DNA from: Methanotrichaceae archaeon | Lineage (GTDB): Archaea; Halobacteriota; Methanosarcinia; Methanotrichales; Methanotrichaceae | Reading direction: 5' to 3' | DNA: 64,000 nucleotides | NCBI GenBank assembly: GCA_963803145.1 | Contig: CAWDLW010000017.1 | Coordinates: forward strand, 160,001 to 224,000 | Shown here: positions 1-64,000 of the stretch, piece by piece | How positions within the stretch are numbered: the first letter of the stretch is position 1 | Layout of the letters: each line of letters opens with the position of its first letter | Position numbers and translations under genes: made by a program | Notes under the pieces: model-generated | Database searches by the model: none | Told to the model about the DNA's origin: nothing | The model's input: the letters and a program-made list of their open reading frames with translations, nothing else

Positions 1-253
1 TTACATGGCTCACTGTGGTGCCTGTAGCAGCGCCAAGGTAGAGGACTTTGGAATCTCTCAAGAGGTTCAGATCCGGACGACTCTTCAACTTTAGCAGCAG
101 TGCAGCGAACTTTGACCTGGTGGGGTCCCAGATCCTATAGCCCTGCCAGATGCGTTCGCCGTAAACGGGCAAAGGTTTGGCCGGCAGTGTCGCGACCCTT
201 CGATGGCCATCGAGGTCGATTGCATAGATGCCCGGATAGATCTCATCTACCAT
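1..253 (-). CDS. flpA: Fibrillarin-like rRNA/tRNA 2'-O-methyltransferase, N-terminal part (runs off window)
   Basis: Manual translation of the minus strand from ATG at 253: [10 protein letters not shown]...VYGER...[15 protein letters not shown]...[16 protein letters not shown], the canonical fibrillarin motifs. Not in the ORF track. Confidence 0.9.
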
Positions 254-255
254 TA

Positions 256-678
256 TTACAGCTCTTTTCCTACCGACGTTGTAGTGAGCTTAACATGCTT
301 CACGCCTTTCAGTGACATCATTCTTTCAGCGGCCTTTCTCACATCCTGCCCCTCGCCTCTGAGCACAACTACCTCAAGGCAGTTATCATGATCCAGATGA
401 ACATGCAGGCTCGACTGGATTATGCTTCCGAACTCGTGCTGTATTTCTGTCAAGTTATCAACCAGGCCGCGTTGTGAGTGGGCATAAACAAGCGTTATAA
501 CCCCGACACGCTCTCCCTGGACATCGCTCATCCACTCATAATGTACGATGTAGTTTCTAATCGCATCTCTTATGCCCTCTGAGCGTGAGGAGTAGCCGCG
601 CTGGAGTATTATCTCATCAAATCTGCTCAGGAGCTTCTCCGGTAGTGAGACCCCGATTCTCATAAGTTCTTGTTCCAT
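256..678 (-). CDS. nikR: Nickel-responsive transcriptional regulator NikR
   Basis: RHH N-terminus (RIGVSLP...[11 protein letters not shown]) and Ni-binding [12 protein letters not shown] motif. Confidence 0.95.
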
Positions 679-762
679 ATATCCTCGCGACTACTATTCC
701 CGTGTTACGTAGTAATAAGCTTGGTGGGAATATTTCTGAAATATTCGCTCATATTAGCGAGC

Positions 763-1373
763 ACCATAAAGAATTTCCCCTGACGATCGACAATACTATT
801 TGTATGCCGGATATCGCAGTCATAAGCGATCGCAGTTTCCTGTTTGAGAAGCTCTTCCAGGATCTGGGAGTAAGCTACCAGTTCCTTCAGCCTAGCATCC
901 TCGGAAGCCCCTTTTTGCCTCAGTACAAGATGGTTTTGATACCGACGGGCTTTGCCCATACACAGTATTCCAAGGCTCTCCCTGCTCTGCAAAGGACCAG
1001 GTCAAATATAGCTGAGTTTGTGCGAAATGGCGGAGTTCTCACAGTCTTCGGGCCGATGGTGGAACATAATTATGAGTGGCTGCCGCTTAAGCTGAAGTAT
1101 GTCTGCGAGTACGGCTCACATACTGTAGAGCCATCGGAGGATGAGTGCTCCTGCCTGCTCTGCACCTTAACGCCGGAGTGCGACGGCTACCTCGTTCCTG
1201 GCGAGGGCTTCGACACCGTTCTAAAGGATTCGAAGGATAGATCTATTCTTGTCGTTGGGAAGTATGGCGAGGGCCTGATCGTTGCCACATCTGTTCATGA
1301 GTTTCCGGCCGGAGACTACATAAAATGGGCGCTTGGAAAGGCTAAGCCGGCCAGGATCTGAAATGGCTGAGGA
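763..1373 (+). repeat. Direct repeat copy 1 (611 bp), homologous to 23781-24391
   Basis: Both copies start ACCATAAAGAATTTCCCCT and end ATCTGAAATGGCTGAGGA; the encoded proteins differ at 10 of 185 aa. Confidence 0.95.
804..1361 (+). CDS. Conserved hypothetical protein (possibly class I glutamine amidotransferase-like fold), copy 1
   Basis: ATG at 804 matches the start of the paralog at 23822. The LIPTGF...FVRNGGVL pattern resembles GATase-like domains (inference). Confidence 0.7.
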   Translation: MPDIAVISDRSFLFEKLFQDLGVSYQFLQPSILGSPFLPQYKMVLIPTGFAHTQYSKALPALQRTRSNIAEFVRNGGVLTVFGPMVEHNYEWLPLKLKYVCEYGSHTVEPSEDECSCLLCTLTPECDGYLVPGEGFDTVLKDSKDRSILVVGKYGEGLIVATSVHEFPAGDYIKWALGKAKPARI

Positions 1374-1701
1374 GTGAAGTATTGCAAAGATAGTGCCGGT
1401 AAGCAATAGTATAACCTTCATTTAGCCAATTTAACTTCTAGTAAAATTATTCAAAAACTGAATTGAACGATTTTGGGGCACGTTTTTTGCTATCTTAATG
1501 TATTATTATGAAAAATTCATTACCACATCGGTTTTCATCCTTATTGTATGGTTCAATGAACCATGAAGATTTGTGGCGCAAATAGTAGTTGCTGATTAAG
1601 AACAAATGTGGAAACTTATACTTGAATACGTCCTAGTTTCGTGACAGCCTCATCAAACAATCCCTTGTTCCATCTACGGCGAATTATCGCTTTTTGAGAA
1701 A

Positions 1702-2019
1702 TTACGAAATTGAATTCGAATGATCTTTTTTCGCGTTGGATTTGTTATTATTGATTTCATAAAGACATAAGCTTCCTAATAAGAAACCAGTATGATCGAT
1801 AATTAACATTAGATCACAGGAAACATTATTAAAACCCGTGGGTAATAGAGGATACGCGTAAATATTGATTATAAATATCAAGACAAAAGATGATGTATAA
1901 AATGGCGACATGAATATACAAATTCCTCCCAGTTTTATCGATATCGTTTCCGTTGGCATCGGTAAATACCTTTTTAGGTTAAAATCCTTTTTACGCAACA
2001 AGTCAATAATTTTTGCCAT
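1702..2019 (-). CDS. Possible small membrane protein divergent from the mrp operon
   Basis: AT-rich 105-aa ORF with two hydrophobic stretches and a BRE/TATA-like CCAAAATCATTAATA on the minus strand at about 2041-2055. Confidence 0.3.
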   Translation of the reverse strand: MAKIIDLLRKKDFNLKRYLPMPTETISIKLGGICIFMSPFYTSSFVLIFIINIYAYPLLPTGFNNVSCDLMLIIDHTGFLLGSLCLYEINNNKSNAKKDHSNSIS

Positions 2020-2063
2020 GTATTTCCCATGATTATTGGTTATTAATGATTTTGGGATTAACT

Positions 2064-2079
2064 CGAAAAGTATTTATAC
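2064..2079 (+). promoter_or_regulatory. Archaeal BRE-TATA promoter of the mrp operon
   Basis: CGAAAAGTATTTATAC about 35 nt before the first ATG of the operon. Confidence 0.6.
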
Positions 2080-2112
2080 TTGCTTTTTGCACACGATAAT
2101 TGATGATCGTTG

Positions 2113-2382
2113 ATGATAATACCCTTTGTTGCAGTCGGGATAATAATTGCCTGCACCATATTAGTATGCTCATACAGGGCAATCGTCGGACCAGGGACCT
2201 TCAACCGTATTGTTGCTGTGAATATGATAGGGACAAAGGCGATTGTGCTCTTAGTCGTAGTTGGCTACATAATCGAAAGGCCACAATTCATTGATGTAGC
2301 ATTAATGTATGCAGCAATTAGTTTCGTTGGCACCTTAATTATTGCCAAATATGCTGAGAGGGGAGAAATATGCTCGCGATAG
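2113..2382 (+). CDS. mrpF: Mrp/Mnh antiporter subunit F
   Basis: Three TM helices, GPxxxNRIVA and FIDVALxYA motifs; first gene of the operon. Confidence 0.88.
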   Translation: MIIPFVAVGIIIACTILVCSYRAIVGPGTFNRIVAVNMIGTKAIVLLVVVGYIIERPQFIDVALMYAAISFVGTLIIAKYAERGEICSR

Positions 2383-2684
2383 ATATAATATCAACAATGT
2401 TTATGGCAGCCGGTTCGTTGGTTATGATACTCGGGCCCGTGGGGCTTTTGAAATTCCCGGATTTCTATACCCGAATACATGCCGCCGGGAAGGGCGATAC
2501 CCTCGGCCAGATTCTCGTATTATTTGGCTGTATGATTTATGAAGGTTTTACCTTTATATCCATAAAGCTTCTCATGGTGGCGCTTTTTTATCTATTCGCT
2601 GGCCCTTGTAGCACTCATGCGTTGATGAAAGCTGCGTATGTTACCGGCGTGCCGGTGTGGAAGACGGGAGATAAAAGGATGTGA
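2370..2684 (+). CDS. mrpG: Mrp/Mnh antiporter subunit G
   Basis: GLLKFPDFYTRIHAAGKGDTLG signature. Confidence 0.92.
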   Translation: MLAIDIISTMFMAAGSLVMILGPVGLLKFPDFYTRIHAAGKGDTLGQILVLFGCMIYEGFTFISIKLLMVALFYLFAGPCSTHALMKAAYVTGVPVWKTGDKRM

Positions 2685-3241
2685 TGGAGATGACAGTGGC
2701 CTTTTCTCCGGAGGATTTGAAACGTGAGAACAGGACATTTAGGATGGTCCTGACCTTTTCCCTCATGTTCATATTCTGGTTGCTCCTGTCAGCTTGGTCC
2801 GTTTATTTCCCCGAGCCCTACGACTTCACCAAAGTTTCACGAGGTGTACTGGCGGCATTAATCGTTACATTCCTCACCTGGGAGATGTTTGTGCCCCGCC
2901 GAGGCGATAAGGTGCTTTTGACGGTGAAAAGGCTCATTCCGTACATCTGCTGGGAGATATGGCAGATTTATCTGGCCGCCGTTGACGTCGCTAAACGCAT
3001 TCTTGGCATCCTGCCTATAGACCCTCGAATAGTTGAATTCGACACTCCAATGCTGAAAAGCGATTTTGCCATGCTAGCATTTGCTACTTCCATCACATTG
3101 ACTCCGGGGACGGTAACAATACTTGTCGACCCAGAGAAGCGTAGGTACACATGTCATGCCATAGCCAAAGAGCCAGGAGATTCTCTGGTGGTGGACCAGG
3201 GCATGCAAAAATATGTGGGATGGGTCTTTGGTGGAGAATAG
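2684..3241 (+). CDS. mrpE: Mrp/Mnh antiporter subunit E
   Basis: FWLLLS N-terminus and SITLTPGTVT signature. Confidence 0.92.
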   Translation: MEMTVAFSPEDLKRENRTFRMVLTFSLMFIFWLLLSAWSVYFPEPYDFTKVSRGVLAALIVTFLTWEMFVPRRGDKVLLTVKRLIPYICWEIWQIYLAAVDVAKRILGILPIDPRIVEFDTPMLKSDFAMLAFATSITLTPGTVTILVDPEKRRYTCHAIAKEPGDSLVVDQGMQKYVGWVFGGE

Positions 3242-3256
3242 TAGGAGGAAAGAAAA

Positions 3257-3499
3257 ATGATAGTTCCTATTGATCTATTAATTTTAATATTTCTTGTTTT
3301 AATTACGATAGCGGCGCTGTGGACTAAGGACCTTTTAGCTGCGATAGTCCTGACTGGTGCTTTTAGTTTTATAATGGCAAATGTATGGATGCAACTGGGC
3401 TCAACCGACGTATCGTTTACTGAGGCAGCTGTCGGTGCCGGAGCCTCAACTGCTCTGATGATGGCCTGTCTATCGAGAGTACCGAGGTGGGAGAAATAA
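3257..3499 (+). CDS. Mrp subunit, DUF4040/MbhD-like (split MrpA C-terminal part)
   Basis: DLLAA...DVSFTEAAVGAG motif. Confidence 0.85.
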   Translation: MIVPIDLLILIFLVLITIAALWTKDLLAAIVLTGAFSFIMANVWMQLGSTDVSFTEAAVGAGASTALMMACLSRVPRWEK

Positions 3500-4134
3500 T
3501 GATACCTCGTGAAATTAAAACTTTGACTTTATTCGGTCTCATGACGGCGATCATTCTTACAGCGGTATCCTTTTACGCTGTTGAGGATCTGCCCTCTTTC
3601 GGGGACGAGAATTCTGCTGTAAATAAATATATCAAGCTATTTAGCGTTAATGAATCCGCCGGATTGGTGGATAACTTAAAAGCAGGCGTCCTTCCCGAAG
3701 AAATTCTAAATAAAATAGAAAAGATGGGATTTATTCATGGCCCTTCAATCCCAGGCGCCCAGAATGAGAATTATCCAACCATAGAGGGAAACTACACAAT
3801 CAAGCGATTCGAACAGGGAACGTGGTATGGTGGACGGATCTATGAAGGGGGATGGGATGTTCTCATCAGAGAAGGGGAGTTATTTTATAACGATCCTAAC
3901 GATCCCCAGGAATGGTATTTTATTAAAGATCCAGTTGACGGAAAGCTGGGCGTCTACAGGTATAACTGGCCAGTTAGGGTCATACAGAGAACCGTGAATG
4001 AGACGGCTATGATAAATAGTGTGACCTCGGGCCTTGCGGATTACAGAGGTTACGATACAATGGGCGAAGAAACCGTCATCCTAACAGGTGCTATTGGTGT
4101 CATATTACTGGTAAGGAGGCGAGGAAGACTATGA
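3499..4134 (+). CDS. Mrp subunit, MbhE-like, with a long extracytoplasmic insertion
   Basis: N-terminal TM + LPSFGD, C-terminal NSVTSGLADYRGYDTMGEETV motif, and a long hydrophilic segment between them. Confidence 0.8.
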   Translation: MIPREIKTLTLFGLMTAIILTAVSFYAVEDLPSFGDENSAVNKYIKLFSVNESAGLVDNLKAGVLPEEILNKIEKMGFIHGPSIPGAQNENYPTIEGNYTIKRFEQGTWYGGRIYEGGWDVLIREGELFYNDPNDPQEWYFIKDPVDGKLGVYRYNWPVRVIQRTVNETAMINSVTSGLADYRGYDTMGEETVILTGAIGVILLVRRRGRL

Positions 4135-4619
4135 CCCCGGAGACGAGAGAATACAAGAGGGACCTCATAATAGAAATGACTACGAATATAATGTTCCCCT
4201 TGACCCTATTATTTGGGTTGTATGTGATGATAGGCTCAAGCGGGACGGGCGGTGGATTCGAAGGTGGAACAGTACTTGCAGCCGCTTTCATCCTTTATAT
4301 AACCGTCTTTGGCCATGAATTGGGCAGATCAGAGATGATGCCGGAGTCTATTAATGTCTTGTTCAAGAGCCTTGGGCTGTTCTTTTACAATGGGGCTGGT
4401 TGGATATGCGTCCTCTTCAGCCTAGGCACTGCGCAATGGCTGAACATGCCCGCATTTTGGCCTGTGACAGAATTCATGGGCGTAGCAGGGGCGAGGTCAT
4501 TTCTGGTGAGTTACATGGTATCGGCGGGCATAGGGTTGACAGTGATGGCAGCATTCGTCTCGCAGTATTTCGATCTGGCATGGAAAGAGGAAGAAGAGAT
4601 GGGAGGTGATGAAGAATGA
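4131..4619 (+). CDS. mrpB: Mrp/Mnh antiporter subunit B
   Basis: GGGFEGG motif (variant of PGGGFQGG) and four TM helices. Confidence 0.85.
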   Translation: MTPETREYKRDLIIEMTTNIMFPLTLLFGLYVMIGSSGTGGGFEGGTVLAAAFILYITVFGHELGRSEMMPESINVLFKSLGLFFYNGAGWICVLFSLGTAQWLNMPAFWPVTEFMGVAGARSFLVSYMVSAGIGLTVMAAFVSQYFDLAWKEEEEMGGDEE

Positions 4620-5071
4620 TGGACTGGATATTCCAACATTTCATTGAAAAATACAACTTCTGGATCGCCATGCTCATCATTATTATAGGTCTTTCTGCAA
4701 CGGTAGTTAAGGAGAATTTCTTAAAGAAACTTATCGGGCTAAGTCTATTTCAATCAGCATTCTTCATGTGGGTCGTATCCCTCGGGGATGTAGGAAGGAA
4801 TATCTTAACTACCTGGGGCTTAAAAACAGGAACCATACCGATTATATGGGAACAGGCAGAGGCGAAAGGATACATATACGTGAATCCCCTGCCCCATGTG
4901 CTCATGCTCACTGGGATTGTCGTGAGCGCTGCTACGACCGCAGTCGCCCTTGCCATTTTGATAAGGATATATCAGCTATACGGGACCATAGAAGAGCCCG
5001 AGATAATTGAGAAAGAGAAGGAATTTGAAAAAGAAGGAGGTGAAGTGAGAAATGCCTCTTCTTCTGGTTGA
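4616..5071 (+). CDS. mrpC: Mrp/Mnh antiporter subunit C
   Basis: NFLKKLIGL and NPLPHVLMLTGIVV signatures. Confidence 0.92.
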   Translation: MMDWIFQHFIEKYNFWIAMLIIIIGLSATVVKENFLKKLIGLSLFQSAFFMWVVSLGDVGRNILTTWGLKTGTIPIIWEQAEAKGYIYVNPLPHVLMLTGIVVSAATTAVALAILIRIYQLYGTIEEPEIIEKEKEFEKEGGEVRNASSSG

Positions 5072-6578
5072 ACAGTTCCCCGTGCTCATAGTTGGTTTGT
5101 CCATGTTCACAGCCTATACTATGCTGATGATGGGATATTTGAATAAGAAGCTGCCTTTCTACTTGGCCCTAACCATGGATTCCATCTTCCTGGTCTTGTC
5201 CCTGTTCATGTTGAATCACGTCCTAACTGTTGGGCCTATCCGTTACTGGCAGGGAGGGTGGAGGCCGCCCTGGGGGATAGAGTACGTTGATGATGCCATG
5301 AATTGCTACCTCTTGGTAATAGTAATATCAATGGTTATATTGGGATTAATATATTCCAAGAGGAATGTAGAGCATGAAATAGAGGAGAGGAAGCATCCCA
5401 CCTTCTATACCCTTGTTCAGCTCATGGCCGCGGGAATGTTCGGAATAACCATTACCGGCGACCTGTTCAACATGTTCATCTGGCTTGAGATAGCCTCTCT
5501 GACTGCTTACGCATTGATAGCTATCGCCGGCGGGAGAGCACTACGATCGGCTTATAATTACGTAATAATGGGTTCTATAGGCGCATGTTTCTATATCTTT
5601 GGTGTTTGCTGGATTTATTCGGTCACAGGAACACTCAATTTCGGTGACATGAGGCTTTTGCTGCCAGTTGTATACGACAACAAAGCGGTTCAAATGGCCT
5701 TTGCCATGATAGTTGTAGGTGTGATGATAAAGGCGTACATATTCCCCCTTCATCTATGGCAGCCCGATGTATATACTTATGCTCCTTCCACAATAAGCTC
5801 AATAATGGCTTCAGTGCACGTGAAAGTGATGTTCTATATCCTAATCAGGATGTTTTACTCCGTCTTCACGCTAAATTTCATCAAGCACTTCATCGGGCTT
5901 GATATGTTAATATGCTGGGTTGCGGCAATAGCGATACTGGCAGGTTCAATCTGGGCCATAAAACAGCGAAACCTGAAGAGGATGCTAGCTTATTCTTCGA
6001 TATCCCAGATGGGGTATATACTCTTAGGAGTGGGATTATCTCCCTTATCTCCCTGGGGGCTCGTTGGGGCAGTTGCGCAAATATTAAATCATGCCATAGG
6101 GAAAGGTTGTCTATTCATGTCGGCTGGCGCTATCAGTCAGCAGGAGGGATTGCGGGACATAAGGGATTTTGCAGGCTTGGGAAAGAAGATGCCGTATGCC
6201 AGCACAGCCTTTACGATTGCTGCAATCTCTATGATAGGAATTCCGCCAACCGCTGGATTTGCCTCTAAGTTGTTCTTGATTATCGCCTCCCTAGATGCCG
6301 CTCAATATCCCTTCGTGGCGGTATTGCTGTTAAGCGGCCTCCTTAACTTGGTATACTACTGGAGGGTGATAGATCAAATGTGGTTTGTGAAGCCCGATGA
6401 GACAAAAGACACGGGAATGGTCAAAGAAAAAGGCAAAGCGCTTCCTCTTAGCATGACGGCGCCTATGCTGTTCCTCGCGTCTCTTTGTATCATTATAGGA
6501 ATCATCTGGCTCACAAATGTTCCTCTGCTTTTGATCAATCACATCTTAGGGAATTTGAGAATGGGGGTGACCATATAA
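5052..6578 (+). CDS. mrpD: Mrp antiporter subunit D (first)
   Basis: GGWRPPWGIE, DLFNMFIWLE, FPLHLWQPDVY and KRMLAYSS motifs of the MrpD/NuoM family. Confidence 0.92.
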   Translation: MPLLLVEQFPVLIVGLSMFTAYTMLMMGYLNKKLPFYLALTMDSIFLVLSLFMLNHVLTVGPIRYWQGGWRPPWGIEYVDDAMNCYLLVIVISMVILGLIYSKRNVEHEIEERKHPTFYTLVQLMAAGMFGITITGDLFNMFIWLEIASLTAYALIAIAGGRALRSAYNYVIMGSIGACFYIFGVCWIYSVTGTLNFGDMRLLLPVVYDNKAVQMAFAMIVVGVMIKAYIFPLHLWQPDVYTYAPSTISSIMASVHVKVMFYILIRMFYSVFTLNFIKHFIGLDMLICWVAAIAILAGSIWAIKQRNLKRMLAYSSISQMGYILLGVGLSPLSPWGLVGAVAQILNHAIGKGCLFMSAGAISQQEGLRDIRDFAGLGKKMPYASTAFTIAAISMIGIPPTAGFASKLFLIIASLDAAQYPFVAVLLLSGLLNLVYYWRVIDQMWFVKPDETKDTGMVKEKGKALPLSMTAPMLFLASLCIIIGIIWLTNVPLLLINHILGNLRMGVTI

Positions 6579-8080
6579 TGGAGCTAATGACGCCGTTGTT
6601 TGTCATCCTGTGCCCAGCGATTGCTGCAGCTTTGATCCTGCCATCGAGAAACCATCCGAATATGAGAGAAGGCTGGACTATTGCGGCGAGCTTGGTGATG
6701 TTTTCGCTTGTTCTGTCAATGGCACCGGAGATTCTAAAAGGAGATACAATAAAATATGTATTATTCCATTCGATGTTCAAGGGCATCTATATTGGATTCA
6801 ATGTTGACGCCTTTGGCGAAATATTCGCAATTACCACGTCCTCTCTCTGGATTCTGGTCTCCATCTACTCCATAGGGTACATGCGAACGCTGAAAGAGCA
6901 TGCGCAGACGAGATACTTCTTTGCCTTCTGCCTCGCCATATTTGGAGCGTTGGGAGTTGCTCTCTCTGCAAATTTAATCACCATGTTTATATTTTATGAA
7001 ATAATAACTGTGTCCACATATCCGCTTGTCATACATGAGCAGACACCGGAGGCTTTGAGGGCGGGGCATAAATATTTCGCTTATTTAATAACCGCGGGCG
7101 CCTTCCTTCTCTTCGGGGTGATGACGATCTACTACCTCACCGGAACTACCGAGTTCACAGCCGGGGGAATAAAGGCCCTCGGTTTGGCACCTCAAGCGAT
7201 AGTGATAGTTTTGTTCTTCTGCTTCCTGCTGGGGTTCATGAAGGCCGCGTGGATGCCTTTTCACTCATGGCTGCCCACGGCGATGGTAGCGCCGACACCG
7301 GTAAGTGCTCTACTACATGCTGTGGCGGTGGTTAAAGCTGGCGTCTTTGGCATAGTGCGCCTGGTCTGCTATGTTTACGGCGTGGACCTGATGCATGAGC
7401 TCAACCTGTGGTTGGTATTGGCCATAATTGCAAGCTTTACCATGCTTGTCGGATCCTTCTTCGCCATTGCTCAAGACGACCTTAAAAAGAGGCTTGCATA
7501 CTCCACCATCAGCCAGCTATCCTACATAATTCTGGGTGCATCATTGCTGACAGAGAACGGAGTGCGAGGGGCGATGCTTCACATACCATTCCACGGCTTC
7601 ATGAAGATAACGCTGTTCCTTTGTGCAGGCGCTATTATGGTAGCTACAGGGAAGAGGAAGATAAGCGAGATGGCCGGGATAGGAAAAACGATGCCTATAA
7701 CCATGCTAGCCTTCAGCATAGCTGCGATAGGCATGGTTGGGATCCCACCTGTAGCCGGGTTCATCAGCAAGTTTTATCTCTGCCTTGGGGCATTGGCAGC
7801 AACATCTCCCTATGGATTGATCTTCTTAGCGGTCATCCTGATAAGCTCGTTGCTGGACGTCGTTTATTTCTTCCCCATAATACACACAGCATTCTTCAGG
7901 AAGCCTGTGGGAGATATAACCACGAACGGAGAGGAGAAGAGAAAGGAGGCCCCTCTTTTGATGGTCGTCCCTCTAGCAATAACTGCAATCTTCTCCATCA
8001 TATTCTTCGTATATCCGAATATGTTCTATATCTTCGACCTTGTGAAAATGGCCGTAGGGGATGTCTTCGGAGGCGTATGA
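6578..8080 (+). CDS. mrpD: Mrp antiporter subunit D family protein (second)
   Basis: PFHSWLPTAMVAPTPVSALLHAVAVVKAG and KKRLAYSTISQL motifs. ATG at 6578 overlaps the previous stop. Confidence 0.9.
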   Translation: MELMTPLFVILCPAIAAALILPSRNHPNMREGWTIAASLVMFSLVLSMAPEILKGDTIKYVLFHSMFKGIYIGFNVDAFGEIFAITTSSLWILVSIYSIGYMRTLKEHAQTRYFFAFCLAIFGALGVALSANLITMFIFYEIITVSTYPLVIHEQTPEALRAGHKYFAYLITAGAFLLFGVMTIYYLTGTTEFTAGGIKALGLAPQAIVIVLFFCFLLGFMKAAWMPFHSWLPTAMVAPTPVSALLHAVAVVKAGVFGIVRLVCYVYGVDLMHELNLWLVLAIIASFTMLVGSFFAIAQDDLKKRLAYSTISQLSYIILGASLLTENGVRGAMLHIPFHGFMKITLFLCAGAIMVATGKRKISEMAGIGKTMPITMLAFSIAAIGMVGIPPVAGFISKFYLCLGALAATSPYGLIFLAVILISSLLDVVYFFPIIHTAFFRKPVGDITTNGEEKRKEAPLLMVVPLAITAIFSIIFFVYPNMFYIFDLVKMAVGDVFGGV

Positions 8081-8142
8081 AGATAATATTTCCAAATTTT
8101 ATCTTATCGGAATACCTGGATTGATGTAAGAATGAGGGGAAA

Positions 8143-9402
8143 ATGTCACAATTGCGCCGAATTACCCAACAAATGACCAAGAGATTTATCCTTATGTTGC
8201 CGTTGTTGATGGTGGCCTTCTTAGCTTCAGCCAATCCCGAAATGGCGTTTACCGCTCCCGGTAACATATCTCTCGGCCGAATTCCCCAAGAGGAATGGAA
8301 CAGAACCTTTGGGGGGGCAAGCGATGATGTGGGCACCTGGGTTCAGCAGACGAAAGATGGCGGCTACATCGTCACAGGTTATACGTCATCTTACGGTGCC
8401 GATGCTCCATATTCCTGGCTCATAAAAGCCCAATACAGAGGGGATATCTGGCTGATAAAAACCGATCAGTCGGGGATTTTGGAATGGGACAGAACATTCG
8501 GCGGTTTGGGCAAGGAGCTGGGCTTCTTTGTCCAGCAGACGAGGGATGGCGGTTACATCATCACAGGCGGGAAAAAGTCTTTTTGGATCGGCAATTATCA
8601 TGTTTGGGTTATAAAGACCGATTCGGATGGGATCTTGGAGTGGGACAAAACCTTCGAGGGGCCAGGTGAGGACCTGGGCTTCTCTGTCCAGCAGACAAAT
8701 GATAACGGTTACATCATCGCAGGTTATACAACAATTTCCGACGGCAGAAAGGCCTGGCTCATCAAAATCGATCCGGCGGGGAACAAGGAATGGGACGTAG
8801 TCTTAGGCAAGAAAGATACTGAGGCGGCCTCTGTCCAGCAGACCAAAGATGGCGGTTATATAATTACAGGTTACACATCTTCTTACGGTGCAGGCAAAGA
8901 AGACGTTTGGCTATTAAAGACCGATTCAATCGGCAATATTGAGTGGGTTAATGCCTTTGGCGGGGCCAAGAGTGACATAGGTTTTTCGGTTCAGGAAACG
9001 AATGACGGCGGATATATCATCGCAGGTTCCACAGAATCCTTCGGGCTTGGAATTATGAGTGTCTGGTTGATAAAGACAGATTCGAAGGGAAATAAGGAGT
9101 GGGATAGAACATTCGGCGGGCCCGATTCTGATTCGGGTGCCTGCGTCCAGCAGACTACAGATGACGGTTATATTATCACAGGTTACAACACAACGTCTAT
9201 TGGTGCCTCTAAATTAGGGCGTGCGTGGCTGATAAAGACCGATTCGAATGGATATAAGGAGTGGGACAGAACATTCGGCGGCTCTCGAAATGATTGGGGC
9301 AACTCAGTAGAAGAGACGAAAGATGGCGGTTACATCATAACAGGTGTCACGGAGTCTTATGGCGCAGGCAAGGAGGATGCCTGGCTGATAAAAGTAAAAT
9401 GA
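8143..9402 (+). CDS. Secreted/membrane-anchored repeat protein with seven QQTxDGGYII repeats (beta-propeller-like)
   Basis: N-terminal hydrophobic signal, then seven ~50-aa repeats WDRTFGG...SVQQTxDGGYIITG...WLIKTD. Confidence 0.85.
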   Translation: MSQLRRITQQMTKRFILMLPLLMVAFLASANPEMAFTAPGNISLGRIPQEEWNRTFGGASDDVGTWVQQTKDGGYIVTGYTSSYGADAPYSWLIKAQYRGDIWLIKTDQSGILEWDRTFGGLGKELGFFVQQTRDGGYIITGGKKSFWIGNYHVWVIKTDSDGILEWDKTFEGPGEDLGFSVQQTNDNGYIIAGYTTISDGRKAWLIKIDPAGNKEWDVVLGKKDTEAASVQQTKDGGYIITGYTSSYGAGKEDVWLLKTDSIGNIEWVNAFGGAKSDIGFSVQETNDGGYIIAGSTESFGLGIMSVWLIKTDSKGNKEWDRTFGGPDSDSGACVQQTTDDGYIITGYNTTSIGASKLGRAWLIKTDSNGYKEWDRTFGGSRNDWGNSVEETKDGGYIITGVTESYGAGKEDAWLIKVK

Positions 9403-9449
9403 GCAATGGATGGTTAAAAGAGAAATATAGGATGTCAGGAGGGAAATGG

Positions 9450-9608
9450 ATGGAAAATATTGAAGAAAGAAAGGAGACGAGGGAGAGAAGCGAGTACTTT
9501 TGGCATACCTATTATGGCTTTCCCTCTGAAATGCTTGGCTATGCATTGCTAGTAGTAACTATATTATATTTTGCATTTGTGATCTCAGTTGCCGTAGGTA
9601 TATTGTGA
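9450..9608 (+). CDS. Small single-TM protein in the mrp operon
   Basis: GGAGG SD before ATG 9450; MENIEERK... with a C-terminal hydrophobic helix. Confidence 0.55.
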   Translation: MENIEERKETRERSEYFWHTYYGFPSEMLGYALLVVTILYFAFVISVAVGIL

Positions 9609-9663
9609 TAATGATTAAAATGGGGGATCAATCGTAGATATATGATAAGGAGATGACGAAAGA

Positions 9664-9969
9664 ATGGAAATAATACTTGCAGTGCTCTCCATACTGGGAA
9701 TTGTTGGATACGTTTTTCTTTTCCTCGGAACTACAGAGCCGCGTCATCGTCACGGGGACCTATTCCTCGGAATAGTTGCGTTCACCCTTATTGTAATGGT
9801 ATTGGCAGGTTTATTCATCCAATGGCCCATTGAATTCAGGTGGCAAGACGTAACAGCATTTTACGCGATATATGGTTTCTCAGCCTTCGTCTTTCTTATT
9901 TACGCAGCAAAAGGGTTGCGTCTCTGGCTCACGAAAGAAGAGGATTATTATGAGAAGAGGGGGGTGTAA
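9664..9969 (+). CDS. Small membrane protein preceding the third MrpD
   Basis: Three TM segments, FYAIYGF and EEDYYE C-terminus, AGGAG SD. Confidence 0.75.
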   Translation: MEIILAVLSILGIVGYVFLFLGTTEPRHRHGDLFLGIVAFTLIVMVLAGLFIQWPIEFRWQDVTAFYAIYGFSAFVFLIYAAKGLRLWLTKEEDYYEKRGV

Positions 9970-9974
9970 AGCAG

Positions 9975-11696
9975 ATGATTGACTGGATACATCCAGGACT
10001 TATACTGATCATCGGAGCTTTGCTTGTACCGTTTTTAAAAGGCAAATTGAGGCAGGCATATTTGATTATCCTCCCTCTAGCAGCGTTCATAGACGTTGCT
10101 CTAATGTATACAGGAATATTTGGAGATATTCCTTTCTCAGCCGGGCGTTTGCCCTTTTTAGAATATGAACTCACCTTTGGAAGGGTGGACAAACTGAGCT
10201 TTTTATTTGGACTCATATTCGCCCTAGCCTCAGTCCCGGTGACCATTTACTCGCTGCATGTAAAAAGTAGCAGTGAACACACGGCCCAGCTCATATATGC
10301 GGGAAGTGCGCTAGGTGTAGTTTTTGCGGGCGACCTCATCAGCTTGTATTTCTTCTGGGAGATAATGTCGGTCGCATCCATGCTCGTCATCTGGTACGGA
10401 GAGACGGATAAGTCGCATAGTGCAGGGTTTAGGTATATTATGTGGCACATAGCTGGTGGCATAATTCTGCTGGCAGGCATTGTTACGTATATTGCAAGCA
10501 CAGGCTCAATCGCCTTTAATGCCATCGGCTGGGGAGCTGGTAGTGCTCTTCTGCCATCTCTATTAATTTTCATCGGTTTTATATTAAATGCTGGCGTTCC
10601 CCCGCTTCATGCTTGGCTACCAGATGCTTATCCTGAGTCATCGGTTTCGGGCTCGGTATATTTGAGCATCTATACAACCAAGTCTGCAGTCTATGTTCTG
10701 GCAAGGGGCTTCGCCGGCTTTTGGCCTTTAATATGGCTCGGAGCTATAATGACTGTGTACCCCATCTTCTTTGCAGTCCTGGAGAATAACCTAAGGAGGG
10801 TTCTCTCCTATAGCCTAATCAACCAGGTGGGATTCATGCTATGCGGGATAGGAATGGGCACTGCCCTCTCCATGAATGGCGCAGTTTCTCACGCCTTTGC
10901 CCATATCATCTATAAGGGGCTGCTTTTTATGAGCGTGGGAAGTGTGCTCTATAGGACTGGAACAGCAAAGATCACGGATCTTGGCGGATTATACAAGACA
11001 ATGCCGCTGACCACAATTTTCTGTTTGGTGGGAGCGGCATCAATTTCGGCTTTCCCACTGTTCTCCGGGTTTGTGACCAAAGCGATGGTGGTCCAGGCAT
11101 CGGCAGTCGGAGGGCTGGCTATAGTATATGTTCTTCTGCAGCTTGCCTCAGCAGGTGTATTCGAGCATGCTGGCATAAAGGTTCCTTTCTTCACCTTCTT
11201 TGCCCACGACTCCGGCTTGAAGGCAAAGGACCCGCCAGTCCATATGCTATTAGGCATGGGGATAATGGCATTTTTCTGTATCTTTATCGGGCTATATCCA
11301 CAGCCGCTCTACCAGCTCCTTCCTTACACTGTTGATTTTGAGGCGTTCACAGCGCCCCATGTTGTAGAGACCCTCCAGCTGCTGCTGTTTGCTTCATTTG
11401 CCTTCTTCCTCCTCAAAACCTCTGGAATATACCCACCGGAGCGGAGGACTATTAGCCTCGATACCGACTGGCCATTGAGAATGGCAGCTGGGAAGTTTAA
11501 ATGGTTCATCGAGGGACCGTTAATGAATTTCGGGGCTTGGATGGATGGCAATATGAAGAAGATCGCTGCCGATTTCTCCGCGTTCGGGGGAGAAAAGGAA
11601 GAAAGAGTGCTAATAGGAGTATCCGTGATGTTGGCGCTCCTGTTCCTCGCCCTCTACTTGATAGTGGAGTTGGTGTATAGATCAATTGCTCATTAA
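9975..11696 (+). CDS. mrpD: Na+/H+ antiporter subunit D (third, long form)
   Basis: PPLHAWLPDAYPE, YTTKSAVYVLARGF, RRVLSYSLINQVGFM and HAGIKVPFFTFF motifs. Confidence 0.9.
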   Translation: MIDWIHPGLILIIGALLVPFLKGKLRQAYLIILPLAAFIDVALMYTGIFGDIPFSAGRLPFLEYELTFGRVDKLSFLFGLIFALASVPVTIYSLHVKSSSEHTAQLIYAGSALGVVFAGDLISLYFFWEIMSVASMLVIWYGETDKSHSAGFRYIMWHIAGGIILLAGIVTYIASTGSIAFNAIGWGAGSALLPSLLIFIGFILNAGVPPLHAWLPDAYPESSVSGSVYLSIYTTKSAVYVLARGFAGFWPLIWLGAIMTVYPIFFAVLENNLRRVLSYSLINQVGFMLCGIGMGTALSMNGAVSHAFAHIIYKGLLFMSVGSVLYRTGTAKITDLGGLYKTMPLTTIFCLVGAASISAFPLFSGFVTKAMVVQASAVGGLAIVYVLLQLASAGVFEHAGIKVPFFTFFAHDSGLKAKDPPVHMLLGMGIMAFFCIFIGLYPQPLYQLLPYTVDFEAFTAPHVVETLQLLLFASFAFFLLKTSGIYPPERRTISLDTDWPLRMAAGKFKWFIEGPLMNFGAWMDGNMKKIAADFSAFGGEKEERVLIGVSVMLALLFLALYLIVELVYRSIAH

Positions 11697-11936
11697 TTTA
11701 TTTATAATTGCAATCGTCCCGGCTAGGATAGGCAACAGGAGGTGTGAAGAAGAGGGAAGCCAAGGGCTGAGAGGATAGGGATGGGTCTCAACAAGAGAGC
11801 CACCTCTCAGCCCCGAGGGTGGATCTTGAAGGCGAGAGGTGAAGGATCAAAAATGGGCATATGAAGAATGAAGGAGAAAGTCAAGGCCAAGAGAGCTATC
11901 TAATCGGAGCAAATATAATCCTAAAAGGTGATAAAA

Positions 11937-12038
11937 ATGCATGATTACACGGTTGCCTTCATCCTGATGGCAACTATGACCCTATGGTTATATGTAACCT
12001 ACGTAATCCAGTCTGTGGCCCCATGGCTGCACTTATGA
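11937..12038 (+). CDS. Putative 33-aa single-TM microprotein
   Basis: AGGTGA SD then MHDYTVAFILMATMTLWLYVTYVIQSVAPWLHL*. Confidence 0.45.
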   Translation: MHDYTVAFILMATMTLWLYVTYVIQSVAPWLHL

Positions 12039-12225
12039 AACTCGTTGAATGAATGGCTATGCATGAAAATAGTGCATTCTGAATCTGGCACTACCTGGAG
12101 ATGATCATTTCAACTAAGGGAACATATTGCCCAGACAAGCCTTACACCAATGGATTGAATAAGCGGTTAAAAAATGAGATGAATTGTTATTCATAAGCCA
12201 AAAATTTGATAAAAAGGTGAGACAT

Positions 12226-12345
12226 ATGGACGCGGATGATAGATTGGTGCTTGCAGGTGCATCGATTGGAGTAGCCATGCTAGTTGTTTGGATCGCTTTT
12301 ATCATTATTCTCCTGTTGACCAGAGGACCAGAGGGGTACCATTAA
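12226..12345 (+). CDS. Putative 39-aa single-TM microprotein
   Basis: AGGTGA SD then MDADDRLVLAGASIGVAMLVVWIAFIIILLLTRGPEGYH*. Confidence 0.5.
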   Translation: MDADDRLVLAGASIGVAMLVVWIAFIIILLLTRGPEGYH

Positions 12346-12491
12346 ATTTGGCGTCGGCTTTCTCATGGCTGTCCTGGTTGTAGTCTTGATGGTAACAATC
12401 ATGTCTCTGTTGGTGCGAGGCCGAATGAAGTCTAAAGGTGCAGACCAATCTTAGTGGACCTCAAGTCGATGCTAGAAGTTGGGGAGATGAG

Positions 12492-12641
12492 ATGACCGAC
12501 AAGTACGCGCCTCACGATAAAAGTAAGGCTAGTAAAGAGGCCTTTTATGAGAACCTATTAGTAGCAATTGTTCTCATTTTCAGTTTCATATATTTTTCGT
12601 TTCAACTATATACATGGTTCATCGGTTTCAAAGGTAGTTGA
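12492..12641 (+). CDS. Putative 49-aa single-TM microprotein
   Basis: GGGGAG SD then MTDKYAPHDKSKASKEAFYENLLVAIVLIFSFIYFSFQLYTWFIGFKGS*. Confidence 0.5.
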   Translation: MTDKYAPHDKSKASKEAFYENLLVAIVLIFSFIYFSFQLYTWFIGFKGS

Positions 12642-12690
12642 CTAACGATGCAGATATCTAACGATGGGAGTTACCATCGGGCCCTAGAAA

Positions 12691-12732
12691 AGAGGCCGAA
12701 AAGGCCTCCAACATAGAGGTGACTAAATGCTG
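12691..12732 (+). repeat. 42-nt hairpin+SD+ATG leader, inverted copy at 15766-15807
   Basis: AGAGGCCGAAAAGGCCTCCAACATAGAGGTGACTAAATGCTG vs AGAGGCCGAAAAGGTCTCCAATAGAGAGGTGATGAAATGCTG (37/42 identical). Confidence 0.75.
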
Positions 12733-12785
12733 GTGCTCATATTGGCATATAGATTCTCACCATCGTAAGGTGGATGGTGGAGCCA

Positions 12786-13333
12786 TGAAGGCCAATTCTA
12801 AGAATAACATGCCTGAGGGCATCTATTTTTTGAGTGATGTACTCAATGCGAAGGTTCTCAGCAAGGGCAAAAAGATAGGCAAGCTTTCAGATCTGATCAT
12901 CGTAGATAAAGATAGAGTGGCTGAGGTCACTCATTTGGTGATCGTCCGCCCATTTGGCTATCCATTTCTTATGGTGCCCTGGGAAAAGGTCAGGTCTTTT
13001 GGTGAAAAGGAGATCGTCATCGACGTCGAAGATGTAGAGGAGTTCGCATGTAAAGTTCCAGAGAGTTTTGTGCTGCTGAAGGACTACATCCTTGACAAGA
13101 AGATTCTCGATATGGAGGACACCGAAGTTGAGGTGGTCTATGACATCAAGATGGTGATGAATAATAAGAATAAACTCTATGTCACGGATGTGGATCCGTC
13201 GAGATACGCACGATTAAGACGAACGGGCCTCAACTCCATCGCAAGTATATTTCACAAGGGTCAAGACCAAGATACGAGGAGATTCTTATTCAGAGGTTTT
13301 AAAACGCTCCACGAACGAGAAAGAAGAGTATGA
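12786..13333 (+). pseudogene. N-terminal (PRC-barrel) fragment of an MgtE-intracellular/CBS domain protein
   Basis: YFLSDVLNAKV...KIGKLSDLI...VPWEKV...LLKDYILDKKILDMEDTEVEVVYDI pattern. The resemblance is lost after about 13260 and the ORF ends early. Confidence 0.65.
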
Positions 13334-13574
13334 GGCATGCTGAACAGGGCGTCGGCGGATAAAAACGCCTAGAAAGCAACATCGAGCCGACTCCAGATAG
13401 TGTCGAAGAACTGAAGAATACATGAAAGAGAAGCATGGAATACGACCGTTTTCGACCCAGTGGATATGTTGCCAGATCTGGAGCGATGTAAGATCATGAG
13501 CATTGAGGGTCGGACGGTCATAAACGTGAGATGGTATATAGACGGGGTTTAACTGGCAAAGAATGTGATCGTTT

Positions 13575-14647
13575 ATGGTAATGATAACCGGGATTGATGT
13601 AACAGCGGTAGACGTTGCGTTGTTTGCTATAATCTTAATAGTACTGGCCGCACCGTTTAAAGTGAAGCTAGCTGAAAAGAACCTTGAGGCTTTTCTGTTT
13701 CTAATGGACTCTTAGGAGATACCCAACCTGCAAAGGGAATTCGACCTGCTAAAGCTGGCCTTTGAAGAGCTGATTGTGAAGGATTAGTACCGGCGGTACT
13801 AGTCGCTGGCCTTGCATTCTCCTATGGAAAGGAAGCCAGTTCAAGAGCCTTCATGAATGGCCTGGTTAAATCAGTTCCAATGCCAGGCTGGTCTTCCTGA
13901 TTGTTTTCTATGCAATGATTTCCAGCGTCATAACAGCCATATCAATCCTGTTAGGGAGATAATGAACTTAATGCCGATGAGCGCAAGGATAAGATCAACT
14001 GGTTATAATCCATGCTTCTCTATCGACCTGGGAGCAGTGCTAATCCTTTGGGAGAGCATCTGGTGAAGTGTTATTACGAGGTTGCAGGGGTTGCCCTATC
14101 ATGCAGGCTTCTGGTACCTCTTCGACGAGATGGGTGTACTCATCATCCTAGGCTGCGCCTTATGCGCTGCCTTCGGAGTATTCTAAGTGGACAAGAGGGA
14201 GCCAAAGAGGAAGTCATGGATATCGTTGGTGAAGGCGGCCTAAGGGACGTAATCGCTAGAGCATTCAAAGTTTACATATTGGTTTGTGCGTTGCTCTTAT
14301 TGGGCAGCGGGATGAATACTATTATCGAAAAGTATTTCGTCCACGTCCCGTCTGTGGCGCTGTATTGGTTTAACATAACATCCGCCCTGCTGGATAACGC
14401 GACGCTAGCCTCGGTTGAGATTGGACCTGCTTTGAGCCAGCTCCAGATTAACGCTGCTCTGATGGGACTGCTGATCTTCGGCGGAATGCTGATCCCAGGC
14501 AACATCCCGAACATCATATCTGCAGGTAAGCTAGGCATCACCAGCAGCGAATACGCCAACCTCGGAGTTCCATTTGGCCTCGTTCTGGGCGCGATCTTCT
14601 TCGTGCTGATTTTCGTTCTGAAATTCGCGCCCACTCTAGAAATATAG
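13575..14647 (+). pseudogene. DUF1646 family putative cation transporter, frameshifted pseudogene
   Basis: The 5' end reads VTAVDVALFAIILIVLAAPFKVKLAEKNLEAFLF then stops. The middle has several frameshifts and the 3' end is intact (LDNATL...GGMLIPGNIPNIISAGKLG). Confidence 0.85.
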
Positions 14648-14828
14648 GCACATGAAAAGCGATTGGGATTTTTTATCCCTTTTCTTTCACCGAAGCGCTA
14701 CAATTCGTAGTAACGCCCCTTTACTTTGCTTGAATAACCGTGTTTCTTCCCCATATCGCTACAAAGCAAGTAGGGCGCGTTCTACATAATTGTAGTCTTC
14801 TAATCAGGCTCTGCCGCAAAATATAGGC

Positions 14829-15000
14829 ATGACCGAGAATGTCAAGCTGAAATATGAAAGAGAGCACTTTGGGTGAGGCATTGAATATGTTCTCAAGGTA
14901 CGATTTCAGGGCGCTTCCGGTAGTCGATAATGGTGATAATATGATCGGCGTTGTCAGGTATAGGGATGTCACAAAGCTGACACATCACTTCTTGGAATGA
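14829..15000 (+). pseudogene. C-terminal CBS fragment of the same MgtE-intracellular/CBS gene type
   Basis: MTENV, then a frameshift, then ESTLGEALNMFSRYDFRALPVVDNGDNMIGVVRYRDVTKLTHHFLE*, a CBS motif. Confidence 0.65.
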
Positions 15001-15387
15001 AAGCATGCGAAAAAATTATAAGCCTTGATAAAAGAACTTCTCCATCAATAAAGATGAGCAATTCATGGTGAGACATCGAGTATGCCCATAGATCCACCTA
15101 TTATCACGATAATCACTGGTGGTAGTCTAATTATCATTGCGAATTTGATCTCATATATCAAGCAATGGATCAAGAAGAACGGAGAGAAAAATGGCGAAAC
15201 GATGTTTAATAATCGTGATGACATTGCATTTATAGAACCAGATAGGAGCACATTTGATTATATTATTCAACGTTATAATCACAGTATTCTTTTTAAGACT
15301 TCCGCCCAACTATTTTTTTTATTAATTATGGTGCTATTATTGCACGATTGTCGAGTACTGTAGCATGGATTGCAGAAAAAGAGATTG

Positions 15388-15771
15388 TCAGTGGAAGAGC
15401 AAGCCCAGCAGTTTCAGAGTGGCTATATCAGAGGATGGCAGATCCGCAGTGCTTAAAGCTGCTCCCAAACCTATTGAAAGGCACCCAATTATCAGAAAAC
15501 CCATCCGAGCTCTTCCACCCCCGATGGGTAGAAGTCTCACTGCACTGATAAGCATCACAAGCGGCAATATCGGCGTGAGGATCGATGCAGAGAGCCCTAG
15601 CGTAACCACTATACTTGATAGGACAACCATAAGAAAGGCCCCCTTTAATAAAGAGGCATTTCTATGATCAAACTGGAATATTTGCCGGATGAACGCGCTG
15701 CCTAACGACCCAGCCAACACTACACCAATTAAAGCAATCACACCTAGTTCAAAGGGATTCCCCTGCAGCAT
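15388..15771 (-). pseudogene. Short divergent DUF1646-derived fragment
   Basis: VVTLGLSASILTPILP...LSIGLGAAL aligns with the middle of the DUF1646 paralogs. It has its own SD and BRE-TATA (about 15849-15864). It could be a functional miniprotein. Confidence 0.55.
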
Positions 15772-16071
15772 TTCATCACCTCTCTATTGGAGACCTTTTC
15801 GGCCTCTCTTCTTGTACCATATGTAATTTTAATAACATGTATTCCGAATATTAAATGATTTTGGTAAGGACCTTTAATAAAAAGGAATTTTTCCTTTTTG
15901 GATCCATTCCCTTTTAGGAATTAAGGCATAATGCATTAAAACACTAATGATTAATCATAATATATTGATTCGAGATCTTTTTCATTATTCAACTCCAGAT
16001 TTCTTAAAAGCACAGCTGTTCATCGATTATTCTCCTGAGAAAAAAAGATAAAGCGATGCTTAAAGCATCGC

Positions 16072-17811
16072 TTAGGCACCAAGTCCCAGAGTGGGGGTGA
16101 ACTTCAGCACGAAGATTAGTACGTAGAAAATCGCGCCCAGAACAAGCCCCATTGGAACTCCGAGCTTCGCATACTCTTTGCTGGTAATCCCCAGCTTTCC
16201 TGCTGATATGATGTTGGGGATATTGCCGGGGATCAGCATTCCGCCGAAGATCAGCAGACCCATCAGAGCAGCGGTGATCTGAGCCTGGCTCATTGCCGGT
16301 GAGACCTCGGCCGCAGTCAGAGTGGCGTTGTCCAGAATGGCCGAAACCATGTTGAGCCAATACAGGACAAAATCCGGGATGTGGGTGAAGTACTTGAAGA
16401 TGATGACCTCCATTCCGGCGCCGAGAAGGAACAGAGCGGCTACGAATACGTAAACCTTGGCTGCTCTGACAACGACCTCTCTTAAGCCACCTTCGTCAAT
16501 GATCTCATTGACCTCTGCCTTGCCTGCCCTCTTGCCCACATAAAATGCTCCGAATGCAGCGCATAAGGCACAGCCCAGGATGATGAGTACACCAAGCTGG
16601 TCGAAGAGATACCAGAAGCCTGCGTGATAGGGCATACCCTGCAGTTTGGTTATGGCGATAGTGGACAGAGGCTCACCTAATGGAGTAAGCACTGCTCCAA
16701 GGCCTATGGAGAAGCAGCTGATTATGACAAGGTTGATCTTATCCTTGCGCTCCATTGGCATCAGGTTGACGATCTCAACAAGGAACAGCGATGTGATGAT
16801 GGCTGTGATAACGCTTGAGATCATTCCACAGAGGAATACAATTGCGAAGACCAGCATAGGCATGGGAAATGATTTCACTAGGCCATTCATAACGCCCTTG
16901 AAGGCATTTTTCCCATAGAAGAATACAAGGCCTGCAACCAGTACAGCGGGCACTATGCCCTTCAGAACCGGCTCCTCTGCGGCCAGCTTTACAAGGCCGA
17001 ATTCCCATTTGCTGGTTAGGGTGACTGCTAGGGCACCCATGACAAACAGAAATGCCTCAAGGTTCTTTTCAGCCAGCTTCACCTTGAAAGGTGCAGCCAA
17101 TACTGTTAGGAATATAGCAAACAAGCCTATATCGACAGGGGTTACACCGTAGCCTAAGTCGAGCGGCGCTGTCTGCATCATCGAGATCCTGCTTCCGGCT
17201 GCTGCAGCTATAATAGCCACTGCTAAACTTGCCGCAGCTGATATGAGCATATAGAACCCATTATCATATCTTGCTGAATGGGATCTTAGGTACCTGGTTA
17301 TGCCGACGAAGGATATGCCCCAGATTACCAGCACTGCCAATGCCGTCATGATATTGGCAGTGGTAGCTAGACCCATTTCGGCCGGAGCGGTCTGTACAAT
17401 CAAGAATCTGCTTGCTGTTGCAGCCGCTATTGCCACAGCTAAACTCACAAATATGGAGAATAGCATGTAAAACCCATTGTCGTATTGAGTGGAATGGGAT
17501 TTCATATATCTGGTTATGCCGACGAAGGATATGCCCCAGATTATCACCACTGCGATAGCCGTTATGACGTCGGCGGTTGTTGCCAATCCCATGCCGACAG
17601 GGGTCGTCTGCACCATCAAAAGCTTGCTTGCAGTTGCAACCGCTATTGCCACAGCTAAACTCACAAATATGGAGAATAGCATGTAAAACCCATTGTCTTC
17701 ATGGATCGAATGTGATCTTACGTATTTGTTTACCCCTGCGAAGGATAAACCCCAGGTTATTAGTGTTGCTATTGGGGTTATCATGCTTGTGGTTTCTATC
17801 CCTGCATACAT
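16072..17811 (-). CDS. DUF1646 family putative cation transporter with three N-terminal 72-aa membrane repeats
   Basis: The C-terminal ~360 aa closely match the 372-aa paralogs (EKNLEAFLF, LTPLGEPLSTI, GGMLIPGNIPN). The N-terminus has three WGxSFxG...SHS...DNGFYML repeats. Confidence 0.9.
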   Translation of the reverse strand: MYAGIETTSMITPIATLITWGLSFAGVNKYVRSHSIHEDNGFYMLFSIFVSLAVAIAVATASKLLMVQTTPVGMGLATTADVITAIAVVIIWGISFVGITRYMKSHSTQYDNGFYMLFSIFVSLAVAIAAATASRFLIVQTAPAEMGLATTANIMTALAVLVIWGISFVGITRYLRSHSARYDNGFYMLISAAASLAVAIIAAAAGSRISMMQTAPLDLGYGVTPVDIGLFAIFLTVLAAPFKVKLAEKNLEAFLFVMGALAVTLTSKWEFGLVKLAAEEPVLKGIVPAVLVAGLVFFYGKNAFKGVMNGLVKSFPMPMLVFAIVFLCGMISSVITAIITSLFLVEIVNLMPMERKDKINLVIISCFSIGLGAVLTPLGEPLSTIAITKLQGMPYHAGFWYLFDQLGVLIILGCALCAAFGAFYVGKRAGKAEVNEIIDEGGLREVVVRAAKVYVFVAALFLLGAGMEVIIFKYFTHIPDFVLYWLNMVSAILDNATLTAAEVSPAMSQAQITAALMGLLIFGGMLIPGNIPNIISAGKLGITSKEYAKLGVPMGLVLGAIFYVLIFVLKFTPTLGLGA

Positions 17812-17859
17812 TTTCGTTCACCTTCAAATTTTAATCGCTATTTCTGCTGCTATCTCTCC

Positions 17860-18627
17860 TTAGAAATTGGCTCCAAACGCCACCCCAACAAGGAGAATGG
17901 CCCCTACAAACATGCACGCCTTTGCACTCCACATTGCTATATTTTTAACTCCGTTTTTAAGTCCGTCTCTGCCTTCCGTGGCCTGTATCTCCATAGCAGT
18001 CACCTTCTCCTCAATGAAGAAAACGCTGATCAAACCGAGCGCCAGTATACATAGTATTACATACAGGCTTTGCAGTTCCAATGGCAAGACATTTATCGAA
18101 GGGAGAGATCCCTGCATTTTCGTTATGGCTATTGTAGAGTACGGCGTCTCTACCAGAGCCAGAACTGCTCCCAGGCATATGGATAAGCTTGCCATTATCG
18201 TAAGTTTTGCCCGTGTCCTGCGCTTAAGAGGCAGATGGTTCACCACCTCCACTAGCAAGAAGAACGGTAGTATAGGTGTGATGATGATTGCAGAAAGTCC
18301 AAGCACGACTACAATCTCCAAGAATATTACTTTCAGAGTGATTTCATCCAGGAGAGCGTCATTTATGCCGCGCAAAAAGTGTGGGCCTAGGTAGTGTGCT
18401 GTCAGTCCAGCCACCAACACAGATAGCACGATACCGACTATGATCGGTTCCTGGATTGCCTCCTCCACGAGACCTATGTGCCAGGATCTGGATATAGCAA
18501 CAGCGCATATGCCCATCAGAAATAAGAAAGTTTCAATGTTTTGTTCAATCCTTTTAACCAAGAGCGGACCTAAAAGTATGGCCACAAATATTGGAATCAA
18601 TCCTAATTCAACTGGGGCAAGCGCCAT
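17860..18627 (-). CDS. Divergent half-length DUF1646-like membrane protein
   Basis: IEQNIETFLFLMG and EEAIQEP match the DUF1646 N-half; the LDNATL/GGMLIPGNIPN C-terminal part is absent. GGTGA SD and BRE-TATA upstream. Confidence 0.8.
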   Translation of the reverse strand: MALAPVELGLIPIFVAILLGPLLVKRIEQNIETFLFLMGICAVAISRSWHIGLVEEAIQEPIIVGIVLSVLVAGLTAHYLGPHFLRGINDALLDEITLKVIFLEIVVVLGLSAIIITPILPFFLLVEVVNHLPLKRRTRAKLTIMASLSICLGAVLALVETPYSTIAITKMQGSLPSINVLPLELQSLYVILCILALGLISVFFIEEKVTAMEIQATEGRDGLKNGVKNIAMWSAKACMFVGAILLVGVAFGANF

Positions 18628-19204
18628 CTTGAGATCACCACATGAGATACGTCTTCGCCTTTGATTTAAATCAAAATTGGTGTTAATTCATATTAAAGCT
18701 TTTTGATATCCAAAACGGAAAAATATATTAATTATCGATCATGACGGTCATCTATTGTAGGATGACATATGATCCAACTTCAGAAAGCGAACGACGGGCT
18801 TTTCCTTCGACTGATGATTTTAATTTGGACTTATCATAAATTTATTATTAGTGCCAAATCCCTATTAAAGGTTTTCGTATCCACAAAAGAGGTTATATAT
18901 TAATTATTAACCATATAGTTTTTTCTTTTAGCCAGAAAGGATCGTAGTCCCGGACAATTCTGGTTTTACACCAATCATAATGATACAAATGGGATCAAAT
19001 GTTTACTTCATCAATGATTCATTAAGAAATCAAATTTAAATTATTTTATCTTATTTATTAAAACATTTCTTTTTATCATATAACTGCTCGCGATGGCCAT
19101 GATGTCTTGCTTCCATATCCGTTCTGGTTTTTCCATTGCTTGGATACGCCTACTCCAACAATTCGGCCAGGCTAATGCTATCGGAGTTAAGCTCAAAATG
19201 GAGA

Positions 19205-19633
19205 TTATGAGAAATGTTGAGATTGGATACCAATTATGGTTAGATTTAGTATATAAATGCCCCAACAGAATGATAGAAGGCCGATGAATATTAAGCTGAG
19301 CCCTGTGGGATTATGGAATATCATTGTTTCCCGGATGCCATTTATTGAGCCGATTAATCCGCTAAATGCCATTAGCATACCCATGATGCCCGCGGATAAT
19401 CTACAGAGTCTTGCGATCCATTCATTTCCTATAAATTGTCTGGTGGCAGGATCGACTAAGCTTAGCACATATATTCCTCCAAACGATGTGAAAATGCCAG
19501 CCGTGATAACAGTAAGGTCTCCCTTGCCGATGACTAATGCCATCGTCCCCCCAATTATCACCAACAGCCATCCAGTGGCAACAGTCGCGGTTCTTCTCGG
19601 CTTCATTAGTGCTCTCTCATTTAACATTACCAT
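19205..19633 (-). CDS. Hypothetical 4-TM membrane protein
   Basis: Four hydrophobic segments; no family recognised. Confidence 0.5.
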   Translation of the reverse strand: MVMLNERALMKPRRTATVATGWLLVIIGGTMALVIGKGDLTVITAGIFTSFGGIYVLSLVDPATRQFIGNEWIARLCRLSAGIMGMLMAFSGLIGSINGIRETMIFHNPTGLSLIFIGLLSFCWGIYILNLTIIGIQSQHFS

Positions 19634-20533
19634 CGATGATTAAATATTCCATTATCGAGAGGCCCATCCGAGGCCGCCAGCCAATCCACAAAGCTGATCC
19701 ACAAAGAACTGCAATGAGGCTCAAAGGCACAAAGGACTCACAATTTGGGTGCCTTCATAGCATAAAAGCATCTACGATTGCGGCTCCTTGAGTGAACTTT
19801 CTGTTGAGTTCTGATTGGCTATCTCCTATCCAATTCAGAACCACCAGAAATACTCTAGATACCGCCGACAAATTCTCATGGTGGAATGAGTTCAGCCATG
19901 CTTACAGGAGCTAAGGCAGACCAGACACTGATGGGAACATTACGGTAGCTAGAACAGCCAGGCACAACGTTCCAAGCAAAAAGGCTATTGCAAGCGTTTT
20001 ATCGCTCATTTCGACCTCCTTTTCTCATCGATTTACCATTTATTTCAATGAACAATTTAGTATTTATGCTTTTCTTGAAAGGTATGAAACAGAGAACAAA
20101 TATTTGGAAATATAATTATGTGCCTTAAAATTAATATTAACGATAAAAAAGACATTTAAGCGCATTTGACGCCAATTTTAAGTAACAGTGGCCAAGAAGA
20201 TTAATATGATGTTTTCTCAATAATTCATGATATTAGATATCCAAAATGGATAATAGCTCTCAAAGTATTTAAACTTCTAATCATGTGTCCAAAGAAAAAA
20301 ACACCAAGATGTATTCAATAACAAACCTAATTGAACTTATTGATTAAATTGCTAGCTATTTCTGAAAATTAATCGTTAAATGGGGAATCTTAAATTGATT
20401 AGGTATAAAGCAGGATTTATTTCAAATAACCAAAAATCCTTATGATTGTTATAATATGCGTAATTGGTTCGCCATGTTTACGAATATATGTTAAAAAAAG
20501 GGGCGGTCCTTTTGATGATCCTGGTTAAAGCCT

Positions 20534-21394
20534 TCAGCCAGCCCTAACCACTAGAACCGGCCTGTCAGCCATCCTAGCCACATCATATGTTGTGCTCCCC
20601 ACAGTCAACTGCTCGAGCCATCCTTTTCCATGAGAGCTCATCGCGATCAAGGATACATCCTCTTTATTTGCAAGGTTGCTTATCTCCTGGGCTGGGTTAC
20701 CTATGCTGGCATAAACCTTTGCCTTCAGGCTGTCTCTCTCAAGCTCCTCCTTGATGGCATTTAGCTTTTCAATTGCGTCCTCTCTATGGGCGTCTATATC
20801 ATTCCAAGTCTCTCCCCGGAAAACCACATGCTGCAGCACTATTTCCCCAATACCCTCGATCCCCTTTACGAAGCCGAGCGTCTCTGCCGCAGGCTCTGAA
20901 AAATCAGTCGGACAGAGCACCTTAGAGAAGGGTTGAGAGCAAACCATGTCCAGAGTCGGTCCTTCGCGATCATCCAGCATCTTATAGCGCATGAGCAGGA
21001 GGTTTGTATTCCCATAGCGCAAGACATCTTTAGCGACATTTCCAAGGAGGATGCCTTCGACGAGCCCCTTCCCGCGTGCCCCCATTGCAATCAGGGAAAC
21101 TTTTTCTTCATCGGCAATCTTCTGTACCATGCGTGGGATCGCGCCCTCCATGATGGTCTCCGTTTTCGTCTTGACATTGAGATCGCTGCCCTCCAGGAAC
21201 TTCTTCTGCTCGGCCAGCTTGACTTTGGCCTCTTCGATCCGTCCACCTGGGTCCCATACCCTGGCGAGAGGGTCCGCCGGGCCGATGATGTGTAGGAGTA
21301 CAACATCTTTGACGCCAGGAAGCGCTTTTATACACTCAATAACCTTCTGCGAATGCTTTGAGAAGTCTGTAGGCACAAGAACCTTTTCAAACAT
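20534..21394 (-). CDS. Universal stress protein (tandem USP domains)
   Basis: MFEKVLVPTDFS...IAMGARGKG...LLGNVA, with a second domain FSKVLCPTDFS...MSSHGKG...GSTT. Confidence 0.92.
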   Translation of the reverse strand: MFEKVLVPTDFSKHSQKVIECIKALPGVKDVVLLHIIGPADPLARVWDPGGRIEEAKVKLAEQKKFLEGSDLNVKTKTETIMEGAIPRMVQKIADEEKVSLIAMGARGKGLVEGILLGNVAKDVLRYGNTNLLLMRYKMLDDREGPTLDMVCSQPFSKVLCPTDFSEPAAETLGFVKGIEGIGEIVLQHVVFRGETWNDIDAHREDAIEKLNAIKEELERDSLKAKVYASIGNPAQEISNLANKEDVSLIAMSSHGKGWLEQLTVGSTTYDVARMADRPVLVVRAG

Positions 21395-21470
21395 AAATAG
21401 CTCACCGATTGTAATCATAATTCATCACATTTCAATTTATCTACGATGATTAGAGTTGCAAAGGATACAC

Positions 21471-21584
21471 GAACATGCTCAATAACCGGAGGGGATTTGA
21501 GTTACTGATCAGGATGAATCGCTATCATGCTAAGTGGCATATCTTCCAAGAGCAGGATTTTACCACCACCTATTGAGCATGTTC
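21471..21584. mobile_element. Probable MITE (114 bp)
   Basis: 14-bp perfect terminal IR GAACATGCTCAATA/TATTGAGCATGTTC, flanked by an 8-bp near-duplication GGATACAC/GGATATAC. Confidence 0.6.
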
Positions 21585-21776
21585 GGATATACTTTAAATT
21601 CATTCTCTAATTTAGGAAGTTAAAGTGCGGAATGTGGGTTCAAACCGATTTATGGCGCAATCGTCTCAAAATCTAGCGTCAATTTTTTTAGCATATAATG
21701 AATATGATCCGTATTTTATAGGGCTCTTCGCGAGTTGGCCTCAAGGAATGTCGAATGCCAAATTTTAAAGTGTGAT

Positions 21777-23132
21777 CTAGAGGAACCCGACGGCGCCATG
21801 ATTATCACGCGTGAGGAATTTTATCAGATCGCCAGAAGTGATGAATCCCCAGAGCACTCCTTTATCCACAACTACGAGCTGGTTTGCGTTCGTCTTATTT
21901 AATATCTTTATCGCGTTAATTATAAACTCATCCGAGTTAATGGTCATGAAACCATAGGTTACGATATCCTCTACTTTCAAATCGGTTCTACCTTCTGCTA
22001 CCACTCTAGCTACATCTAACATGTTTATAAGACCAGGTGGTCTGGTTTCAACGATGGCCTCACGAACACCATTATTGATCAATATCTTGGATGCCTCCTG
22101 AAGAGAGGCATCGGCTCTGATGCGGACTGCACGCCGAGCAATCTTGCCAACTGAGATTCTGGGAATCGAGATAATCTCTTCCACATCTAGGATAAGTCTG
22201 TTTAGTATGTAGTCTTGTCCCATTAACTTGCCACGAATGTATAGGTTGTTAAAAGTAATGGGCCCAACCTCGATCTCATCCCCTATGTCGAAGTTTCTGA
22301 TATTGCCGATTATGCGAATAAGTCCATTGCGTTGCTGGTAGGGGCGCATGACATTATTAAAGATTATTTCGTTTGCATTTACGCCCTCAACTGCTACACC
22401 ATTTCTGATAACAGGTACGGCTATTTCGCTTCCGTCTCCGTTGTGGTCTAAGCCTAAGGTCTCGAATGCTGCATCCGTGGCCTTATAGCCACCCCTGGGA
22501 CCAGTGACGCTTTCTACTAGACATAAGACCTTCAGAGATTGCATTTGGTTCCTTATTGTTCCAGGGTGTCGGTTTATCAACTCTGCGATCTCCTTGCTCT
22601 TGGTAGCCAGGCTCCCTTGGCGGTGAAGGTTGATCAAAGTGGTTAATGTTTCCCTCTGACCTGGTGTTAATTCTATTTTGACCCCCAGACTAAGTAATCC
22701 GATAGCAGCTATGCCAATTATTGTATATGGGTAAGGAATCGCAAAGAAGTTCGTGGTAAATGGCGACCCCCCAAATCTCATAGATGTTATTGGGGAGATA
22801 GGCGAATCAACAATAGTCATTGCTCCCAAGGCTGTAGAGAGACCTCCCATCATCACAAATTTTGTCATTGCCCTGCGATCGAAGAAAATGAGGAGTGCGA
22901 TCGCACCGAGCATTAAGAACGAAAGTATCGGTGTGATTAAAATAGCTAATAGCCCTAGCATGACTACAGCCACGGTTAATACTACATTAGGCGGATTTTT
23001 TTGCAACACAGAGGCCAATTTGCTATCGAACCATAACTCTCTGCGACGGACTAATGCTTTTAATAAAGGCATAGCTAGTGCTATAGCTACCACAGCATTC
23101 GAATACAACTTTGATAGATATTGCCGTAGCAT
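21777..23132 (-). CDS. Membrane-anchored HTH-CBS transcriptional regulator (COG2524-like) with a DUF1646-derived N-terminal domain
   Basis: ELTPGQRETLTTLINL...IAELINRHPGTIRNQMQSLKVLCLVESVTGPRGGY winged HTH and a C-terminal CBS pair. The N-terminal 150 aa are hydrophobic and align with 17860-18627. Confidence 0.85.
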   Translation of the reverse strand: MLRQYLSKLYSNAVVAIALAMPLLKALVRRRELWFDSKLASVLQKNPPNVVLTVAVVMLGLLAILITPILSFLMLGAIALLIFFDRRAMTKFVMMGGLSTALGAMTIVDSPISPITSMRFGGSPFTTNFFAIPYPYTIIGIAAIGLLSLGVKIELTPGQRETLTTLINLHRQGSLATKSKEIAELINRHPGTIRNQMQSLKVLCLVESVTGPRGGYKATDAAFETLGLDHNGDGSEIAVPVIRNGVAVEGVNANEIIFNNVMRPYQQRNGLIRIIGNIRNFDIGDEIEVGPITFNNLYIRGKLMGQDYILNRLILDVEEIISIPRISVGKIARRAVRIRADASLQEASKILINNGVREAIVETRPPGLINMLDVARVVAEGRTDLKVEDIVTYGFMTINSDEFIINAIKILNKTNANQLVVVDKGVLWGFITSGDLIKFLTRDNHGAVGFL

Positions 23133-23393
23133 GAATAATCTCCCTTAGAAAGACAACTTCTGCTTATGATTTCTCAGGTTGTTTGCCCCATAATATTCGA
23201 CATGGTTCGTAACCGGATTCTTAATATATCTGATATAGGAACAAATAGGTGTATTTACAATATTTAATGATTTTGGTTAATGAGGATATTTTGTATAACT
23301 CTGAACCCTGGGGGAAGCAAGAATATATGATGCAGGAATAGCGTAATAATAGAAGTCAACGGCAAATTAGGTCTTAAGAAACATGGAAAAGAG

Positions 23394-23579
23394 CTAACTT
23401 ACCTTCTCGATGAACCGATGCTTTGTCTTCCTTCCATAGACAACTATTTCTTCCTCTTCGCCCAGGTCCAACTGGTTATGTCCTTTTATCAGCGAATAAT
23501 ATGTTACCACGATGGTCAACAGGGCTATCCCTATAGCCACCAGCACATTTAATAAAGTAGGTATATAGATGGGTGCCAT
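23394..23579 (-). CDS. Small single-TM protein
   Basis: GTGA SD, TATA-like element upstream, one TM helix followed by an acidic/basic tail. Confidence 0.5.
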   Translation of the reverse strand: MAPIYIPTLLNVLVAIGIALLTIVVTYYSLIKGHNQLDLGEEEEIVVYGRKTKHRFIEKVS

Positions 23580-23780
23580 TTTATATCACTATGTTATAGA
23601 TTACATGGCGGATAATGTAAATAGTTTTGGATACCTGTAACTTTTTTCTTGCATTGCAGTGTTGGATAAGTCCACAAAATCAGCAAGCTTAAGGCCGTTT
23701 ATGTTAGTATTGGATACCACCCACAATTGATATCACGAGGCGAAATTTCGAACAGTTATCCAACACAGCAGGATGACCTT

Positions 23781-24391
23781 ACCATAAAGAATTTCCCCTA
23801 ACGATCGACAATACTATTTGTATGCCGGATATCGCAGTCATAAGCGATCGCAATTTCCTGTTTGAAAAGCTCTTCCAGGATCTGGGAGTAAGCTACCAGT
23901 TCCTTCAGCCTAGCATCCTCGGAAGCCCCTTTTTGCCTCAGTACAAGATGGTTCTGATACCGACGGGCTTTGCCCATCCACAGTACTCCAAGGCGCTCCC
24001 TGCTCTGCAGAGGACCAGGTCAAATATCTCTGAGTTTGTGCGAAAAGGCGGAGTTCTAACAGTCTTCGGGCCGATGGTGGAACATAATTATGAGTGGCTG
24101 CCGCTTAAGCTGAAGTATGTCTGCGAGTACGGCTCACATACTGTAGAGCCATCGGATGATGAGTGCTCCTGCCTGCTTTGCACCTTAACGCCGGAGTGCG
24201 ACGGCTACCTTGTTCCTGGCGAGGGTTTCGACACCGTTCTAAAGAATTCAAAGGATAGAGCCATTATTGTTGCAGGGAAGTACGGCGAGGGCATGATCGT
24301 AGCCACATCGGTTCATGAGTTTCCGGCCGGAGACTACATAAAATGGGCGCTTGGAAAGGCTAAGCCAGCCAGGATCTGAAATGGCTGAGGA
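23781..24391 (+). repeat. Direct repeat copy 2 (611 bp), homologous to 763-1373
   Basis: Same start and end sequences as copy 1. Confidence 0.95.
23822..24379 (+). CDS. Conserved hypothetical protein, copy 2
   Basis: 175/185 aa identical to 804-1361. Confidence 0.75.
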   Translation: MPDIAVISDRNFLFEKLFQDLGVSYQFLQPSILGSPFLPQYKMVLIPTGFAHPQYSKALPALQRTRSNISEFVRKGGVLTVFGPMVEHNYEWLPLKLKYVCEYGSHTVEPSDDECSCLLCTLTPECDGYLVPGEGFDTVLKNSKDRAIIVAGKYGEGMIVATSVHEFPAGDYIKWALGKAKPARI

Positions 24392-24608
24392 TGCCATCGT
24401 AAAGCGGAGCAAGAACCGGCAGGAGATCGAGGACCTTCTGAAACAGAAGGGATATGTGATTGAGAAGATCTCCGTCCTGAACATGGACTCGGGCGAGATC
24501 CATTATTTTGAGAGCTATCCTGATGCTATTGAGTTCCTGAAGGGCAGGAAGGGAAGGTGGTATATCACCACGCCGGGCATCAGGCGATCAAATATCGAGA
24601 AACGTTAA
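24381..24608 (+). CDS. Small hypothetical protein
   Basis: ATG 1 nt after the upstream stop (MAEDAIVKRS...). Only its first 11 nt are present after repeat copy 1. Confidence 0.65.
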   Translation: MAEDAIVKRSKNRQEIEDLLKQKGYVIEKISVLNMDSGEIHYFESYPDAIEFLKGRKGRWYITTPGIRRSNIEKR

Positions 24609-24730
24609 TCAATGCACCAATATATACAATCAACGATTATAATGCAGATTGATATTATGATCATAATATTAGTATGGCAGCTATTTTGGTTCCTAAAAAA
24701 GAGAATGAAAAGCGGTGCTTTCGCACCACT

Positions 24731-25849
24731 TTAGGCTATTCCCAGTCTCGGGGTAAAGTGCAGAATGTATATCAGCACGAAGAAGAATGCGCCCAGAACA
24801 ATACCGAATGGAACTCCGAGCTTGGCGTATTCGCTGCTGGTGATGCCCAGCTTTCCTGCGGATATGATGTTGGGGATGTTTCCGGGGATCAGCATTCCGC
24901 CGAAGATGAGAAGACCCATCAATGCGGCATTGATTTGATCCTGAGCCATGGCTGGAGATAGCTCGGCTGAGGTCAGGGTTGCGTTATCCAGGATGGCCGA
25001 GAGCATGTTCACCCAGTACAGAACCATGGACGGTATGTGGGTGAAGTACTTATCGATGAGAACGTTCATTCCGTCGCCGAGCAGGAACAGGGCTGCTACG
25101 AATACGTAAACCTTGACAGCTCTGACGATGACCTCTCTGAGGCCTCCCTCATCGGTAATCTCCTTGACCTCTGCCTTGCCGGCCTTGCCAACGTAGAATG
25201 CTGCGAAGGCGGAGACTATGGCACAGCCCAATATGATCAGTACGCCTAGCTGGTCGAATAGGTACCAGAAGGTTGCATAATATGGTGCACCCTGCAGCTT
25301 CGTAATGGCGATTGTTGACAGAGGCTCACCCAGGGGAGTGAGAACTGCTCCAAGACCGATGGAGAAACAGGCGAGGATGACCAGATTGATCTTGTTAATG
25401 CGCTCCATTGGCAGCAGGTTAACAATCTCTACAAGGAACAGCGATGTGATGATGGCTGTGATAACGCTTGAGATCATTCCACAGATAAAGACAATCAAGA
25501 AGACCAGCGCAGGCATTGGAACCGATTTTACCAGGCCGTTCATGACGCCCTTAAAGGCGCCCTTTCCATAGAAGAATATGAGGCCTGCAATGAGCACTGC
25601 TGGGACTATGCCTTTTAATATTGGCTCTGATGCAGCCAGTACGATCAGGTCCATACGCCAGCCGTGAACTCCGGAATTCGTGACGACGCCCGTGGTTACG
25701 GTGACGGCTAATGCGCCCATAACAAACAGGAATGCCTCAAGGTTCTTTTCAGCTAACTTCACCTTGAAAGGTGCAGCCAATACTATCAAGAATATAGCAA
25801 ATAAACCTATATCAACTGCGGTTACTACTTGGCCCGCAATCTCTACCAT
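24731..25849 (-). CDS. DUF1646 family putative cation transporter
   Basis: EKNLEAFLFVMG, LTPLGEPLSTIAI, LDNATL and GGMLIPGNIPNIISAGKL motifs; GAGGTGA SD. Confidence 0.92.
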   Translation of the reverse strand: MVEIAGQVVTAVDIGLFAIFLIVLAAPFKVKLAEKNLEAFLFVMGALAVTVTTGVVTNSGVHGWRMDLIVLAASEPILKGIVPAVLIAGLIFFYGKGAFKGVMNGLVKSVPMPALVFLIVFICGMISSVITAIITSLFLVEIVNLLPMERINKINLVILACFSIGLGAVLTPLGEPLSTIAITKLQGAPYYATFWYLFDQLGVLIILGCAIVSAFAAFYVGKAGKAEVKEITDEGGLREVIVRAVKVYVFVAALFLLGDGMNVLIDKYFTHIPSMVLYWVNMLSAILDNATLTSAELSPAMAQDQINAALMGLLIFGGMLIPGNIPNIISAGKLGITSSEYAKLGVPFGIVLGAFFFVLIYILHFTPRLGIA

Positions 25850-26000
25850 GATATCACCTCTTTTCTTATCCCTCCAACATTCGCCTATTTTACCTTTTTG
25901 GCATAAAGAGTAAAAGGTTAAATAGTAATAAAGGAAAAAGAGGAAAATGTAAAATTAGTATACGTTCAACCACTCGAATAAATGGAGGTTAAAGAAAGAA

Positions 26001-26145
26001 GGTAGTCTACCTGTGCTGGGTTGATGAATATAGAGATTATAGCAGAAGACCACCTGCCTGACATCCTGACATCGACCTGGAGAAATCCAATCGAGATTCG
26101 AGGGAGACCACCTGGGATAGACTAACTTGATTTTGTTAGACTACC
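26001..26145. mobile_element. MITE (145 bp), IS1-family-like ends
   Basis: Terminal IR GGTAGTCTA/TAGACTACC with a perfect 9-bp flanking direct repeat AAGAAAGAA (25992-26000, 26146-26154). Confidence 0.75.
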
Positions 26146-26220
26146 AAGAAAGAACAACAAAGAAAAAGAAAGTTCTTAAAATCTGAAAAATAGAATGAAA
26201 AGCGATGCTTTTGCACCGCT

Positions 26221-27339
26221 TTAGGCTATTCCCAGTTTCGGGGTAAAGTGCAGGATGTAGATCAGCACGAAGTAGAATGCGCCCAAGACGAGACCGAATG
26301 GGACTCCAAGCTTGGCGTACTCGCTGCTTGTGATGCCTAATTTTCCTGCGGATATGATGTTCGGGATGTTGCCGGGGATCAGCATTCCGCCGAAGATGAG
26401 CAGACCCATCAATGCAGCATTGATCTGATCCTGGCCCATGGCTGGAGATAGCTCTGCTGCAGTCAGGGTGGCGTTATCCAGAATTGCCGAGACCATGTTC
26501 ACCCAGTACAGAACCATTGAGGGGATATGGGTGAAGTACTTGTCGATGAGAACGTTCATTCCGTCGCCGAGCAGGAACAGGGCTGCTACGAATACGTAAA
26601 CCTTGACAGCTCTGACGACGACCTCTCTGAGGCCTCCCTCATCGGTAATCTCCTTGACCTCTGCTTTGCCGGCCTTGCCGACATAGAATGCAGCGAAGGC
26701 GGCGACTATGGCACAGCCTAGGACGATCAGTACGCCTAGCTGGTCGAAGAGGTACCAGAAGGTTGCATAATATGGCGCACCCTGCAGCTTCGTAATGGCG
26801 ATTGTTGACAGAGGCTCACCCAGGGGAGTGAGAACTGCTCCAAGGCCGATTGAGAAACAAGCGAGAATGACCAGGTTGATCTTATTCATGCGCTCCATCG
26901 GCATCAGGTTGACGATCTCAACAAGGAACAGCGATGTGATGATGGCTGTGATAACGCTTGAGATCATTCCACAGATAAAGACAATTCCAAAGACCAGCGC
27001 AGGCATTGGAACCGATTTTACCAGGCCGTTCATGACGCCCTTAAAGGCGCCCTTTCCATAGAAGAATATGAGGCCTGCAATGAGCACTGCTGGAACTATG
27101 CCTTTTAATATTGGCTCTGATGCAGCCAGTACGATTAGGTCCATACGCCAGCCGTGAATCCCAGAGCTCGAGACAATACCGGTGGTTATAGTGACGGCTA
27201 CTGCGCCCATAACGAACAGAAATGCCTCAAGGTTCTTCTCAACTATCTTCACCTTGAAAGGTGCTGCACATATTATAACGAATATCAATGCTAAACCAAT
27301 ATCTACTGCGGTAACTACTTGGCCCGCAATTTCTACCAT
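26221..27339 (-). CDS. DUF1646 family putative cation transporter (tandem paralog)
   Basis: Same length (372 aa) and nearly the same sequence as 24731-25849, including ~30 nt of shared 3' flank. Confidence 0.92.
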   Translation of the reverse strand: MVEIAGQVVTAVDIGLALIFVIICAAPFKVKIVEKNLEAFLFVMGAVAVTITTGIVSSSGIHGWRMDLIVLAASEPILKGIVPAVLIAGLIFFYGKGAFKGVMNGLVKSVPMPALVFGIVFICGMISSVITAIITSLFLVEIVNLMPMERMNKINLVILACFSIGLGAVLTPLGEPLSTIAITKLQGAPYYATFWYLFDQLGVLIVLGCAIVAAFAAFYVGKAGKAEVKEITDEGGLREVVVRAVKVYVFVAALFLLGDGMNVLIDKYFTHIPSMVLYWVNMVSAILDNATLTAAELSPAMGQDQINAALMGLLIFGGMLIPGNIPNIISAGKLGITSSEYAKLGVPFGLVLGAFYFVLIYILHFTPKLGIA

Positions 27340-27669
27340 AAGACCACCTCTTTTCTTAGTCCTACATCCTTCAGCTCTCCCCTCCGGAGAGTTTGTAGAC
27401 GGATAATTCTTCCTTTATTAAATGCTTTTGGTTTCTGTTTAAAACGCTAGGAGAGAATTAATAGTAGCACAAACAGCCAAAACAATATGTTCTCTAAGCA
27501 GGAGGGGTAACAAATGGCTTAAATGGAAAACTGACAAAGATTTAAAGGTATAATTCTAAACGGTATGTAATATTGTCGTAAAAAATTGAAATTACGTTGC
27601 TATTAAACTTATATCAATCTAATAACAGTAATCTGTCTTTAAATTCAAAATAAAATGAGAAAAAGCGTC

Positions 27670-28551
27670 CTAACGCGAAATAGCCCCGCCTGGACGGAGG
27701 ATCAGAACCGGCCTGTTCGATGAGTTTGCCACATCATAAGCAGTGCTTCCTATCCTGCCGGTTTTTAGAGATGCCGCGCCCTGGGCGCTCATAGCTATAA
27801 GAGATACATCCAGCTCATCGGCCGCACGGCGTATCTCCTCTATGGCGTTGCCTACGACAACCTTGGGCGTCACAGTCATATTGCCCTGCTTCCAGGCTGA
27901 TGCGATCTCGTTCAGCTTTTCTGTTGTACTTGTTGTCGTCGTATCTATCTCGCCCTTTGTCTCTCCTCGGGATACAACATAAAGCAAGATTATCTCACCA
28001 ATTCCGGGAATGCTCTTGATGAGAGAGGTTGCGGCTTCAGAGGGCTCAGAGAGGTCTGTAGGAACAAGAACCTTTGAGAATATACGTGCACAGTACTTCT
28101 CCAGAGATCCCTTCTCCATATCGCCCAATAGTTTGTATCGCATTATCAGGAGATTCCGATCACCGAGCTGAAGAACACCCCTTGATGAACTTCCAAGAAT
28201 ATCACTGCCAATGAGGCTCCTTCCACGAGCGCCCATTATAACAAGATCCACGTTCTCCTCGTCGGCTATCTTGTTGATCGCACTCCCCACTACATCGCCA
28301 GCGCCGCCAACGGCGAACGTAGATCGTGTTTTAATGGCGACATTCGGAAGCTTGATACGCTTTGCCTCTTCTGCAAGCTTTCTCTCATCATCCCTTACCT
28401 CAGCCACAGGGTCCCAAAACCTCATTATAGGACCTCTAGCTACGACGTGCAACAACATAATTTCTTTCAATCCAGGGATCTCGCCGACACAATCCAAGAC
28501 TTTTTGAGAATATCTTGAGAAGTCGACAGGGACTAAAACCTTTTCAAACAT
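27670..28551 (-). CDS. Universal stress protein (tandem USP domains)
   Basis: MFEKVLVPVDFS, MGARGRS...LGSSS, and a second USP domain. Confidence 0.92.
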   Translation of the reverse strand: MFEKVLVPVDFSRYSQKVLDCVGEIPGLKEIMLLHVVARGPIMRFWDPVAEVRDDERKLAEEAKRIKLPNVAIKTRSTFAVGGAGDVVGSAINKIADEENVDLVIMGARGRSLIGSDILGSSSRGVLQLGDRNLLIMRYKLLGDMEKGSLEKYCARIFSKVLVPTDLSEPSEAATSLIKSIPGIGEIILLYVVSRGETKGEIDTTTTSTTEKLNEIASAWKQGNMTVTPKVVVGNAIEEIRRAADELDVSLIAMSAQGAASLKTGRIGSTAYDVANSSNRPVLILRPGGAISR

Positions 28552-29257
28552 TCTACAGTCACCTAGTTATCATCAATTTCGAATTCTTAATATTTCAATT
28601 TAACTATGGAAGTTGTGAAACATATAACAAAAATAGAAGGTATTAATAATTATATATAAATTTTAGCTTTTCTGCACGTCGCTTTCGGTTATACATCTAC
28701 CTAAAGCCCTCAAGCCGGAAGGTCTCTGCGCGAAAATTCTTATCACAATACAAGCCAATCCCAACTACGAACGCGCTAAATGCCAATCTCCTTAGCAAAG
28801 CCGCGATCGAACTGTGAAGATTAGAAAAACACGGCTATATGAACTTTCAGTTGGCTGGCGGTTCAGGAATAAGCCCGGGTCTCCAAGTATAATGCCTGGA
28901 TAATAAGCGAAGGGGGAAATGATCACGATGAAGAGGAGGATAACTGCTTTATTCAATAGTCAATTATCGCTTCGGGATCAACCTATACTAATTAAGGTAA
29001 ATAGTTTTTCTTGCATATAGGTCGCTTGAAGGATGATGGATGACCCAACAGAATTACAGGATATTAGGCAAGATATACCCTTGTCTTATATCGCGCACCA
29101 TAGCCTTAATGCCAAGCAGTCTGGAACTAATCCTGACAATGTGCGCAGATGTGTCTAGGCGTTGATAGTTTTGTTCGGAAGCTTTATGTAACTATAAAAA
29201 TTTGTATTAAGTCAATCTCCCGAGAGAAGGAAGTCCCGAGAGAAAGAGGTGAAAAAA

Positions 29258-30163
29258 ATGGACGCATTTGGCATGGGGCTCGTTGCCGGCATTGGTGCCC
29301 TTGCGTTTATTTCGGGTGCTTCCGAGGACATCGATTCTGATATAGGCTCTCAAAGCAATCCGAACTCGCAGGTGCAGCTGGCAGCTCAGGTTGGAAATCC
29401 CCACAGGATTTACAACAAGGCTATTGCAGGCGAGCCGCCATCGAACGCACTATGGTGCGCATGCGCAGGAATAGTAGCATACGTGCTCATCGAGGGTTAC
29501 CATATGCCTGCACTCTTCGCAATTGCTGCGGGTGCATCATTTGCAGCCCTAGTTGACGGTGTTATGGCTACGAGCGCATACTTTGGCAGAAGCGCCAGCC
29601 AGTCCAGGTTCAACCAATGGATCTACCTGGATATTGTAAGGTATACGACTACATCCATCATGGCGCACGTATGGGTCACATCATTCTGTCTTGTAACTGT
29701 CGCATATATTCAGGCCTACGTGCTGGCACCTCATCACCCATTCCCGCTACCGGTCATTGCCCTGATCTGGGGAATAACAGTCGGAGCAATTGGATCGTCC
29801 GTGGGTGATATCCACTACGGCGGCGAGCGTGAGTTCCAGTGGAGGCTATTCGGTCAGGGCCTCAACACCATGCTTTCAGGACAGATCGTCAGGAAGGCTG
29901 AAGCAGGACTGCGAAATACCATTGATAATGCCTGGTTCTGCGCCAAGTTCGGCGGACCGTGCACAGGCCTTGGTATGGGATTGACTGTATTCCTGGATAA
30001 CTGGAGAACAACCGTCTTTGACCCAGTCACACAGGCTCCTTATGCAATCGCTATGGGTGTATTCTTTGTAATTATGATGAACGTGTATAACTTCTATCTT
30101 GAACTCTCTGCACGGAAAAAGTATGGGCCGTATCCAGGCTATAAGGGGGATATAGCTGCATGA
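29258..30163 (+). CDS. mtrE: Tetrahydromethanopterin S-methyltransferase subunit E (stand-alone copy)
   Basis: EDIDSDIGSQSNPNSQVQLA, HRIYNKAIAGEP, GDIHYGGERE and WFCAKFGGP motifs; GAGGTGA SD before ATG 29258. Confidence 0.93.
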   Translation: MDAFGMGLVAGIGALAFISGASEDIDSDIGSQSNPNSQVQLAAQVGNPHRIYNKAIAGEPPSNALWCACAGIVAYVLIEGYHMPALFAIAAGASFAALVDGVMATSAYFGRSASQSRFNQWIYLDIVRYTTTSIMAHVWVTSFCLVTVAYIQAYVLAPHHPFPLPVIALIWGITVGAIGSSVGDIHYGGEREFQWRLFGQGLNTMLSGQIVRKAEAGLRNTIDNAWFCAKFGGPCTGLGMGLTVFLDNWRTTVFDPVTQAPYAIAMGVFFVIMMNVYNFYLELSARKKYGPYPGYKGDIAA

Positions 30164-30181
30164 AAGCACGAGGTTCATAGG

Positions 30182-30199
30182 GGCCTGCTTAAGCAGGCC
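30182..30199 (+). terminator. Palindromic hairpin downstream of mtrE
   Basis: GGCCTGCTTAAGCAGGCC perfect palindrome 18 nt after the stop codon. Confidence 0.4.
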
Positions 30200-30421
30200 T
30201 ACTAAAATTTTAGCAGGTTTGCGCAGCTTTAAAGCATCCCTATTTATAGTGTAGGATAATTATTCTCATAATGACGATTCAAACGAGGATAATTACATCA
30301 ATTGAAGATTATAATTGCATCCTTTATTTACACATGTTAGGAACGATAAATTAGATTGCGAAACCCCCAAGGTTAATAAAAGATATGTATCATAATCGGA
30401 GTATCAGGTGCCGGAAAGAGT

Positions 30422-31000
30422 ATGCCAATAGTTGAATGCCCAAGATGTAGAGAAAATAATAGGGAGCCAAATGAGTCGATCTTAGGGTCGGTGTTGTGTA
30501 TATTCAGAGGTCGAACATGTAGCTTATGTGGCGGCATCGGATATATTAGAGATGAAGTAATATTAGGAATACGATACCAACTAGAAGATTACCGTGATGT
30601 ATCTATTAAAAATCGACAAAATGTATCAAATGCTGACAAAGTGGAATTTGAGCGTTTCCTGATAAAATATAGCTTATTGATAGAGCAAGGCGATGTCTTC
30701 TATAGAAAAGACATATACAACCATGCAATCAAGCGCTATAAAGAAATTACAAAGCTACCAATACCTAGTTCACATTTAGCTGTTGCATGGAACCGTATAG
30801 GCAATGCTTACTACTATCTTGGCGAGTATGTCGAAGCTATTGGGGCATATGATACATCGATTGAACTTGATCCATCAGGAGCATCATTTGATTGGCAAAA
30901 CAAAGGCTATGCTTTGAAGGCACTTGGCCGTGACTTAGAAGCAAACGTAGCTTTCGCAGAGGCCAGAAAGTTAGGTATAAAGGCTGATACCAAATCTTGA
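30422..31000 (+). CDS. TPR protein with N-terminal CxxC...CxxCxGxG zinc-binding motif
   Basis: CPRC and CSLCGGIG motifs; AWNRIGNAYYYLGEYVEAIGAYD and WQNKGYALKALGR TPR motifs. Confidence 0.75.
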   Translation: MPIVECPRCRENNREPNESILGSVLCIFRGRTCSLCGGIGYIRDEVILGIRYQLEDYRDVSIKNRQNVSNADKVEFERFLIKYSLLIEQGDVFYRKDIYNHAIKRYKEITKLPIPSSHLAVAWNRIGNAYYYLGEYVEAIGAYDTSIELDPSGASFDWQNKGYALKALGRDLEANVAFAEARKLGIKADTKS

Positions 31001-31199
31001 TATTGGTGAAGCATTTTTTGATGGCAATATAATCACTAACGAATCAGAATATCCTCCAGCAGTTGCTTATTGCTGAACCAGGCTCACAGGATACCAACAA
31101 ACCATATTAGGCCATCTGGGATTATGTGGGTAGCTCTAGATTCGCGAAACAAAGCGTTTTATCTTTGATTTTTAGCAGGATTGGCAAACTTTAGCCTTA

Positions 31200-31550
31200 A
31201 CTCATCCCTGGCCTACCCGCACATGCAAAAGCAAACCTGGTCTCAGTATTTCGGCCAAGGAGCTTGAGGGCAACTCCTTTGTTGTGCCAGACGATTGCGC
31301 TCTGTGGGTCAATCTACAGAGCCTTATCCCGGGAGTCTACCGCATCCTCGTACCTTTCCAGGCTGCAAAACACAATGCCTCGATTGTACCAGGCTTCTGC
31401 ATTTCTCGGGTCAATTGTAGTAGCCCTCTCAAAAGACCAGATGGCCTCTTTATTCTTTTTCAGGGTAAAAAGAACGATTCCTCTGTTATACCTTTAAGGC
31501 TTATGCGCTCAACTACTTCCTTCGTCTCTGTTTCTTGATAGGTTTTTGGT
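31200..31550 (-). pseudogene. Degenerate TPR gene fragment
   Basis: Minus strand reads YNRGIVLFTL...AWYNRGIVFCSLERYEDA...*IDPQSAIVWHNKGVALKLLGR with in-frame stops. Boundaries are approximate. Confidence 0.6.
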
Positions 31551-31655
31551 TTAAGTTCGGTCTTATTCAGATTTTTCCTCGCTATAATTATCTACAGTCC
31601 TTTTACAAGATGTTGAAACATAAGTGTGCTTTAGTCTAATCCCACTTCATCCTGA

Positions 31656-33272
31656 TCAGCTGAATGTCCTGTCCCAAATCTTGTTGCCATATCCATCGGT
31701 CTTTATGAGCCAGACATCACTATTCCCATCACTTACCCCATGGGGATATGTGGTGCCTGTGATAATGTATCCGCCATCACTGGTTTGCTGGACCGATTTG
31801 CCTTCATTCCATCCTGATTCACCAAATATCCTGTCCCAAACCACATTGCCGTTGGCATCAGTTTTTATCAGCCATATGCCCTGATTCACTGCGCTGTACG
31901 GATTAGAACCTACGATGATATAGCCTCCATCCGAAGTTTGCTGAACTGATTTACCTACATCCTCGCCTGATCCGCCCAAGATCTTATCCCATACTTCATT
32001 GCCATCGGAATCAGTCTTAATCAGCCAGATCTCCCCTGGTATCGAACCGATAGGCACTGTGGATCCCATAATGATATAACCGCCATCTTGGGTCTGTTGA
32101 ACTGATTGGCCGACTGCATCGCCATGCCTTGCTAAGGTTCTGTCCCAAACATTGTTGCCATTGGCATCGGTTTTTATCAGCCACAGAGCACTTTCGCCGC
32201 CTTTACTATACGATTTTGTGGCACCTACGACGATATAACCGCCATCCGAAGTCTGCTGAACCGAGTTGCCCCAATCATCAAGAGGTCCGCCGAAGATCCT
32301 ATCCCAAACTTTGTTTCCATTAGCATCGGTCTTGATCAGCCATACCTTTTGACTCAGGTATGCTTCATTATATGAGTATGTGGAGCCCACGATAATATAC
32401 CCGCCATCATTGGTCTGCTGGACTGATCTAGCACAATCGTCGTTCGGCCCCCCGAATGTTCTATTCCAAACCTCATTGCCTTGAGCATCCGTTTTAATCA
32501 GCCAGGCTTCATGTCCTCCTGAGCCAAAAGATTCTGTGACACCTGCAATAATGTACCCGCCATCCCTAGTTGGCTGAACTGAGTAGCCTATATCGGTACG
32601 CTCTCCACCGAAGATCCTATCCCAAACCTTGTTACCATCAGCATCGGTCTTGATCAGCCACACTATTTGGCTTAGGAATCTCACCTCGTAGGAGTACCTG
32701 GTTCCTGTAATGATGTACCCACAATCATCGGTTTGCTGGACTGAGTAACCTGCCGAATAACCTGGTATGCTAAGGGTATTATCATAGATTGAAGCACCAT
32801 TAGCAAGGGCGGACATATATACCTTGATATCTTGCATTATCTCTTCAATCACATCTCTTCTAAGTTCACTAAATTCTTCATCAGTTAATAAACTTTGCAA
32901 TAGTATGTTATATTGATCATACATTTTCTCCATTTCAGAGTGCGCTTTCAAACACACATTGAATAATCTGGAGATTTCTTTGGATAGAGGATCTACTGGG
33001 TCGTGATCGTAGATATCAATCTGCTCCCCCCAAAATCTAAGCCTTCCCCTGGCAAGGAGCGAATGCAGCGCTCTCTCGTGGATAAAATGCCTTATATAAT
33101 CTACGAGGGAATCATGAGGCCAGCCTCTTAACCTACTCAGAAGTTCATGTCGGCTAATGGGGGCTGCGTACCTGCTCGTAAAGAAATCCTTCTCGGAGCG
33201 ATACTGATTTAGTTCTTGCCCCAAAACCTTGATCAACTTTTCTTTATTATTACTCATACGATATGCCTTCAT
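31656..33272 (-). CDS. QQTxDGGY seven-repeat protein with an unrecognised N-terminal helical domain
   Basis: About 165-aa hydrophilic N-terminus without a signal peptide, then seven repeats closely related to 33330-34547. Confidence 0.8.
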   Translation of the reverse strand: MKAYRMSNNKEKLIKVLGQELNQYRSEKDFFTSRYAAPISRHELLSRLRGWPHDSLVDYIRHFIHERALHSLLARGRLRFWGEQIDIYDHDPVDPLSKEISRLFNVCLKAHSEMEKMYDQYNILLQSLLTDEEFSELRRDVIEEIMQDIKVYMSALANGASIYDNTLSIPGYSAGYSVQQTDDCGYIITGTRYSYEVRFLSQIVWLIKTDADGNKVWDRIFGGERTDIGYSVQPTRDGGYIIAGVTESFGSGGHEAWLIKTDAQGNEVWNRTFGGPNDDCARSVQQTNDGGYIIVGSTYSYNEAYLSQKVWLIKTDANGNKVWDRIFGGPLDDWGNSVQQTSDGGYIVVGATKSYSKGGESALWLIKTDANGNNVWDRTLARHGDAVGQSVQQTQDGGYIIMGSTVPIGSIPGEIWLIKTDSDGNEVWDKILGGSGEDVGKSVQQTSDGGYIIVGSNPYSAVNQGIWLIKTDANGNVVWDRIFGESGWNEGKSVQQTSDGGYIITGTTYPHGVSDGNSDVWLIKTDGYGNKIWDRTFS

Positions 33273-33329
33273 TTCTTTACCGGATTTTGAAGGATATGTG
33301 TTTTCTGGCCTAATCTCGCTTCATCCTGA

Positions 33330-34547
33330 TTAGTCTAAGATCCTGTCCCAAACTCCATTGCCATTTTTATCGGTCTCAATCAGCCAGACCATACTATTCT
33401 CGCCGCCTACTCCATAGGGATACTTAGAACCTGTAATTATATATCCGCCATCTCGAGTCTGCTGAACCGATTTGCCTTCATTCCATCCGTCTCCGTCGAA
33501 GATCCTGTCCCAAGCTTCGCTGCCATTAATATAAGTCTTGATCAGCCAGATACCCTGACTAGCCCCGCCAGCGAGCGCCCTGCCGCCTACTAAGATATAC
33601 CCGCCATCTGGAGTCTGCTGAACTGATTTGCCTACAACGACGCCTGATCCGCCTAAAGTTCTGTCCCAAAGCTCGTTGCCGTTGGCATCCGTCTTTATCA
33701 GCCAAATTTCCCCGGTTGTTTGAGTATAAGGCACCTTTGAACCCGCGATGATGTATCCACCATCATCGGTCTGCTGAACCGAATAGCCCTCGGTTTTGAG
33801 AGCTCCTCCGAAAGTTCTATCCCAAACCCTATTGCCATTGGCATCGGTCTTGATTAGCCAGAGAACGCTGTTTCCACCTTCGCTATAGGATTTCGTAGCG
33901 CCTGTAATTATATACCCGCCATCGCTTGTCTGCTGGACCGAGTTGCCCCAATCATCTCGCGGTCCTCCAAATATCCTGTCCCAAACCTTGTTGCCATTGG
34001 TATCAGTCTTGATCAGCCAGACGACTTGGCTTTGTAGCCCTGCCTCAAAAGAGTACATAGAGCCTGCGACGATATATCCACCATCGCTTGTCTGCTGGAC
34101 TGAGCGTGCCCAATCGGTGCGTACCCCGCCAAAGGTTTTGTTCCAAACCTCCTCGCCATTGGAATCGGTCTTGATCAACCAGGCATCCCGGTCTCCAGCG
34201 CCAAAAGACTCCGTGGACCCTGCGATAATATATCCACCGTCGCTTGTCTGCTGAACGGAGTAACCTATATCATTGCGCGATCCGCCAAATATTCTGTCCC
34301 AAACCTTGTTGCCGTTGGCATCCGTTTTTATCAGCCAGACCATCTGGCTCTGGAACTGTGGCTCAAATGAGTATTTGGTGCCGGCAATAATGTAACCGTT
34401 ATCATTGGTCTGCCGGACTGAGTAACCTGCTCCATAGCCTTGTCCACTAGATGCGTTGCTTGCTATTGGAGCATCCTCGGCAAAGGCTGACACACTTAAC
34501 GCGACGAACAGCAATACAAAACAAAGATAAATTCTGCCCATGAACAT
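33330..34547 (-). CDS. Secreted QQTxDGGY seven-repeat (beta-propeller-like) protein
   Basis: Signal peptide (…LSVSAFA) and seven repeats. Confidence 0.85.
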   Translation of the reverse strand: MFMGRIYLCFVLLFVALSVSAFAEDAPIASNASSGQGYGAGYSVRQTNDNGYIIAGTKYSFEPQFQSQMVWLIKTDANGNKVWDRIFGGSRNDIGYSVQQTSDGGYIIAGSTESFGAGDRDAWLIKTDSNGEEVWNKTFGGVRTDWARSVQQTSDGGYIVAGSMYSFEAGLQSQVVWLIKTDTNGNKVWDRIFGGPRDDWGNSVQQTSDGGYIITGATKSYSEGGNSVLWLIKTDANGNRVWDRTFGGALKTEGYSVQQTDDGGYIIAGSKVPYTQTTGEIWLIKTDANGNELWDRTLGGSGVVVGKSVQQTPDGGYILVGGRALAGGASQGIWLIKTYINGSEAWDRIFDGDGWNEGKSVQQTRDGGYIITGSKYPYGVGGENSMVWLIETDKNGNGVWDRILD

Positions 34548-35061
34548 AGCCTACCATTGCATGATCTTGTGGTTATTAGTCATACGACCGCCATCTACTG
34601 AGCTAGTCCTGTAGAGAACATAATCCAGTCATTCAATCAATGTGACTGTTGCAGCCACACGTAACATATTTTCTTCATATTTCATTGTGCTACCTCACCC
34701 ATCAATATATATTGCGGAGTTCTGAGTAATAATATCCATCGCAGATCAAAGTTCTATAATCGCATCCGGGTGTGTCTGTTATCGGATATAATCTATTTTA
34801 ATTCTTAATAAAATTCTCAATACATCATAGGCCAACACTCTTAAAAGTATCCTTGCAACAGCAGTCTCCTCGAGGAACCAAGGTGCACTATCTCCAAACC
34901 AATTGGTCAAAGCGCCGGAAAACCTTCACAAATTGATCTACGTTTGTATATTTCATCATTGAATAACCTATCTCTAATTCTAGATCCAAACCCACCCGCG
35001 CTTATTCTCTTAGGCTAAATGATAGGTAGATCACCTTGGTCAGCGATTTTATTTTTAGACG

Positions 35062-35180
35062 TAATACCCCGCTAGCTTGCTGCGGATGGGATAGAGAGCA
35101 TCCGTGTTCAACTTAGGTATGGATCAGTTAGCCAACTGTGGCTTAATGCGGCGGCGCACCCCACTGCAAGCAGCCGGGAT
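35062..35180. mobile_element. Possible IS200/IS605-type non-autonomous remnant
   Basis: Two related imperfect hairpins, TAATACCCCGCTAGCTTGCTGCGG and CACCCCACTGCAAGCAGCCGGG, about 100 bp apart, resembling HUH-element subterminal palindromes. No tnpA/tnpB present. Confidence 0.4.
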
Positions 35181-35393
35181 AAAATGCAAGTAATCCCATT
35201 TGAGGTTTGACAGTTAACTTGTTTGCATCTTTATGCGAGGCGCAGCCATTTGATTATGGCTCTTTATAATAACTGTTGATGCCGTGTTGGGTCATAATAC
35301 CTAAATAGGTAAAAACCTAAAAGCATAAAAAGGAAATATGCCAACACGTTATATTATAGAATACGTAACTAGCGGCGGCAGGGCGCTTAGAGT

Positions 35394-36134
35394 ATGAAGA
35401 CGTTTATAGTCGATTCGCACAGCGAAGTTCTTCCATACTGGTTCAAGGAATACCTGGAACTGAGATCACCATTGGTCATAGTTAGAATAGACAAGCATGA
35501 CGATATGAACCACGAATGTCCTGCGCTGCCATCAAGCGAAGGGAGACAAACCTTTGAATATTTGAAAAAAATGATGCCCTACTTATCCGAGTATTCGAAA
35601 AGCGAACTAAACGAAGCTAATTTCACGTGTCCTGCATTCCATTATGGTGCCATAGGAGCTTTATACCATTTCAACCCGAATGGAAGTAAAATAGATGCGT
35701 ACGGAAGGGTCAGCGGCACAAAGTTTGTAAATGTTCCAAAAACGAAGAAGGATTTCCTGCTGATTGGAAGAAAAAGAAGCAATAGAATAATGTGGGATGA
35801 TACAGTCACAAAACTGAGAATACAGTGTGGAAGGATAATCCCGGCTCCACAGGCAATAACGATAGAGGAATTCGGCAAGGATATTCGAAGGAGCTGTTTT
35901 CCTGTAGCAATCGGTTTTGACCTTGATGGCTTATATGGAATTGGTGACAAAGGTATAGCCGAAGTGATTGTAGCTAGAAAAATTGAAAAAATTAGGCATG
36001 TGTTGGAGAATATCCCATCACCCATATTCGCTTGCATTGCGCGCTCTCAGACTCCAAGGGCATATGTGCCGCCGGAAATAGTAGATAAATTGCAGGAAAC
36101 GGCATTAGATCTTATTGGGAATGTCTATTCCTAA
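35394..36134 (+). CDS. UPF0489-like protein (arginase/deacetylase-like metal motifs)
   Basis: IVDSHSEVLPYW, RIDKHDDM, NEANF, FDLDG and IARS motifs. Confidence 0.6.
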   Translation: MKTFIVDSHSEVLPYWFKEYLELRSPLVIVRIDKHDDMNHECPALPSSEGRQTFEYLKKMMPYLSEYSKSELNEANFTCPAFHYGAIGALYHFNPNGSKIDAYGRVSGTKFVNVPKTKKDFLLIGRKRSNRIMWDDTVTKLRIQCGRIIPAPQAITIEEFGKDIRRSCFPVAIGFDLDGLYGIGDKGIAEVIVARKIEKIRHVLENIPSPIFACIARSQTPRAYVPPEIVDKLQETALDLIGNVYS

Positions 36135-36288
36135 TATCCTCTAGAATTCATATCTTTTCCAACTTTAAGCTAGACCTCAAAATCGACGGCATTTTATAAA
36201 ACAATCCAAGCTATCTAATGACAATTGGAAGGAGATTTAAATAAAAGTTAAACATCATTGAGTGCAGAAGTAGCAGAGGAGTCAAAGG

Positions 36289-37398
36289 TTGCCTGTAGAT
36301 CTCTATTCCACTGCGCTTATTGCACTTGTCGTAGTAGCGACGGGCATCGCCAGCATAAGGATAAATGTCTCATCGGCTATTCTGGAAGCAATAGCGGGAA
36401 TATTGCTTGGAAATTTTTTTGGGGTAAGAATAGAGCCCTGGTTGGACTTCCTTGGGACTTTTGGGGGACTTACGCTAACGTTTCTAGCTGGGTCAGAGGT
36501 CGATTTAATATTGCTGGGGAAGAACTTAAGGCCGAGCCTAACTATAGGGGCGATGGCGTTCGTTGTACCGCTAGTTAGCGAGATGCTCTTTTTATCGCTA
36601 TTCACCAACTGGTCTTATTTAGCGAAGCTGACTACAAGCTTGGCGTTAACTGCTACAGCAGTGGCCGTAGTATATACATTGCTTTTAGAGCGCGGGCTTC
36701 TAGAAACATCTATCAGTAAATTGATTCTGGCTGCAATCTTCGTTAACGATATTCTCACTTTAATAGGAATAAGTCTGATCTTGCACACGATTAATTTGTT
36801 TACAATAGTTTTCTTCCTTGTGATAGGGATCATGATAATTGTATTGCCAAAAGTATTGGCGTACTTGGTTAGACGCTATGGGAGGCGTGCAGTTGAGCTT
36901 GAGCTCAGATTCATATTTGCAGCTATGCTCGGAGTTTCATTTCTAGCAGATGCTGGCAATATGCAAGCAGTATTTGGAGCTTTTATACTGGGCCTGGTGT
37001 TTGCAAACAGCATCCACAGTTATGAGGATCTACTTCCGAAGCTGCGATCTGTGACTTTTTCCCTATTATCGCCAGCCTTTTTCATCAGAGCAGGTCTGCT
37101 TATTTCTCTGCCTGCAGTGATAGAAAATATAACATTGATCCTAGGTTTGCTGGGTGTTAAAATGCTGTCAAAGTTCTTGGGGACCTATTATTTTAATAAG
37201 TTATGGATTCCAGATGCTCCCTTTTTTTCAACGATGCTTCTTTCAACGGGACTGACCGTGGGAATAATAACTGCCTCATTTGGAAGAGATATGGGATTCC
37301 TTGATCCAACTCAATTCTCTATTGCTATGATTGCTGTGATCTTAAGTGCGATAATCCCTACATTGATCGCTAAGAAATATACGCCCGCCAAGGTATGA
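36289..37398 (+). CDS. Cation:proton antiporter (CPA2 / Na_H_Exchanger family)
   Basis: FLAGSEVD, TAVAVVY, AAIFVNDIL, VFGAFILG and PAFFIRAG motifs; TTG start after a GAGGAG SD. Confidence 0.88.
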   Translation: MPVDLYSTALIALVVVATGIASIRINVSSAILEAIAGILLGNFFGVRIEPWLDFLGTFGGLTLTFLAGSEVDLILLGKNLRPSLTIGAMAFVVPLVSEMLFLSLFTNWSYLAKLTTSLALTATAVAVVYTLLLERGLLETSISKLILAAIFVNDILTLIGISLILHTINLFTIVFFLVIGIMIIVLPKVLAYLVRRYGRRAVELELRFIFAAMLGVSFLADAGNMQAVFGAFILGLVFANSIHSYEDLLPKLRSVTFSLLSPAFFIRAGLLISLPAVIENITLILGLLGVKMLSKFLGTYYFNKLWIPDAPFFSTMLLSTGLTVGIITASFGRDMGFLDPTQFSIAMIAVILSAIIPTLIAKKYTPAKV

Positions 37399-37445
37399 AG
37401 ATGAGTTTCGACAAAAAGTTAAAGTTTCCTGCCAGACTATGCTGT

Positions 37446-38645
37446 TCACAGGAAACGATACACGATCGGGCAATTAACTACTATTCCAACCGAACCAAAC
37501 GGTCCTCCAGCAGGCCCGGTGATCCAGCCTTTCTGGGCCATACCTAGAATCTGGAACTCCTCGATCATCCTGGATCTGTAGCCTTTGCTGATAGACTCAT
37601 TTGTCCACATGCCGAGGTTCATATCCCACAGTGGGCTATAGTCTGTGGCAACTGAGGGAATGCCGCCCAAGACGTTGAGAGGCGACTCGCCATCTACTAT
37701 TGCACTATCCAGTCCCTGACGCTGCGGGTTGTCATTGCCCATCGGGCCGTTGATGAATACGAAGATCCTCTCGATCGGGCTGAAGGCGCTGTCGTCACGT
37801 CCTACAGGAATATCCTTCAGTGCTGGAGCATAGGTTGCACCTTCCAGTGTAGCCGCTAATGGATCGTTGGCATCAGTGCTGAGGTAAAGCACAGGTTTTG
37901 CAAAGCTGAAACCCTGGGTGAGTTTTAGCGTCACAGTCATATTCTTTGGATCAATGCTCACGACCTTATCTTCCACTATGCTGTAATCTGGCTTGCCGTT
38001 CGGGAACGAAAGCTGACTCGCATCAACGTTGAAGGCTATCATCGGAGCATTGTAGATATGTTCGCCAGCATTTACTATCTTAACCAATGGACTGTAGTCA
38101 GCGTCCCCAACCGATCCTGGCGTCGCATTCTTGGGCGGGAATGCATTGGGCGCATCTCCTGGAACTAGGTCGCGCACGGGCTTGAAGTCCACTGTGCCGC
38201 TATCGAACGTCAGTGTGGCGTTCTTCTCAAGGGTTGCTGTGCGCACGGCTTTGCCGACCGCTGCATAAGTCAGCTTTGGAGCATAATTGAGTCCGAGAGC
38301 ATCTGCGTTCCCCTTATCATCGGTATCTGTCAAGATGTACCATACCTTCCTTCCATCCTTCAATTGACCCTGATAAAGCGGTAGAGTAATCGTGCCAGCG
38401 TTCAAATCGACCATACCGGATCTTAACAGTTGATAGGAGCCGACAAGCTCGCGCTGAACTGTGGAAGGTGCAGGCCCAAAGTAAGTTAAAGGTACATCTG
38501 CGCCAATCGATGGCGGCGCAGGCACTACACTATCCGACTCGACGGCCACTCCTTGCGTCTTCTGGGCAAAGGTGGTAGTACTTAACAGCAAAACAACTGC
38601 TAGCACCAAAATGAAATAGACTTTTGTTCTCATAAGACCTACCAT
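37446..38645 (-). CDS. Secreted conserved hypothetical protein
   Basis: Signal peptide and an internally repeated DYSPL motif; family not recognised. Confidence 0.75.
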   Translation of the reverse strand: MVGLMRTKVYFILVLAVVLLLSTTTFAQKTQGVAVESDSVVPAPPSIGADVPLTYFGPAPSTVQRELVGSYQLLRSGMVDLNAGTITLPLYQGQLKDGRKVWYILTDTDDKGNADALGLNYAPKLTYAAVGKAVRTATLEKNATLTFDSGTVDFKPVRDLVPGDAPNAFPPKNATPGSVGDADYSPLVKIVNAGEHIYNAPMIAFNVDASQLSFPNGKPDYSIVEDKVVSIDPKNMTVTLKLTQGFSFAKPVLYLSTDANDPLAATLEGATYAPALKDIPVGRDDSAFSPIERIFVFINGPMGNDNPQRQGLDSAIVDGESPLNVLGGIPSVATDYSPLWDMNLGMWTNESISKGYRSRMIEEFQILGMAQKGWITGPAGGPFGSVGIVVNCPIVYRFL

Positions 38646-38924
38646 TTATTTTAGATATCTGTATCTGTTTATTTGCGATTCTATGCAGGAGACAGAATAA
38701 TCTTTTGTCTCAATTGGATATAATAATCTTCTCAAATCCTATTTAACTGTTAGCTTTCGGCATACTCAGCATAGTCTTGCTGTAAGAAACCATGTGGGGC
38801 GGAGTGAACCGGATCGACTAATCGGCCTTCTGGATCTATATGATGCATTCGAGGGCCAATGTTTGTAAATCTGCCACCAGGGAGATATCATGGCTTACCT
38901 TGGCGATATCAGCTATCTTATCTC

Positions 38925-39794
38925 TCAGCCAGAGATTGCGCCATATCTAATTACCAGGACAGGCCTTTCCGCTAAGTTAACAATATTGTGTATCCTGCGC
39001 CCTATCCCGTTTGTATTCGATGATGTCATGCCGTGAGAGCTCATTGCTATAAGAGAAACATCTTCTTTACCAGAAATTGCATTTATCTCCTTAGCGACAT
39101 TTCCTACAGCAATATGTGGTATAACGTTAATGCCTACCTTTCGCAAACCCTCAGCCATTCCATCAAGATGCTCTTTCGCATTAGATGTTCTTGCATCTAT
39201 CCTTCCATTTGCATCGCCATCAGGTATGACGTGAAGGAGCATTACCTCTCTGAGTCCCGGTATGCTTTGAATGAAGGAGACTGCAGCCTTGGACGGCTCT
39301 GAGAGGTCTGTTGGAATAAGGACCTTAGAAAATATGCGCCTGCAATAGCTCTCGAAGGTCTCCCTTTCCAGAGACCCAAGAAGCTTGTAGCGCATAATAA
39401 GAAGATTTCTGTTTCCGAAATTGAGCAATCTCCTGGATGCACTTCCCTGTATAATGCTCCTGATAGGGTTCCATCCATGGACGCCCATTACAATAAGATC
39501 GGCATTTTCCTGATCGGCAACTTTTCCGATCATGGAGGCAATATCGCCGTCAAAGTTTATGATTGCCCTGGGCTTTACAGCGATGCCTGGAATCTTGATA
39601 TGCCTTCCTTCGTTCAGCACCTTCTTTTCAGCATCCGATACAAGAGTTACAGGATCCCATATTTCAACAGCAGGATTCCTTGTAAGAACATTCAGGAGCA
39701 CAACCTCCTTTAGTCCAGGCAGACCGCCAAGACATCCTAAAACCTTTTGTGCATACCTCGAAAAATCCGTAGGAACCAAGACCTTCTTGAACAT
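38925..39794 (-). CDS. Universal stress protein (tandem USP domains)
   Basis: MFKKVLVPTDFS start; paralogous to 27670-28551. Confidence 0.9.
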   Translation of the reverse strand: MFKKVLVPTDFSRYAQKVLGCLGGLPGLKEVVLLNVLTRNPAVEIWDPVTLVSDAEKKVLNEGRHIKIPGIAVKPRAIINFDGDIASMIGKVADQENADLIVMGVHGWNPIRSIIQGSASRRLLNFGNRNLLIMRYKLLGSLERETFESYCRRIFSKVLIPTDLSEPSKAAVSFIQSIPGLREVMLLHVIPDGDANGRIDARTSNAKEHLDGMAEGLRKVGINVIPHIAVGNVAKEINAISGKEDVSLIAMSSHGMTSSNTNGIGRRIHNIVNLAERPVLVIRYGAISG

Positions 39795-40140
39795 CTTTAG
39801 TCCACCAGTATATATTAATATCATGCACATAATATTTCAAGTTGTCTACAAACCAGTAAATATTAAGGATGGAAGTTAAGAACAAAAAACCTTTATTGGC
39901 AAATTATGAAAATATAATAACTTCATGTGGCAGAAACAGCGAATATGGGACGCATCCTCATCGCATGCAACTGCCTATCTAAAATATTCGCTCTATCTAA
40001 GTACTTGCTATATCGTAGGCTATGATTCCTAATAATGATCTGCATTGTGGCATCGGGTATGTCTTTGTTAAGCAGTGCCAGTAATAATTCCAGTAGTTAT
40101 AATGACCATCCCGGTAATACTGCAAATAAGCTATAGTGAT

Positions 40141-41103
40141 TTACTCCAGAGGGGTGCCAAAAGATTTCTCCTCTAAATTCATCACATTCTTCCACGCAGA
40201 TCTGCACCTACAATCCAGGCCGTCAAACAGACTAAGATCCTGGGTTGTGGCATGTTTCCTTATCGCCTCTGCAATGGATGCATCGCATTTGCCGCAGTTA
40301 TGCGGGCCTCGCTTTGTGCCTGCACCAACAGGGTCGCAGATGATCGGACCTTCAACGCTTTTTAGAATCTCTACAGCAGACCAGAGCCATGGAGGCCTGT
40401 ACTCGCCGCGCTCCCAGAGGCGCTCGACATAAGTTCCCCGCTGTATATTGCAGAGGTTAAGCGAGAGCGTATCGGCATAAGGTCTTGCAGCCCTTGCAGA
40501 GGATACCGCGTCCTTCAGTGCCTCTCTTTCTGAGAGCAGAGGCGGCTTCAGCAATAGATATGCTTTGACCCTGCCGCCCTCTTCGTGAACAATATCCGAT
40601 GCAAGGGCGAAATCATTAAAGGAAAAGCCTTTGTGAATGGTGTTATCTCGAATAAGATCGTTCGATGTTTCAAGACCTATCGCGAACTCCGTCTCAACCT
40701 TTGAAAGACAATCCTTTACGTGCTCCGGGGTGATGTGCTCGGGCCTTGATTCTATCACCAGCCTTTCAATGCCTTTATCCCTGATTATATCCAGGATGCG
40801 ATCCCTGGCAGTCTCTGGCACCTCCCTTGGATCTAGGAAGCTTCCGCTTGTGTAGATCTTGATGATCTTGTCCTCAGGGGATAGCCTCTGCAGGGCCTGG
40901 GCGAACTGCATAAGTAAATCGTCTGCAGTAGCGGGAGCTCCTTCTGAAGCATAACCGCACATTGTGCATTTATTCCACCTGCATCCGATAGTGCGCAATA
41001 TAACCGTAAGGGAAGACACACTCTTCGCGTCCAAAAGATCCTCTGACTTCCAAATCGCCACAGGTCTCTTAGGATCAAGGTGTCTATTGTTTTTCAAGGT
41101 CAT
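40141..41103 (-). CDS. Archaeosine biosynthesis radical SAM protein RaSEA (TIGR01210-like)
   Basis: LRTIGCRWNKCTMCGY, KIYTSGSFLD, ESRPE, YRPPWLWS and RGPHNCGKC motifs. Confidence 0.88.
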   Translation of the reverse strand: MTLKNNRHLDPKRPVAIWKSEDLLDAKSVSSLTVILRTIGCRWNKCTMCGYASEGAPATADDLLMQFAQALQRLSPEDKIIKIYTSGSFLDPREVPETARDRILDIIRDKGIERLVIESRPEHITPEHVKDCLSKVETEFAIGLETSNDLIRDNTIHKGFSFNDFALASDIVHEEGGRVKAYLLLKPPLLSEREALKDAVSSARAARPYADTLSLNLCNIQRGTYVERLWERGEYRPPWLWSAVEILKSVEGPIICDPVGAGTKRGPHNCGKCDASIAEAIRKHATTQDLSLFDGLDCRCRSAWKNVMNLEEKSFGTPLE

Positions 41104-41116
41104 GATTTATCCTAAA

Positions 41117-42016
41117 TTATCCTAAATACTGTAAAGCGCTTATGCCCGCTGATGCACCTGAGCCGACTGCTGTAGTAACCTGCATCCTTCCGCCAGTGAC
41201 GTCTCCTGCTGCAAAGACTCCGGGCATGCTTGTCTCTTGGTTCATTCTGTTTACTTTGATGAACCCGCCCTGAGTTATTTCAAGGCCAAGGGTAGAAGCA
41301 AGCTCGACATTGGGCTTCATGCCCATTTCAACGAAGACGCCGTCGACTTTTAGAGATCTCGGCATTCCGCCGACCACAAACTCAATACTTCTCACCAGTT
41401 CGTCGCCAAGTATCTCCTTCATCTCAGCTCCATTGATGATGCTTAAATTGCCAAGGCTCTTCATACGTTCGAGGTAAGTCGATTCCGCGACCAATTTTTC
41501 GCGCGGCACTATAAGGTGAACTTTGCTGCTGATGTTTGCAAGATAAAGGACCGCCCTCGCAGCGCCATTGCCGTAGCCTACAACTGCTACAGTCTTGTTT
41601 CTAAAGAGGGCGCCATCGCAATGAACGCAGTAAGACACTCCTCTGCTTGTGTACTCCGTCTCACCCGGAACCCCAAGCTTTCTGTGGCTTGATCCCATAG
41701 TAAGAATCAGAGCTTTACATTCATACTGCCAGTTTTCAGTTTTTAGACGGAAGAGGTCTTCAAGGTGAACTATCTTCTCAACAATCTCTGCCTGATATTC
41801 TGCGCCGAACTTCTGCGCCTGGGCAAGCATCCTCTCAGATAACTCTATACCCTGTATGCCATCGGGAAAACCGGGATAATTCTCGTATAGTCCTCCCATG
41901 GATTGCTGAGAACCGTAGAGGTTCCCGAGAATCAATGTCTTCCTTCCGCCTCTTGCGCAATACATGCCAGCGGTCAGCCCCGCAGGGCCTGCTCCCACAA
42001 TGATGACATCATGCAA
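41117..42016 (-). CDS. trxB: Thioredoxin reductase
   Basis: GAGPAG, ENYPGF, GVSYCVHCDG and GVFAAGDVTG motifs. Confidence 0.9.
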   Translation of the reverse strand: MHDVIIVGAGPAGLTAGMYCARGGRKTLILGNLYGSQQSMGGLYENYPGFPDGIQGIELSERMLAQAQKFGAEYQAEIVEKIVHLEDLFRLKTENWQYECKALILTMGSSHRKLGVPGETEYTSRGVSYCVHCDGALFRNKTVAVVGYGNGAARAVLYLANISSKVHLIVPREKLVAESTYLERMKSLGNLSIINGAEMKEILGDELVRSIEFVVGGMPRSLKVDGVFVEMGMKPNVELASTLGLEITQGGFIKVNRMNQETSMPGVFAAGDVTGGRMQVTTAVGSGASAGISALQYLG

Positions 42017-42198
42017 TCAGACTCACCATGAAATAGAGGCCCGCTCATTGTAGATAAAAGGTATGTAGATAAAAGGCATGCAGTGCAAACTGCAGTTTGC
42101 TACGGTGAATCTACATGGGCATCGCCCTAAGGCCATAATCAACCCGCAATGTTTTTAGACTAGAAGGTAATTAGTGGGGATGCTTCGCATGTAAGCTC

Positions 42199-42270
42199 GC
42201 GTCGATAGTGTAGCGGTTATCACTAGGCGTTGCCAACGCCTAAACTCGGGTTCGAATCCCGATCGACGCA
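42199..42270 (+). tRNA. tRNA-Gly(GCC)
   Basis: Cloverleaf GCGTCGA...AGGCG-TTGCCAA-CGCCT...GGTTCGAATCC...TCGACGCA. Confidence 0.95.
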
Positions 42271-42472
42271 TTTAATTACCCGTAACAAAATTTGGGTTTG
42301 GCTTAGAAAATTATATTGTAGTTATTGGTTTTCATTACATCAATGACATTGCCAACTCATATACATTTACCCTTCTTAAATAATAGATCAATCCCCCCTA
42401 TCGAATATTTTCAGCCCTTCCCCTCCTGTTCTGCCTTATTTCTCCTCTCTATCCTAGCCTATCTCATGGCCT

Positions 42473-42763
42473 TCAAGCCATTTGCATTGTATTATGGGTA
42501 TATGTGTATAGCTGGTCCATTGTGCCTTTAAATTGCTCAAGCTTTTCTTGCAGCTCTTGTCCCTTGGGTGTTGTTTTGTATATGAACCAAGCGCCATTGG
42601 GGGTAGTCTCAATAAAACCTCTTTTTATCAGAATACCCAAATATTTGGTCGTCGTTATGGAGTTCAAATTACCCTTGTATATGATTCTGTTCTTGTTTGC
42701 GCCGTTTTTACATATTTTTAAGATATGGATTAAAACTATATCTAAATTTCTTCGGTCGGACAT
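42473..42763 (-). CDS. Archaeal winged-helix transcriptional regulator (HTH_45/COG3432-like)
   Basis: RRNLDIVLIHILKICKNGANKNRIIYKGNLN...YKTTPKG pattern. Confidence 0.8.
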   Translation of the reverse strand: MSDRRNLDIVLIHILKICKNGANKNRIIYKGNLNSITTTKYLGILIKRGFIETTPNGAWFIYKTTPKGQELQEKLEQFKGTMDQLYTYTHNTMQMA

Positions 42764-43959
42764 ATTTTTTCTGCCTCTATAAAGAATTGAAATTTCACCA
42801 ATTATACGATTCAAGCTTACAGACATTAAGTACTCATGATACTTATAAATGATCTAACAAATCTATAAAAATATACGAACCTTAGTTAATTATTTATGAA
42901 TCTGACTTAATTACATATCAAAAGTTGGCTTCCCGGAGATAGGAAGATTGTCTTGGCTCCGGAATCTGCCGATACACCTGGAGTAGAGCCAGGCGTAACT
43001 GTAATCTGAATGCCGCCGTTTCCGTTGTAGGAAAGCATAAGGGTCACCGTTGCAGTCACACCAACAGCTGCGGTTGACGGTTTCACCTGTTGGTCGGCAG
43101 TTAGCTCGAATGCTGCAGCTTTTTGTTGTTACGAAATATATCTTCAATCGCAAATCAAGAATATCCCCAGGTATTTTGGCCATATGCCATATTAGCATCT
43201 CCAAGCGATCTACAATCATCCCTAGCTCTATATGGATCAAAAAGTAGTTATCCATCAAATAATTATTACTATATGGCGAAGGGATACTTGCCTTCATGAT
43301 GTTGGTCTATTCAGTTTATTTGTTCAGTAGACTTCTCATGCCCTTCGCTCCTATATTCTTATGCTGTAGTATATCCTCAAGATTCTTATATTAAATATCT
43401 AAAAATCTATATGTCTATATGACAGAATAGTTAATATCCTCCGAATGGGCTGTGGTGAATTAACACAGAGCCTCCTTGCAACAGCTTTCCCCGCGAGGTG
43501 ATACTCTCGACCACAGCCCAAGTATGATTGTATTTTATCGGTAATGTTAACACTAGATGGGATTACCTCTTATCTTAAACTACATATCACATATCACTTA
43601 TTGCTCTATTAAATTCAGCTTCGGTTCTTTCCTGGTCCAATCCTTACAGCTTAATGGTACTGCTGGCACATTGCTAGCTTTTGGCTATGGGTTGTACCGG
43701 GTAAAATCCTCTGGCGCTAATAATTTTAAAATTATCAATACAGTTAAATACTTTGGGCACTCATATAAAAATGACAAACCTCCTTATCTGGAGAGCCGAT
43801 ATTCTCCTCCCTACTTATTTTGGCTCTCCAGACCCAAATCCCGATTAAATTTTTAATCTTACAATATCAGCATTTATTACAAAACCGATAATCGGATCAT
43901 CTCTTTACGAAAAAGCACAAAGATTTCTTCGATGTTATATATTTTTCAGATGATTTCTC

Positions 43960-44034
43960 AATATGATGTGGTAAAGGAGGTCGGCAAAAGTCCTGGGTGT
44001 AGGAGGGAGAAAAACGGCTTAGACTTTTGCCATC
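43960..44034 (-). ncRNA. Candidate small RNA with an anti-SD loop
   Basis: Minus-strand BRE-TATA GAAAAACTTATATA (44069-44056), then a 10-bp stem GGCAAAAGTC/GACTTTTGCC whose loop holds CTCCCTCCT. No sizeable ORF follows. Confidence 0.35.
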
Positions 44035-44163
44035 ACAATTACTCGACATTTAACGTATATAAGTTTTTCTATCAACGACAATAGACGTATAAAGATATAC
44101 TTTCCAGTCGGAGCGATCATTGTTCATTATCTCAGTTATCAGCTATATGAGCAGCCACTAAAA

Positions 44164-44619
44164 TTATTCACATGGCAGCCAATCGATGCTTACAGATCCA
44201 ACAGTGCTGTTGGACCACAGCTGAATAAATCTATCAACTGTGAATATGCCGGATACATCCTGGATGTTATGGCTCGAAACTACATGGCGACCATTATTAT
44301 CCGCGGTGACAGCAGCGGATTCCGATACGCTATGCAGCTTGCCGCTGACATTTGCTCTCAAATCTGCATTTATGCCAGCAGGCATACCAGAGGGACATCC
44401 AGGACCGTTAGAACTGGCCTCGATCGATGTGGATTCCACTAGCCGTTCTGCGCTGCTGTAATCATTTGTCAGGAGAGCACCTGCACTATAGCTTTTCACA
44501 CACACTAGCGAATTCCATTTCTGATTGTAAAGCGTTGCTGCAAAGAGAGGCATTGTTAACGTGGCAAGGCTGATTAGTGCCAGAATCATCAGGGATATAG
44601 ATATTGTCGAGCCTTTCAT
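44164..44619 (-). CDS. Secreted hypothetical protein (paralog pair, C-terminal IDWLPC)
   Basis: Signal peptide; shares CVKxYxAGA and QLWSNST...IDWLPC with 44755-45213. Confidence 0.75.
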   Translation of the reverse strand: MKGSTISISLMILALISLATLTMPLFAATLYNQKWNSLVCVKSYSAGALLTNDYSSAERLVESTSIEASSNGPGCPSGMPAGINADLRANVSGKLHSVSESAAVTADNNGRHVVSSHNIQDVSGIFTVDRFIQLWSNSTVGSVSIDWLPCE

Positions 44620-44754
44620 TGCAACAGCTTCCTAAGGGGCATAAGAAGCGATCAGCTAACGTTATCAAACTAATATACTTAAAATAATTTGTACTGTATT
44701 GTATTTATAGCTAATGCTGATTTAAATAGGAAATCAAGCTTTGGATATAGCATT

Positions 44755-45213
44755 TCAGGCACACGGCAGCCAGTCTATGCTGGGCCCTTCGGTTGTGCTA
44801 TTGGACCACAGCTGCAAGAATTTAGCGATTGAGAAGACTCCTGTCACATCTTCGGAGCTTCTGCTCAGCACTGTATGGCGGCCCAAGCTGTTGATTGCTG
44901 GATTGATCGATTGCCAGGCAATATGTGCATCGCCGATTACCTCTGAGTTTATATCGGCCTCAAGTACGGCATTATCTGTACTATTCCTTCTTGATCTGCT
45001 CACGACCTGAGTATCTTTATTCAGGTACTCGAAGTCGGTATATGATTCTGTAATACTTGCGCCCGCATCGTAATTCTTAACGCATAGGGTATCCTCAGTT
45101 CTCATGTTGTTCATGGCCTGGTAAAAAGCGGCTGGCATCTCAGCAGTGGCAAGGATGGTAATAGCGATAATTGTGATCGCAATAATAGCAATTACCTTGA
45201 AGGTTGGCCTCAT
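44755..45213 (-). CDS. Secreted hypothetical protein (paralog pair, C-terminal IDWLPC)
   Basis: Same shared motifs as 44164-44619; GGTAGG SD. Confidence 0.78.
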   Translation of the reverse strand: MRPTFKVIAIIAITIIAITILATAEMPAAFYQAMNNMRTEDTLCVKNYDAGASITESYTDFEYLNKDTQVVSRSRRNSTDNAVLEADINSEVIGDAHIAWQSINPAINSLGRHTVLSRSSEDVTGVFSIAKFLQLWSNSTTEGPSIDWLPCA

Positions 45214-45365
45214 TATCTTAACCCTACCACAAAACTAATTATCGCTTGATTGCCTATTAAATGTGTTGCCCGTCAAATAAAATTGATGGAAAATATATAC
45301 CTTAAGTGCATACCTTATCTGGAATATGGCGGTTTCATCTCAATTGGCTACTACTCAATTAGCTA

Positions 45366-46541
45366 CTATTTCGTAGATACTATCTTTATCACATCGCTAT
45401 CCTTCAGTTCGTACTTCTCTCCAAGCCTCATCTTCTTTTTTGCATCAATTGCAAAGAGGAAGCTCTCGCCGATATCTGAGTGGATGCGATAGGCCAGCTC
45501 CTTTGCAGTGCTACCGCGCTTCATGAGATATGCATCCGGCAGGATTATGCCGTTCTTATCTGTAAACTTATTTTCATCTTCAACAGGATAGACTACGATA
45601 TAATCCAGAAGATTAAAGACTGCATGGTTGATGCATTCTTGGATACCTGTTCCGCCATACTGCTTCATAACAGCCCTGATCTTCTCAAGGCCTGCAGCCT
45701 GAGCTTTGGTCAGCTGGCCTACCGTCTCGAAGTCAGGGTCTCCAGGCTTATACCGGATCAGCCCTGCCTTCTCTGCCATCCGTAGGGCAATCTCCGCTGC
45801 ACCGCTCACGGGTATTACTATCTCACCCTTCAAAGCCAGAAGCTTATCAATGAACTCCTTGGGAGCAATATCAGTTTTGTTGGCAGCTATAATCATGGGC
45901 TTGCTGTATTTACGCAAGAGGCCGGCAAACCTTTTCAAATCATCGTCGCTCCAGCCTCCGGGATCTGTCTTCATCTCAGCAAGCGCTCGTCTGACGTGCG
46001 TATCCATAACACCAACACCGCCAAGCTGCTCGAATATTATCTGCTCTGGCTTTCCTCCAAGGGCGTTATAGCCGCGCATCAGCTTCTCCCAGTTTCTCTT
46101 GAGGATGCCGTAGATCCACATGCCTATCTCGTACTCAAGGAACTTCACATCGCTGATAGGGTCGTGGTTTCCTAGACCAATTGGATTTCCCTCTGCATCA
46201 GTTGAGCCTGATGCATCCAGAACATGGATGATCGACTCAGCCAGTCGAAGGCTATCAAGGAATTCATTTCCAAGACCTCTGCCGAGATGGGCATCAGGCA
46301 CAAGGCCAGCTACGTCTATCAGTTCGATTGCTATGAACCTCACGCCATCTTTACATTTTCCACAGCCCTGTGCTAGCCCTAGCTCCTTGCACGCGCAGGG
46401 CGCTCTGACATAGGATACTCCATGGTTTGCGTCTATCGTTGTGAAAGGGTAGTTCGCGATATCTACATCAACAAGGGTAGCGGCCTTGAAAAATGTGGAT
46501 TTGCCTGAGTTCGGCTTTCCAGCCAATCCGACGGATAGCAT
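45366..46541 (-). CDS. ychF: Archaeal YchF/Obg-family translation-associated NTPase with TGS domain
   Basis: GKPNSGKST, ANYPFTT, DVAGLV, ANKxD and a C-terminal TGS domain (IHSDIG). Confidence 0.9.
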   Translation of the reverse strand: MLSVGLAGKPNSGKSTFFKAATLVDVDIANYPFTTIDANHGVSYVRAPCACKELGLAQGCGKCKDGVRFIAIELIDVAGLVPDAHLGRGLGNEFLDSLRLAESIIHVLDASGSTDAEGNPIGLGNHDPISDVKFLEYEIGMWIYGILKRNWEKLMRGYNALGGKPEQIIFEQLGGVGVMDTHVRRALAEMKTDPGGWSDDDLKRFAGLLRKYSKPMIIAANKTDIAPKEFIDKLLALKGEIVIPVSGAAEIALRMAEKAGLIRYKPGDPDFETVGQLTKAQAAGLEKIRAVMKQYGGTGIQECINHAVFNLLDYIVVYPVEDENKFTDKNGIILPDAYLMKRGSTAKELAYRIHSDIGESFLFAIDAKKKMRLGEKYELKDSDVIKIVSTK

Positions 46542-46555
46542 ATCAATCGTTCGTC

Positions 46556-47659
46556 CTACCGTTTGATATCAAGCTTTGTTCCGCTCTCAGCAAGCTCCTT
46601 TGCCTTCTCCTCGAAGCGTTTGGATTTGCCTCCAGCCAGCCTCTTGATAAGGGTTAATCCTTTCTCAGAGATCGCTTTTTCCTGGATGATATCGGCAGCA
46701 AGGGCGGAGTTGTAGAGCTGCTCACCCACATCGGTTCGCGGCATTACTGTAGACCAGCCCTCGGCAGATCCCACACTTCCAACGGAGATATCTGCGAGTT
46801 CAGAGACTAGATCGAAGCAAGCCTCACATCCTTTGAATGTAAATCTATCAGTCTCTTCGAGCTTGACCTCGTGAACCTTGCCATCGTTAGCGATCACCCG
46901 GAACATGCCCTTTTTGATTTCGAACTTCTTAACGTCCTTGGGCTCGAGTCCAAAGAATCCCCTGACAACACCGTTCATTAGCGAGTCGTAGTCAAAGTTC
47001 TCCATGCAAAACAGCCCAATTAGAAGAGCTATCTTCTCCTGGCCAAACTCATACGGCTCTTCCAGCAATTGGATCTTTCTTAAAGCCTGGATCTGGCAGG
47101 GTGTCCCAACAAATCCTATCTTGCTGTATCCCTTCTCCAGTGCATCCTTTAACGCAATTACGCTATTGGAGATTGTATATTTCGTGCCAGCTGCAGCGGC
47201 GATCTCCTCGGCGGTTGTTGCAACATGAGGCACAGTTGCCCAGTTCTCATCCCTGTCGGTTACGATGGCACAGTCGATAATGCCTGCTTTCAGGGCATGA
47301 GCAAGAAGAACAGAGGCAATGCCGCCATCCTGTGCCTTATCTATCGCAGGCTTCGCCTGGGCCGAGGTCACCTTCCTGTAGATTCCCAGCGCTTCATCTT
47401 GGGTTCTGGATCTGCCGAAGAGCCTGCTCTCGAGGGCTGGCAAGTCGAGGGATGTCCTGGGGCAATAAGCGAAGCAAAGGCCGCAGAGGGGGTCATACTC
47501 CTTCAACTCCGGCCTGTTCTCCTTATGCTCAATCCTGGGGCAAATAGCCTCACAAGTACCGCATCTGCAGCATATCTCGGGGGTTATAACTTTATGCTCC
47601 AGCTCTCCAAATCCGCATTCAAGATAAGTAGGTTCAGCATATTTTTCTTTGGCAGCCAT
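46556..47659 (-). CDS. Coenzyme F420 hydrogenase/dehydrogenase beta subunit (FrhB/FpoF-like) with N-terminal ferredoxin
   Basis: CCRCGTCEAICP, QDGG, GTKY, VGTPCQ, GLFCMENF and ADISVGSVG motifs. Confidence 0.9.
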   Translation of the reverse strand: MAAKEKYAEPTYLECGFGELEHKVITPEICCRCGTCEAICPRIEHKENRPELKEYDPLCGLCFAYCPRTSLDLPALESRLFGRSRTQDEALGIYRKVTSAQAKPAIDKAQDGGIASVLLAHALKAGIIDCAIVTDRDENWATVPHVATTAEEIAAAAGTKYTISNSVIALKDALEKGYSKIGFVGTPCQIQALRKIQLLEEPYEFGQEKIALLIGLFCMENFDYDSLMNGVVRGFFGLEPKDVKKFEIKKGMFRVIANDGKVHEVKLEETDRFTFKGCEACFDLVSELADISVGSVGSAEGWSTVMPRTDVGEQLYNSALAADIIQEKAISEKGLTLIKRLAGGKSKRFEEKAKELAESGTKLDIKR

Positions 47660-47740
47660 AGCTGTGATCTCCGAAAAGTTGGTGGTCTACTAAAGGGCTT
47701 CAGACCTAAAGCTTTTATGGTTCGGATTCTGCATGGAAGC

Positions 47741-48694
47741 ATGATTCTGGGCCTGGATATCGGCGGAGCGAACACAAAGGCTGCGAGCTCAGACGGCAAA
47801 TTCGCCGAGATTGTTTACATGCCTTTGTGGCGAAACGCCCCTTTGGATAGAGTTTTGGAGAGGCTAACAGAGCTCGAGCCGGAGGCCGTAGCGGTTGTTA
47901 TGACTGGTGAACTGGCAGATTGCTATTCAAGCAAGATCGCAGGGATTGTAAGTATAAAATCTGCAGTCAAGGCAGCGTTCCATTGCCCAAGCTATTTCTG
48001 GGGTGTCTCTAGATTTAATCCACAAGATCCAATGGATTTGGCAGGAGCAAACTGGTCCGCTTCAGCTCGAGTGATCGCGAAGGATATTGGCAACTGCATA
48101 TTTGTGGATATGGGAAGTACAACGACTGATCTGATACCCATAAAAGAGCATCCTCTGGCAGAGACAACAGATTTTAAGCGTCTTATCAATGGCGAATTGA
48201 TCTACATGGGCATGCTCAGAACGAGCCTTGCCTCTCTCCTTCATGCAGCAAGAATTCAGGGGAATTCAGCGCCTCTCTCATCAGAGTTGTTTGCAATCAC
48301 GGGAGATGCCTATCTCGTTCTAAAGGAGATCAGCCAGGAAGGCTACAACTGCGATACGCCTGATGGCGCTGAGAAAAACTATGATGCCTCTCTGCGCAGG
48401 CTTGCTAGAACTGTCTGTGCAGATCTTGAGGAGATTGGTGAAGCAGGAGCGCTTGCTATAGCAGAACAGGTCCGAGATCGTCAGCATAGGCTTCTCACGA
48501 ATGCCATACGAAGACAAGCGAAAAAGCACCAATTAACGAGTGTAGTCGCTGCAGGTATCGGCGAGGAGATCATCGCCCTAGCAGCGTCTGGTCTTGGCAT
48601 GGGCTGTATCAGGCTTTCAGAGAGGTACGGCAAAAATTTATCCGATATTTTCCCGGCCTTTGCGGTGGCAAGATTACTCGCAGAAAAATTATAG
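47741..48694 (+). CDS. mfnF: Methanofuran biosynthesis MfnF-like protein (hydantoinase/oxoprolinase family)
   Basis: GLDIGGANTK, MTGELADC, DMGSTTTDLIP and LARTVCAD motifs. The true start is ATG 47741. Confidence 0.82.
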   Translation: MILGLDIGGANTKAASSDGKFAEIVYMPLWRNAPLDRVLERLTELEPEAVAVVMTGELADCYSSKIAGIVSIKSAVKAAFHCPSYFWGVSRFNPQDPMDLAGANWSASARVIAKDIGNCIFVDMGSTTTDLIPIKEHPLAETTDFKRLINGELIYMGMLRTSLASLLHAARIQGNSAPLSSELFAITGDAYLVLKEISQEGYNCDTPDGAEKNYDASLRRLARTVCADLEEIGEAGALAIAEQVRDRQHRLLTNAIRRQAKKHQLTSVVAAGIGEEIIALAASGLGMGCIRLSERYGKNLSDIFPAFAVARLLAEKL

Positions 48695-48734
48695 AAAATG
48701 AAGCGGAATGCCACCTTTTTAAGGGAGGAAGCCA

Positions 48735-50345
48735 CTAGGATAAACCGTGGGTAAACGGTGCGAACACTGAGATTATCAGTGATGTCAGCACAAGCCAGGC
48801 CAGAATCGCAACGACAGTCCTTGTAAGTCTCTCTGCCTCCTTCACGCTAACAAATCTCTCAAATCCAGCCTGGACGAGATCTTTGAATACATATCCTCCA
48901 TCAAGGGGTACTGCAGGCAGGCAATTGAACAGACCTGCATAAAGGTTGATCCAGCCTATCCAGAGAAGTGTATTTGCTATCCAGAAGAAGTAGCCTCCAA
49001 GAGGCGCTGCCCACCCAGTCGGCACGAAGAAGTTAGTAGTCCATCCGCTAAAACCCTGGAATCCTCCTGATATCAGCCCTGAAATGCCTGTGAAGGGCAA
49101 TGTGAGAAATATCGCAAAGAACCCAGAAATTCCTGCATAGGGCAGCCTCTTCAGTATATCCAGGAACTGTCTGGCAGGGAACTCCTGTAGTGTCATGCCG
49201 TCGATGTAGACTGCATTTCCTGAGATCGCTATACCTATCTGGCCTGTACCATCGAATTTAGGTGCTAGAGTGATGTTATAGCTTTGGCCGGTCGCAGCAG
49301 TAATAGTGATATTTTGCCCTGGACGAGTTGTATTCATGTATCTTCTGAAGCCATCGAGGTTACCAATTTTCATCCCGTTGATCTCAGTTATGACAGATTT
49401 TTCTGGAATGCGAGCATTTGCGGCAGGTGATCCATCGAAGATAGAGGCTACAAGGATCCCTTGAGCTGGAGTGCCTTGAATCGTAATATTCTTTTCATAG
49501 TTATCAAGAAGCGTCTCCATATGTGCCGGACCGTGCTGTAGTGCTTTGTAAACATCCGTAAGGTTATTCGTTTCCTTTGAGTTCACATCCAGAATTATCG
49601 TCCTGCTCTGTAGGCCGGCTTGCTCGGCAATGGAACCGCTCTGGACGTCCGAGATCATTACCCTATCAACAGGCGCAATTGAGCCTATGACAGGTCCAAA
49701 GAAAAGGGCTATGGCAATGGCGGCCACTATAAAGTTTGATATTACGCCAGCCGAAATTATCCTTATTCTGGCCCCTTTGCCGACTATCGGCGGCTTATCC
49801 TTTGTCCCGTAGAGTTCTTCGTCATCGGGCTCGACGAATGCTGCTATGGGCGCTATCAGGATCGTCACAAGTCCCATTGATTTAACGCGAACCCCCTCTA
49901 CCCTGCTGAGTATTCCATGGGAGAATTCGTGTACGACCATAGTCACGAAAAGGGCTATCCAGCCCCAGACAAATGGTATGTACTGGTTGACGCCTGGGAT
50001 CAGCAGAATATTCCTGGGCGCGTTGTAGCTGCTGGGCTCAGGAGGAGATTTGATCATAAGATATGCCATGAGCAGAACAAGCACCAGAAAATAGCCCATG
50101 CTTAGTACAACGAGAGGGACGCCAGCAGTCGCGATGACTCTCCACAGCGTTTTGGGCCTGCTTAGCCTATCAAGCAGGTCAAGCCCGCGTTTAGTTCGTA
50201 TGAATATCGCGACAGGAATTGGTCCCCATGTAGTTATCCCTCGTCGTTTCCAGTTCTCGCTGTTTTTTATGGGCCAAAGAATGATCGAGTATAGACCTAT
50301 AGCGCAGGCCGCTATCAGTATCCAGTCATCGGTGGTCAATTGCAT
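48735..50345 (-). CDS. Site-2 protease (M50) with two PDZ domains
   Basis: HEFSH, AFVEPD, NCLPAVPLDGG motifs and PDZ segments (GSIAEQAGL, GSPAANA). Confidence 0.93.
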   Translation of the reverse strand: MQLTTDDWILIAACAIGLYSIILWPIKNSENWKRRGITTWGPIPVAIFIRTKRGLDLLDRLSRPKTLWRVIATAGVPLVVLSMGYFLVLVLLMAYLMIKSPPEPSSYNAPRNILLIPGVNQYIPFVWGWIALFVTMVVHEFSHGILSRVEGVRVKSMGLVTILIAPIAAFVEPDDEELYGTKDKPPIVGKGARIRIISAGVISNFIVAAIAIALFFGPVIGSIAPVDRVMISDVQSGSIAEQAGLQSRTIILDVNSKETNNLTDVYKALQHGPAHMETLLDNYEKNITIQGTPAQGILVASIFDGSPAANARIPEKSVITEINGMKIGNLDGFRRYMNTTRPGQNITITAATGQSYNITLAPKFDGTGQIGIAISGNAVYIDGMTLQEFPARQFLDILKRLPYAGISGFFAIFLTLPFTGISGLISGGFQGFSGWTTNFFVPTGWAAPLGGYFFWIANTLLWIGWINLYAGLFNCLPAVPLDGGYVFKDLVQAGFERFVSVKEAERLTRTVVAILAWLVLTSLIISVFAPFTHGLS

Positions 50346-50498
50346 ATGGCTTAAATTTCCTCGCTTATTTTCTCACTATATTTCTATCATGCACTGTATA
50401 TAAACCCACTATAAACTCACGGAGAAAACTTAAGCCCTATGCCTATCGTATTAAGCTGTACGAAAATTGATGCTTAAAAGGATAATAGTAGTAGCCCT

Positions 50499-51041
50499 CT
50501 ACAGGGCATCCTTATCTTTAAGCACTTCTTTGGCCATCTCCTGGTGTTTCCTCTCAAGGAAGCTGTAGACATTGCCATGAGGCGCACCTTCGAGAAGCAT
50601 TTCAATGGCCGCACGTGCGGTCGTGATCTGTTCAGGATAGCCTAGGAGTGAAACGGTCTTTCCATATACTGATACTTTGGCACCTGACAGCCTCTCCATG
50701 ATCTCTCGAGTCTTGCCATCCTTGCCGATTATCCTGCCTTTGATGCGTGCCATATCGCTTTTTGTGCCCACCATCTTCGAGAGGTCTAGGACATCTAGCA
50801 TCAGCATTTCATCATCAAGAATGGGGAGTGCTCTCTCCGGGGAAAAGCCCCTGCCGATGGCACGTACAAGATCGGTCACTCTCATGGCGGAAATTGGGTC
50901 TTCAGAGGATTCTACTGTCACCATGCCGCTCTCGCTGTCTATTCCCAGTGCTGTCTTCGTCTTCTCCTCGATAAGGCACTTCATCGATCCGTTCGGCCCT
51001 ACCAGCACTCCGATACGTTCCTCAGGAATCTTGATCTGCAA
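50499..51041 (-). CDS. KH-domain RNA-processing protein (Dim2/Pno1)
   Basis: RIGVLVG, AIGRGFSPE and GRIIGKDGKTR motifs; follows rio1. Confidence 0.92.
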   Translation of the reverse strand: MQIKIPEERIGVLVGPNGSMKCLIEEKTKTALGIDSESGMVTVESSEDPISAMRVTDLVRAIGRGFSPERALPILDDEMLMLDVLDLSKMVGTKSDMARIKGRIIGKDGKTREIMERLSGAKVSVYGKTVSLLGYPEQITTARAAIEMLLEGAPHGNVYSFLERKHQEMAKEVLKDKDAL

Positions 51042-51055
51042 AATGATAACCTCCT

Positions 51056-51847
51056 TTACTGTTCGTCATGTTTTTCTGCGTCATTTTTTAGCTTAGCCCG
51101 GATCTCTTCCTCCGAGCCAATGCCATATTTCTTTTGGAAATAGCGTGCGATATTCTTTATATCGCGCTCAAGGAATTTCCTTGCCATGGGGTGGTCCAGG
51201 GTTACAGACTGTCCCATGTCTATGATGATTGGCTCGTCGTCGTAAAGCACATTGAACTCGCTTAGATCCGAGTGCACAAGGTCTGCCTTATTGTAGAGCA
51301 ACGAGATGTACTCTACAATCTTATCAAAGGCGCGCTCTGCCTCCTCTGGGCCAAGTTTAATGTCTTTCAGCGTCGGAGCTGGACTCCCCTTCTGACCAAT
51401 AAGATCCATTATGAGAATATTCTCTCTCGTGTCTATAGGATGGGGCACACGAACGCCGACCTCTTCAGCGCGTTTAAGGTTCCTAAACTCTTTTTTTGCC
51501 CAGGCAGAAACAATCGCCCTTCTGGTGCCCTTGATGTTTCCGAATCTGGGATCTCCATGTAAGTAATCCTGCATGGCCTTGAAGTTGCTAGTGGAGACCC
51601 TATATATCTTGATGGCCAGATCCTTCTGGCCGCAAGTTGCATAAAAGATGTTTGCCTCTTTGCCGGTGCTTATAGAACCGCCAAGGGTGTCAATGATGCC
51701 CTTGCTTGCAAGATCATAAAGGTTCTTAAGCGTGCGAGTATCAAATACGGCCTCCTGAACCTGCAGGTCATCGGAGTCCTTGATCCTCGTGCGAAGAACA
51801 TCGATTTGAGTATCGAACTTTTCTTCGTTCTTATCCTGCTTGCTCAT
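51056..51847 (-). CDS. rio1: Rio1 serine/threonine kinase
   Basis: [25 protein letters not shown] and IIDMGQ motifs. Confidence 0.93.
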
Positions 51848-52164
51848 GGAGTGCCTTTTAGGAAGCCCTTACGTTGCAGCCAGTCCACCTGAGGTCCTGT
51901 GTATCTCCAGATCACGTCCGCCTTGTCGTCTTGAAACTCCCATGGTACGATTATGACTACGTCACCCTCTCTGATCCAAATTCTCTTCTTCATCTTGCCG
52001 GGTATGCGGGCCATGCGAGTTACGCCATCGAGGCCCCTGACCCTTATTCTGTTTGAGCCAAGCAGCCCCTCTACAAAGCCAAACAACTCTCTTTCCTGCT
52101 TATGCGGAAGACGTACCCTGGTTACAACGCCCTCTTCATCACTCTTACTCTTACTCTTATACAG
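51844..52164 (-). CDS. eif1a: Translation initiation factor aIF-1A (probable CTG start)
   Basis: TRVRLP...[22 protein letters not shown]...DVIWRY. The conserved RVRLP lies upstream of the first TTG, and a CTG at 52164 has GAGGTG 5 nt upstream. Confidence 0.9.
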
Positions 52165-52324
52165 CTTACCACCTCTAATGATAAAAGTACCTCAGATCAA
52201 TGGAATTTTGATTTCCTCTCGCACATATAGATTATAGATTTCCGGCGAGCTAAAGAATCTTTGGCGCCTCAAGAATAGAATCCATCTTAAATAGTTAAAG
52301 GTTGTGACGATCGGCTAATAATTA

Positions 52325-52398
52325 TGGGCCCGACGCGATTCGAACGCGCGATCCCCGCCGTGTGAAGGCGATGTCATAACCAGCTAGACCACAGGCCC
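52325..52398 (-). tRNA. tRNA-Val(CAC)
   Basis: Minus strand GGGCCTGTGGTCTAGCTGG...TCGCC-TTCACAC-GGCGG...GTTCGAATC...CGGGCCCA. Confidence 0.95.
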
Positions 52399-52518
52399 AC
52401 GAAAAGATGCAATAGGACAATTGTTATTAGTATCTTACCCTATGACATGGCATCCCTTCAGATCTCATAAGACGAAGCACAACATTTTAAATATCAATTC
52501 GCGAAATCAACTCTTCGA

Positions 52519-53310
52519 ATGAGTTTAAATTGGTCTAACCCAGTATATTCCTTATACGAGCGATTTCTTAGACGTGACGTACTGGCTGGACCATCTGTTA
52601 AGCACGTAGCCGTAATCCAGGATGGTAACCGGAGATATGCTAGAAGGATGGGCTTGCCTACCTTCCTAGGCCACAACCAGGGAGCAGAGACGGCGAGCAA
52701 TGTCTCCGACTGGTGTCTTGAGCTGGGAGTAAAACATCTTACGGTCTATGCATTCTCAACAGAGAACTTCAAGAGGGATGAGGAGGAGAAGAGCTACCTC
52801 TTCGATCTAATAAAGAGCAAGTTTATAGAGATGTATAACTCTGAGAGGCTCCATCATAACCGCGTTCGTGTTAGGGCGATAGGCAGAGTTGATCTCCTTC
52901 CCAAGGATCTTCAGGAGGCAATACGCAGAGTGGAGGAGGCCACTCAGGGATATTCGGGTCTTTTCCTGAATGTTGCACTGGCCTATGGTGGACAATGTGA
53001 ACTAGTTGATGCTGCTAAGGCTTTAGCCCGCGAGGTGGCAGCTCACAAGATTAGCGCAGGATCTGTAGATGAGAGTATCATAGCCAAATACCTTTATCCG
53101 CATAATGGTGTCCCAGTTCCTAAGGTTGACCTGATAATAAGGACCGGTGGCGAGTTTCGTACCTCAAACTTCCTGCCCTGGCAGGCGAACGGCAACGAGT
53201 GTGCAGCATATTTTTGCGCACCATATTGGCCAGAATTTAGGAAGATTGATTTTCTAAGGGCGATACGAATCGCTCAGATAAGATTATCATCAAGGGGCCA
53301 ACAGGCTTAA
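52519..53310 (+). CDS. uppS: cis-Prenyltransferase (undecaprenyl diphosphate synthase family)
   Basis: HVAVIQDGNRR, YAFSTENFKR and RTGGEFRTSNFLPWQ motifs. Confidence 0.93.
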   Translation: MSLNWSNPVYSLYERFLRRDVLAGPSVKHVAVIQDGNRRYARRMGLPTFLGHNQGAETASNVSDWCLELGVKHLTVYAFSTENFKRDEEEKSYLFDLIKSKFIEMYNSERLHHNRVRVRAIGRVDLLPKDLQEAIRRVEEATQGYSGLFLNVALAYGGQCELVDAAKALAREVAAHKISAGSVDESIIAKYLYPHNGVPVPKVDLIIRTGGEFRTSNFLPWQANGNECAAYFCAPYWPEFRKIDFLRAIRIAQIRLSSRGQQA

Positions 53311-53339
53311 TTACATGAAGCATGCCATGAACGCTCATT

Positions 53340-53429
53340 GTCCCGATGGGGTAGTGGACATCCCGAAGGCCTGCGGAGCAATCCCTGCGTAGAAAGCCTT
53401 CAACCCGGGTTCGAATCCCGGTCGGGACG
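53340..53429 (+). tRNA. tRNA-Arg(GCG) with an 18-nt intron at position 37/38 (53377-53394)
   Basis: AAGGC-CTGCGG[AGCAATCCCTGCGTAGAA]A-GCCTT forms a bulge-helix-bulge; GGTTCGAATCC T-arm; GTCCCGA/TCGGGAC acceptor stem. Confidence 0.92.
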
Positions 53430-53802
53430 CTTATTTACGAGCAATTAAGAAAATATAAACTCAAAAATCACATTATAGTCATTCGGTTCCACCAAAACGG
53501 AATGACTCAGAGAGCAGCGAGCGCTAACAAGGGTTCTCGCTTTTCCTCTCTGAAAGCTTTTCGCGTGCCAGTTTTTTACCGGCTTGATCGAAAAAGTGAC
53601 TTACGCTTCGATATTCTCCAGTCTCTACCAGCTTAACAGCTTCATCATAGAGCTCTGGCTCTATACTGATATTGATTTTCTTCCTTGGGGTTCTCGCCAT
53701 GCGGTTAGTATTCTCGGTTCTTTGTTTAAATAGATTACTACCAGGTGTTCAACAGTAAGCTTAAAATATTAGTAGTGCTTAGTGTTCATTTGGTGGAACC
53801 GA

Positions 53803-54126
53803 ATGCGTAAAAGAACAATTCCAGAGCTTAAGCTCCCGGTCTCTCAGACCGCTGAAGCTGTAGAGTCTTTAATAACCACAATCCTTGGCAGTAAGCCTGA
53901 AGGCATTGAGAAAATCACGTCGGTTAATATAGAAGAAGCTAAGGCTACAGCTGAGGAATCCAGGCGCCAGGCTCGCGAACACCAGGCAAAGATGGGGCTG
54001 CTTAGGAACATAGCTAAAATCGAGAGAGGTGAGCCCGTTGATAGCATCGTGCCTGTGCTCAGAAAAGCAAATAGCAAGCTGAGAGGCGAGTACGGAGGGG
54101 TTTATGATGGACCCATCTATTTCTGA
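53803..54126 (+). CDS. Hypothetical protein
   Basis: Open frame with GGTGG SD; overlaps the next gene. No family recognised. Confidence 0.6.
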   Translation: MRKRTIPELKLPVSQTAEAVESLITTILGSKPEGIEKITSVNIEEAKATAEESRRQAREHQAKMGLLRNIAKIERGEPVDSIVPVLRKANSKLRGEYGGVYDGPIYF

Positions 54127-54679
54127 AGGCACGGGGCCTGCGCATCCTGATCATAAGAAACGACCTGCTTCTTTAGCCTCCCTAGAAGAGATTAACAGGG
54201 CTCTTGATGGCCTTCAACCTTTGGCATCAAAAATCGATGAGTTGAAGACAGGGATTCTTGATAAAGAGGCTGATATCTTAAATGTGATCCTGCAGAGGAT
54301 CTCGCCTCTCATACCGTTGCTCAGCAAGGACTATGAAGCCTGTTATCGTCATGAACTTATACTTCTCACAAAAACAGAACGTGTGAAACTTGAGGATTCT
54401 GTAGATTTCTACAGTAATTACATGCTGATCTTATACGAAAACGGCCAATTGATAGATCAGCATTGCTATGGTGAAAACACCATTAGCACAAGGATCGGCT
54501 GGGAGATCATTAACGAGACCTATCTGACGTCCACAGCCGCTATAATCAATTTCGGCCTTGATGCCATAGTAGAGGGCTTGATGAAGATTATCAAGGATGC
54601 TAGGGAACTCTTTGTCTTGAAAAGCGAACTCGAAAATAGATTTATCGCCTTGACGGGTTTGCTGGAGGCTCTGCAATGA
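54104..54679 (+). CDS. Hypothetical protein (coiled-coil termini)
   Basis: 191-aa ORF with GGAGGG SD. Confidence 0.65.
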   Translation: MMDPSISEGTGPAHPDHKKRPASLASLEEINRALDGLQPLASKIDELKTGILDKEADILNVILQRISPLIPLLSKDYEACYRHELILLTKTERVKLEDSVDFYSNYMLILYENGQLIDQHCYGENTISTRIGWEIINETYLTSTAAIINFGLDAIVEGLMKIIKDARELFVLKSELENRFIALTGLLEALQ

Positions 54680-54849
54680 GAACACTGAATGTAAGGGAGG
54701 TGAAAGGAATGCCCACTAGAAATTATGCAACGGTGTGGGAAAGGAGAATGAATTGCCAGGTCTTGTGAAGATAGAGATAGGTTGCCATCATGTCAAACCT
54801 TTTTTAGGTGCTAGTTCATATATTAACTTGACAGCTCATCTCTAAGCTC

Positions 54850-56001
54850 TTACCTTTCCCAAATCGGGCGATAAAGTTTATCCGCCTGAGCACTAACGAA
54901 ATCGGGATAATTATAAACGAGAGTAGCGCCCTCATATTCCTGTTTTTCGGATAGCTTCTCATGGATCTCATCGACTTCGCCTATAGCCGAGTCCGCTTCA
55001 ACGTATGATTGAGCGATCACAACATGGTGCTTTTTTGAGAATAAAGGCTTATCGCCTACTAAGCGCGCCCCTTTGATCATAGCGATCCCAGTAGCTGTAA
55101 CTCTTCCACCGAGTTTAGCTACTTTGAGAGGTCCAGCCGTCAAAGCATAGCGGCAATCTAAATCTTTTACATCAATTTGCTCCAATATTCCGCTTGCCTT
55201 AGATAGAAGGTTGCGTTCTACCTCATAATGGATTTGACGAACAGCATCAAGAGCCAAGCTACTTTTGGAGCTTTTGTTGCATGGGAATAGAGCAATGAAT
55301 CCGTCTCCCGCGAAGCAATCAAATACTCCACCGGCATCCTCAATAGCGTTTGCCATCATTTCAGAATACATAGCTAGAAAACTGCTAAAGTCTTTTGGCC
55401 CCAGTTGTGTGAGGGTTTTGGTAGAGCGCACTATGTCGGAATAGACCACAGCTATTTTCTTTGCCCTTAGCAAAGATTGTACACCTTTTGCTTGAGAAGG
55501 CTTTGCAGATTCTAGTTTCTTCATTTTATTATAATCAATACTTTCTTTTAGACATCGTCCCAATTTTATCGCAGATTTGTATTTCTCAACTGATATTAAG
55601 GGATCTACACCTACTGAACTTAATTCTAATCGTCTTGCTTCGTCAATTATATTTTTAAATTCATTATATTTCGAAATAAAATCGTCAGGGCTGATATCAA
55701 TGCAAGAAAATAGCCTTTCGTTATCTTTGTATATTGGGGCAAGTTCGTCATTTATTCCGACCCATATTAATTTATAGCAATCTAATGTTAACCGTGTCAA
55801 ATGATTTCTTGCTTTTAGAATATTCTCTTCTCTCTGAGTTTCAGTTAAGTGTGGGTTATAGAACTGAAAAACGTGACCAAGAGCGTTTTCAAATTCTACG
55901 AGAACTTGCTGAGGTTTCCTTCCAAAATGAGCAACAGCATCTGCGTACGCGCTAATACATTCGCTTCTATAAAACTCTGCTAATTCATCAATATTTGACA
56001 T
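54850..56001 (-). CDS. Class III nucleotide cyclase domain protein with an N-terminal helical domain
   Basis: VVYSDIVRST, FAGDGFIALF and G...ARL motifs in the C-half; AT-rich N-half. Confidence 0.75.
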   Translation of the reverse strand: MSNIDELAEFYRSECISAYADAVAHFGRKPQQVLVEFENALGHVFQFYNPHLTETQREENILKARNHLTRLTLDCYKLIWVGINDELAPIYKDNERLFSCIDISPDDFISKYNEFKNIIDEARRLELSSVGVDPLISVEKYKSAIKLGRCLKESIDYNKMKKLESAKPSQAKGVQSLLRAKKIAVVYSDIVRSTKTLTQLGPKDFSSFLAMYSEMMANAIEDAGGVFDCFAGDGFIALFPCNKSSKSSLALDAVRQIHYEVERNLLSKASGILEQIDVKDLDCRYALTAGPLKVAKLGGRVTATGIAMIKGARLVGDKPLFSKKHHVVIAQSYVEADSAIGEVDEIHEKLSEKQEYEGATLVYNYPDFVSAQADKLYRPIWER

Positions 56002-56012
56002 AAATTAGCACA

Positions 56013-56231
56013 TCATGAAGCCAATATATCATCTATCATCTCGTTTAATTCGATTTTTTCTACTGGGACAATGCTACCCCTATTAAGAACTACATTTGTT
56101 ATAATCTCTTCTGTTTTCAATTCTCCTCTACCACACCTTTTTTGAACAAATTCATCGATCTCTTCTGTAGTAGAAAAATCCTCTATATTGATATTGAATA
56201 CAGCCTCAAAGATCTCTGCCCTTGGCTTCAC
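56013..56231 (-). CDS. Small acidic hypothetical protein co-oriented upstream of the cyclase
   Basis: 72-aa ORF ending 11 nt before the cyclase ATG; TATA-like elements upstream. Confidence 0.6.
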   Translation of the reverse strand: MKPRAEIFEAVFNINIEDFSTTEEIDEFVQKRCGRGELKTEEIITNVVLNRGSIVPVEKIELNEMIDDILAS

Positions 56232-56599
56232 GATTAATCCCGTCCTGTTATACTTATACCTGCTTTATAAATCTTATGTTTATTCAATCCATGTAGGGTA
56301 TATAAATTTTTTTCGATTCAATCTCTGACTATCGGACTTTGACGCACCTTTTATTCTTTAATTGCACACGCCATAACCCTGAATGGCTCTCTTTCTTTAT
56401 TTCAAATTATAGTTCGCGAATACAATAACCTTCTTGAGCATCTTCTAAGTTTATCTGGAAATGGATGCCTAAGTTTATACATTTGACCCACAAGTTAATT
56501 GGCGTTCATATTGAATCTTAGCTCCGGGCAAGACACTCTCTTCTGCGCCATTGCCAAGGATTATTTTTATATGGTTAGATAACTCTCTTTTACAGGCTT

Positions 56600-57928
56600 A
56601 TGGTACTTGATAATTTAGGCGGATCATTGCGCAGTGCGCTACGGAAGATCGCATCTGCAAACAAGATAGATAAACCCCTAATCGAGGAGACGGTCAGGGA
56701 GATTCAGCGTGCTCTTTTGCAGGCCGACGTGAATGTTAAGCTGGTGATGCAGCTTTCCAATAAAATAAAGGAGAGGGCTCTGGATGAAAAGCCGCCCACA
56801 GGCATGAACCCGAGAGAGCACGTCATCAACATCGTCTATCAGGAACTCATAAACCTTGTAGGAAAAGGCTCCGATATCCCACTAAAGAAGCAGGATATAA
56901 TGCTCGTGGGCCTTCAGGGCTCAGGAAAGACAACAACTGCAGCAAAGCTGGCGACATATTTCCAACGAAAGGGCCTGCGTACTGCTGTTATCTGCGCGGA
57001 TACATTTAGGGCGGGCGCATATGATCAGCTCAAAGCCCTTTGCGAAAAACAGGGCATCTTCTTTTATGGCGAGAGGGGCAACACTGATGCACCAGCTGTC
57101 GCTAGAAACGGCCTTGAGGCCGCGAAGAAATACGATATCAGAATCATAGATACGGCGGGCAGACATGCACTGGAGGCAGATCTGATCAAGGAGATGGAGG
57201 AGATCCATGCTGTAGTAAATGCAGATCAGAAGCTGTTGGTGATGGATGCGGCCATTGGACAGCAGGCGAGTGAGCAGGCTAGGGCTTTCAATGACGCAGT
57301 CAACATAACTGGCGTCGTTATCTCTAAGCTTGATGGAACCGCCAAGGGAGGCGGCGCACTGAGCGCGGTCGCGGAGACCAAGACATCAGTTGCTTTTATC
57401 GGCGTTGGAGAGACGCCCAGCGACTTAGAGCGCTTTGAGGCCGATAGGTTCATTTCACGATTGCTGGGAATGGGCGATATAAAGACGCTCATTGAGCGGG
57501 CGCAGGAGATTCAGGCTACTGAGGAAGTGGATGTTGAATCCATGATGAGGGGCAAGTTCACCCTCAAGGATATGTACACCCAGATGGAGGCCATGAACAA
57601 GCTTGGGCCTCTGAAACAGATAATGCAAATGTTGCCGATGGGAGGCCTAGGCATCGAGCTATCAGATAAGGAGTTCCAGGCTACAAAAGACAAGTTGGAT
57701 AAGTATCGGGTCATCATGGACTCAATGACTGATGCTGAACTAGAGGACCCGAAGATTATAACCGCCTCTCGGATAAAGCGTATTTCCTACGGAAGCGGAA
57801 GTTCACCCGAGGTTGTTCGAGAGCTTCTTAAGTCTCACCAGGCGATGCAGAAGGCAATAAAAGGTATGAAGGGCATGGGCAAGATGAATATGAAACGCCT
57901 TATGAAAAGGTTCGGCCCGATGGGCTAA
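56600..57928 (+). CDS. srp54: Signal recognition particle protein Srp54
   Basis: [33 protein letters not shown] motifs and a Met-rich M domain. Confidence 0.97.
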
Positions 57929-58094
57929 GTGGTCGGCGCATAAACCAAAGCAAAAAGCTAAGCCGATTGCTTTAGATTGCCTAGTAGACTGCCTTGTGCT
58001 CTCCCTGCATAATTTTTTTATCAGGCCACATTGAAGTTTGAATCGCTCAGGTCGTCGTATGATGTCGTGCCTCCTAAGCTGCATTCTATCATCC

Positions 58095-58790
58095 CTAACT
58101 GTAATTGGTAGTAATGGCCACATCGGATGTAGTGATCTGGCCGCTATCGTTCGTGCTTGAATAACTTTTTCTCTCGATTCTATGATCGGTGCCGTTTGAT
58201 GTAGCGCCCTGTATTGATTCCTGTGTTGCTGCCGAGTTTCTTACATCTACCGGTGCTGCTTGGTTCAGATAATTGCCCAGTATTATGGTAGTCCCGCCTA
58301 AAGCATTTGAGGGCTTTATACTTCCGGTTACAGTTCCTGATAGGGTGATTACGCCAGCTGAATACGTATCATATTTACCTGTAAGAGATGTGCCCGATTG
58401 AGAGACCTTAAGCCTATACATCTCAGAGCTATTGATGACCAGGACGGATAGGTCTATATTACTCCCTGAGATATTTCCTGAGGCACTGACTCTGCGGCTA
58501 TTTCCCTCTGCGGTTATGCTTCCGTAACCCATGAGAACATCTTTGCTCTGCTGAGCGTTTAGCTCAATATATTTCATACTGGAACCTAACAAGCCTAAAG
58601 ACCAGATTCCCGTCAAGTTTACCTGATTTCCTGACCCTGTCCTAGCCTCTATGGCGCCGTCCGATCCAACTTTCAGTGGTGGAATTATTCCCTTTCCTGT
58701 TGTCACAGTCCCTGCATAACCCTGCGATGAAGCCTGAGCCACTAGGAAGACGAGAACTAGAACTAATATCAGCAGTCTAATCAATCCCAT
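58095..58790 (-). CDS. Secreted protein, paralog array member 5
   Basis: Signal peptide; GxWSL...QSKDVLMGYG...YRL...GxY shared domain. Confidence 0.75.
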   Translation of the reverse strand: MGLIRLLILVLVLVFLVAQASSQGYAGTVTTGKGIIPPLKVGSDGAIEARTGSGNQVNLTGIWSLGLLGSSMKYIELNAQQSKDVLMGYGSITAEGNSRRVSASGNISGSNIDLSVLVINSSEMYRLKVSQSGTSLTGKYDTYSAGVITLSGTVTGSIKPSNALGGTTIILGNYLNQAAPVDVRNSAATQESIQGATSNGTDHRIERKSYSSTNDSGQITTSDVAITTNYS

Positions 58791-58885
58791 AATCTTAACC
58801 CCTCCTTTTTACGATAATGAAGATATTAAAAATAGTGGTATCTCGGGCAGAAGCCGAGAGGAAAGGCTGACCTGCCCAAGACTCT

Positions 58886-59581
58886 TCAGATAGAGTTATT
58901 CTGCAATTGCTGGCCTGGATACTGTGAATACTGCTGAACATTTGGTTGAGCAGCAGGCTGTGCCGCTGTCCCGGCAGGAGCTACTATATTTCCAAAGGCT
59001 ACTCCTGGCTGGGTTATCTCCGGTGCGCTGAAGAGGTAGTCGCCTCCCATCGATCCTGGCCTGACCGTCAGACTGAATCTATACATGTTATTGGGAGATC
59101 CTGTTGGGATAACATACATCGCCAATTTGTCACCCAAAAGCGTTCCTCCGGCAGTGACCTGAGATATGCTGCTTCCGGATGTTAGCTCTCCCGAGCCGAA
59201 GACTGCGTCTCCTGACTGGAACAGCGATAATGTTAGGGTCTTTGTGCCGATATCTGTAAGAGTAAATGACCAGACTCCTGCGATATATATAGGCAATCCT
59301 ATAGCGATAGGCGTCCTAACGCCCTTCCCTGCCGCTCCTGGAGTCATGCCCGTACTTTTGCTGATGAGGAAGAGGCTTTCATTTCTGAACGATAGGTCGC
59401 TATCACTTGGATTAGTGCTGGATCCAGTAGTAACCTCTTGCTTTATCTGATAGCCCGACATGTCCTGATTCGGGAACGGCTGGTTCACTTTATCCTTCGG
59501 CCCAAGCGGCATGTCGGCAAATGCTGGAATAGCCAAGCATACAACCAGGGCGAGTGTTAATACTACACTTTTGAATTTCAT
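58886..59581 (-). CDS. Secreted protein, paralog array member 4
   Basis: AGGAG SD before MKFKS; GVWSFTLTD...LFQSGDAVFGSG. Confidence 0.78.
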   Translation of the reverse strand: MKFKSVVLTLALVVCLAIPAFADMPLGPKDKVNQPFPNQDMSGYQIKQEVTTGSSTNPSDSDLSFRNESLFLISKSTGMTPGAAGKGVRTPIAIGLPIYIAGVWSFTLTDIGTKTLTLSLFQSGDAVFGSGELTSGSSISQVTAGGTLLGDKLAMYVIPTGSPNNMYRFSLTVRPGSMGGDYLFSAPEITQPGVAFGNIVAPAGTAAQPAAQPNVQQYSQYPGQQLQNNSI

Positions 59582-59877
59582 CTCCACACTCCTCCTAATT
59601 TGGATCAGCATTATCTCTCACAGGGTTTAAAGGTTGCCCTTTTATGGGCTTGTAGCTGGAATTGTCATCAAAAACAGGTATATTAGCACTGTCTTGAAAT
59701 TATTTCTCAGGCATTTGGCTACGAAGATGGTTTAATATTTAACTTTTGCTGCAATTCGCACAACTCTGGATTCATGAGGATTTATAGTGCCAGCTATATC
59801 CTTTTCTCCAAGATCTTCCAGGCGGTTGCCAATATGCTTGTCTAGATAAAGAAAACAGGGCCTTTAGGCCCAATGAT

Positions 59878-60615
59878 CTACTGGGATGATCTCGTGCCAT
59901 TGGCGCTTCCCGTCCAAGTGTTTCCACTGGCTGAGAATGCCTGGTAATCGCCGGAAGCAGAATCGCCGCTAGGTGTTAATGCGAGCCTATAGAGGTTGAT
60001 AGACCCTAACGTTGTCAGATCCAAATTTAGTTTACTGCCATCGAACGACCCTGAGGCAGCAACAATTAGGGTGTTGTTTCCATCGTTCATGCTTCCCGTC
60101 CCAAAGACGGCATCTCCCGACTGGAATAGCGTCAAGACCATATTTTTAAGTGTATTATCGTTAAGCTCAAACGACCAGCTTCCGGATACGCCTCCTGATG
60201 TGGTTGAAGATGAAGGCGTTGTTTGAGTGGTCTGGGCTGTCTGAGTTGCTTGAGTTGCCTGGGTTGTATCGGGTGTTTGGCCGGCACTTGTTCCTTGTGT
60301 ATTTGCAGACTGATCCTGAGATGTTGAAGCTGACTGAGCCTGATCTCTGGATTCCTTGGCGCTCATAGCGTTGTCTGAGAGTGTGCTGGGCATCGTGAAA
60401 TCTTTGCCAGTTTCGTTGCTCCATTCCTGACGAGCTAGTTGAGGTGTAAGTGACATGCCGGGAGCCGCTGGTGTATATGTTCCTTCATCACCGCCATTTA
60501 TCAGCTGATCGGCAGATAGGCCATCGGGATTGTCCCAATCGGCAGAGTGGGCTAATACAGCACAAAGGCCAACTAGCGCTAAGGATGATATTAACAATAA
60601 TATTATAATTCTCAT
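59878..60615 (-). CDS. Secreted protein, paralog array member 3
   Basis: Signal peptide, Thr/Gln/Ser linker, GSWSFELND...LFQSGDAVFGTG. Confidence 0.8.
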   Translation of the reverse strand: MRIIILLLISSLALVGLCAVLAHSADWDNPDGLSADQLINGGDEGTYTPAAPGMSLTPQLARQEWSNETGKDFTMPSTLSDNAMSAKESRDQAQSASTSQDQSANTQGTSAGQTPDTTQATQATQTAQTTQTTPSSSTTSGGVSGSWSFELNDNTLKNMVLTLFQSGDAVFGTGSMNDGNNTLIVAASGSFDGSKLNLDLTTLGSINLYRLALTPSGDSASGDYQAFSASGNTWTGSANGTRSSQ

Positions 60616-60847
60616 TCGCTCTGAACCTCCTTTCTATATGATCTTGGATCTTTGATTAAGATCTTCTCTTCAAGCCATTATACCGCCATTAGATCCCATC
60701 TATAAAAGCTTAATGCCGTTTATCTGCATTAATCGATTTATCTTTAGGATGTTCTTCGACTGTTGAGGAATAGCGCTGTCTCAGAATGCAATGCCCAGCA
60801 TATAATCTATGGGCTAACAAAAAATTGTAAATTATAAATTCAAACCT

Positions 60848-61426
60848 TTACGCAAGGGTGCCAGTTATGGTTCCCGTCCAGGGTGTAGGGCTTGAACCGA
60901 ATGCACTGTAGCTGCCAGATAAGGATCTACCGCTGATATCTATGCTGAGCTTGTAGAGATTGGTATCTTTCATGGAGAGCAGATCCATATTCAGGTTGCT
61001 TCCGGATACCGATCCAGTGGCTGCAATATCCTGGGTCACGCCTCCAGATATCATACTGCCTTTGCCGAAGACAATGTCGCCCGACTGTGTGAGGACGATT
61101 GTGATTGATCTTATCGTGCTATCTGTCAGAACCAGGGATATGCTTCCTGCAATGCTTGATGCGATGCTTGAGGCCGACGATGTGCTTTGAGGAAACTTTG
61201 TGTTCTTGGCTGAAATCATCACTGCGCCCTTAGCAGGTATTGTGGCTCCGGCCTGTGGGCTCACGTTGAAGATATTTTCGTCTCCCATGGTATGTTTTAT
61301 ATCCTGACTGGCGGCAGAATTTGCGCCTGAATCACTGGGGTTTAGGTAATCATCCTGGGCATATGCTTGGGCCGCCATCAGGATAAGGATGAATATATAC
61401 ATGAATACTCTGTAATATCTCATCAT
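60848..61426 (-). CDS. Secreted protein, paralog array member 2
   Basis: Signal peptide; LTD...LTQSGDIVFGKG...NLYKL...SGSY. Confidence 0.78.
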   Translation of the reverse strand: MMRYYRVFMYIFILILMAAQAYAQDDYLNPSDSGANSAASQDIKHTMGDENIFNVSPQAGATIPAKGAVMISAKNTKFPQSTSSASSIASSIAGSISLVLTDSTIRSITIVLTQSGDIVFGKGSMISGGVTQDIAATGSVSGSNLNMDLLSMKDTNLYKLSIDISGRSLSGSYSAFGSSPTPWTGTITGTLA

Positions 61427-61511
61427 GATTCCTCGCTAATTGTTATGAGATTCATTCCACACTCGGTTTAGTCCAAGATACCTTAAATCTAGCGCTGTAT
61501 TCCTATCCCAG

Positions 61512-62069
61512 TTAGCCGCTGAAGCTTCGGGGCTCATTACTGCCGCCGTAGATCGTTCCCGTCGATGGAGCGTCTCCTCCAGGCGTAAAGAGCTTGAACG
61601 ATCCTGATGTAGAATTGCCACTACCGATGTTTATCGAGAGCACGTAGAGGTTGGTATCCTCAAGTGGGACTGCATTCAGAATCATCGTGTTCCCTTCGAG
61701 TAGCGAGCCATCTGCTGTTGCAGTCTGCTCTCTCAGGCCGTTCTTTAGCACTCCCTTGCCGAAGACAACACCGCCCGCCTGGAAGAGCTGCAGGTTGAAA
61801 TCTCCAATTGGCCTTGATCTCTGGTCCCTCAGCTCAAAAGTCCAATTGCCTGCTACATTCCTGTAAGAACCTTCAGGGCTTGCAATGCCGCCAGTCTTTG
61901 CCAGATAATCTGCAGTATGCTCTGTGCTGGCTATCTGCATGTTATCAGCCGAAAGGTCCTGGGGGTATTCTGTGGGCTGTGTTACCGTGACCGGTGAAGC
62001 CTGAACAGCAATCGTGAGGCTTACTACTAATACTGCTACTGCTAATAGAATAGTGCTATTGATTCTCAT
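61512..62069 (-). CDS. Secreted protein, paralog array member 1
   Basis: GGAGGT SD, signal peptide, GNWTFELRD...LFQAGGVVFGKG. Confidence 0.78.
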   Translation of the reverse strand: MRINSTILLAVAVLVVSLTIAVQASPVTVTQPTEYPQDLSADNMQIASTEHTADYLAKTGGIASPEGSYRNVAGNWTFELRDQRSRPIGDFNLQLFQAGGVVFGKGVLKNGLREQTATADGSLLEGNTMILNAVPLEDTNLYVLSINIGSGNSTSGSFKLFTPGGDAPSTGTIYGGSNEPRSFSG

Positions 62070-62181
62070 CTTCCGCTAACCTCCACCCCTGTTTTTGTGA
62101 GAAGAAGATGAGATACTTCGATGGATAAACTTGACGCTACCAGTAGCTCTTCTTTCTTAGAATTATTAACCGCTCACTCTA

Positions 62182-63672
62182 TCAGGCCCTTCCATATAAT
62201 TCGGTCATTTCCCTGAGTAGCCCTAATGCCTTCATCTGCTCAGGCAGCATCCTCCACTGGTAGTTACCCTCTGTTGTGCTTGGGTGGTTCATCCGAGCAT
62301 CCTCGCCAAGGCCCAATATATCCTGCATGGGAATAATGGCGGTATCTGCAACAGACATCATTGCAAGCCTTATCAGCTCCCAGGAAACGTTTTCGGCATT
62401 GATCTCATGTCCCACATATTTCGAGAGGCGCTGTTTATCCTCTGGCTGGGCTTCATGCTCAAACCATCCCTTAGCGGTGCTATTGTCATGGGTTCCTGTG
62501 TATATGACACAATTCTTGATATTGTTATGAGGTGCATAGGGATTTTTCGGTAGACCCTCTCCAAAGGCAAATAGGAGCACTTTCATCCCTGGAATACCAA
62601 ATTTATTCATGATTTCTCTAACATCTGCAGTTATGATTCCCAAATCCTCAGCTATTAAAGAGATGCATCTGAAATGCCTGAAGATCCTTGTGAGAAAGTC
62701 CTCTGCTGGTGCTGGGGTCCATTTGCCGTTCACGGCTGTTTTCTCTCCTGCAGGCACCTCCCAATAGGCGATAAGTCCGCGGAAATGGTCTATTCTCAGC
62801 ACATCGACGAGGCCTAGAACATGGCCTAGGCGCTGTATCCACCAGGAATACTCTGATCCTCTGATAACATCCCAGTTGTAGATGGGATTTCCCCAGAGTT
62901 GGCCTGTAGCACTGAAGTAATCTGGAGGAACTCCTGCAGATGATATCTGCTGTTTGTTCTGATCCAGCTTGAATATCCTTGGATTTGACCAGACATCGGC
63001 GCTATCATAATTGACGTATATAGGGATATCTCCGATGACCTTTATGTTACGATCATTACACCTCTGCCTGAGAGCCCCCCATTGTCTGAAGAAGATGTAC
63101 TGAGTAAACTTCTCTCTCTCAATCTTGCCCTTGAGTCGATCCCTGGCCTTATCGATCTCTTCCTTCTGCTTATCCTTCAGCCCCTGAGGCCAGCTGGACC
63201 AGACCAATCCTCTTTGCTCGGCCTTGATAGATTTGAAGAGCGTAAAATCGTCGAGCCAGAAATCATTCATAGAGCAAAACCGATCGTAATCGCTATCTTT
63301 GCTCTTGTATCTAAACCGTTCATAAGCCTTGTCCAGAAGCTTGTCTTTATAGGCGGTGACCGCAGGATAATCGATTTTATCAGCCTTGAAGGATGGAACT
63401 GGCTCGGTATCCTCCTTATATAAGAAACCCTCAACCATTAGAAGTGCGGGGCTTATCAGCAGTGAATTCCCCGCAAAGGCGGATATGCTGTTGTAAGGTG
63501 TATTGCCGAAGATTGGATCGGTCATGCTGAGCGGCAGTATCTGCCAGTAGCTCTGTTTGTTTTCAGATAAAAAGTCCACAAATCTATATGCTTCTGGCCC
63601 AAGATCGCCTATCCCGTATGGCGACGGAAGTGATGTTATGTGAAGAAGTACTCCGCTTCCTCTGAACCTCAT
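62182..63672 (-). CDS. malQ: 4-alpha-glucanotransferase (GH77)
   Basis: GVLLHITSLP, GVPPDYFSATGQLWGNP, RIDHFRG, AEDLG and YTGTHDN motifs. Confidence 0.96.
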   Translation of the reverse strand: MRFRGSGVLLHITSLPSPYGIGDLGPEAYRFVDFLSENKQSYWQILPLSMTDPIFGNTPYNSISAFAGNSLLISPALLMVEGFLYKEDTEPVPSFKADKIDYPAVTAYKDKLLDKAYERFRYKSKDSDYDRFCSMNDFWLDDFTLFKSIKAEQRGLVWSSWPQGLKDKQKEEIDKARDRLKGKIEREKFTQYIFFRQWGALRQRCNDRNIKVIGDIPIYVNYDSADVWSNPRIFKLDQNKQQISSAGVPPDYFSATGQLWGNPIYNWDVIRGSEYSWWIQRLGHVLGLVDVLRIDHFRGLIAYWEVPAGEKTAVNGKWTPAPAEDFLTRIFRHFRCISLIAEDLGIITADVREIMNKFGIPGMKVLLFAFGEGLPKNPYAPHNNIKNCVIYTGTHDNSTAKGWFEHEAQPEDKQRLSKYVGHEINAENVSWELIRLAMMSVADTAIIPMQDILGLGEDARMNHPSTTEGNYQWRMLPEQMKALGLLREMTELYGRA

Positions 63673-64000
63673 ATTTTATCCCTTCCCAGGAGCAGAGCAA
63701 CGGGAAAGCGGTCAAGGACATCTCCAAGATACATCTCGTCATTCGTATTAAAGGACTGATCAGTTATCGCATTTATCCAGGAGACAGGCATGTCATTGTC
63801 AATGATAAGACTGGCATCGTTCCATATATTCCTGCCCAGAGGCATATCATCCTCCTTTACCAAAGCTGTAGTAAGCCTTGGTGCAATTGTAAGCGCCCAG
63901 GAATTTCTATACTCGCGTGCGAAGGCTATTACATTTTCCTTACGGCATCCCTGAACGTTGAGACGCAGGTAGCTTCCTCTCGCAAAGAGCTCAGCCTCCT
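63669..64000 (-). CDS. treY: Malto-oligosyltrehalose synthase, C-terminal part (runs off window)
   Basis: Minus strand ELFARGSYLRL...VIAFAR...APRL...WNDA...FPVALL, typical of the TreY C-terminus; overlaps the malQ start. Confidence 0.75.
   Translation of the reverse strand, partial: EAELFARGSYLRLNVQGCRKENVIAFAREYRNSWALTIAPRLTTALVKEDDMPLGRNIWNDASLIIDNDMPVSWINAITDQSFNTNDEMYLGDVLDRFPVALLLGRDKI

Follow-up and report, generated by a model that had tools for sequence, protein, structure and literature searches.

Why an archaeal genome should keep shortened copies of a putative transporter gene beside full-length ones is the question raised by a locus of a Methanotrichaceae archaeon, analysed here within a stretch of 64,000 nucleotides (the window, to which all positions refer). 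The gene family is DUF1646 (PF07854), a member of the ion-transporter superfamily that is uncharacterised and listed as 'predicted cation transporter'. A whole-genome scan of the 4.13-Mb genome revealed eight Pfam matches to DUF1646, all of them at window positions 13617-27294; as the entire set lies within one 14-kb stretch, this clustering is not due to chance.

Composition of the DUF1646 cluster

The eight matches correspond to seven elements, which are those listed in the first-pass annotation of this DNA: three full domains (in proteins of 372, 372 and 579 aa), one frameshifted pseudogene and three divergent truncated copies, namely a 255-aa protein (W255), a 127-aa protein (W127) and the N-terminal ~150 aa of a protein of 451 aa (W451; Table 1). 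All seven passed the Pfam gathering score of 21.4 bits, with scores ranging from 362 down to 23.9 bits. A full-length copy, defined by a match to about profile positions 4-347 together with TPxGEP and GGMLIPGNIPN, was found in the 579-aa protein (W579; residues 230-569, E 5e-106) and in both 372-aa proteins, but not in W255, W127, the W451 N-domain (residues 23-148, profile 77-198, E 3e-5, 23.9 bits) or the pseudogene.

Table 1. Positions of the DUF1646 elements and neighbouring features in the window
Feature	Position	Strand	Basis
mrp-type multisubunit cation/proton antiporter genes	2681-11696	+	annotation of window
PRC-barrel N-terminal remnant of PRC-MgtE_N-CBS gene	12719-13333	+	comparison with genome G005
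DUF1646 pseudogene	13575-14647	+	tblastn, Pfam
W127, free-standing mini DUF1646, 127 aa	15388-15771	-	Pfam profile 71-172, E 9e-10
28-nt TATA-containing promoter motif, W127 side	15838-15865	-	86% identity with 23250-23277
W579, full DUF1646 domain (16072-17124) after three ~72-aa two-helix repeats (17125-17811)	16072-17811	-	Pfam
W255, two-thirds DUF1646 copy, 255 aa	17860-18627	-	Pfam profile 4-245, E 8e-36
W255 upstream region, TATA-like block GCTTTAATATG near 18690	18628-18730	-	alignment of 7 orthologous loci
W142, small membrane protein, no known family	19205-19633	-	Pfam scan
Tandem universal-stress-protein gene	20534-21418	-	Pfam
W451, 451 aa, mini DUF1646 membrane domain (about 22680-23132), HrcA-type wHTH (22443-22673), beta-rich middle, two CBS	21777-23132	-	Pfam, model
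28-nt promoter motif copy, upstream of W451	23250-23277	-	sequence comparison with 15838-15865
Canonical DUF1646, 372 aa	24731-25849	-	Pfam full domain, E 2e-106
Canonical DUF1646, 372 aa, copy modelled, ArsB/DASS-like elevator fold	26221-27339	-	Pfam full domain, E 5e-108
Second tandem universal-stress-protein gene	27670-28551	-	annotation of window

The motifs by which the first-pass annotation had set canonical and divergent copies apart were reproduced exactly in the alignment. The canonical copies carry LTPLGEP and GGMLIPGNIPN, while the divergent ones have LALVETP, LSTADLP or MTIVDSP, share LGLxAxxxTPIL and stop before the C-terminal motif. Compared with the family as a whole, these three elements span 30-70% of the domain without its second conserved segment, and the invariant TPxGEP, S128 and A132 are replaced. 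Their description as 'half-size' had to be refined into two sizes, with W255 at about two thirds of the domain and both W127 and the W451 N-domain (the minis) at about one third. In a tree of only 111 columns with long branches, the half-size and mini copies grouped together in a single clade, separate from the canonical copies (SH-aLRT 97), in agreement with the proposed split, and the minis formed a clade of their own (SH-aLRT 99).

The element at the left end of the cluster is a true pseudogene, as had been proposed: tblastn revealed frame switches and stops in its N-terminal two thirds, and an ORF for its C-terminal part (14012-14647) has stayed intact, the last ~140 aa of which match profile 205-347 (E 1e-50). 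It lies between pieces of a PRC-MgtE_N-CBS gene, which is intact and 424 aa long in G005 and of which further remnants are found at about 14805-14997; the first-pass annotation did not mention this location inside a disrupted gene.

Predicted fold and substrate of the canonical copies

The fold was assessed on a predicted model of a canonical 372-aa copy (pLDDT 77.9). The model resembled ArsB (10tp_A; Z 25.5, rmsd 4.1, 335/372 residues aligned), NaS1 (Z 24.2), VcINDY (Z 22.9) and the SiaQM chains (Z 12.9-19.1), with a Foldseek E of 3e-4, and a sequence profile search against the PDB gave no match. The canonical copy thus models as an ArsB/DASS-type elevator transporter, and this predicted fold bears out the superfamily membership assumed earlier. 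In its arrangement of helices, the model is compatible with a pair of inverted repeats that each comprise a re-entrant hairpin and a discontinuous helix; at the sequence level, no internal repeat was detectable when the N-terminal half of DUF1646 was aligned with the C-terminal half (hhalign probability 0.6%).

S128, T131, A132 and TPxGEP are invariant in all 36 canonical sequences. The two long motifs had been interpreted as ion sites in re-entrant hairpins. The superfamily fold on which that idea drew is upheld; as regards placement, judging by the helices of the model and the positive-inside rule, LTPLGEP and GGMLIPGNIPN more probably occupy the breaks within discontinuous transmembrane helices, and the hairpin tips are more probably formed by the invariant S128/T131 and the LDNAT segments.

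The substrate is inferred to be Na+, by analogy and from gene context. The mrp genes and a Na_H_Exchanger gene are found near the cluster, and a bacterial RNA named after DUF1646 genes is described as the Na+-I riboswitch, which controls those genes (PMC9337991). Unlike at the bacterial genes, this riboswitch is absent at the cluster, with no Rfam match at E <=1 on either strand of 12000-30500.

Conservation and gene order of the truncated copies

In pairwise Nei-Gojobori comparisons made with our own script, dN/dS was 0.16-0.30 for W255, 0.26-0.40 for W127 and 0.39-0.47 for the W451 N-domain, as against 0.31-0.38 for the C-terminal part of W451. Canonical copies and mrp genes gave 0.10-0.18, and the values of the truncated copies, two to four times those of the canonical ones, indicate relaxed constraint. 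Non-synonymous and synonymous changes differed significantly in 9/9 pairs (Fisher test, p <=0.001). Across 105 Methanotrichaceae genomes of 16 genera, every one of the 12 W255-class matches is an open frame of 252-275 aa, and the 75 protein clusters of this class (49-100% identity) measure 154-286 aa, mostly 246-256. A Thr-Pro signature is nearly invariant among them (T117 in 49/52 sequences, P118 in 51/52). The first-pass annotation had named dN/dS near 1 and poor conservation as signs of decay; the values obtained (0.16-0.47), together with conserved length and gene order across genera, point the other way, and as judged from sequence the three divergent copies are intact genes under purifying selection and not decay products.

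The W255 class occurs in 10 of the 105 genomes (4/16 genera), and DUF1646 proteins with the N-terminal extension of W579 occur in 12, including all ten with the W255 class. Of the 12 W255-class genes, 10 precede a same-strand N-extended DUF1646 gene by no more than 165 nt, and none adjoins the plain 372-aa type. In the window, the two genes are 48 nt apart; the spacer contains a Shine-Dalgarno sequence but no terminator, and a hairpin with a T-run follows the W579 stop codon. The sequence signals of a promoter and a ribosome-binding site (GGTGGTGAT) are conserved 5' of the W255 orthologs in 7/7 loci, where the TATA-like block GCTTTAATATG is mostly identical. Wherever the context is visible, a mini copy follows the extended transporter: a fused regulator of the W451 type directly downstream in six loci, or a free mini in the window and three other loci. 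The conserved order is therefore promoter, 255-aa gene, N-extended DUF1646 gene and mini copy, free or regulator-fused. The module was not found in two same-genus genomes that are 97-99% complete, and this absence, together with its patchy presence in 10-12 of 105 genomes, indicates that it is dispensable.

The surroundings are conserved in part. The last mrp gene (573 aa) adjoins the module here and in four other loci, tandem universal-stress-protein genes are linked to it in three other loci, and W142 is found upstream of the W255 ortholog in four other fetched loci. Of the multi-component Na+ system suggested earlier, the mrp and stress-protein links were consequently retained, but not mtrE, as no MtrE match was found in the fetched syntenic loci.

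W127 has a TATA-like promoter motif, leader hairpin and Shine-Dalgarno sequence of its own, and 127-aa members of its cluster occur in three further assemblies. In W451, the mini domain is followed exactly, without a linker, by an HrcA_DNA-bdg match (PF03444, residues 154-230, E 5e-28) and then by two CBS stretches (PF00571, E 1e-11), the arrangement of a wHTH regulator with a CBS pair and predicted DNA binding; the first-pass annotation was silent on this fusion. In the AlphaFold model, the CBS pair is confident and the membrane and wHTH parts are of low confidence. Residues 153-441 are 51-62% identical to a soluble wHTH-CBS protein of ~290 aa, which is present in 105/105 Methanotrichaceae genomes; the full-length fused form is present in nine. 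G005 harbors a split pair (174-aa mini and 292-aa regulator) beside a fused copy. W451 shares its Pfam domains with the soluble archaeal HrcA-type regulators ('CBS domain-containing protein / predicted transcriptional regulator') but adds a DUF1646-derived membrane domain of ~150 aa, which the public names of W451-type proteins do not mention.

Possible roles of the truncated copies

Aligned to the canonical model, W255 runs from the N-terminal helices through the first hairpin and the first discontinuous helix to a single helix beyond the central loop, and has neither the second hairpin nor the GNIPN segment. In the minis, the first hairpin and the first discontinuous helix are retained together with a single long helix, and the regulator-linked form has one helix more; their placement on 'one structural repeat' was derived only from the pattern of helices and the positive-inside rule. 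No truncated copy by itself forms a complete transport domain, according to these alignments. Ion binding by them appears doubtful, because the canonical acidic E175 is not kept in place: in the W255 class, the acidic residue is one position earlier in 40/52 sequences and in place in 18/52, and the fused minis mostly show Gly-Leu or Gly-Ser at this site.

We favor, with a probability of about 0.5, the explanation that these are truncated paralogs of an elevator-type putative Na+ transporter within a Methanotrichaceae accessory module, with the 255-aa protein as a partner that does not itself transport and the mini as a regulator anchor or sensor. The three divergent copies would represent one lineage of cut-down paralogs of the ArsB/DASS-fold protein. 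The 255-aa protein would be co-translated with the 579-aa transporter and associate with it as a protomer or subunit that lacks transport activity. The mini domain would anchor the wHTH-CBS regulator at the membrane, in an orientation that puts the wHTH in the cytoplasm, and may report ion or transporter status, with nucleotide or ionic-strength input added by the CBS pair; the regulator would then control promoters of the cluster, and the transported ion would be Na+. The accessory or regulatory role already suggested for the divergent class gains support from the wHTH-CBS fusion and the split pair in G005.

Known systems offer partial parallels. In TRAP transporters, the Q subunit is a scaffold extension. 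Like the proposed module, these are superfamily elevators with a small extra subunit in the membrane or with helices added at the N-terminus (M with small Q, as in HiSiaQM, 7qe5, or fused QM). The small partner here, however, would be a shortened paralog of the very transporter that it accompanies and not an unrelated Q protein, and the cluster shows no evident periplasmic binding protein. No DctQ/Q match at E <=0.01 was found in W255, W127 or W142, and the proposed resemblance of the small partner to Q is functional only. W451, as a putative membrane-bound regulator, resembles the one-component regulators of the ToxR/CadC type, which are membrane-bound, and transporter-coupled 'trigger' regulation, as its winged helix is covalently joined to a membrane domain beside transporter genes that it possibly controls. 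Unlike in that type, the winged helix is HrcA-type and comes directly after the final membrane helix, a cut-down transporter repeat makes up the membrane part and a CBS pair is attached. The absent linker may restrict DNA binding.

An alternative hypothesis is that the mini is a mere membrane anchor for the regulator and that the 255-aa protein has a separate membrane role. The altered ion-site residues, a complex prediction that favored binding neither way and the 4 kb between W451 and W579 in the window are in keeping with it. We nevertheless consider it unlikely, though possible, as the 255-aa gene repeatedly and tightly adjoins only the N-extended transporter, the mini always follows that transporter where context is visible, and a plain anchor would have no need of a conserved hairpin motif specific to its class, such as VLGLxAxxITPILP. 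Less probable is that the 255-aa protein enters inactive mixed dimers with full-size protomers and lowers transport when induced. W255 does retain, by alignment to the model, the N-terminal helices that, judging from VcINDY, presumably form the dimerising scaffold of DASS-type proteins, and it shares an operon with the transporter. However, fixed co-transcription from one promoter leaves little room for independent dosage control, and the protomers in an elevator dimer usually act independently of each other, so that a dead partner need not inhibit.

We regard as improbable that a truncated first half assembles with a separate second half, or with another truncated copy, into a transport unit. 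Elevator transporters are made of inverted repeats, the pseudogene keeps its second-half ORF, and an acidic residue near the canonical Glu position persists in the W255 class and free minis; nevertheless, a complete domain is already present in the adjacent 579-aa protein, this genome has no second-half-only gene except the pseudogene, and none was seen in the syntenic loci of other genomes, whose short C-terminal pieces lie at contig ends or within a fragmented copy. That the copies are functionless decaying fragments of duplicated genes is hardly credible, since the pseudogene in the same cluster, the raised dN/dS, a W255 match that can be extended past stop codons as far as profile position 277 and free mini ORFs ranging from 98 to 147 aa are outweighed by purifying selection, conserved-length frames, near-invariant residues, conserved promoter and ribosome-binding signals, a gene order kept across four genera and an in-frame regulator fusion retained in nine genomes.

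Under the favored explanation of partner and sensor paralogs, a Methanothrix-family archaeon would keep shortened copies of a putative Na+ transporter as working genes, one of them joined to a regulator predicted to bind DNA; cut-down transporters may accordingly serve as partner subunits and membrane sensors.

The DUF1646 cluster and its surroundings

The first-pass annotation had described a cluster of DUF1646-related genes with divergent half-size copies, and this was confirmed by Pfam, alignment and tblastn. DUF1646 (PF07854) was assigned by Pfam to seven elements between 13575 and 27339, and a scan of the whole 4.13 Mb host genome (the window being C17:160001-224000) returned eight DUF1646 matches, all of which fall within this cluster. 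The motifs quoted for the individual copies were all reproduced in the alignment, and NCBIfam contained no family for any of them. The nearest named protein relatives belong to Methanothrix / Methanotrichaceae; the host genome is flagged at 6.77% contamination.

Features of the DUF1646 cluster and its flanks, in window coordinates
Feature	Coordinates	Strand	Length	Assignment or remark
mrp-type antiporter cluster	2681-11696	+		upstream of the DUF1646 cluster
DUF1646 pseudogene	from 13575			several frame changes and stops, C-terminal ORF intact (tblastn, canonical query)
W127, divergent truncated copy (free mini)	15388-15771	-		profile 71-172 (Pfam)
W579, N-extended DUF1646	16072-17811	-	579 aa	full domain in residues 230-569 (Pfam)
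W255, divergent truncated copy (two-thirds)	17860-18627	-		profile 4-245 (Pfam)
W142, small membrane protein	19205-19633	-	142 aa	no Pfam or NCBIfam family
tandem-USP gene	20534-21418			within the DUF1646 cluster
W451, fused regulator	21777-23132	-		first ~150 residues a divergent truncated copy, profile 77-198; then HrcA-type winged helix (E 5e-28) and two CBS domains (Pfam)
canonical DUF1646	24731-25849	-	372 aa	full domain (Pfam)
canonical DUF1646	26221-27339	-	372 aa	full domain (Pfam)
tandem-USP gene	27670-28551			past the DUF1646 cluster
MtrE paralog, full length	29249-30163			Pfam E 2.5e-122; no other mtr genes beside it
Na_H_Exchanger gene	36289-37398

The two 372-aa copies are 93% identical to one another. 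The DUF1646 domain of W579 (16037-17154) shares 300-nt blocks at 71-89% identity with 24693-25834 and 26183-27324, and its place in the tree is with the 372-aa copies (SH-aLRT 99) and not among the other N-extended genes, which together suggest gene conversion or domain swapping in the lineage of this genome. The N-terminus of W579 (17125-17811) consists of three tandem repeats of ~72 aa, each with two membrane helices and an invariant W..SF...DNGF pattern, and at the DNA level two units form tandem copies of 216 nt with 80% identity. Homologs of W579 differ in repeat number (about 438, 504-512, 577, 650 and 713 aa), and one protein of 354 aa (P0114) matches the repeat region with no DUF1646 domain seen. 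The extension matched no Pfam family beyond sub-threshold chance matches and gave no usable match in the ESM Atlas.

Elsewhere in the family, the final mrp gene abuts the module described below in four other loci, and tandem-USP genes adjoin it in three; a second MtrE match of the host genome lies on contig C16. The two tandem-USP genes of the window have a common 25-nt upstream motif (21419-21443 and 28582-28606, 84% identity), and upstream of the first one (21460-21595) is a pair of 25-nt inverted repeats, 88% complementary with arms 86 nt apart, which may be an operator. Between this gene and W142, the 900 nt from 19634 to 20533 hold no ORF of at least 60 aa on the gene strand, and a 31-nt motif of the W255 promoter region (18692-18722) recurs there at 20223-20253 with 77% identity. 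A PRC-MgtE_N-CBS gene, intact in genome G005 (424 aa, L025:1993-3267), is broken in the window with the DUF1646 pseudogene inside it, and its remnants correspond to residues 1-161 (~12785-13270) and to residues 173-195 and 378-424 (~14805-14997). The broken region is flanked by a 58-nt inverted repeat (12675-12732 and 15766-15823, 81% complementary), which takes in the leader and start codon of W127 and suggests a rearrangement scar.

Conservation of the module and selection on the truncated copies

Synteny was examined by blastp of 14 window proteins against all ORFs of at least 80 aa, in 11 fetched loci and then in 12 more. A repeated gene order was found, in which W255, preceded in some loci by W142, is followed by an N-extended DUF1646 gene (577-713 aa) and a mini copy. 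In 10 of 12 cases, a gene of the W255 class precedes a same-strand N-extended gene by at most 165 nt, the exceptions being a second copy in G058, 1.25 kb away, and a contig (G113:C199) without a matched extended gene. The N-extension class occurs in 12 of the 105 family genomes, namely the ten with the W255 class plus G085 (70% complete) and G094 (78% complete). Downstream of the extended gene stands either a free mini copy (the window, G005, G014 and G077:C121) or the fused regulator (six loci: G113, G058, G088, G094, G077:C50 and G109). The W255, N-extension and fused-regulator set was not found in the two genomes of the same genus (G001 and G002, 97-99% complete) and is present in three other genera, a distribution that points to loss or lateral transfer of the module. 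W142 has the look of a four-helix membrane protein, and in G005, G003, G058 and G077 a counterpart with 54-68% identity lies upstream of the W255 ortholog; the leads for W142 in the ESM Atlas were weak (0.90-0.91, with recognition under the usual mark).

The W255 class itself gave 12 matches in 10 of the 105 genomes and 4 of the 16 genera (W255 query, E ≤1e-55), each of which lies in an open frame of 252-275 aa. W255 also had 75 related clusters at 49-100% identity in the protein collection, with lengths of 154-286 aa and mostly of 246-256 aa, and full-size proteins appear only at ≤45% identity. Pairwise dN/dS values (Nei-Gojobori, custom script) were 0.16-0.30 for W255, 0.26-0.40 for W127, 0.39-0.47 for the N-domain of W451 and 0.31-0.38 for its C-terminal part, compared with 0.10-0.18 for the canonical copies and mrp; when non-synonymous were compared with synonymous differences by Fisher test, p was ≤0.001 in all nine pairs. 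The constraint on the truncated copies is real but relaxed. The class also carries its own signature, with T117 in 49 and P118 in 51 of 52 sequences, in a region where all 36 canonical copies have invariant S128, T131 and A132; all 36 likewise keep TPxGEP, for which the W255 class has A-L-V-E-G/T-P instead.

Expression signals are also conserved. All seven aligned loci keep a TATA-like block (GCTTTAATATG) together with a ribosome-binding site (GGTGGTGAT) upstream of the W255 ortholog. The 48-nt spacer between W255 and W579 contains a Shine-Dalgarno sequence and no terminator, and a hairpin with a T-run follows W579. W127 has a TATA-like motif of its own, a leader hairpin and a strong ribosome-binding site, and this motif is common to the upstream region of W451 (28 nt, 86% identity); alignment of the upstream regions of five DUF1646-type genes revealed no common operator beyond it.

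The truncated copies are therefore not simple decay products, for which the first-pass annotation expected dN/dS near 1, absent expression and a lack of conservation. The values of 0.16-0.47 and the orthologs of the same size in other genera argue against decay, as do the class signature and the conserved expression signals.

Fold and relationships of the DUF1646 copies

A quick IQ-TREE phylogeny (LG+G4, bacterial DUF1646 outgroup) was built from 75 sequences picked out of about 220 fetched proteins and ORFs. The tree rests on a small number of shared columns (111) and has some long branches. In it, all half-size and mini copies group as a single clade (SH-aLRT 97), to which none of the canonical, 349-aa or N-extended copies belongs. 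Within this clade the minis also group together (99), with one branch for free minis of the W127 type (87) and another for minis linked to the regulator, whether fused or split (99).

A full-length fused form occurs in 9 of the 105 genomes, and a soluble wHTH-CBS protein is present in all 105. In G005 (L026 on C76, 4173-7048), the mini domain (174 aa) and the wHTH-CBS regulator (292 aa) are separate adjacent genes, directly followed by a fused 441-aa copy, so that the split and fused states both exist in one genome. The fusion junction is exact: soluble regulators begin M(D/E)LTPVQRD, and the fused proteins read ...AIGILSLGLKIELTPVQRD. Against 1.84 billion representatives, the N-domain of W451 matched only 15 clusters: a single fused one, one with a length of 248 aa, and otherwise free minis (82-168 aa). 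Unrelated genes surround the host genome's two soluble wHTH-CBS paralogs (contigs C34 and C42) and gave no clue to a regulon. An AlphaFold2 model of W451 (25-row alignment) had a mean pLDDT of 59.8, with the membrane domain and the wHTH mostly below 50 and the topology unreadable.

The model of a 372-aa copy (AlphaFold2, 36-row alignment) reached a pLDDT of 77.9 and a pTM of 0.78. It matched ArsB with Z 25.5 (335 residues aligned, rmsd 4.1), NaS1 (Z 24.2) and VcINDY (Z 22.9), as well as Pho90 and TRAP-M chains, and Foldseek returned E 3e-4; as modelled, canonical DUF1646 has the elevator fold of the ion-transporter superfamily. The canonical profile gave no match to PDB sequences at E ≤10, and hhalign detected no repeat signal between the N- and C-terminal halves of DUF1646. 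From the helix list of the model and the positive-inside rule, we infer two N-terminal helices, an amphipathic helix and a long helix (81-109), followed by a cytoplasmic hairpin (112-145, tip S128/T131), a discontinuous helix broken at TPLGEP (150-184), a helix (196-220), a Lys-rich cytoplasmic loop and a mirror set with LDNAT and GGMLIPGNIPN. This topology would put the two motifs, which had been taken for re-entrant hairpin ion sites, where helices are interrupted and not at the tips of hairpins, still at the expected ion or substrate site. On the same topology, W255 would end one helix past the central loop, and the regulator-linked mini would end exactly at the start of the cytoplasmic loop, which would put the wHTH inside the cell.

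Possible roles and significance

The truncated proteins are unable to form a complete transport domain. For W255, the close operon linkage to the extended transporter suggests a role as a partner subunit of the latter; for the mini domain, the fused and split association with the wHTH-CBS regulator suggests a role as a membrane anchor or sensor. A predicted complex of W579 and W255 scored 0.00, the fold of the partner being uncertain. The interpretation in the first-pass annotation, of accessory or regulatory subunits, is partly supported. At the loci retrieved from other genomes, no MtrE match was seen beside the module.

A more specific reading, to which we would give about one chance in five, is an archaeal 'trigger transporter' circuit assembled entirely from cut-down transporter copies, with a hairpin piece as the sensor of a regulator and W255 in an asymmetric dimer. 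A lone elevator-transporter fragment with a hairpin would have become a signalling module, which would dock onto the full-size DUF1646 transporter or keep a residual cation site; the fused wHTH-CBS regulator would read the state of the transporter and set transcription of the Na+ homeostasis cluster. W255 and the N-extended transporter would form an obligate asymmetric dimer, with one live and one dead protomer. TRAP Q/M and ToxR/CadC-type regulators are functional analogies and not family memberships.

To our knowledge, the transporter family DUF1646 has not been characterised, and the Na+-I riboswitch of bacteria is the one hint at its function. In the portion of White et al. (2022, PMC9337991) consulted, DUF1646 proteins are of unknown function, some being predicted Na+/H+ antiporters, and the RNA named after DUF1646 is a Na+-sensing riboswitch. 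In window 12000-30500, neither strand had an Rfam match (E ≤1), the Na+-I riboswitch included. Public names for these proteins are limited to 'DUF1646 family protein', 'predicted cation transporter' and 'CBS domain-containing protein'. Among the paper titles listed for DUF1646, most concern the riboswitch RNA and none concerns truncated paralogs, and literature searches on Methanothrix, Mrp and USP, and on HrcA and CBS in archaea, turned up nothing about these proteins. What appears to be new here is that truncated transporter paralogs are kept as genes, one of them as the putative membrane domain of a transcription factor.

Among the methanogens of digesters and wetlands, Methanothrix are the chief consumers of acetate, and they live near the energetic limit, at which the accounting of Na+ and H+ is important. 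If the roles proposed here are correct, the module would be a natural example of truncated transporter paralogs retained as subunits, would include a membrane-tethered archaeal transcription factor with a transporter fragment as its sensor part, and would represent an archaeal, protein-based counterpart of the riboswitch control of DUF1646 genes in bacteria.

What the first reader, a model, noticed from the sequence alone, without database searches (positions are those of the whole stretch)
21777..23132. Transporter-derived membrane domain fused to an HTH-CBS regulator: candidate one-component cation sensor
Seen: the N-terminal ~150 aa (VVMLGLLAILITPIL...GLSTALGAMTIVDSPISPITSMRFGG) align with the neighbouring DUF1646-like protein 17860-18627 (VVVLGLSAIIITPIL...SLSICLGAVLALVETPYSTIAITKMQG). 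They run in frame into a winged HTH and a CBS pair. Established: COG2524-type HTH-CBS regulators are normally soluble, CBS pairs bind adenosyl ligands, and bacterial DUF1646 genes are associated with the Na+-sensing DUF1646-motif riboswitch. Inference: this archaeon may control its DUF1646/mrp genes through a membrane-tethered regulator that docks on the transporter, rather than through a riboswitch. I do not know of this architecture having been described.
Basis: partly seen in the sequence, partly recalled or inferred. Interest (0 to 1): 0.85.

Follow-up and report, generated by a model that had tools for sequence, protein, structure and literature searches.

The report
Regulator anchored by a transporter fragment
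A conserved gene of Methanothrix-family methanogens joins one repeat unit of a DUF1646 cation transporter to a DNA-binding, CBS-domain regulator, probably tying control of a sodium/proton-stress gene island to the membrane.

Summary
ORF 21777-23132(-) encodes 451 aa with four parts: a hydrophobic N-domain (1-152), an HrcA-type winged HTH, a beta-rich domain and a CBS pair.

- **Homology:** the N-domain matches DUF1646 (Pfam 23.9 bits, cut-off 21.4; hhalign 97.2 %, E 4e-11). It equals one structural repeat of an elevator-type transporter: TM, hairpin, broken TM, TM.
- **Degeneration:** E141, E175, N144, N155, S128 and T179, all invariant in DUF1646, are replaced.
- **Not an artefact:** 9 of 105 family genomes carry the fusion. 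About 50 protein clusters carry it, dN/dS is below 1, and a split version exists.
- **Context:** the fusion lies in a conserved cassette (Usp, 32-aa peptide, orf142, short, long, mini DUF1646) next to Mrp. In several genomes it occupies the slot of the stand-alone "mini" subunit, its nearest relative.
- **Soluble half:** it is conserved like the universal free paralogue, including the recognition helix.

Best reading (about 0.5): a membrane-tethered one-component regulator that uses a degenerate transporter repeat to dock on, or be held by, cassette DUF1646 proteins. Direct ion sensing is not favoured. Docking and DNA targets remain untested. Transmembrane regulators are a known class, so this is a new variant.

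The parts
21777..23132 (-). Whole fusion gene, 451 aa (P0001)
   Evidence: conserved full-length relatives
22677..23132 (-). N-domain, residues 1-152: a degenerate single repeat unit of DUF1646 (helix 9-27, helical hairpin 48-84, broken TM 92-118, TM 129-150)
   Evidence: Pfam; hhalign; column comparison; mapping on the DUF1646 model; hydropathy and K+R counts
22443..22673 (-). Winged HTH (HrcA_DNA-bdg, residues 154-230)
   Evidence: E 4.9e-28; conserved identically in the fused and soluble clades
22158..22430 (-). Beta-rich middle domain (about residues 235-325), no Pfam match
   Evidence: strands E239-E322 in the AlphaFold model, block pLDDT about 46-83; no family
21807..22157 (-). CBS pair (Bateman module, about residues 326-442)
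   Evidence: VIA-align Z 16.0 to 2ef7_B and Z 14.9 to the CcpN CBS domains 3fv6_A; PDB sequence hits
23250..23277 (-). 28-nt TATA-like box upstream of the fusion, 86 % identical to a box upstream of the mini gene (15838-15865)
   Evidence: family D17; sequence
20534..21418 (-). Tandem-Usp gene directly downstream of the fusion (cassette member)
   Evidence: orthologues in the cassettes
19911..20009 (-). Conserved unannotated 32-aa single-TM peptide gene of the cassette
   Evidence: 77-83 % DNA identity in 6 loci, with a conserved TATA-like box and SD
19205..19633 (-). orf142, a conserved hydrophobic cassette protein with no Pfam or NCBIfam match
   Evidence: orthologues 54-68 % identical
17860..18627 (-). 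'short' DUF1646 (255 aa, profile positions 4-245)
   Evidence: conserved in 10 of 105 family genomes
16072..17811 (-). 'long' DUF1646 (579 aa: N-terminal ~72-aa repeats plus a full DUF1646)
   Evidence: (D4)
15388..15771 (-). Stand-alone 'mini' DUF1646 (127 aa, profile positions 71-172), the closest relative of the fused N-domain
24731..25849 (-). Full-length DUF1646 (372 aa)
   Evidence: model; fold search
26221..27339 (-). Full-length DUF1646 paralogue (372 aa, 93 % identical)
27670..28551 (-). Second tandem-Usp gene
2681..11696 (+). Mrp-type Na+/H+ antiporter operon flanking the island

Best explanation
The gene encodes a membrane-tethered one-component regulator.

Shown: its first ~150 residues are a degenerate copy of one structural repeat of a DUF1646 elevator-type cation transporter (TM, helical hairpin, broken TM, TM). 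This repeat is inserted in its native orientation, so its last helix delivers the chain to the cytoplasm. There a winged HTH, a beta-rich domain and a CBS pair follow, at the point where the transporter's central cytoplasmic loop would begin. The membrane module derives from the stand-alone 'mini-DUF1646' subunit gene of a conserved cassette (Usp, 32-aa peptide, orf142, short, long, mini) that lies next to Mrp.

Inferred: the module no longer binds the transported ion. It serves as an anchor that packs against cassette DUF1646 proteins. The activity of an otherwise ordinary HTH-CBS regulator then depends on the presence or state of that membrane complex, with the CBS pair adding a cytoplasmic ligand input. 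The likely output is transcription of the cation-stress island and possibly of the wider regulon shared with the free paralogue.
For: - Homology and anatomy. Foldseek places DUF1646 with Pho90, VcINDY, NaDC1 and ArsB at probability 1.00 and TM 0.53-0.55 normalised to the query. The K+R-rich loops 28-47, 85-91 and 151-160 match transporter loops 96-111, 146-153 and 221-244.
- Function retained: dN/dS of the N-domain is 0.32-0.64 in 15 of 15 pairs among 6 genomes. N-domain identity between genomes (48-64 % to the window's) is similar to that of the HTH-CBS part (57-60 %). 11 columns are invariant across fused, split and mini forms.
- Conserved fusion: 9 of 105 family genomes. 55 of the 120 listed clusters are of fused size, and 48 of those 55 carry a precomputed PF07854 hit.
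- Split version: in G003 a stand-alone N-domain ORF and an HTH-CBS ORF lie 29 nt apart. Each is about 68 % identical to the matching half of the adjacent fused gene. P0121 and P0123 are further stand-alone N-domains.
- Gene order: the last cassette slot after short and long is a mini in G000, G003:C194, G013 and G080:C121, and the fusion in G048, G074 and G080:C50. G103:C28 follows the same order.
- Co-occurrence: all 10 of the 105 genomes with 'short' also have a mini or fused N-domain. Of the 95 without 'short', only G091 and G095 do, and they are 70 % and 78 % complete.
- Repeat-unit tree: fused plus split N-domains group with the minis against short plus core/long (support 95/98).
- Regulator half intact: 99 positions are >=90 % conserved with the same residue in 54 fused and 63 soluble proteins, including T192, I193, R194, Q196, M197 and S199. 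Only 5 conservative clade-specific differences appear.
- One clade: all 28 fused rows fall in a single 100/100 clade.
Against: - No DNA target was identified. The conserved AT-rich boxes in the 'short' promoter are equally present in cassettes of genomes without the fusion (G013, G025, G001). A candidate operator word was not conserved in other islands.
- The recognition helix is the same as in the universal soluble paralogue. The regulon may therefore not be island-specific, and the wHTH could serve another role.
- In this window the fusion is not in the mini slot. It lies between orf185 and Usp, and a separate mini is present.
- In G003 the fused gene lies by Mrp and Usp, with no full DUF1646 within the 20 kb read.
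- The N-domain could not be modelled (pLDDT < 50 for residues 1-154), so the structural mapping rests on sequence alignment to the DUF1646 model.
- The trait is accessory: 96 of 105 family genomes lack it, including both other genomes of this genus.
- Expression evidence is a single 232-nt contig of an RNA library inside the N-domain region. This does not prove transcription.
Confidence: 0.5

Rival explanations
1. Passive tether or sequestration. The N-domain is only a membrane anchor that keeps a copy of the HTH-CBS regulator at the membrane, away from or close to particular DNA. Control would come from abundance, from regulated proteolytic release, or from the CBS ligand alone. There would be no specific contact with DUF1646 proteins.
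For: The soluble half is indistinguishable in its constraints from the free paralogue. The polar residues typical of the transporter site are lost. dN/dS of the N-domain is higher than that of the rest (0.32-0.64 against 0.16-0.40). In G000 and G003 the gene is not in the mini slot.
Against: A mere anchor needs no conserved hairpin and broken-helix motifs, yet G60, L61, G96, G103, P111, S113 and G122 are invariant even between fused N-domains and stand-alone minis. The module is itself a cassette subunit in stand-alone form, and it co-occurs strictly with 'short'. A split two-gene version persists, which makes little sense for a pure tether.
Confidence: 0.2
2. A regulatory subunit of a transporter, not a transcription factor. 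The N-domain integrates into a heteromeric short/long DUF1646 complex. The CBS pair, with the wHTH as a dimerisation scaffold, gates transport in response to adenine nucleotides or ionic strength, in the way CBS modules do in OpuA, MgtE and CorB/CNNM (recalled knowledge).
For: The fusion occupies a subunit slot of the cassette. The CBS pair resembles those of transporters: OpuCA 5ks7_B Z 14.9, CorB 7msu_A Z 14.5, MgtE. No operator was found.
Against: The wHTH scores E 4.9e-28 against the HrcA DNA-binding family. Its recognition-helix residues are >=90 % conserved in both fused and free proteins. The free form is universal (81 of 81 genomes) and has no transporter next to it in this genome.
Confidence: 0.15
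3. A self-contained cation sensor. The N-domain itself binds Na+ or another cation, perhaps as a homodimer, and passes the signal to the HTH.
For: It derives from the hairpin and broken-helix region, which forms the substrate site in elevator transporters. T131, T171 and R150 equivalents are kept. An acidic or glycine residue stands at position 109 and D85 is largely conserved. The context is Na+/H+ homeostasis.
Against: E141, E175, N144, N155, S128 and T179, all invariant in 36 DUF1646 proteins, are replaced by A/V, L/S, F/L, R/K, I and P. Only one of the two repeat units that jointly form such a site is present. The positive-inside pattern argues against the antiparallel pairing that would mimic the native site.
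Confidence: 0.1
4. A decaying chimera or an assembly or annotation artefact with no function for the N-terminal part.
For: The island holds broken DUF1646 remnants (13575-14647) and IS-like ORFs in a related genome. This genome's contamination estimate is 6.77 %.
Against: The fusion is conserved in 9 genomes and about 50 clusters. dN/dS is below 1. The N-terminus and SD are conserved. A DNA contig of run X1 bridges the junction, though X1 may be the source sample.
Confidence: 0.03

Closest known systems
Transmembrane transcription regulators (TTRs: ToxR, TcpP, CadC, BcrR; ArnR/ArnR1 in Sulfolobus)
   Same: One polypeptide with a DNA-binding domain and membrane-spanning region(s). The class is known to be widespread in archaea: 1,384 archaeal TTRs, with 27 % of all TTRs having three or more TM regions (PMC10269533, passages read; PMC6396743, abstract from the search listing only).
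   Different: Here the DNA-binding part is C-terminal to the membrane part and is an HrcA-type wHTH followed by a CBS pair. The membrane part is a recognisable fragment of a transporter rather than generic TM helices plus an extracytoplasmic sensor domain. The main text of the survey holds none of the terms CBS, HrcA, DUF1646, Methanothrix or Methanosaeta. Its supplementary lists could not be read.
Free HTH-CBS regulators: COG2524-type archaeal proteins and Bacillus subtilis CcpN
   Same: The same wHTH plus CBS-pair design. The archaeal free paralogues are 51-63 % identical over residues ~150-442. The CcpN CBS domains match at Z 14.9 (3fv6_A). That CcpN is an ATP/ADP-responsive repressor is recalled, not from a call.
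   Different: Those proteins are soluble, whereas this one carries a ~150-aa membrane module. No archaeal member has a known ligand or regulon in the literature I could search.
Trigger-transporter or co-sensor systems (CadC-LysP, BceS-BceAB, DcuS-DctA; recalled)
   Same: A regulator whose activity depends on contact in the membrane with a transporter encoded nearby.
   Different: In those systems the regulator's TM part is unrelated to the transporter. Here it is a paralogous fragment of it. Contact is only inferred here.
Sensors with a fused transporter domain (CbrA with an SLC5-like domain, Amt-fused histidine kinase; recalled)
   Same: A transporter fold recruited as the input module of a signalling protein.
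   Different: Those carry a complete transporter domain fused to a kinase. Here there is only one of the two inverted repeat units, its site residues are lost, and it is fused directly to a DNA-binding regulator.
Na+-I (DUF1646 motif) riboswitch control of bacterial DUF1646 genes
   Same: It concerns regulation of the same transporter family. The paper notes that DUF1646 proteins are of unknown function and are predicted by some to be Na+/H+ antiporters (PMC9337991, passages read).
   Different: That is an RNA-based, bacterial mechanism. No Rfam match occurs in this island at E <= 1.
DUF1646 (PF07854) and the elevator-type ion-transporter superfamily (DASS/VcINDY, Pho90, ArsB)
   Same: The N-domain is homologous to DUF1646 residues ~81-220. 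Full-length DUF1646 has the DASS-like fold.
   Different: Only 122 of 347 profile positions are covered. 19 of the 37 invariant columns in the shared stretch are replaced, so it cannot be a transporter on its own.

Membership tests
PF07854 DUF1646 | Score above Pfam's gathering threshold | tested here: met
   23.9 bits against 21.4, E 3.2e-5; hhalign 97.2 %, E 4.4e-11
PF07854 DUF1646 | Full-length domain (both repeat units, ~347 positions) | tested here: not met
   Only profile positions 77-198 are matched. There is no match to the C-terminal half (second hhalign hit has probability 0.1 %).
PF07854 DUF1646 | Invariant polar residues of the hairpin and broken-helix region | tested here: not met
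   E141, N144, N155, E175, S128 and T179 are replaced; T131, T171 and R150 are kept; 18 of 37 invariant columns are kept by the fused-family majority.
HrcA-type wHTH plus CBS-pair regulators (COG2524-like) | PF03444 wHTH and two PF00571 CBS domains above threshold | tested here: met
   97 bits (cut-off 21) and 45 bits (cut-off 24, two stretches)
HrcA-type wHTH plus CBS-pair regulators (COG2524-like) | Groups with the family and keeps its conserved residues | tested here: met
   The fused clade (100/100) is sister to the soluble clade. 99 positions are shared at >=90 %.
HrcA-type wHTH plus CBS-pair regulators (COG2524-like) | Sequence-specific DNA binding; ligand binding by the CBS pair | not testable with these tools
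   Needs EMSA or DAP-seq and binding assays
Transmembrane transcription regulators (definition of PMC10269533: a predicted TM region plus a DNA-binding domain) | Predicted TM region(s) and a DNA-binding domain in one protein | tested here: met
   Hydrophobic segments at 14-23, 52-81 and 139-149 at KD(11) > 1.4, plus homology to transporter helices; wHTH
Transmembrane transcription regulators | Acts on DNA while in the membrane | not testable with these tools
   Needs localisation and ChIP experiments
Trigger-transporter or co-sensor systems | Physical contact between the regulator and a transporter | not testable with these tools
   Only gene order and co-occurrence are available
Elevator-type ion-transporter fold (DASS, Pho90, ArsB) | Fold match of full-length DUF1646 | tested here: met
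   Foldseek probability 1.00, TM 0.53-0.55 normalised to the query, E 5.5e-4 to 5e-2, for 8r35_A, 8r34_A, 5uld_A and 10tp_A; model pTM 0.75
Elevator-type ion-transporter fold (DASS, Pho90, ArsB) | Fold of the fused N-domain itself | tested here: inconclusive
   pLDDT < 50 for residues 1-154; the VIA search returned only CBS matches
Na+-I riboswitch (DUF1646 motif RNA) | Covariance-model match upstream of DUF1646 genes | tested here: not met
   0 matches at E <= 1 in 12000-30000; only 3 tRNAs at gathering score in the whole window

The most novel reading that the evidence does not exclude
The 'mini' proteins and the fused N-domain are single-repeat half-transporter subunits. They assemble in the membrane with the truncated 'short' and the extended 'long' DUF1646 proteins into a heteromeric, sensor-like complex. 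The fused form would make a DNA-binding regulator an integral subunit of that complex. This would be a direct relay from the conformational state of a cation transporter to transcription in an archaeon, built by reuse of one inverted-repeat unit of an elevator transporter.
Probability: 0.2. Interest if true: 0.8.

Novelty: new variant of a known kind. Interest (0 to 1): 0.55.

Why it matters
Methanothrix-family archaea are major acetate-consuming methanogens in wetlands, rice soils and anaerobic digesters. That statement, and the claim that their Na+/H+ economy is tied to energy conservation, are recalled knowledge.

- **Regulation:** almost nothing is known about how they regulate cation homeostasis. 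This gene offers a concrete, testable entry point. It is a regulator physically rooted in the membrane, inside an island that combines Mrp, several forms of the uncharacterised DUF1646 transporter family, and universal stress proteins.
- **Evolution:** it is a clear natural case in which a single repeat unit of an inverted-repeat elevator transporter was split off. That unit was kept as a stand-alone subunit and then fused to a transcription factor. Split and fused states are both still present.
- **Gene family:** it also points to an undescribed short/long/mini organisation of DUF1646 genes. This may help assign a function to a family so far known mainly through the bacterial Na+ riboswitch.

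Tried and rejected
1. Operator search. The word GATATCCAAAA occurs with 0-1 mismatch at 18705, 18700, 20236 and 23625. At 2 mismatches it is not enriched in the window (40 found, 29.5 expected). It is absent from the orthologous islands, so it was dropped. Exact 9-mers shared by 4 or more island upstream regions were only AT-rich TATA-like words.

2. Promoter footprinting of 'short'. Conserved tandem AT-rich boxes plus TATA-like elements were found. They also occur in cassettes of fusion-less genomes, so they cannot be assigned to this regulator.

3. AlphaFold of the whole fusion. The N-domain is unusable (pLDDT < 50), so no fold claim is made for it. The VIA-wide search on that model returned only CBS pairs.

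4. Complex prediction with short, long core (220-579) and N-domain (1-152). Result: score 0.00, no verdict. It is not used as evidence either way.

5. ESM Atlas for residues 1-152: no usable hit and no model held.

6. NCBIfam: only sub-threshold CBS or Rrf2 matches for the fusion, and nothing for DUF1646, short, long, orf142 or orf185.

7. PDB by sequence: only CBS-domain chains.

8. Idea that mini or the N-domain replaces the missing C-terminal repeat of 'short' by inserting upside down. Rejected: hhalign finds no similarity to the C-half, and the K+R distribution fits the native orientation. This is an inference, not an experiment.

9. Conserved 170-250-nt block upstream of orf142, first suspected to be a structured RNA. 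It is a 32-aa coding gene.

10. Context of the universal soluble paralogue (amino-acid kinase, radical SAM/SPASM, PRA-CH): uninformative.

11. Sequencing runs. X5 and X6 contigs cover pieces of both halves, but none bridges the junction. Runs with small shares were not interpreted for habitat.

12. Search outside the family. In the phylum sample of 401 genomes, the 389 non-family genomes gave only 3 matches, all weak (E 2e-9 to 7e-9) and all to ordinary 369-390-aa DUF1646 frames. The fusion was not found in those searched with this query.

Supplementary files of PMC10269533, which list all TTRs, were not readable and may include members of this family.
Full report
**Observation**

Pfam finds four things in one frame.
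- A DUF1646 (PF07854) match just above the curated threshold: 23.9 bits against 21.4, E 3.2e-5, residues 23-148 to profile positions 77-198 of 347.
- A strong HrcA-type winged HTH: E 4.9e-28, residues 154-230.
- Two CBS domains reaching residue 440.

The similarity to the neighbouring 255-aa protein is real: 38 % identity, E 6e-11. A profile-profile comparison settles the homology. 34 fused N-domains against 36 full-length DUF1646 proteins give probability 97.2 %, E 4.4e-11, with N-domain 35-141 aligned to DUF1646 99-206. The only other alignment has probability 0.1 %.

**The fusion is not an artefact and is not unique**

- The word-indexed protein search lists 120 best clusters. 55 of them are of fused size (386-476 aa, 53-100 % identical). 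48 of those 55 carry a precomputed PF07854 hit together with PF03444 and PF00571. The other 65 are 288-327-aa soluble forms.
- The sources that name these proteins call them CBS domain-containing proteins of Methanothrix or Methanotrichaceae.
- In whole genomes of the window's family, 9 of 105 species representatives have the full-length form: 7 of 59 in genus g2, 1 of 3 in g4, and in g1 only this genome of 3.
- The free HTH-CBS form is in 81 of 81 genomes searched.
- An exhaustive phmmer search of 1.84 billion representatives with the N-domain alone finds only 15 proteins. These are one fused cluster, thirteen proteins of 82-168 aa, and one 248-aa short DUF1646.
- In a phylum-wide sample, the 389 non-family genomes show only weak matches to ordinary DUF1646 genes.
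- The N-terminus, a Shine-Dalgarno-like AAGGGAG and the junction are conserved. The junction codons contain no ATG, GTG or TTG.
- Nei-Gojobori dN/dS for the N-domain is 0.32-0.64 in all 15 pairs of six genomes, against 0.16-0.40 for the HTH-CBS part. This is purifying selection, somewhat relaxed.
- A DNA contig of run X1 bridges the junction, though X1 may be the source sample. One 232-nt contig of an RNA library lies inside the N-domain region. That is at most a weak hint of transcription.

**What the N-domain is**

An AlphaFold model of the 372-aa DUF1646 at 24731-25849 is usable (pTM 0.75, mean pLDDT 74.9). Foldseek places it with elevator-type transporters of the ion-transporter superfamily: Pho90 (8r35_A, 8r34_A), VcINDY (5uld_A), NaDC1 and ArsB (10tp_A). 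Probability is 1.00, TM 0.53-0.55 normalised to the query, E 5.5e-4 to 5e-2.

On that model the stretch homologous to the N-domain comprises these elements:
- the long helix H81-109;
- the helical hairpin H112-126 / H132-145;
- the broken helix H150-168 / H176-184, with the invariant TPLGEP segment between its halves;
- helix H194-220.

The central cytoplasmic loop follows directly. This is one of the two repeat units of the transporter.

In the fusion, the wHTH starts where that loop would start. The mean K+R content of loops 28-47 (4.1), 85-91 (3.1) and 151-160 (1.8) mirrors that of transporter loops 96-111 (3.1), 146-153 (2.8) and 221-244 (5.1). Loop 119-128, like 185-193, is poor in K+R. 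The unit is therefore inserted in its native orientation, with the regulator in the cytoplasm. This is an inference from the positive-inside rule.

The unit is degenerate. Of 37 columns invariant in 36 DUF1646 proteins within residues 99-206, the fused-family majority keeps 18. Both invariant glutamates (E141, E175), both asparagines (N144, N155), S128 and T179 are replaced by A/V, L/S, F/L, R/K, I and P. By contrast, the neighbouring 'short' form keeps invariant E127 and nearly invariant N130 in its family alignment. By sequence inspection, not a scripted mapping, I take these to correspond to E141 and N144.

The N-domain itself could not be modelled (pLDDT < 50 over residues 1-154).

**Context**

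The window carries the following features.

| Feature | Coordinates |
|---|---|
| Mrp operon | 2681-11696 |
| Broken DUF1646 | ~13575-14647 |
| mini (127 aa) | 15388-15771 (-) |
| long (579 aa) | 16072-17811 (-) |
| short (255 aa) | 17860-18627 (-) |
| orf142 | 19205-19633 (-) |
| Conserved 32-aa peptide gene | 19911-20009 (-) |
| Usp | 20534-21418 (-) |
| The fusion | 21777-23132 (-) |
| Two full DUF1646 genes and another Usp | 24731-28551 |

The same order, Usp - (peptide) - orf142 - short - long - X, recurs in other genomes.
- X is a stand-alone mini in G000, G003:C194, G013 and G080:C121. G001 probably belongs here too, but its pieces lie on separate contigs.
- X is the fusion in G048, G074 and G080:C50. 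G054 probably belongs here as well.
- G103:C28 reads short - long - fusion - DUF1646 - long - mini. G091:C87 reads fusion - DUF1646 - long - mini.
- In G003 the fused gene follows a split pair: a stand-alone N-domain ORF and an HTH-CBS ORF, 29 nt apart and in different frames. Each is about 68 % identical to the matching half of the fused gene. This tandem lies upstream of an Mrp operon whose MrpD is 89 % identical to the window's.

Across the 105 family genomes, 'short' is found in 10, and all 10 also have a mini or a fused N-domain. Of the other 95, only G091 and G095 do, and they are 70 % and 78 % complete. Relatives are not independent, so no statistic is attached.

A tree of the shared repeat unit (49 rows, 110 columns) puts fused and split N-domains next to the minis and apart from short plus core/long. 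Split support is 95/98, and the fused group is separated at 99.5/100.

**The regulator half**

In a tree of the HTH-CBS part (62 rows), all 28 fused rows fall in one clade (100/100) apart from 30 soluble rows. Four rows in that clade are not labelled fused: P0086, P0119, P0056 and a G003 row whose fused or split identity I did not resolve. The fused label needs 2-4 changes on the tree, so a single origin with later splits is not excluded.

Between 54 fused and 63 soluble proteins, 99 positions are >=90 % conserved with the same residue. These include recognition-helix residues T192, I193, R194, Q196, M197 and S199 and the GPxGGY wing. Only five conservative clade-specific differences exist.

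The fused protein is therefore an ordinary member of this regulator family in everything but its tether. It probably recognises the same or similar DNA and ligand as the free paralogue. The CBS pair matches many nucleotide-binding Bateman modules, such as 2ef7_B (Z 16.0) and the CcpN CBS domains 3fv6_A (Z 14.9).

**Mechanism**

Shown:
- the homology, topology pattern and degeneration of the N-domain;
- conservation of the fusion and its split form;
- its placement in the subunit slot of a DUF1646 cassette;
- the intact regulator half.

Inferred:
- the N-domain packs against cassette DUF1646 proteins;
- it thereby couples a standard HTH-CBS regulator to the membrane complex;
- the island is among its targets.

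I rate this composite reading at about 0.5. The rivals are a passive tether or release mechanism (0.2), a CBS-type gating subunit of a transporter rather than a transcription factor (0.15), a self-contained cation sensor (0.1) and a functionless chimera (0.03).

Against my reading:
- No operator could be tied to the protein.
- The recognition helix is not island-specific.
- In this window and in G003 the gene is not in the mini slot.
- 96 of 105 family genomes do without the fusion.

**Comparison with what is known, and novelty**

Membrane-bound one-component regulators are an established and common class in archaea as well (PMC10269533, passages read). In the main text of that survey, a term search found no occurrence of CBS, HrcA, DUF1646, Methanothrix or Methanosaeta. 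Its supplementary tables could not be read.

Full-text searches gave the following:
- DUF1646: 12 papers. The 10 listed concern riboswitches or unrelated topics.
- COG2524: 1 unrelated paper.
- PF03444 / HrcA_DNA-bdg: 0 papers.

I therefore found no description of this architecture or of the short/long/mini cassette. Papers outside the searched library may exist.

The bacterial counterpart for regulating DUF1646 genes, the Na+-I riboswitch (PMC9337991, passages read), has no match here.

I classify the finding as a new variant of a known kind. It is a transmembrane transcription regulator whose membrane module is a degenerate single repeat of the transporter family it sits among.

**Verdict**

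Ion sensing by the N-domain is disfavoured, and docking and targets are untested. Interest is 0.55.

Noticed in passing
window 19911-20009 (-): Unannotated 32-aa single-TM peptide gene with a conserved TATA-like box and SD. DNA is 77-83 % identical in six cassettes from four genera, more conserved than the neighbouring proteins.
   Followed up: yes
window 15388-18627 (-); L038, L040, L042, L043, L047, L048: Conserved three-gene DUF1646 cassette: short (~255 aa, lacks the second hairpin unit), long (~510-720 aa) and mini (~100-150 aa, one repeat unit). It usually lies convergent to or beside an MrpD-like gene. It appears undescribed.
   Followed up: partly
window 17246-17677 (within 16072-17811, -): The 'long' DUF1646 has an N-terminal extension made of tandem 216-nt (~72-aa, two hydrophobic helices) repeats. 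The number of repeats seems to vary between genomes (ORFs of 509, 577-580 and 713 aa). No Pfam or NCBIfam match.
   Followed up: no
window ~13575-14647 (+): Broken full-length DUF1646 gene. Pieces match the N-terminal, middle and C-terminal parts of the intact paralogues (I1-I18). The 211-aa ORF 14012-14647 is its tail, not an independent C-terminal-half gene.
   Followed up: partly
window 18628-19204 (-) and orthologous regions: The long (450-700 nt) region upstream of 'short' holds two tandem conserved modules. Each is an AT-rich near-palindromic box (TAATAGTTAACAATTA in L040 and L045) about 25 nt upstream of a CTTTAATATG TATA-like element. They are present with and without the fusion in the genome.
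   Followed up: partly
L039 9172-12047 (G003:C76): Tandem of a split pair (stand-alone N-domain ORF plus HTH-CBS ORF) and a fused gene, with the halves about 68 % identical. It could be a natural fission or the pre-fusion state.
   Followed up: yes
L038 2876-4048 (-) and L050 2513-3685 (+) (G048): A 390-aa ORF occurs at both places, next to 'long' in one and next to a mini remnant in the other. This suggests an IS-mediated rearrangement that separated the mini from its cassette. The ORF was not identified.
   Followed up: no
window 22158-22430 (-), residues ~235-325 of the fusion: Beta-rich domain between the wHTH and the CBS pair, shared with the free paralogues. No Pfam family.
   Followed up: no
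L011, L040, L041, L038: 50-90 nt upstream of the fusion gene: In genus g2 the short spacer between 'long' and the fusion is 81-88 % conserved and contains an imperfect hairpin just before the SD. It could be a processing or translational-control element.
   Followed up: no
window 29249-30163 (+): An MtrE (PF04206) gene stands alone next to the island. No other mtr genes were seen among the neighbouring ORFs that were scanned.
   Followed up: no
window 19205-19633 (-) and 23822-24379 (+): orf142 is a conserved hydrophobic cassette protein (54-68 % identity in five other genomes) with no family match. orf185 beside the fusion has no match and was not found in the other islands.
   Followed up: partly
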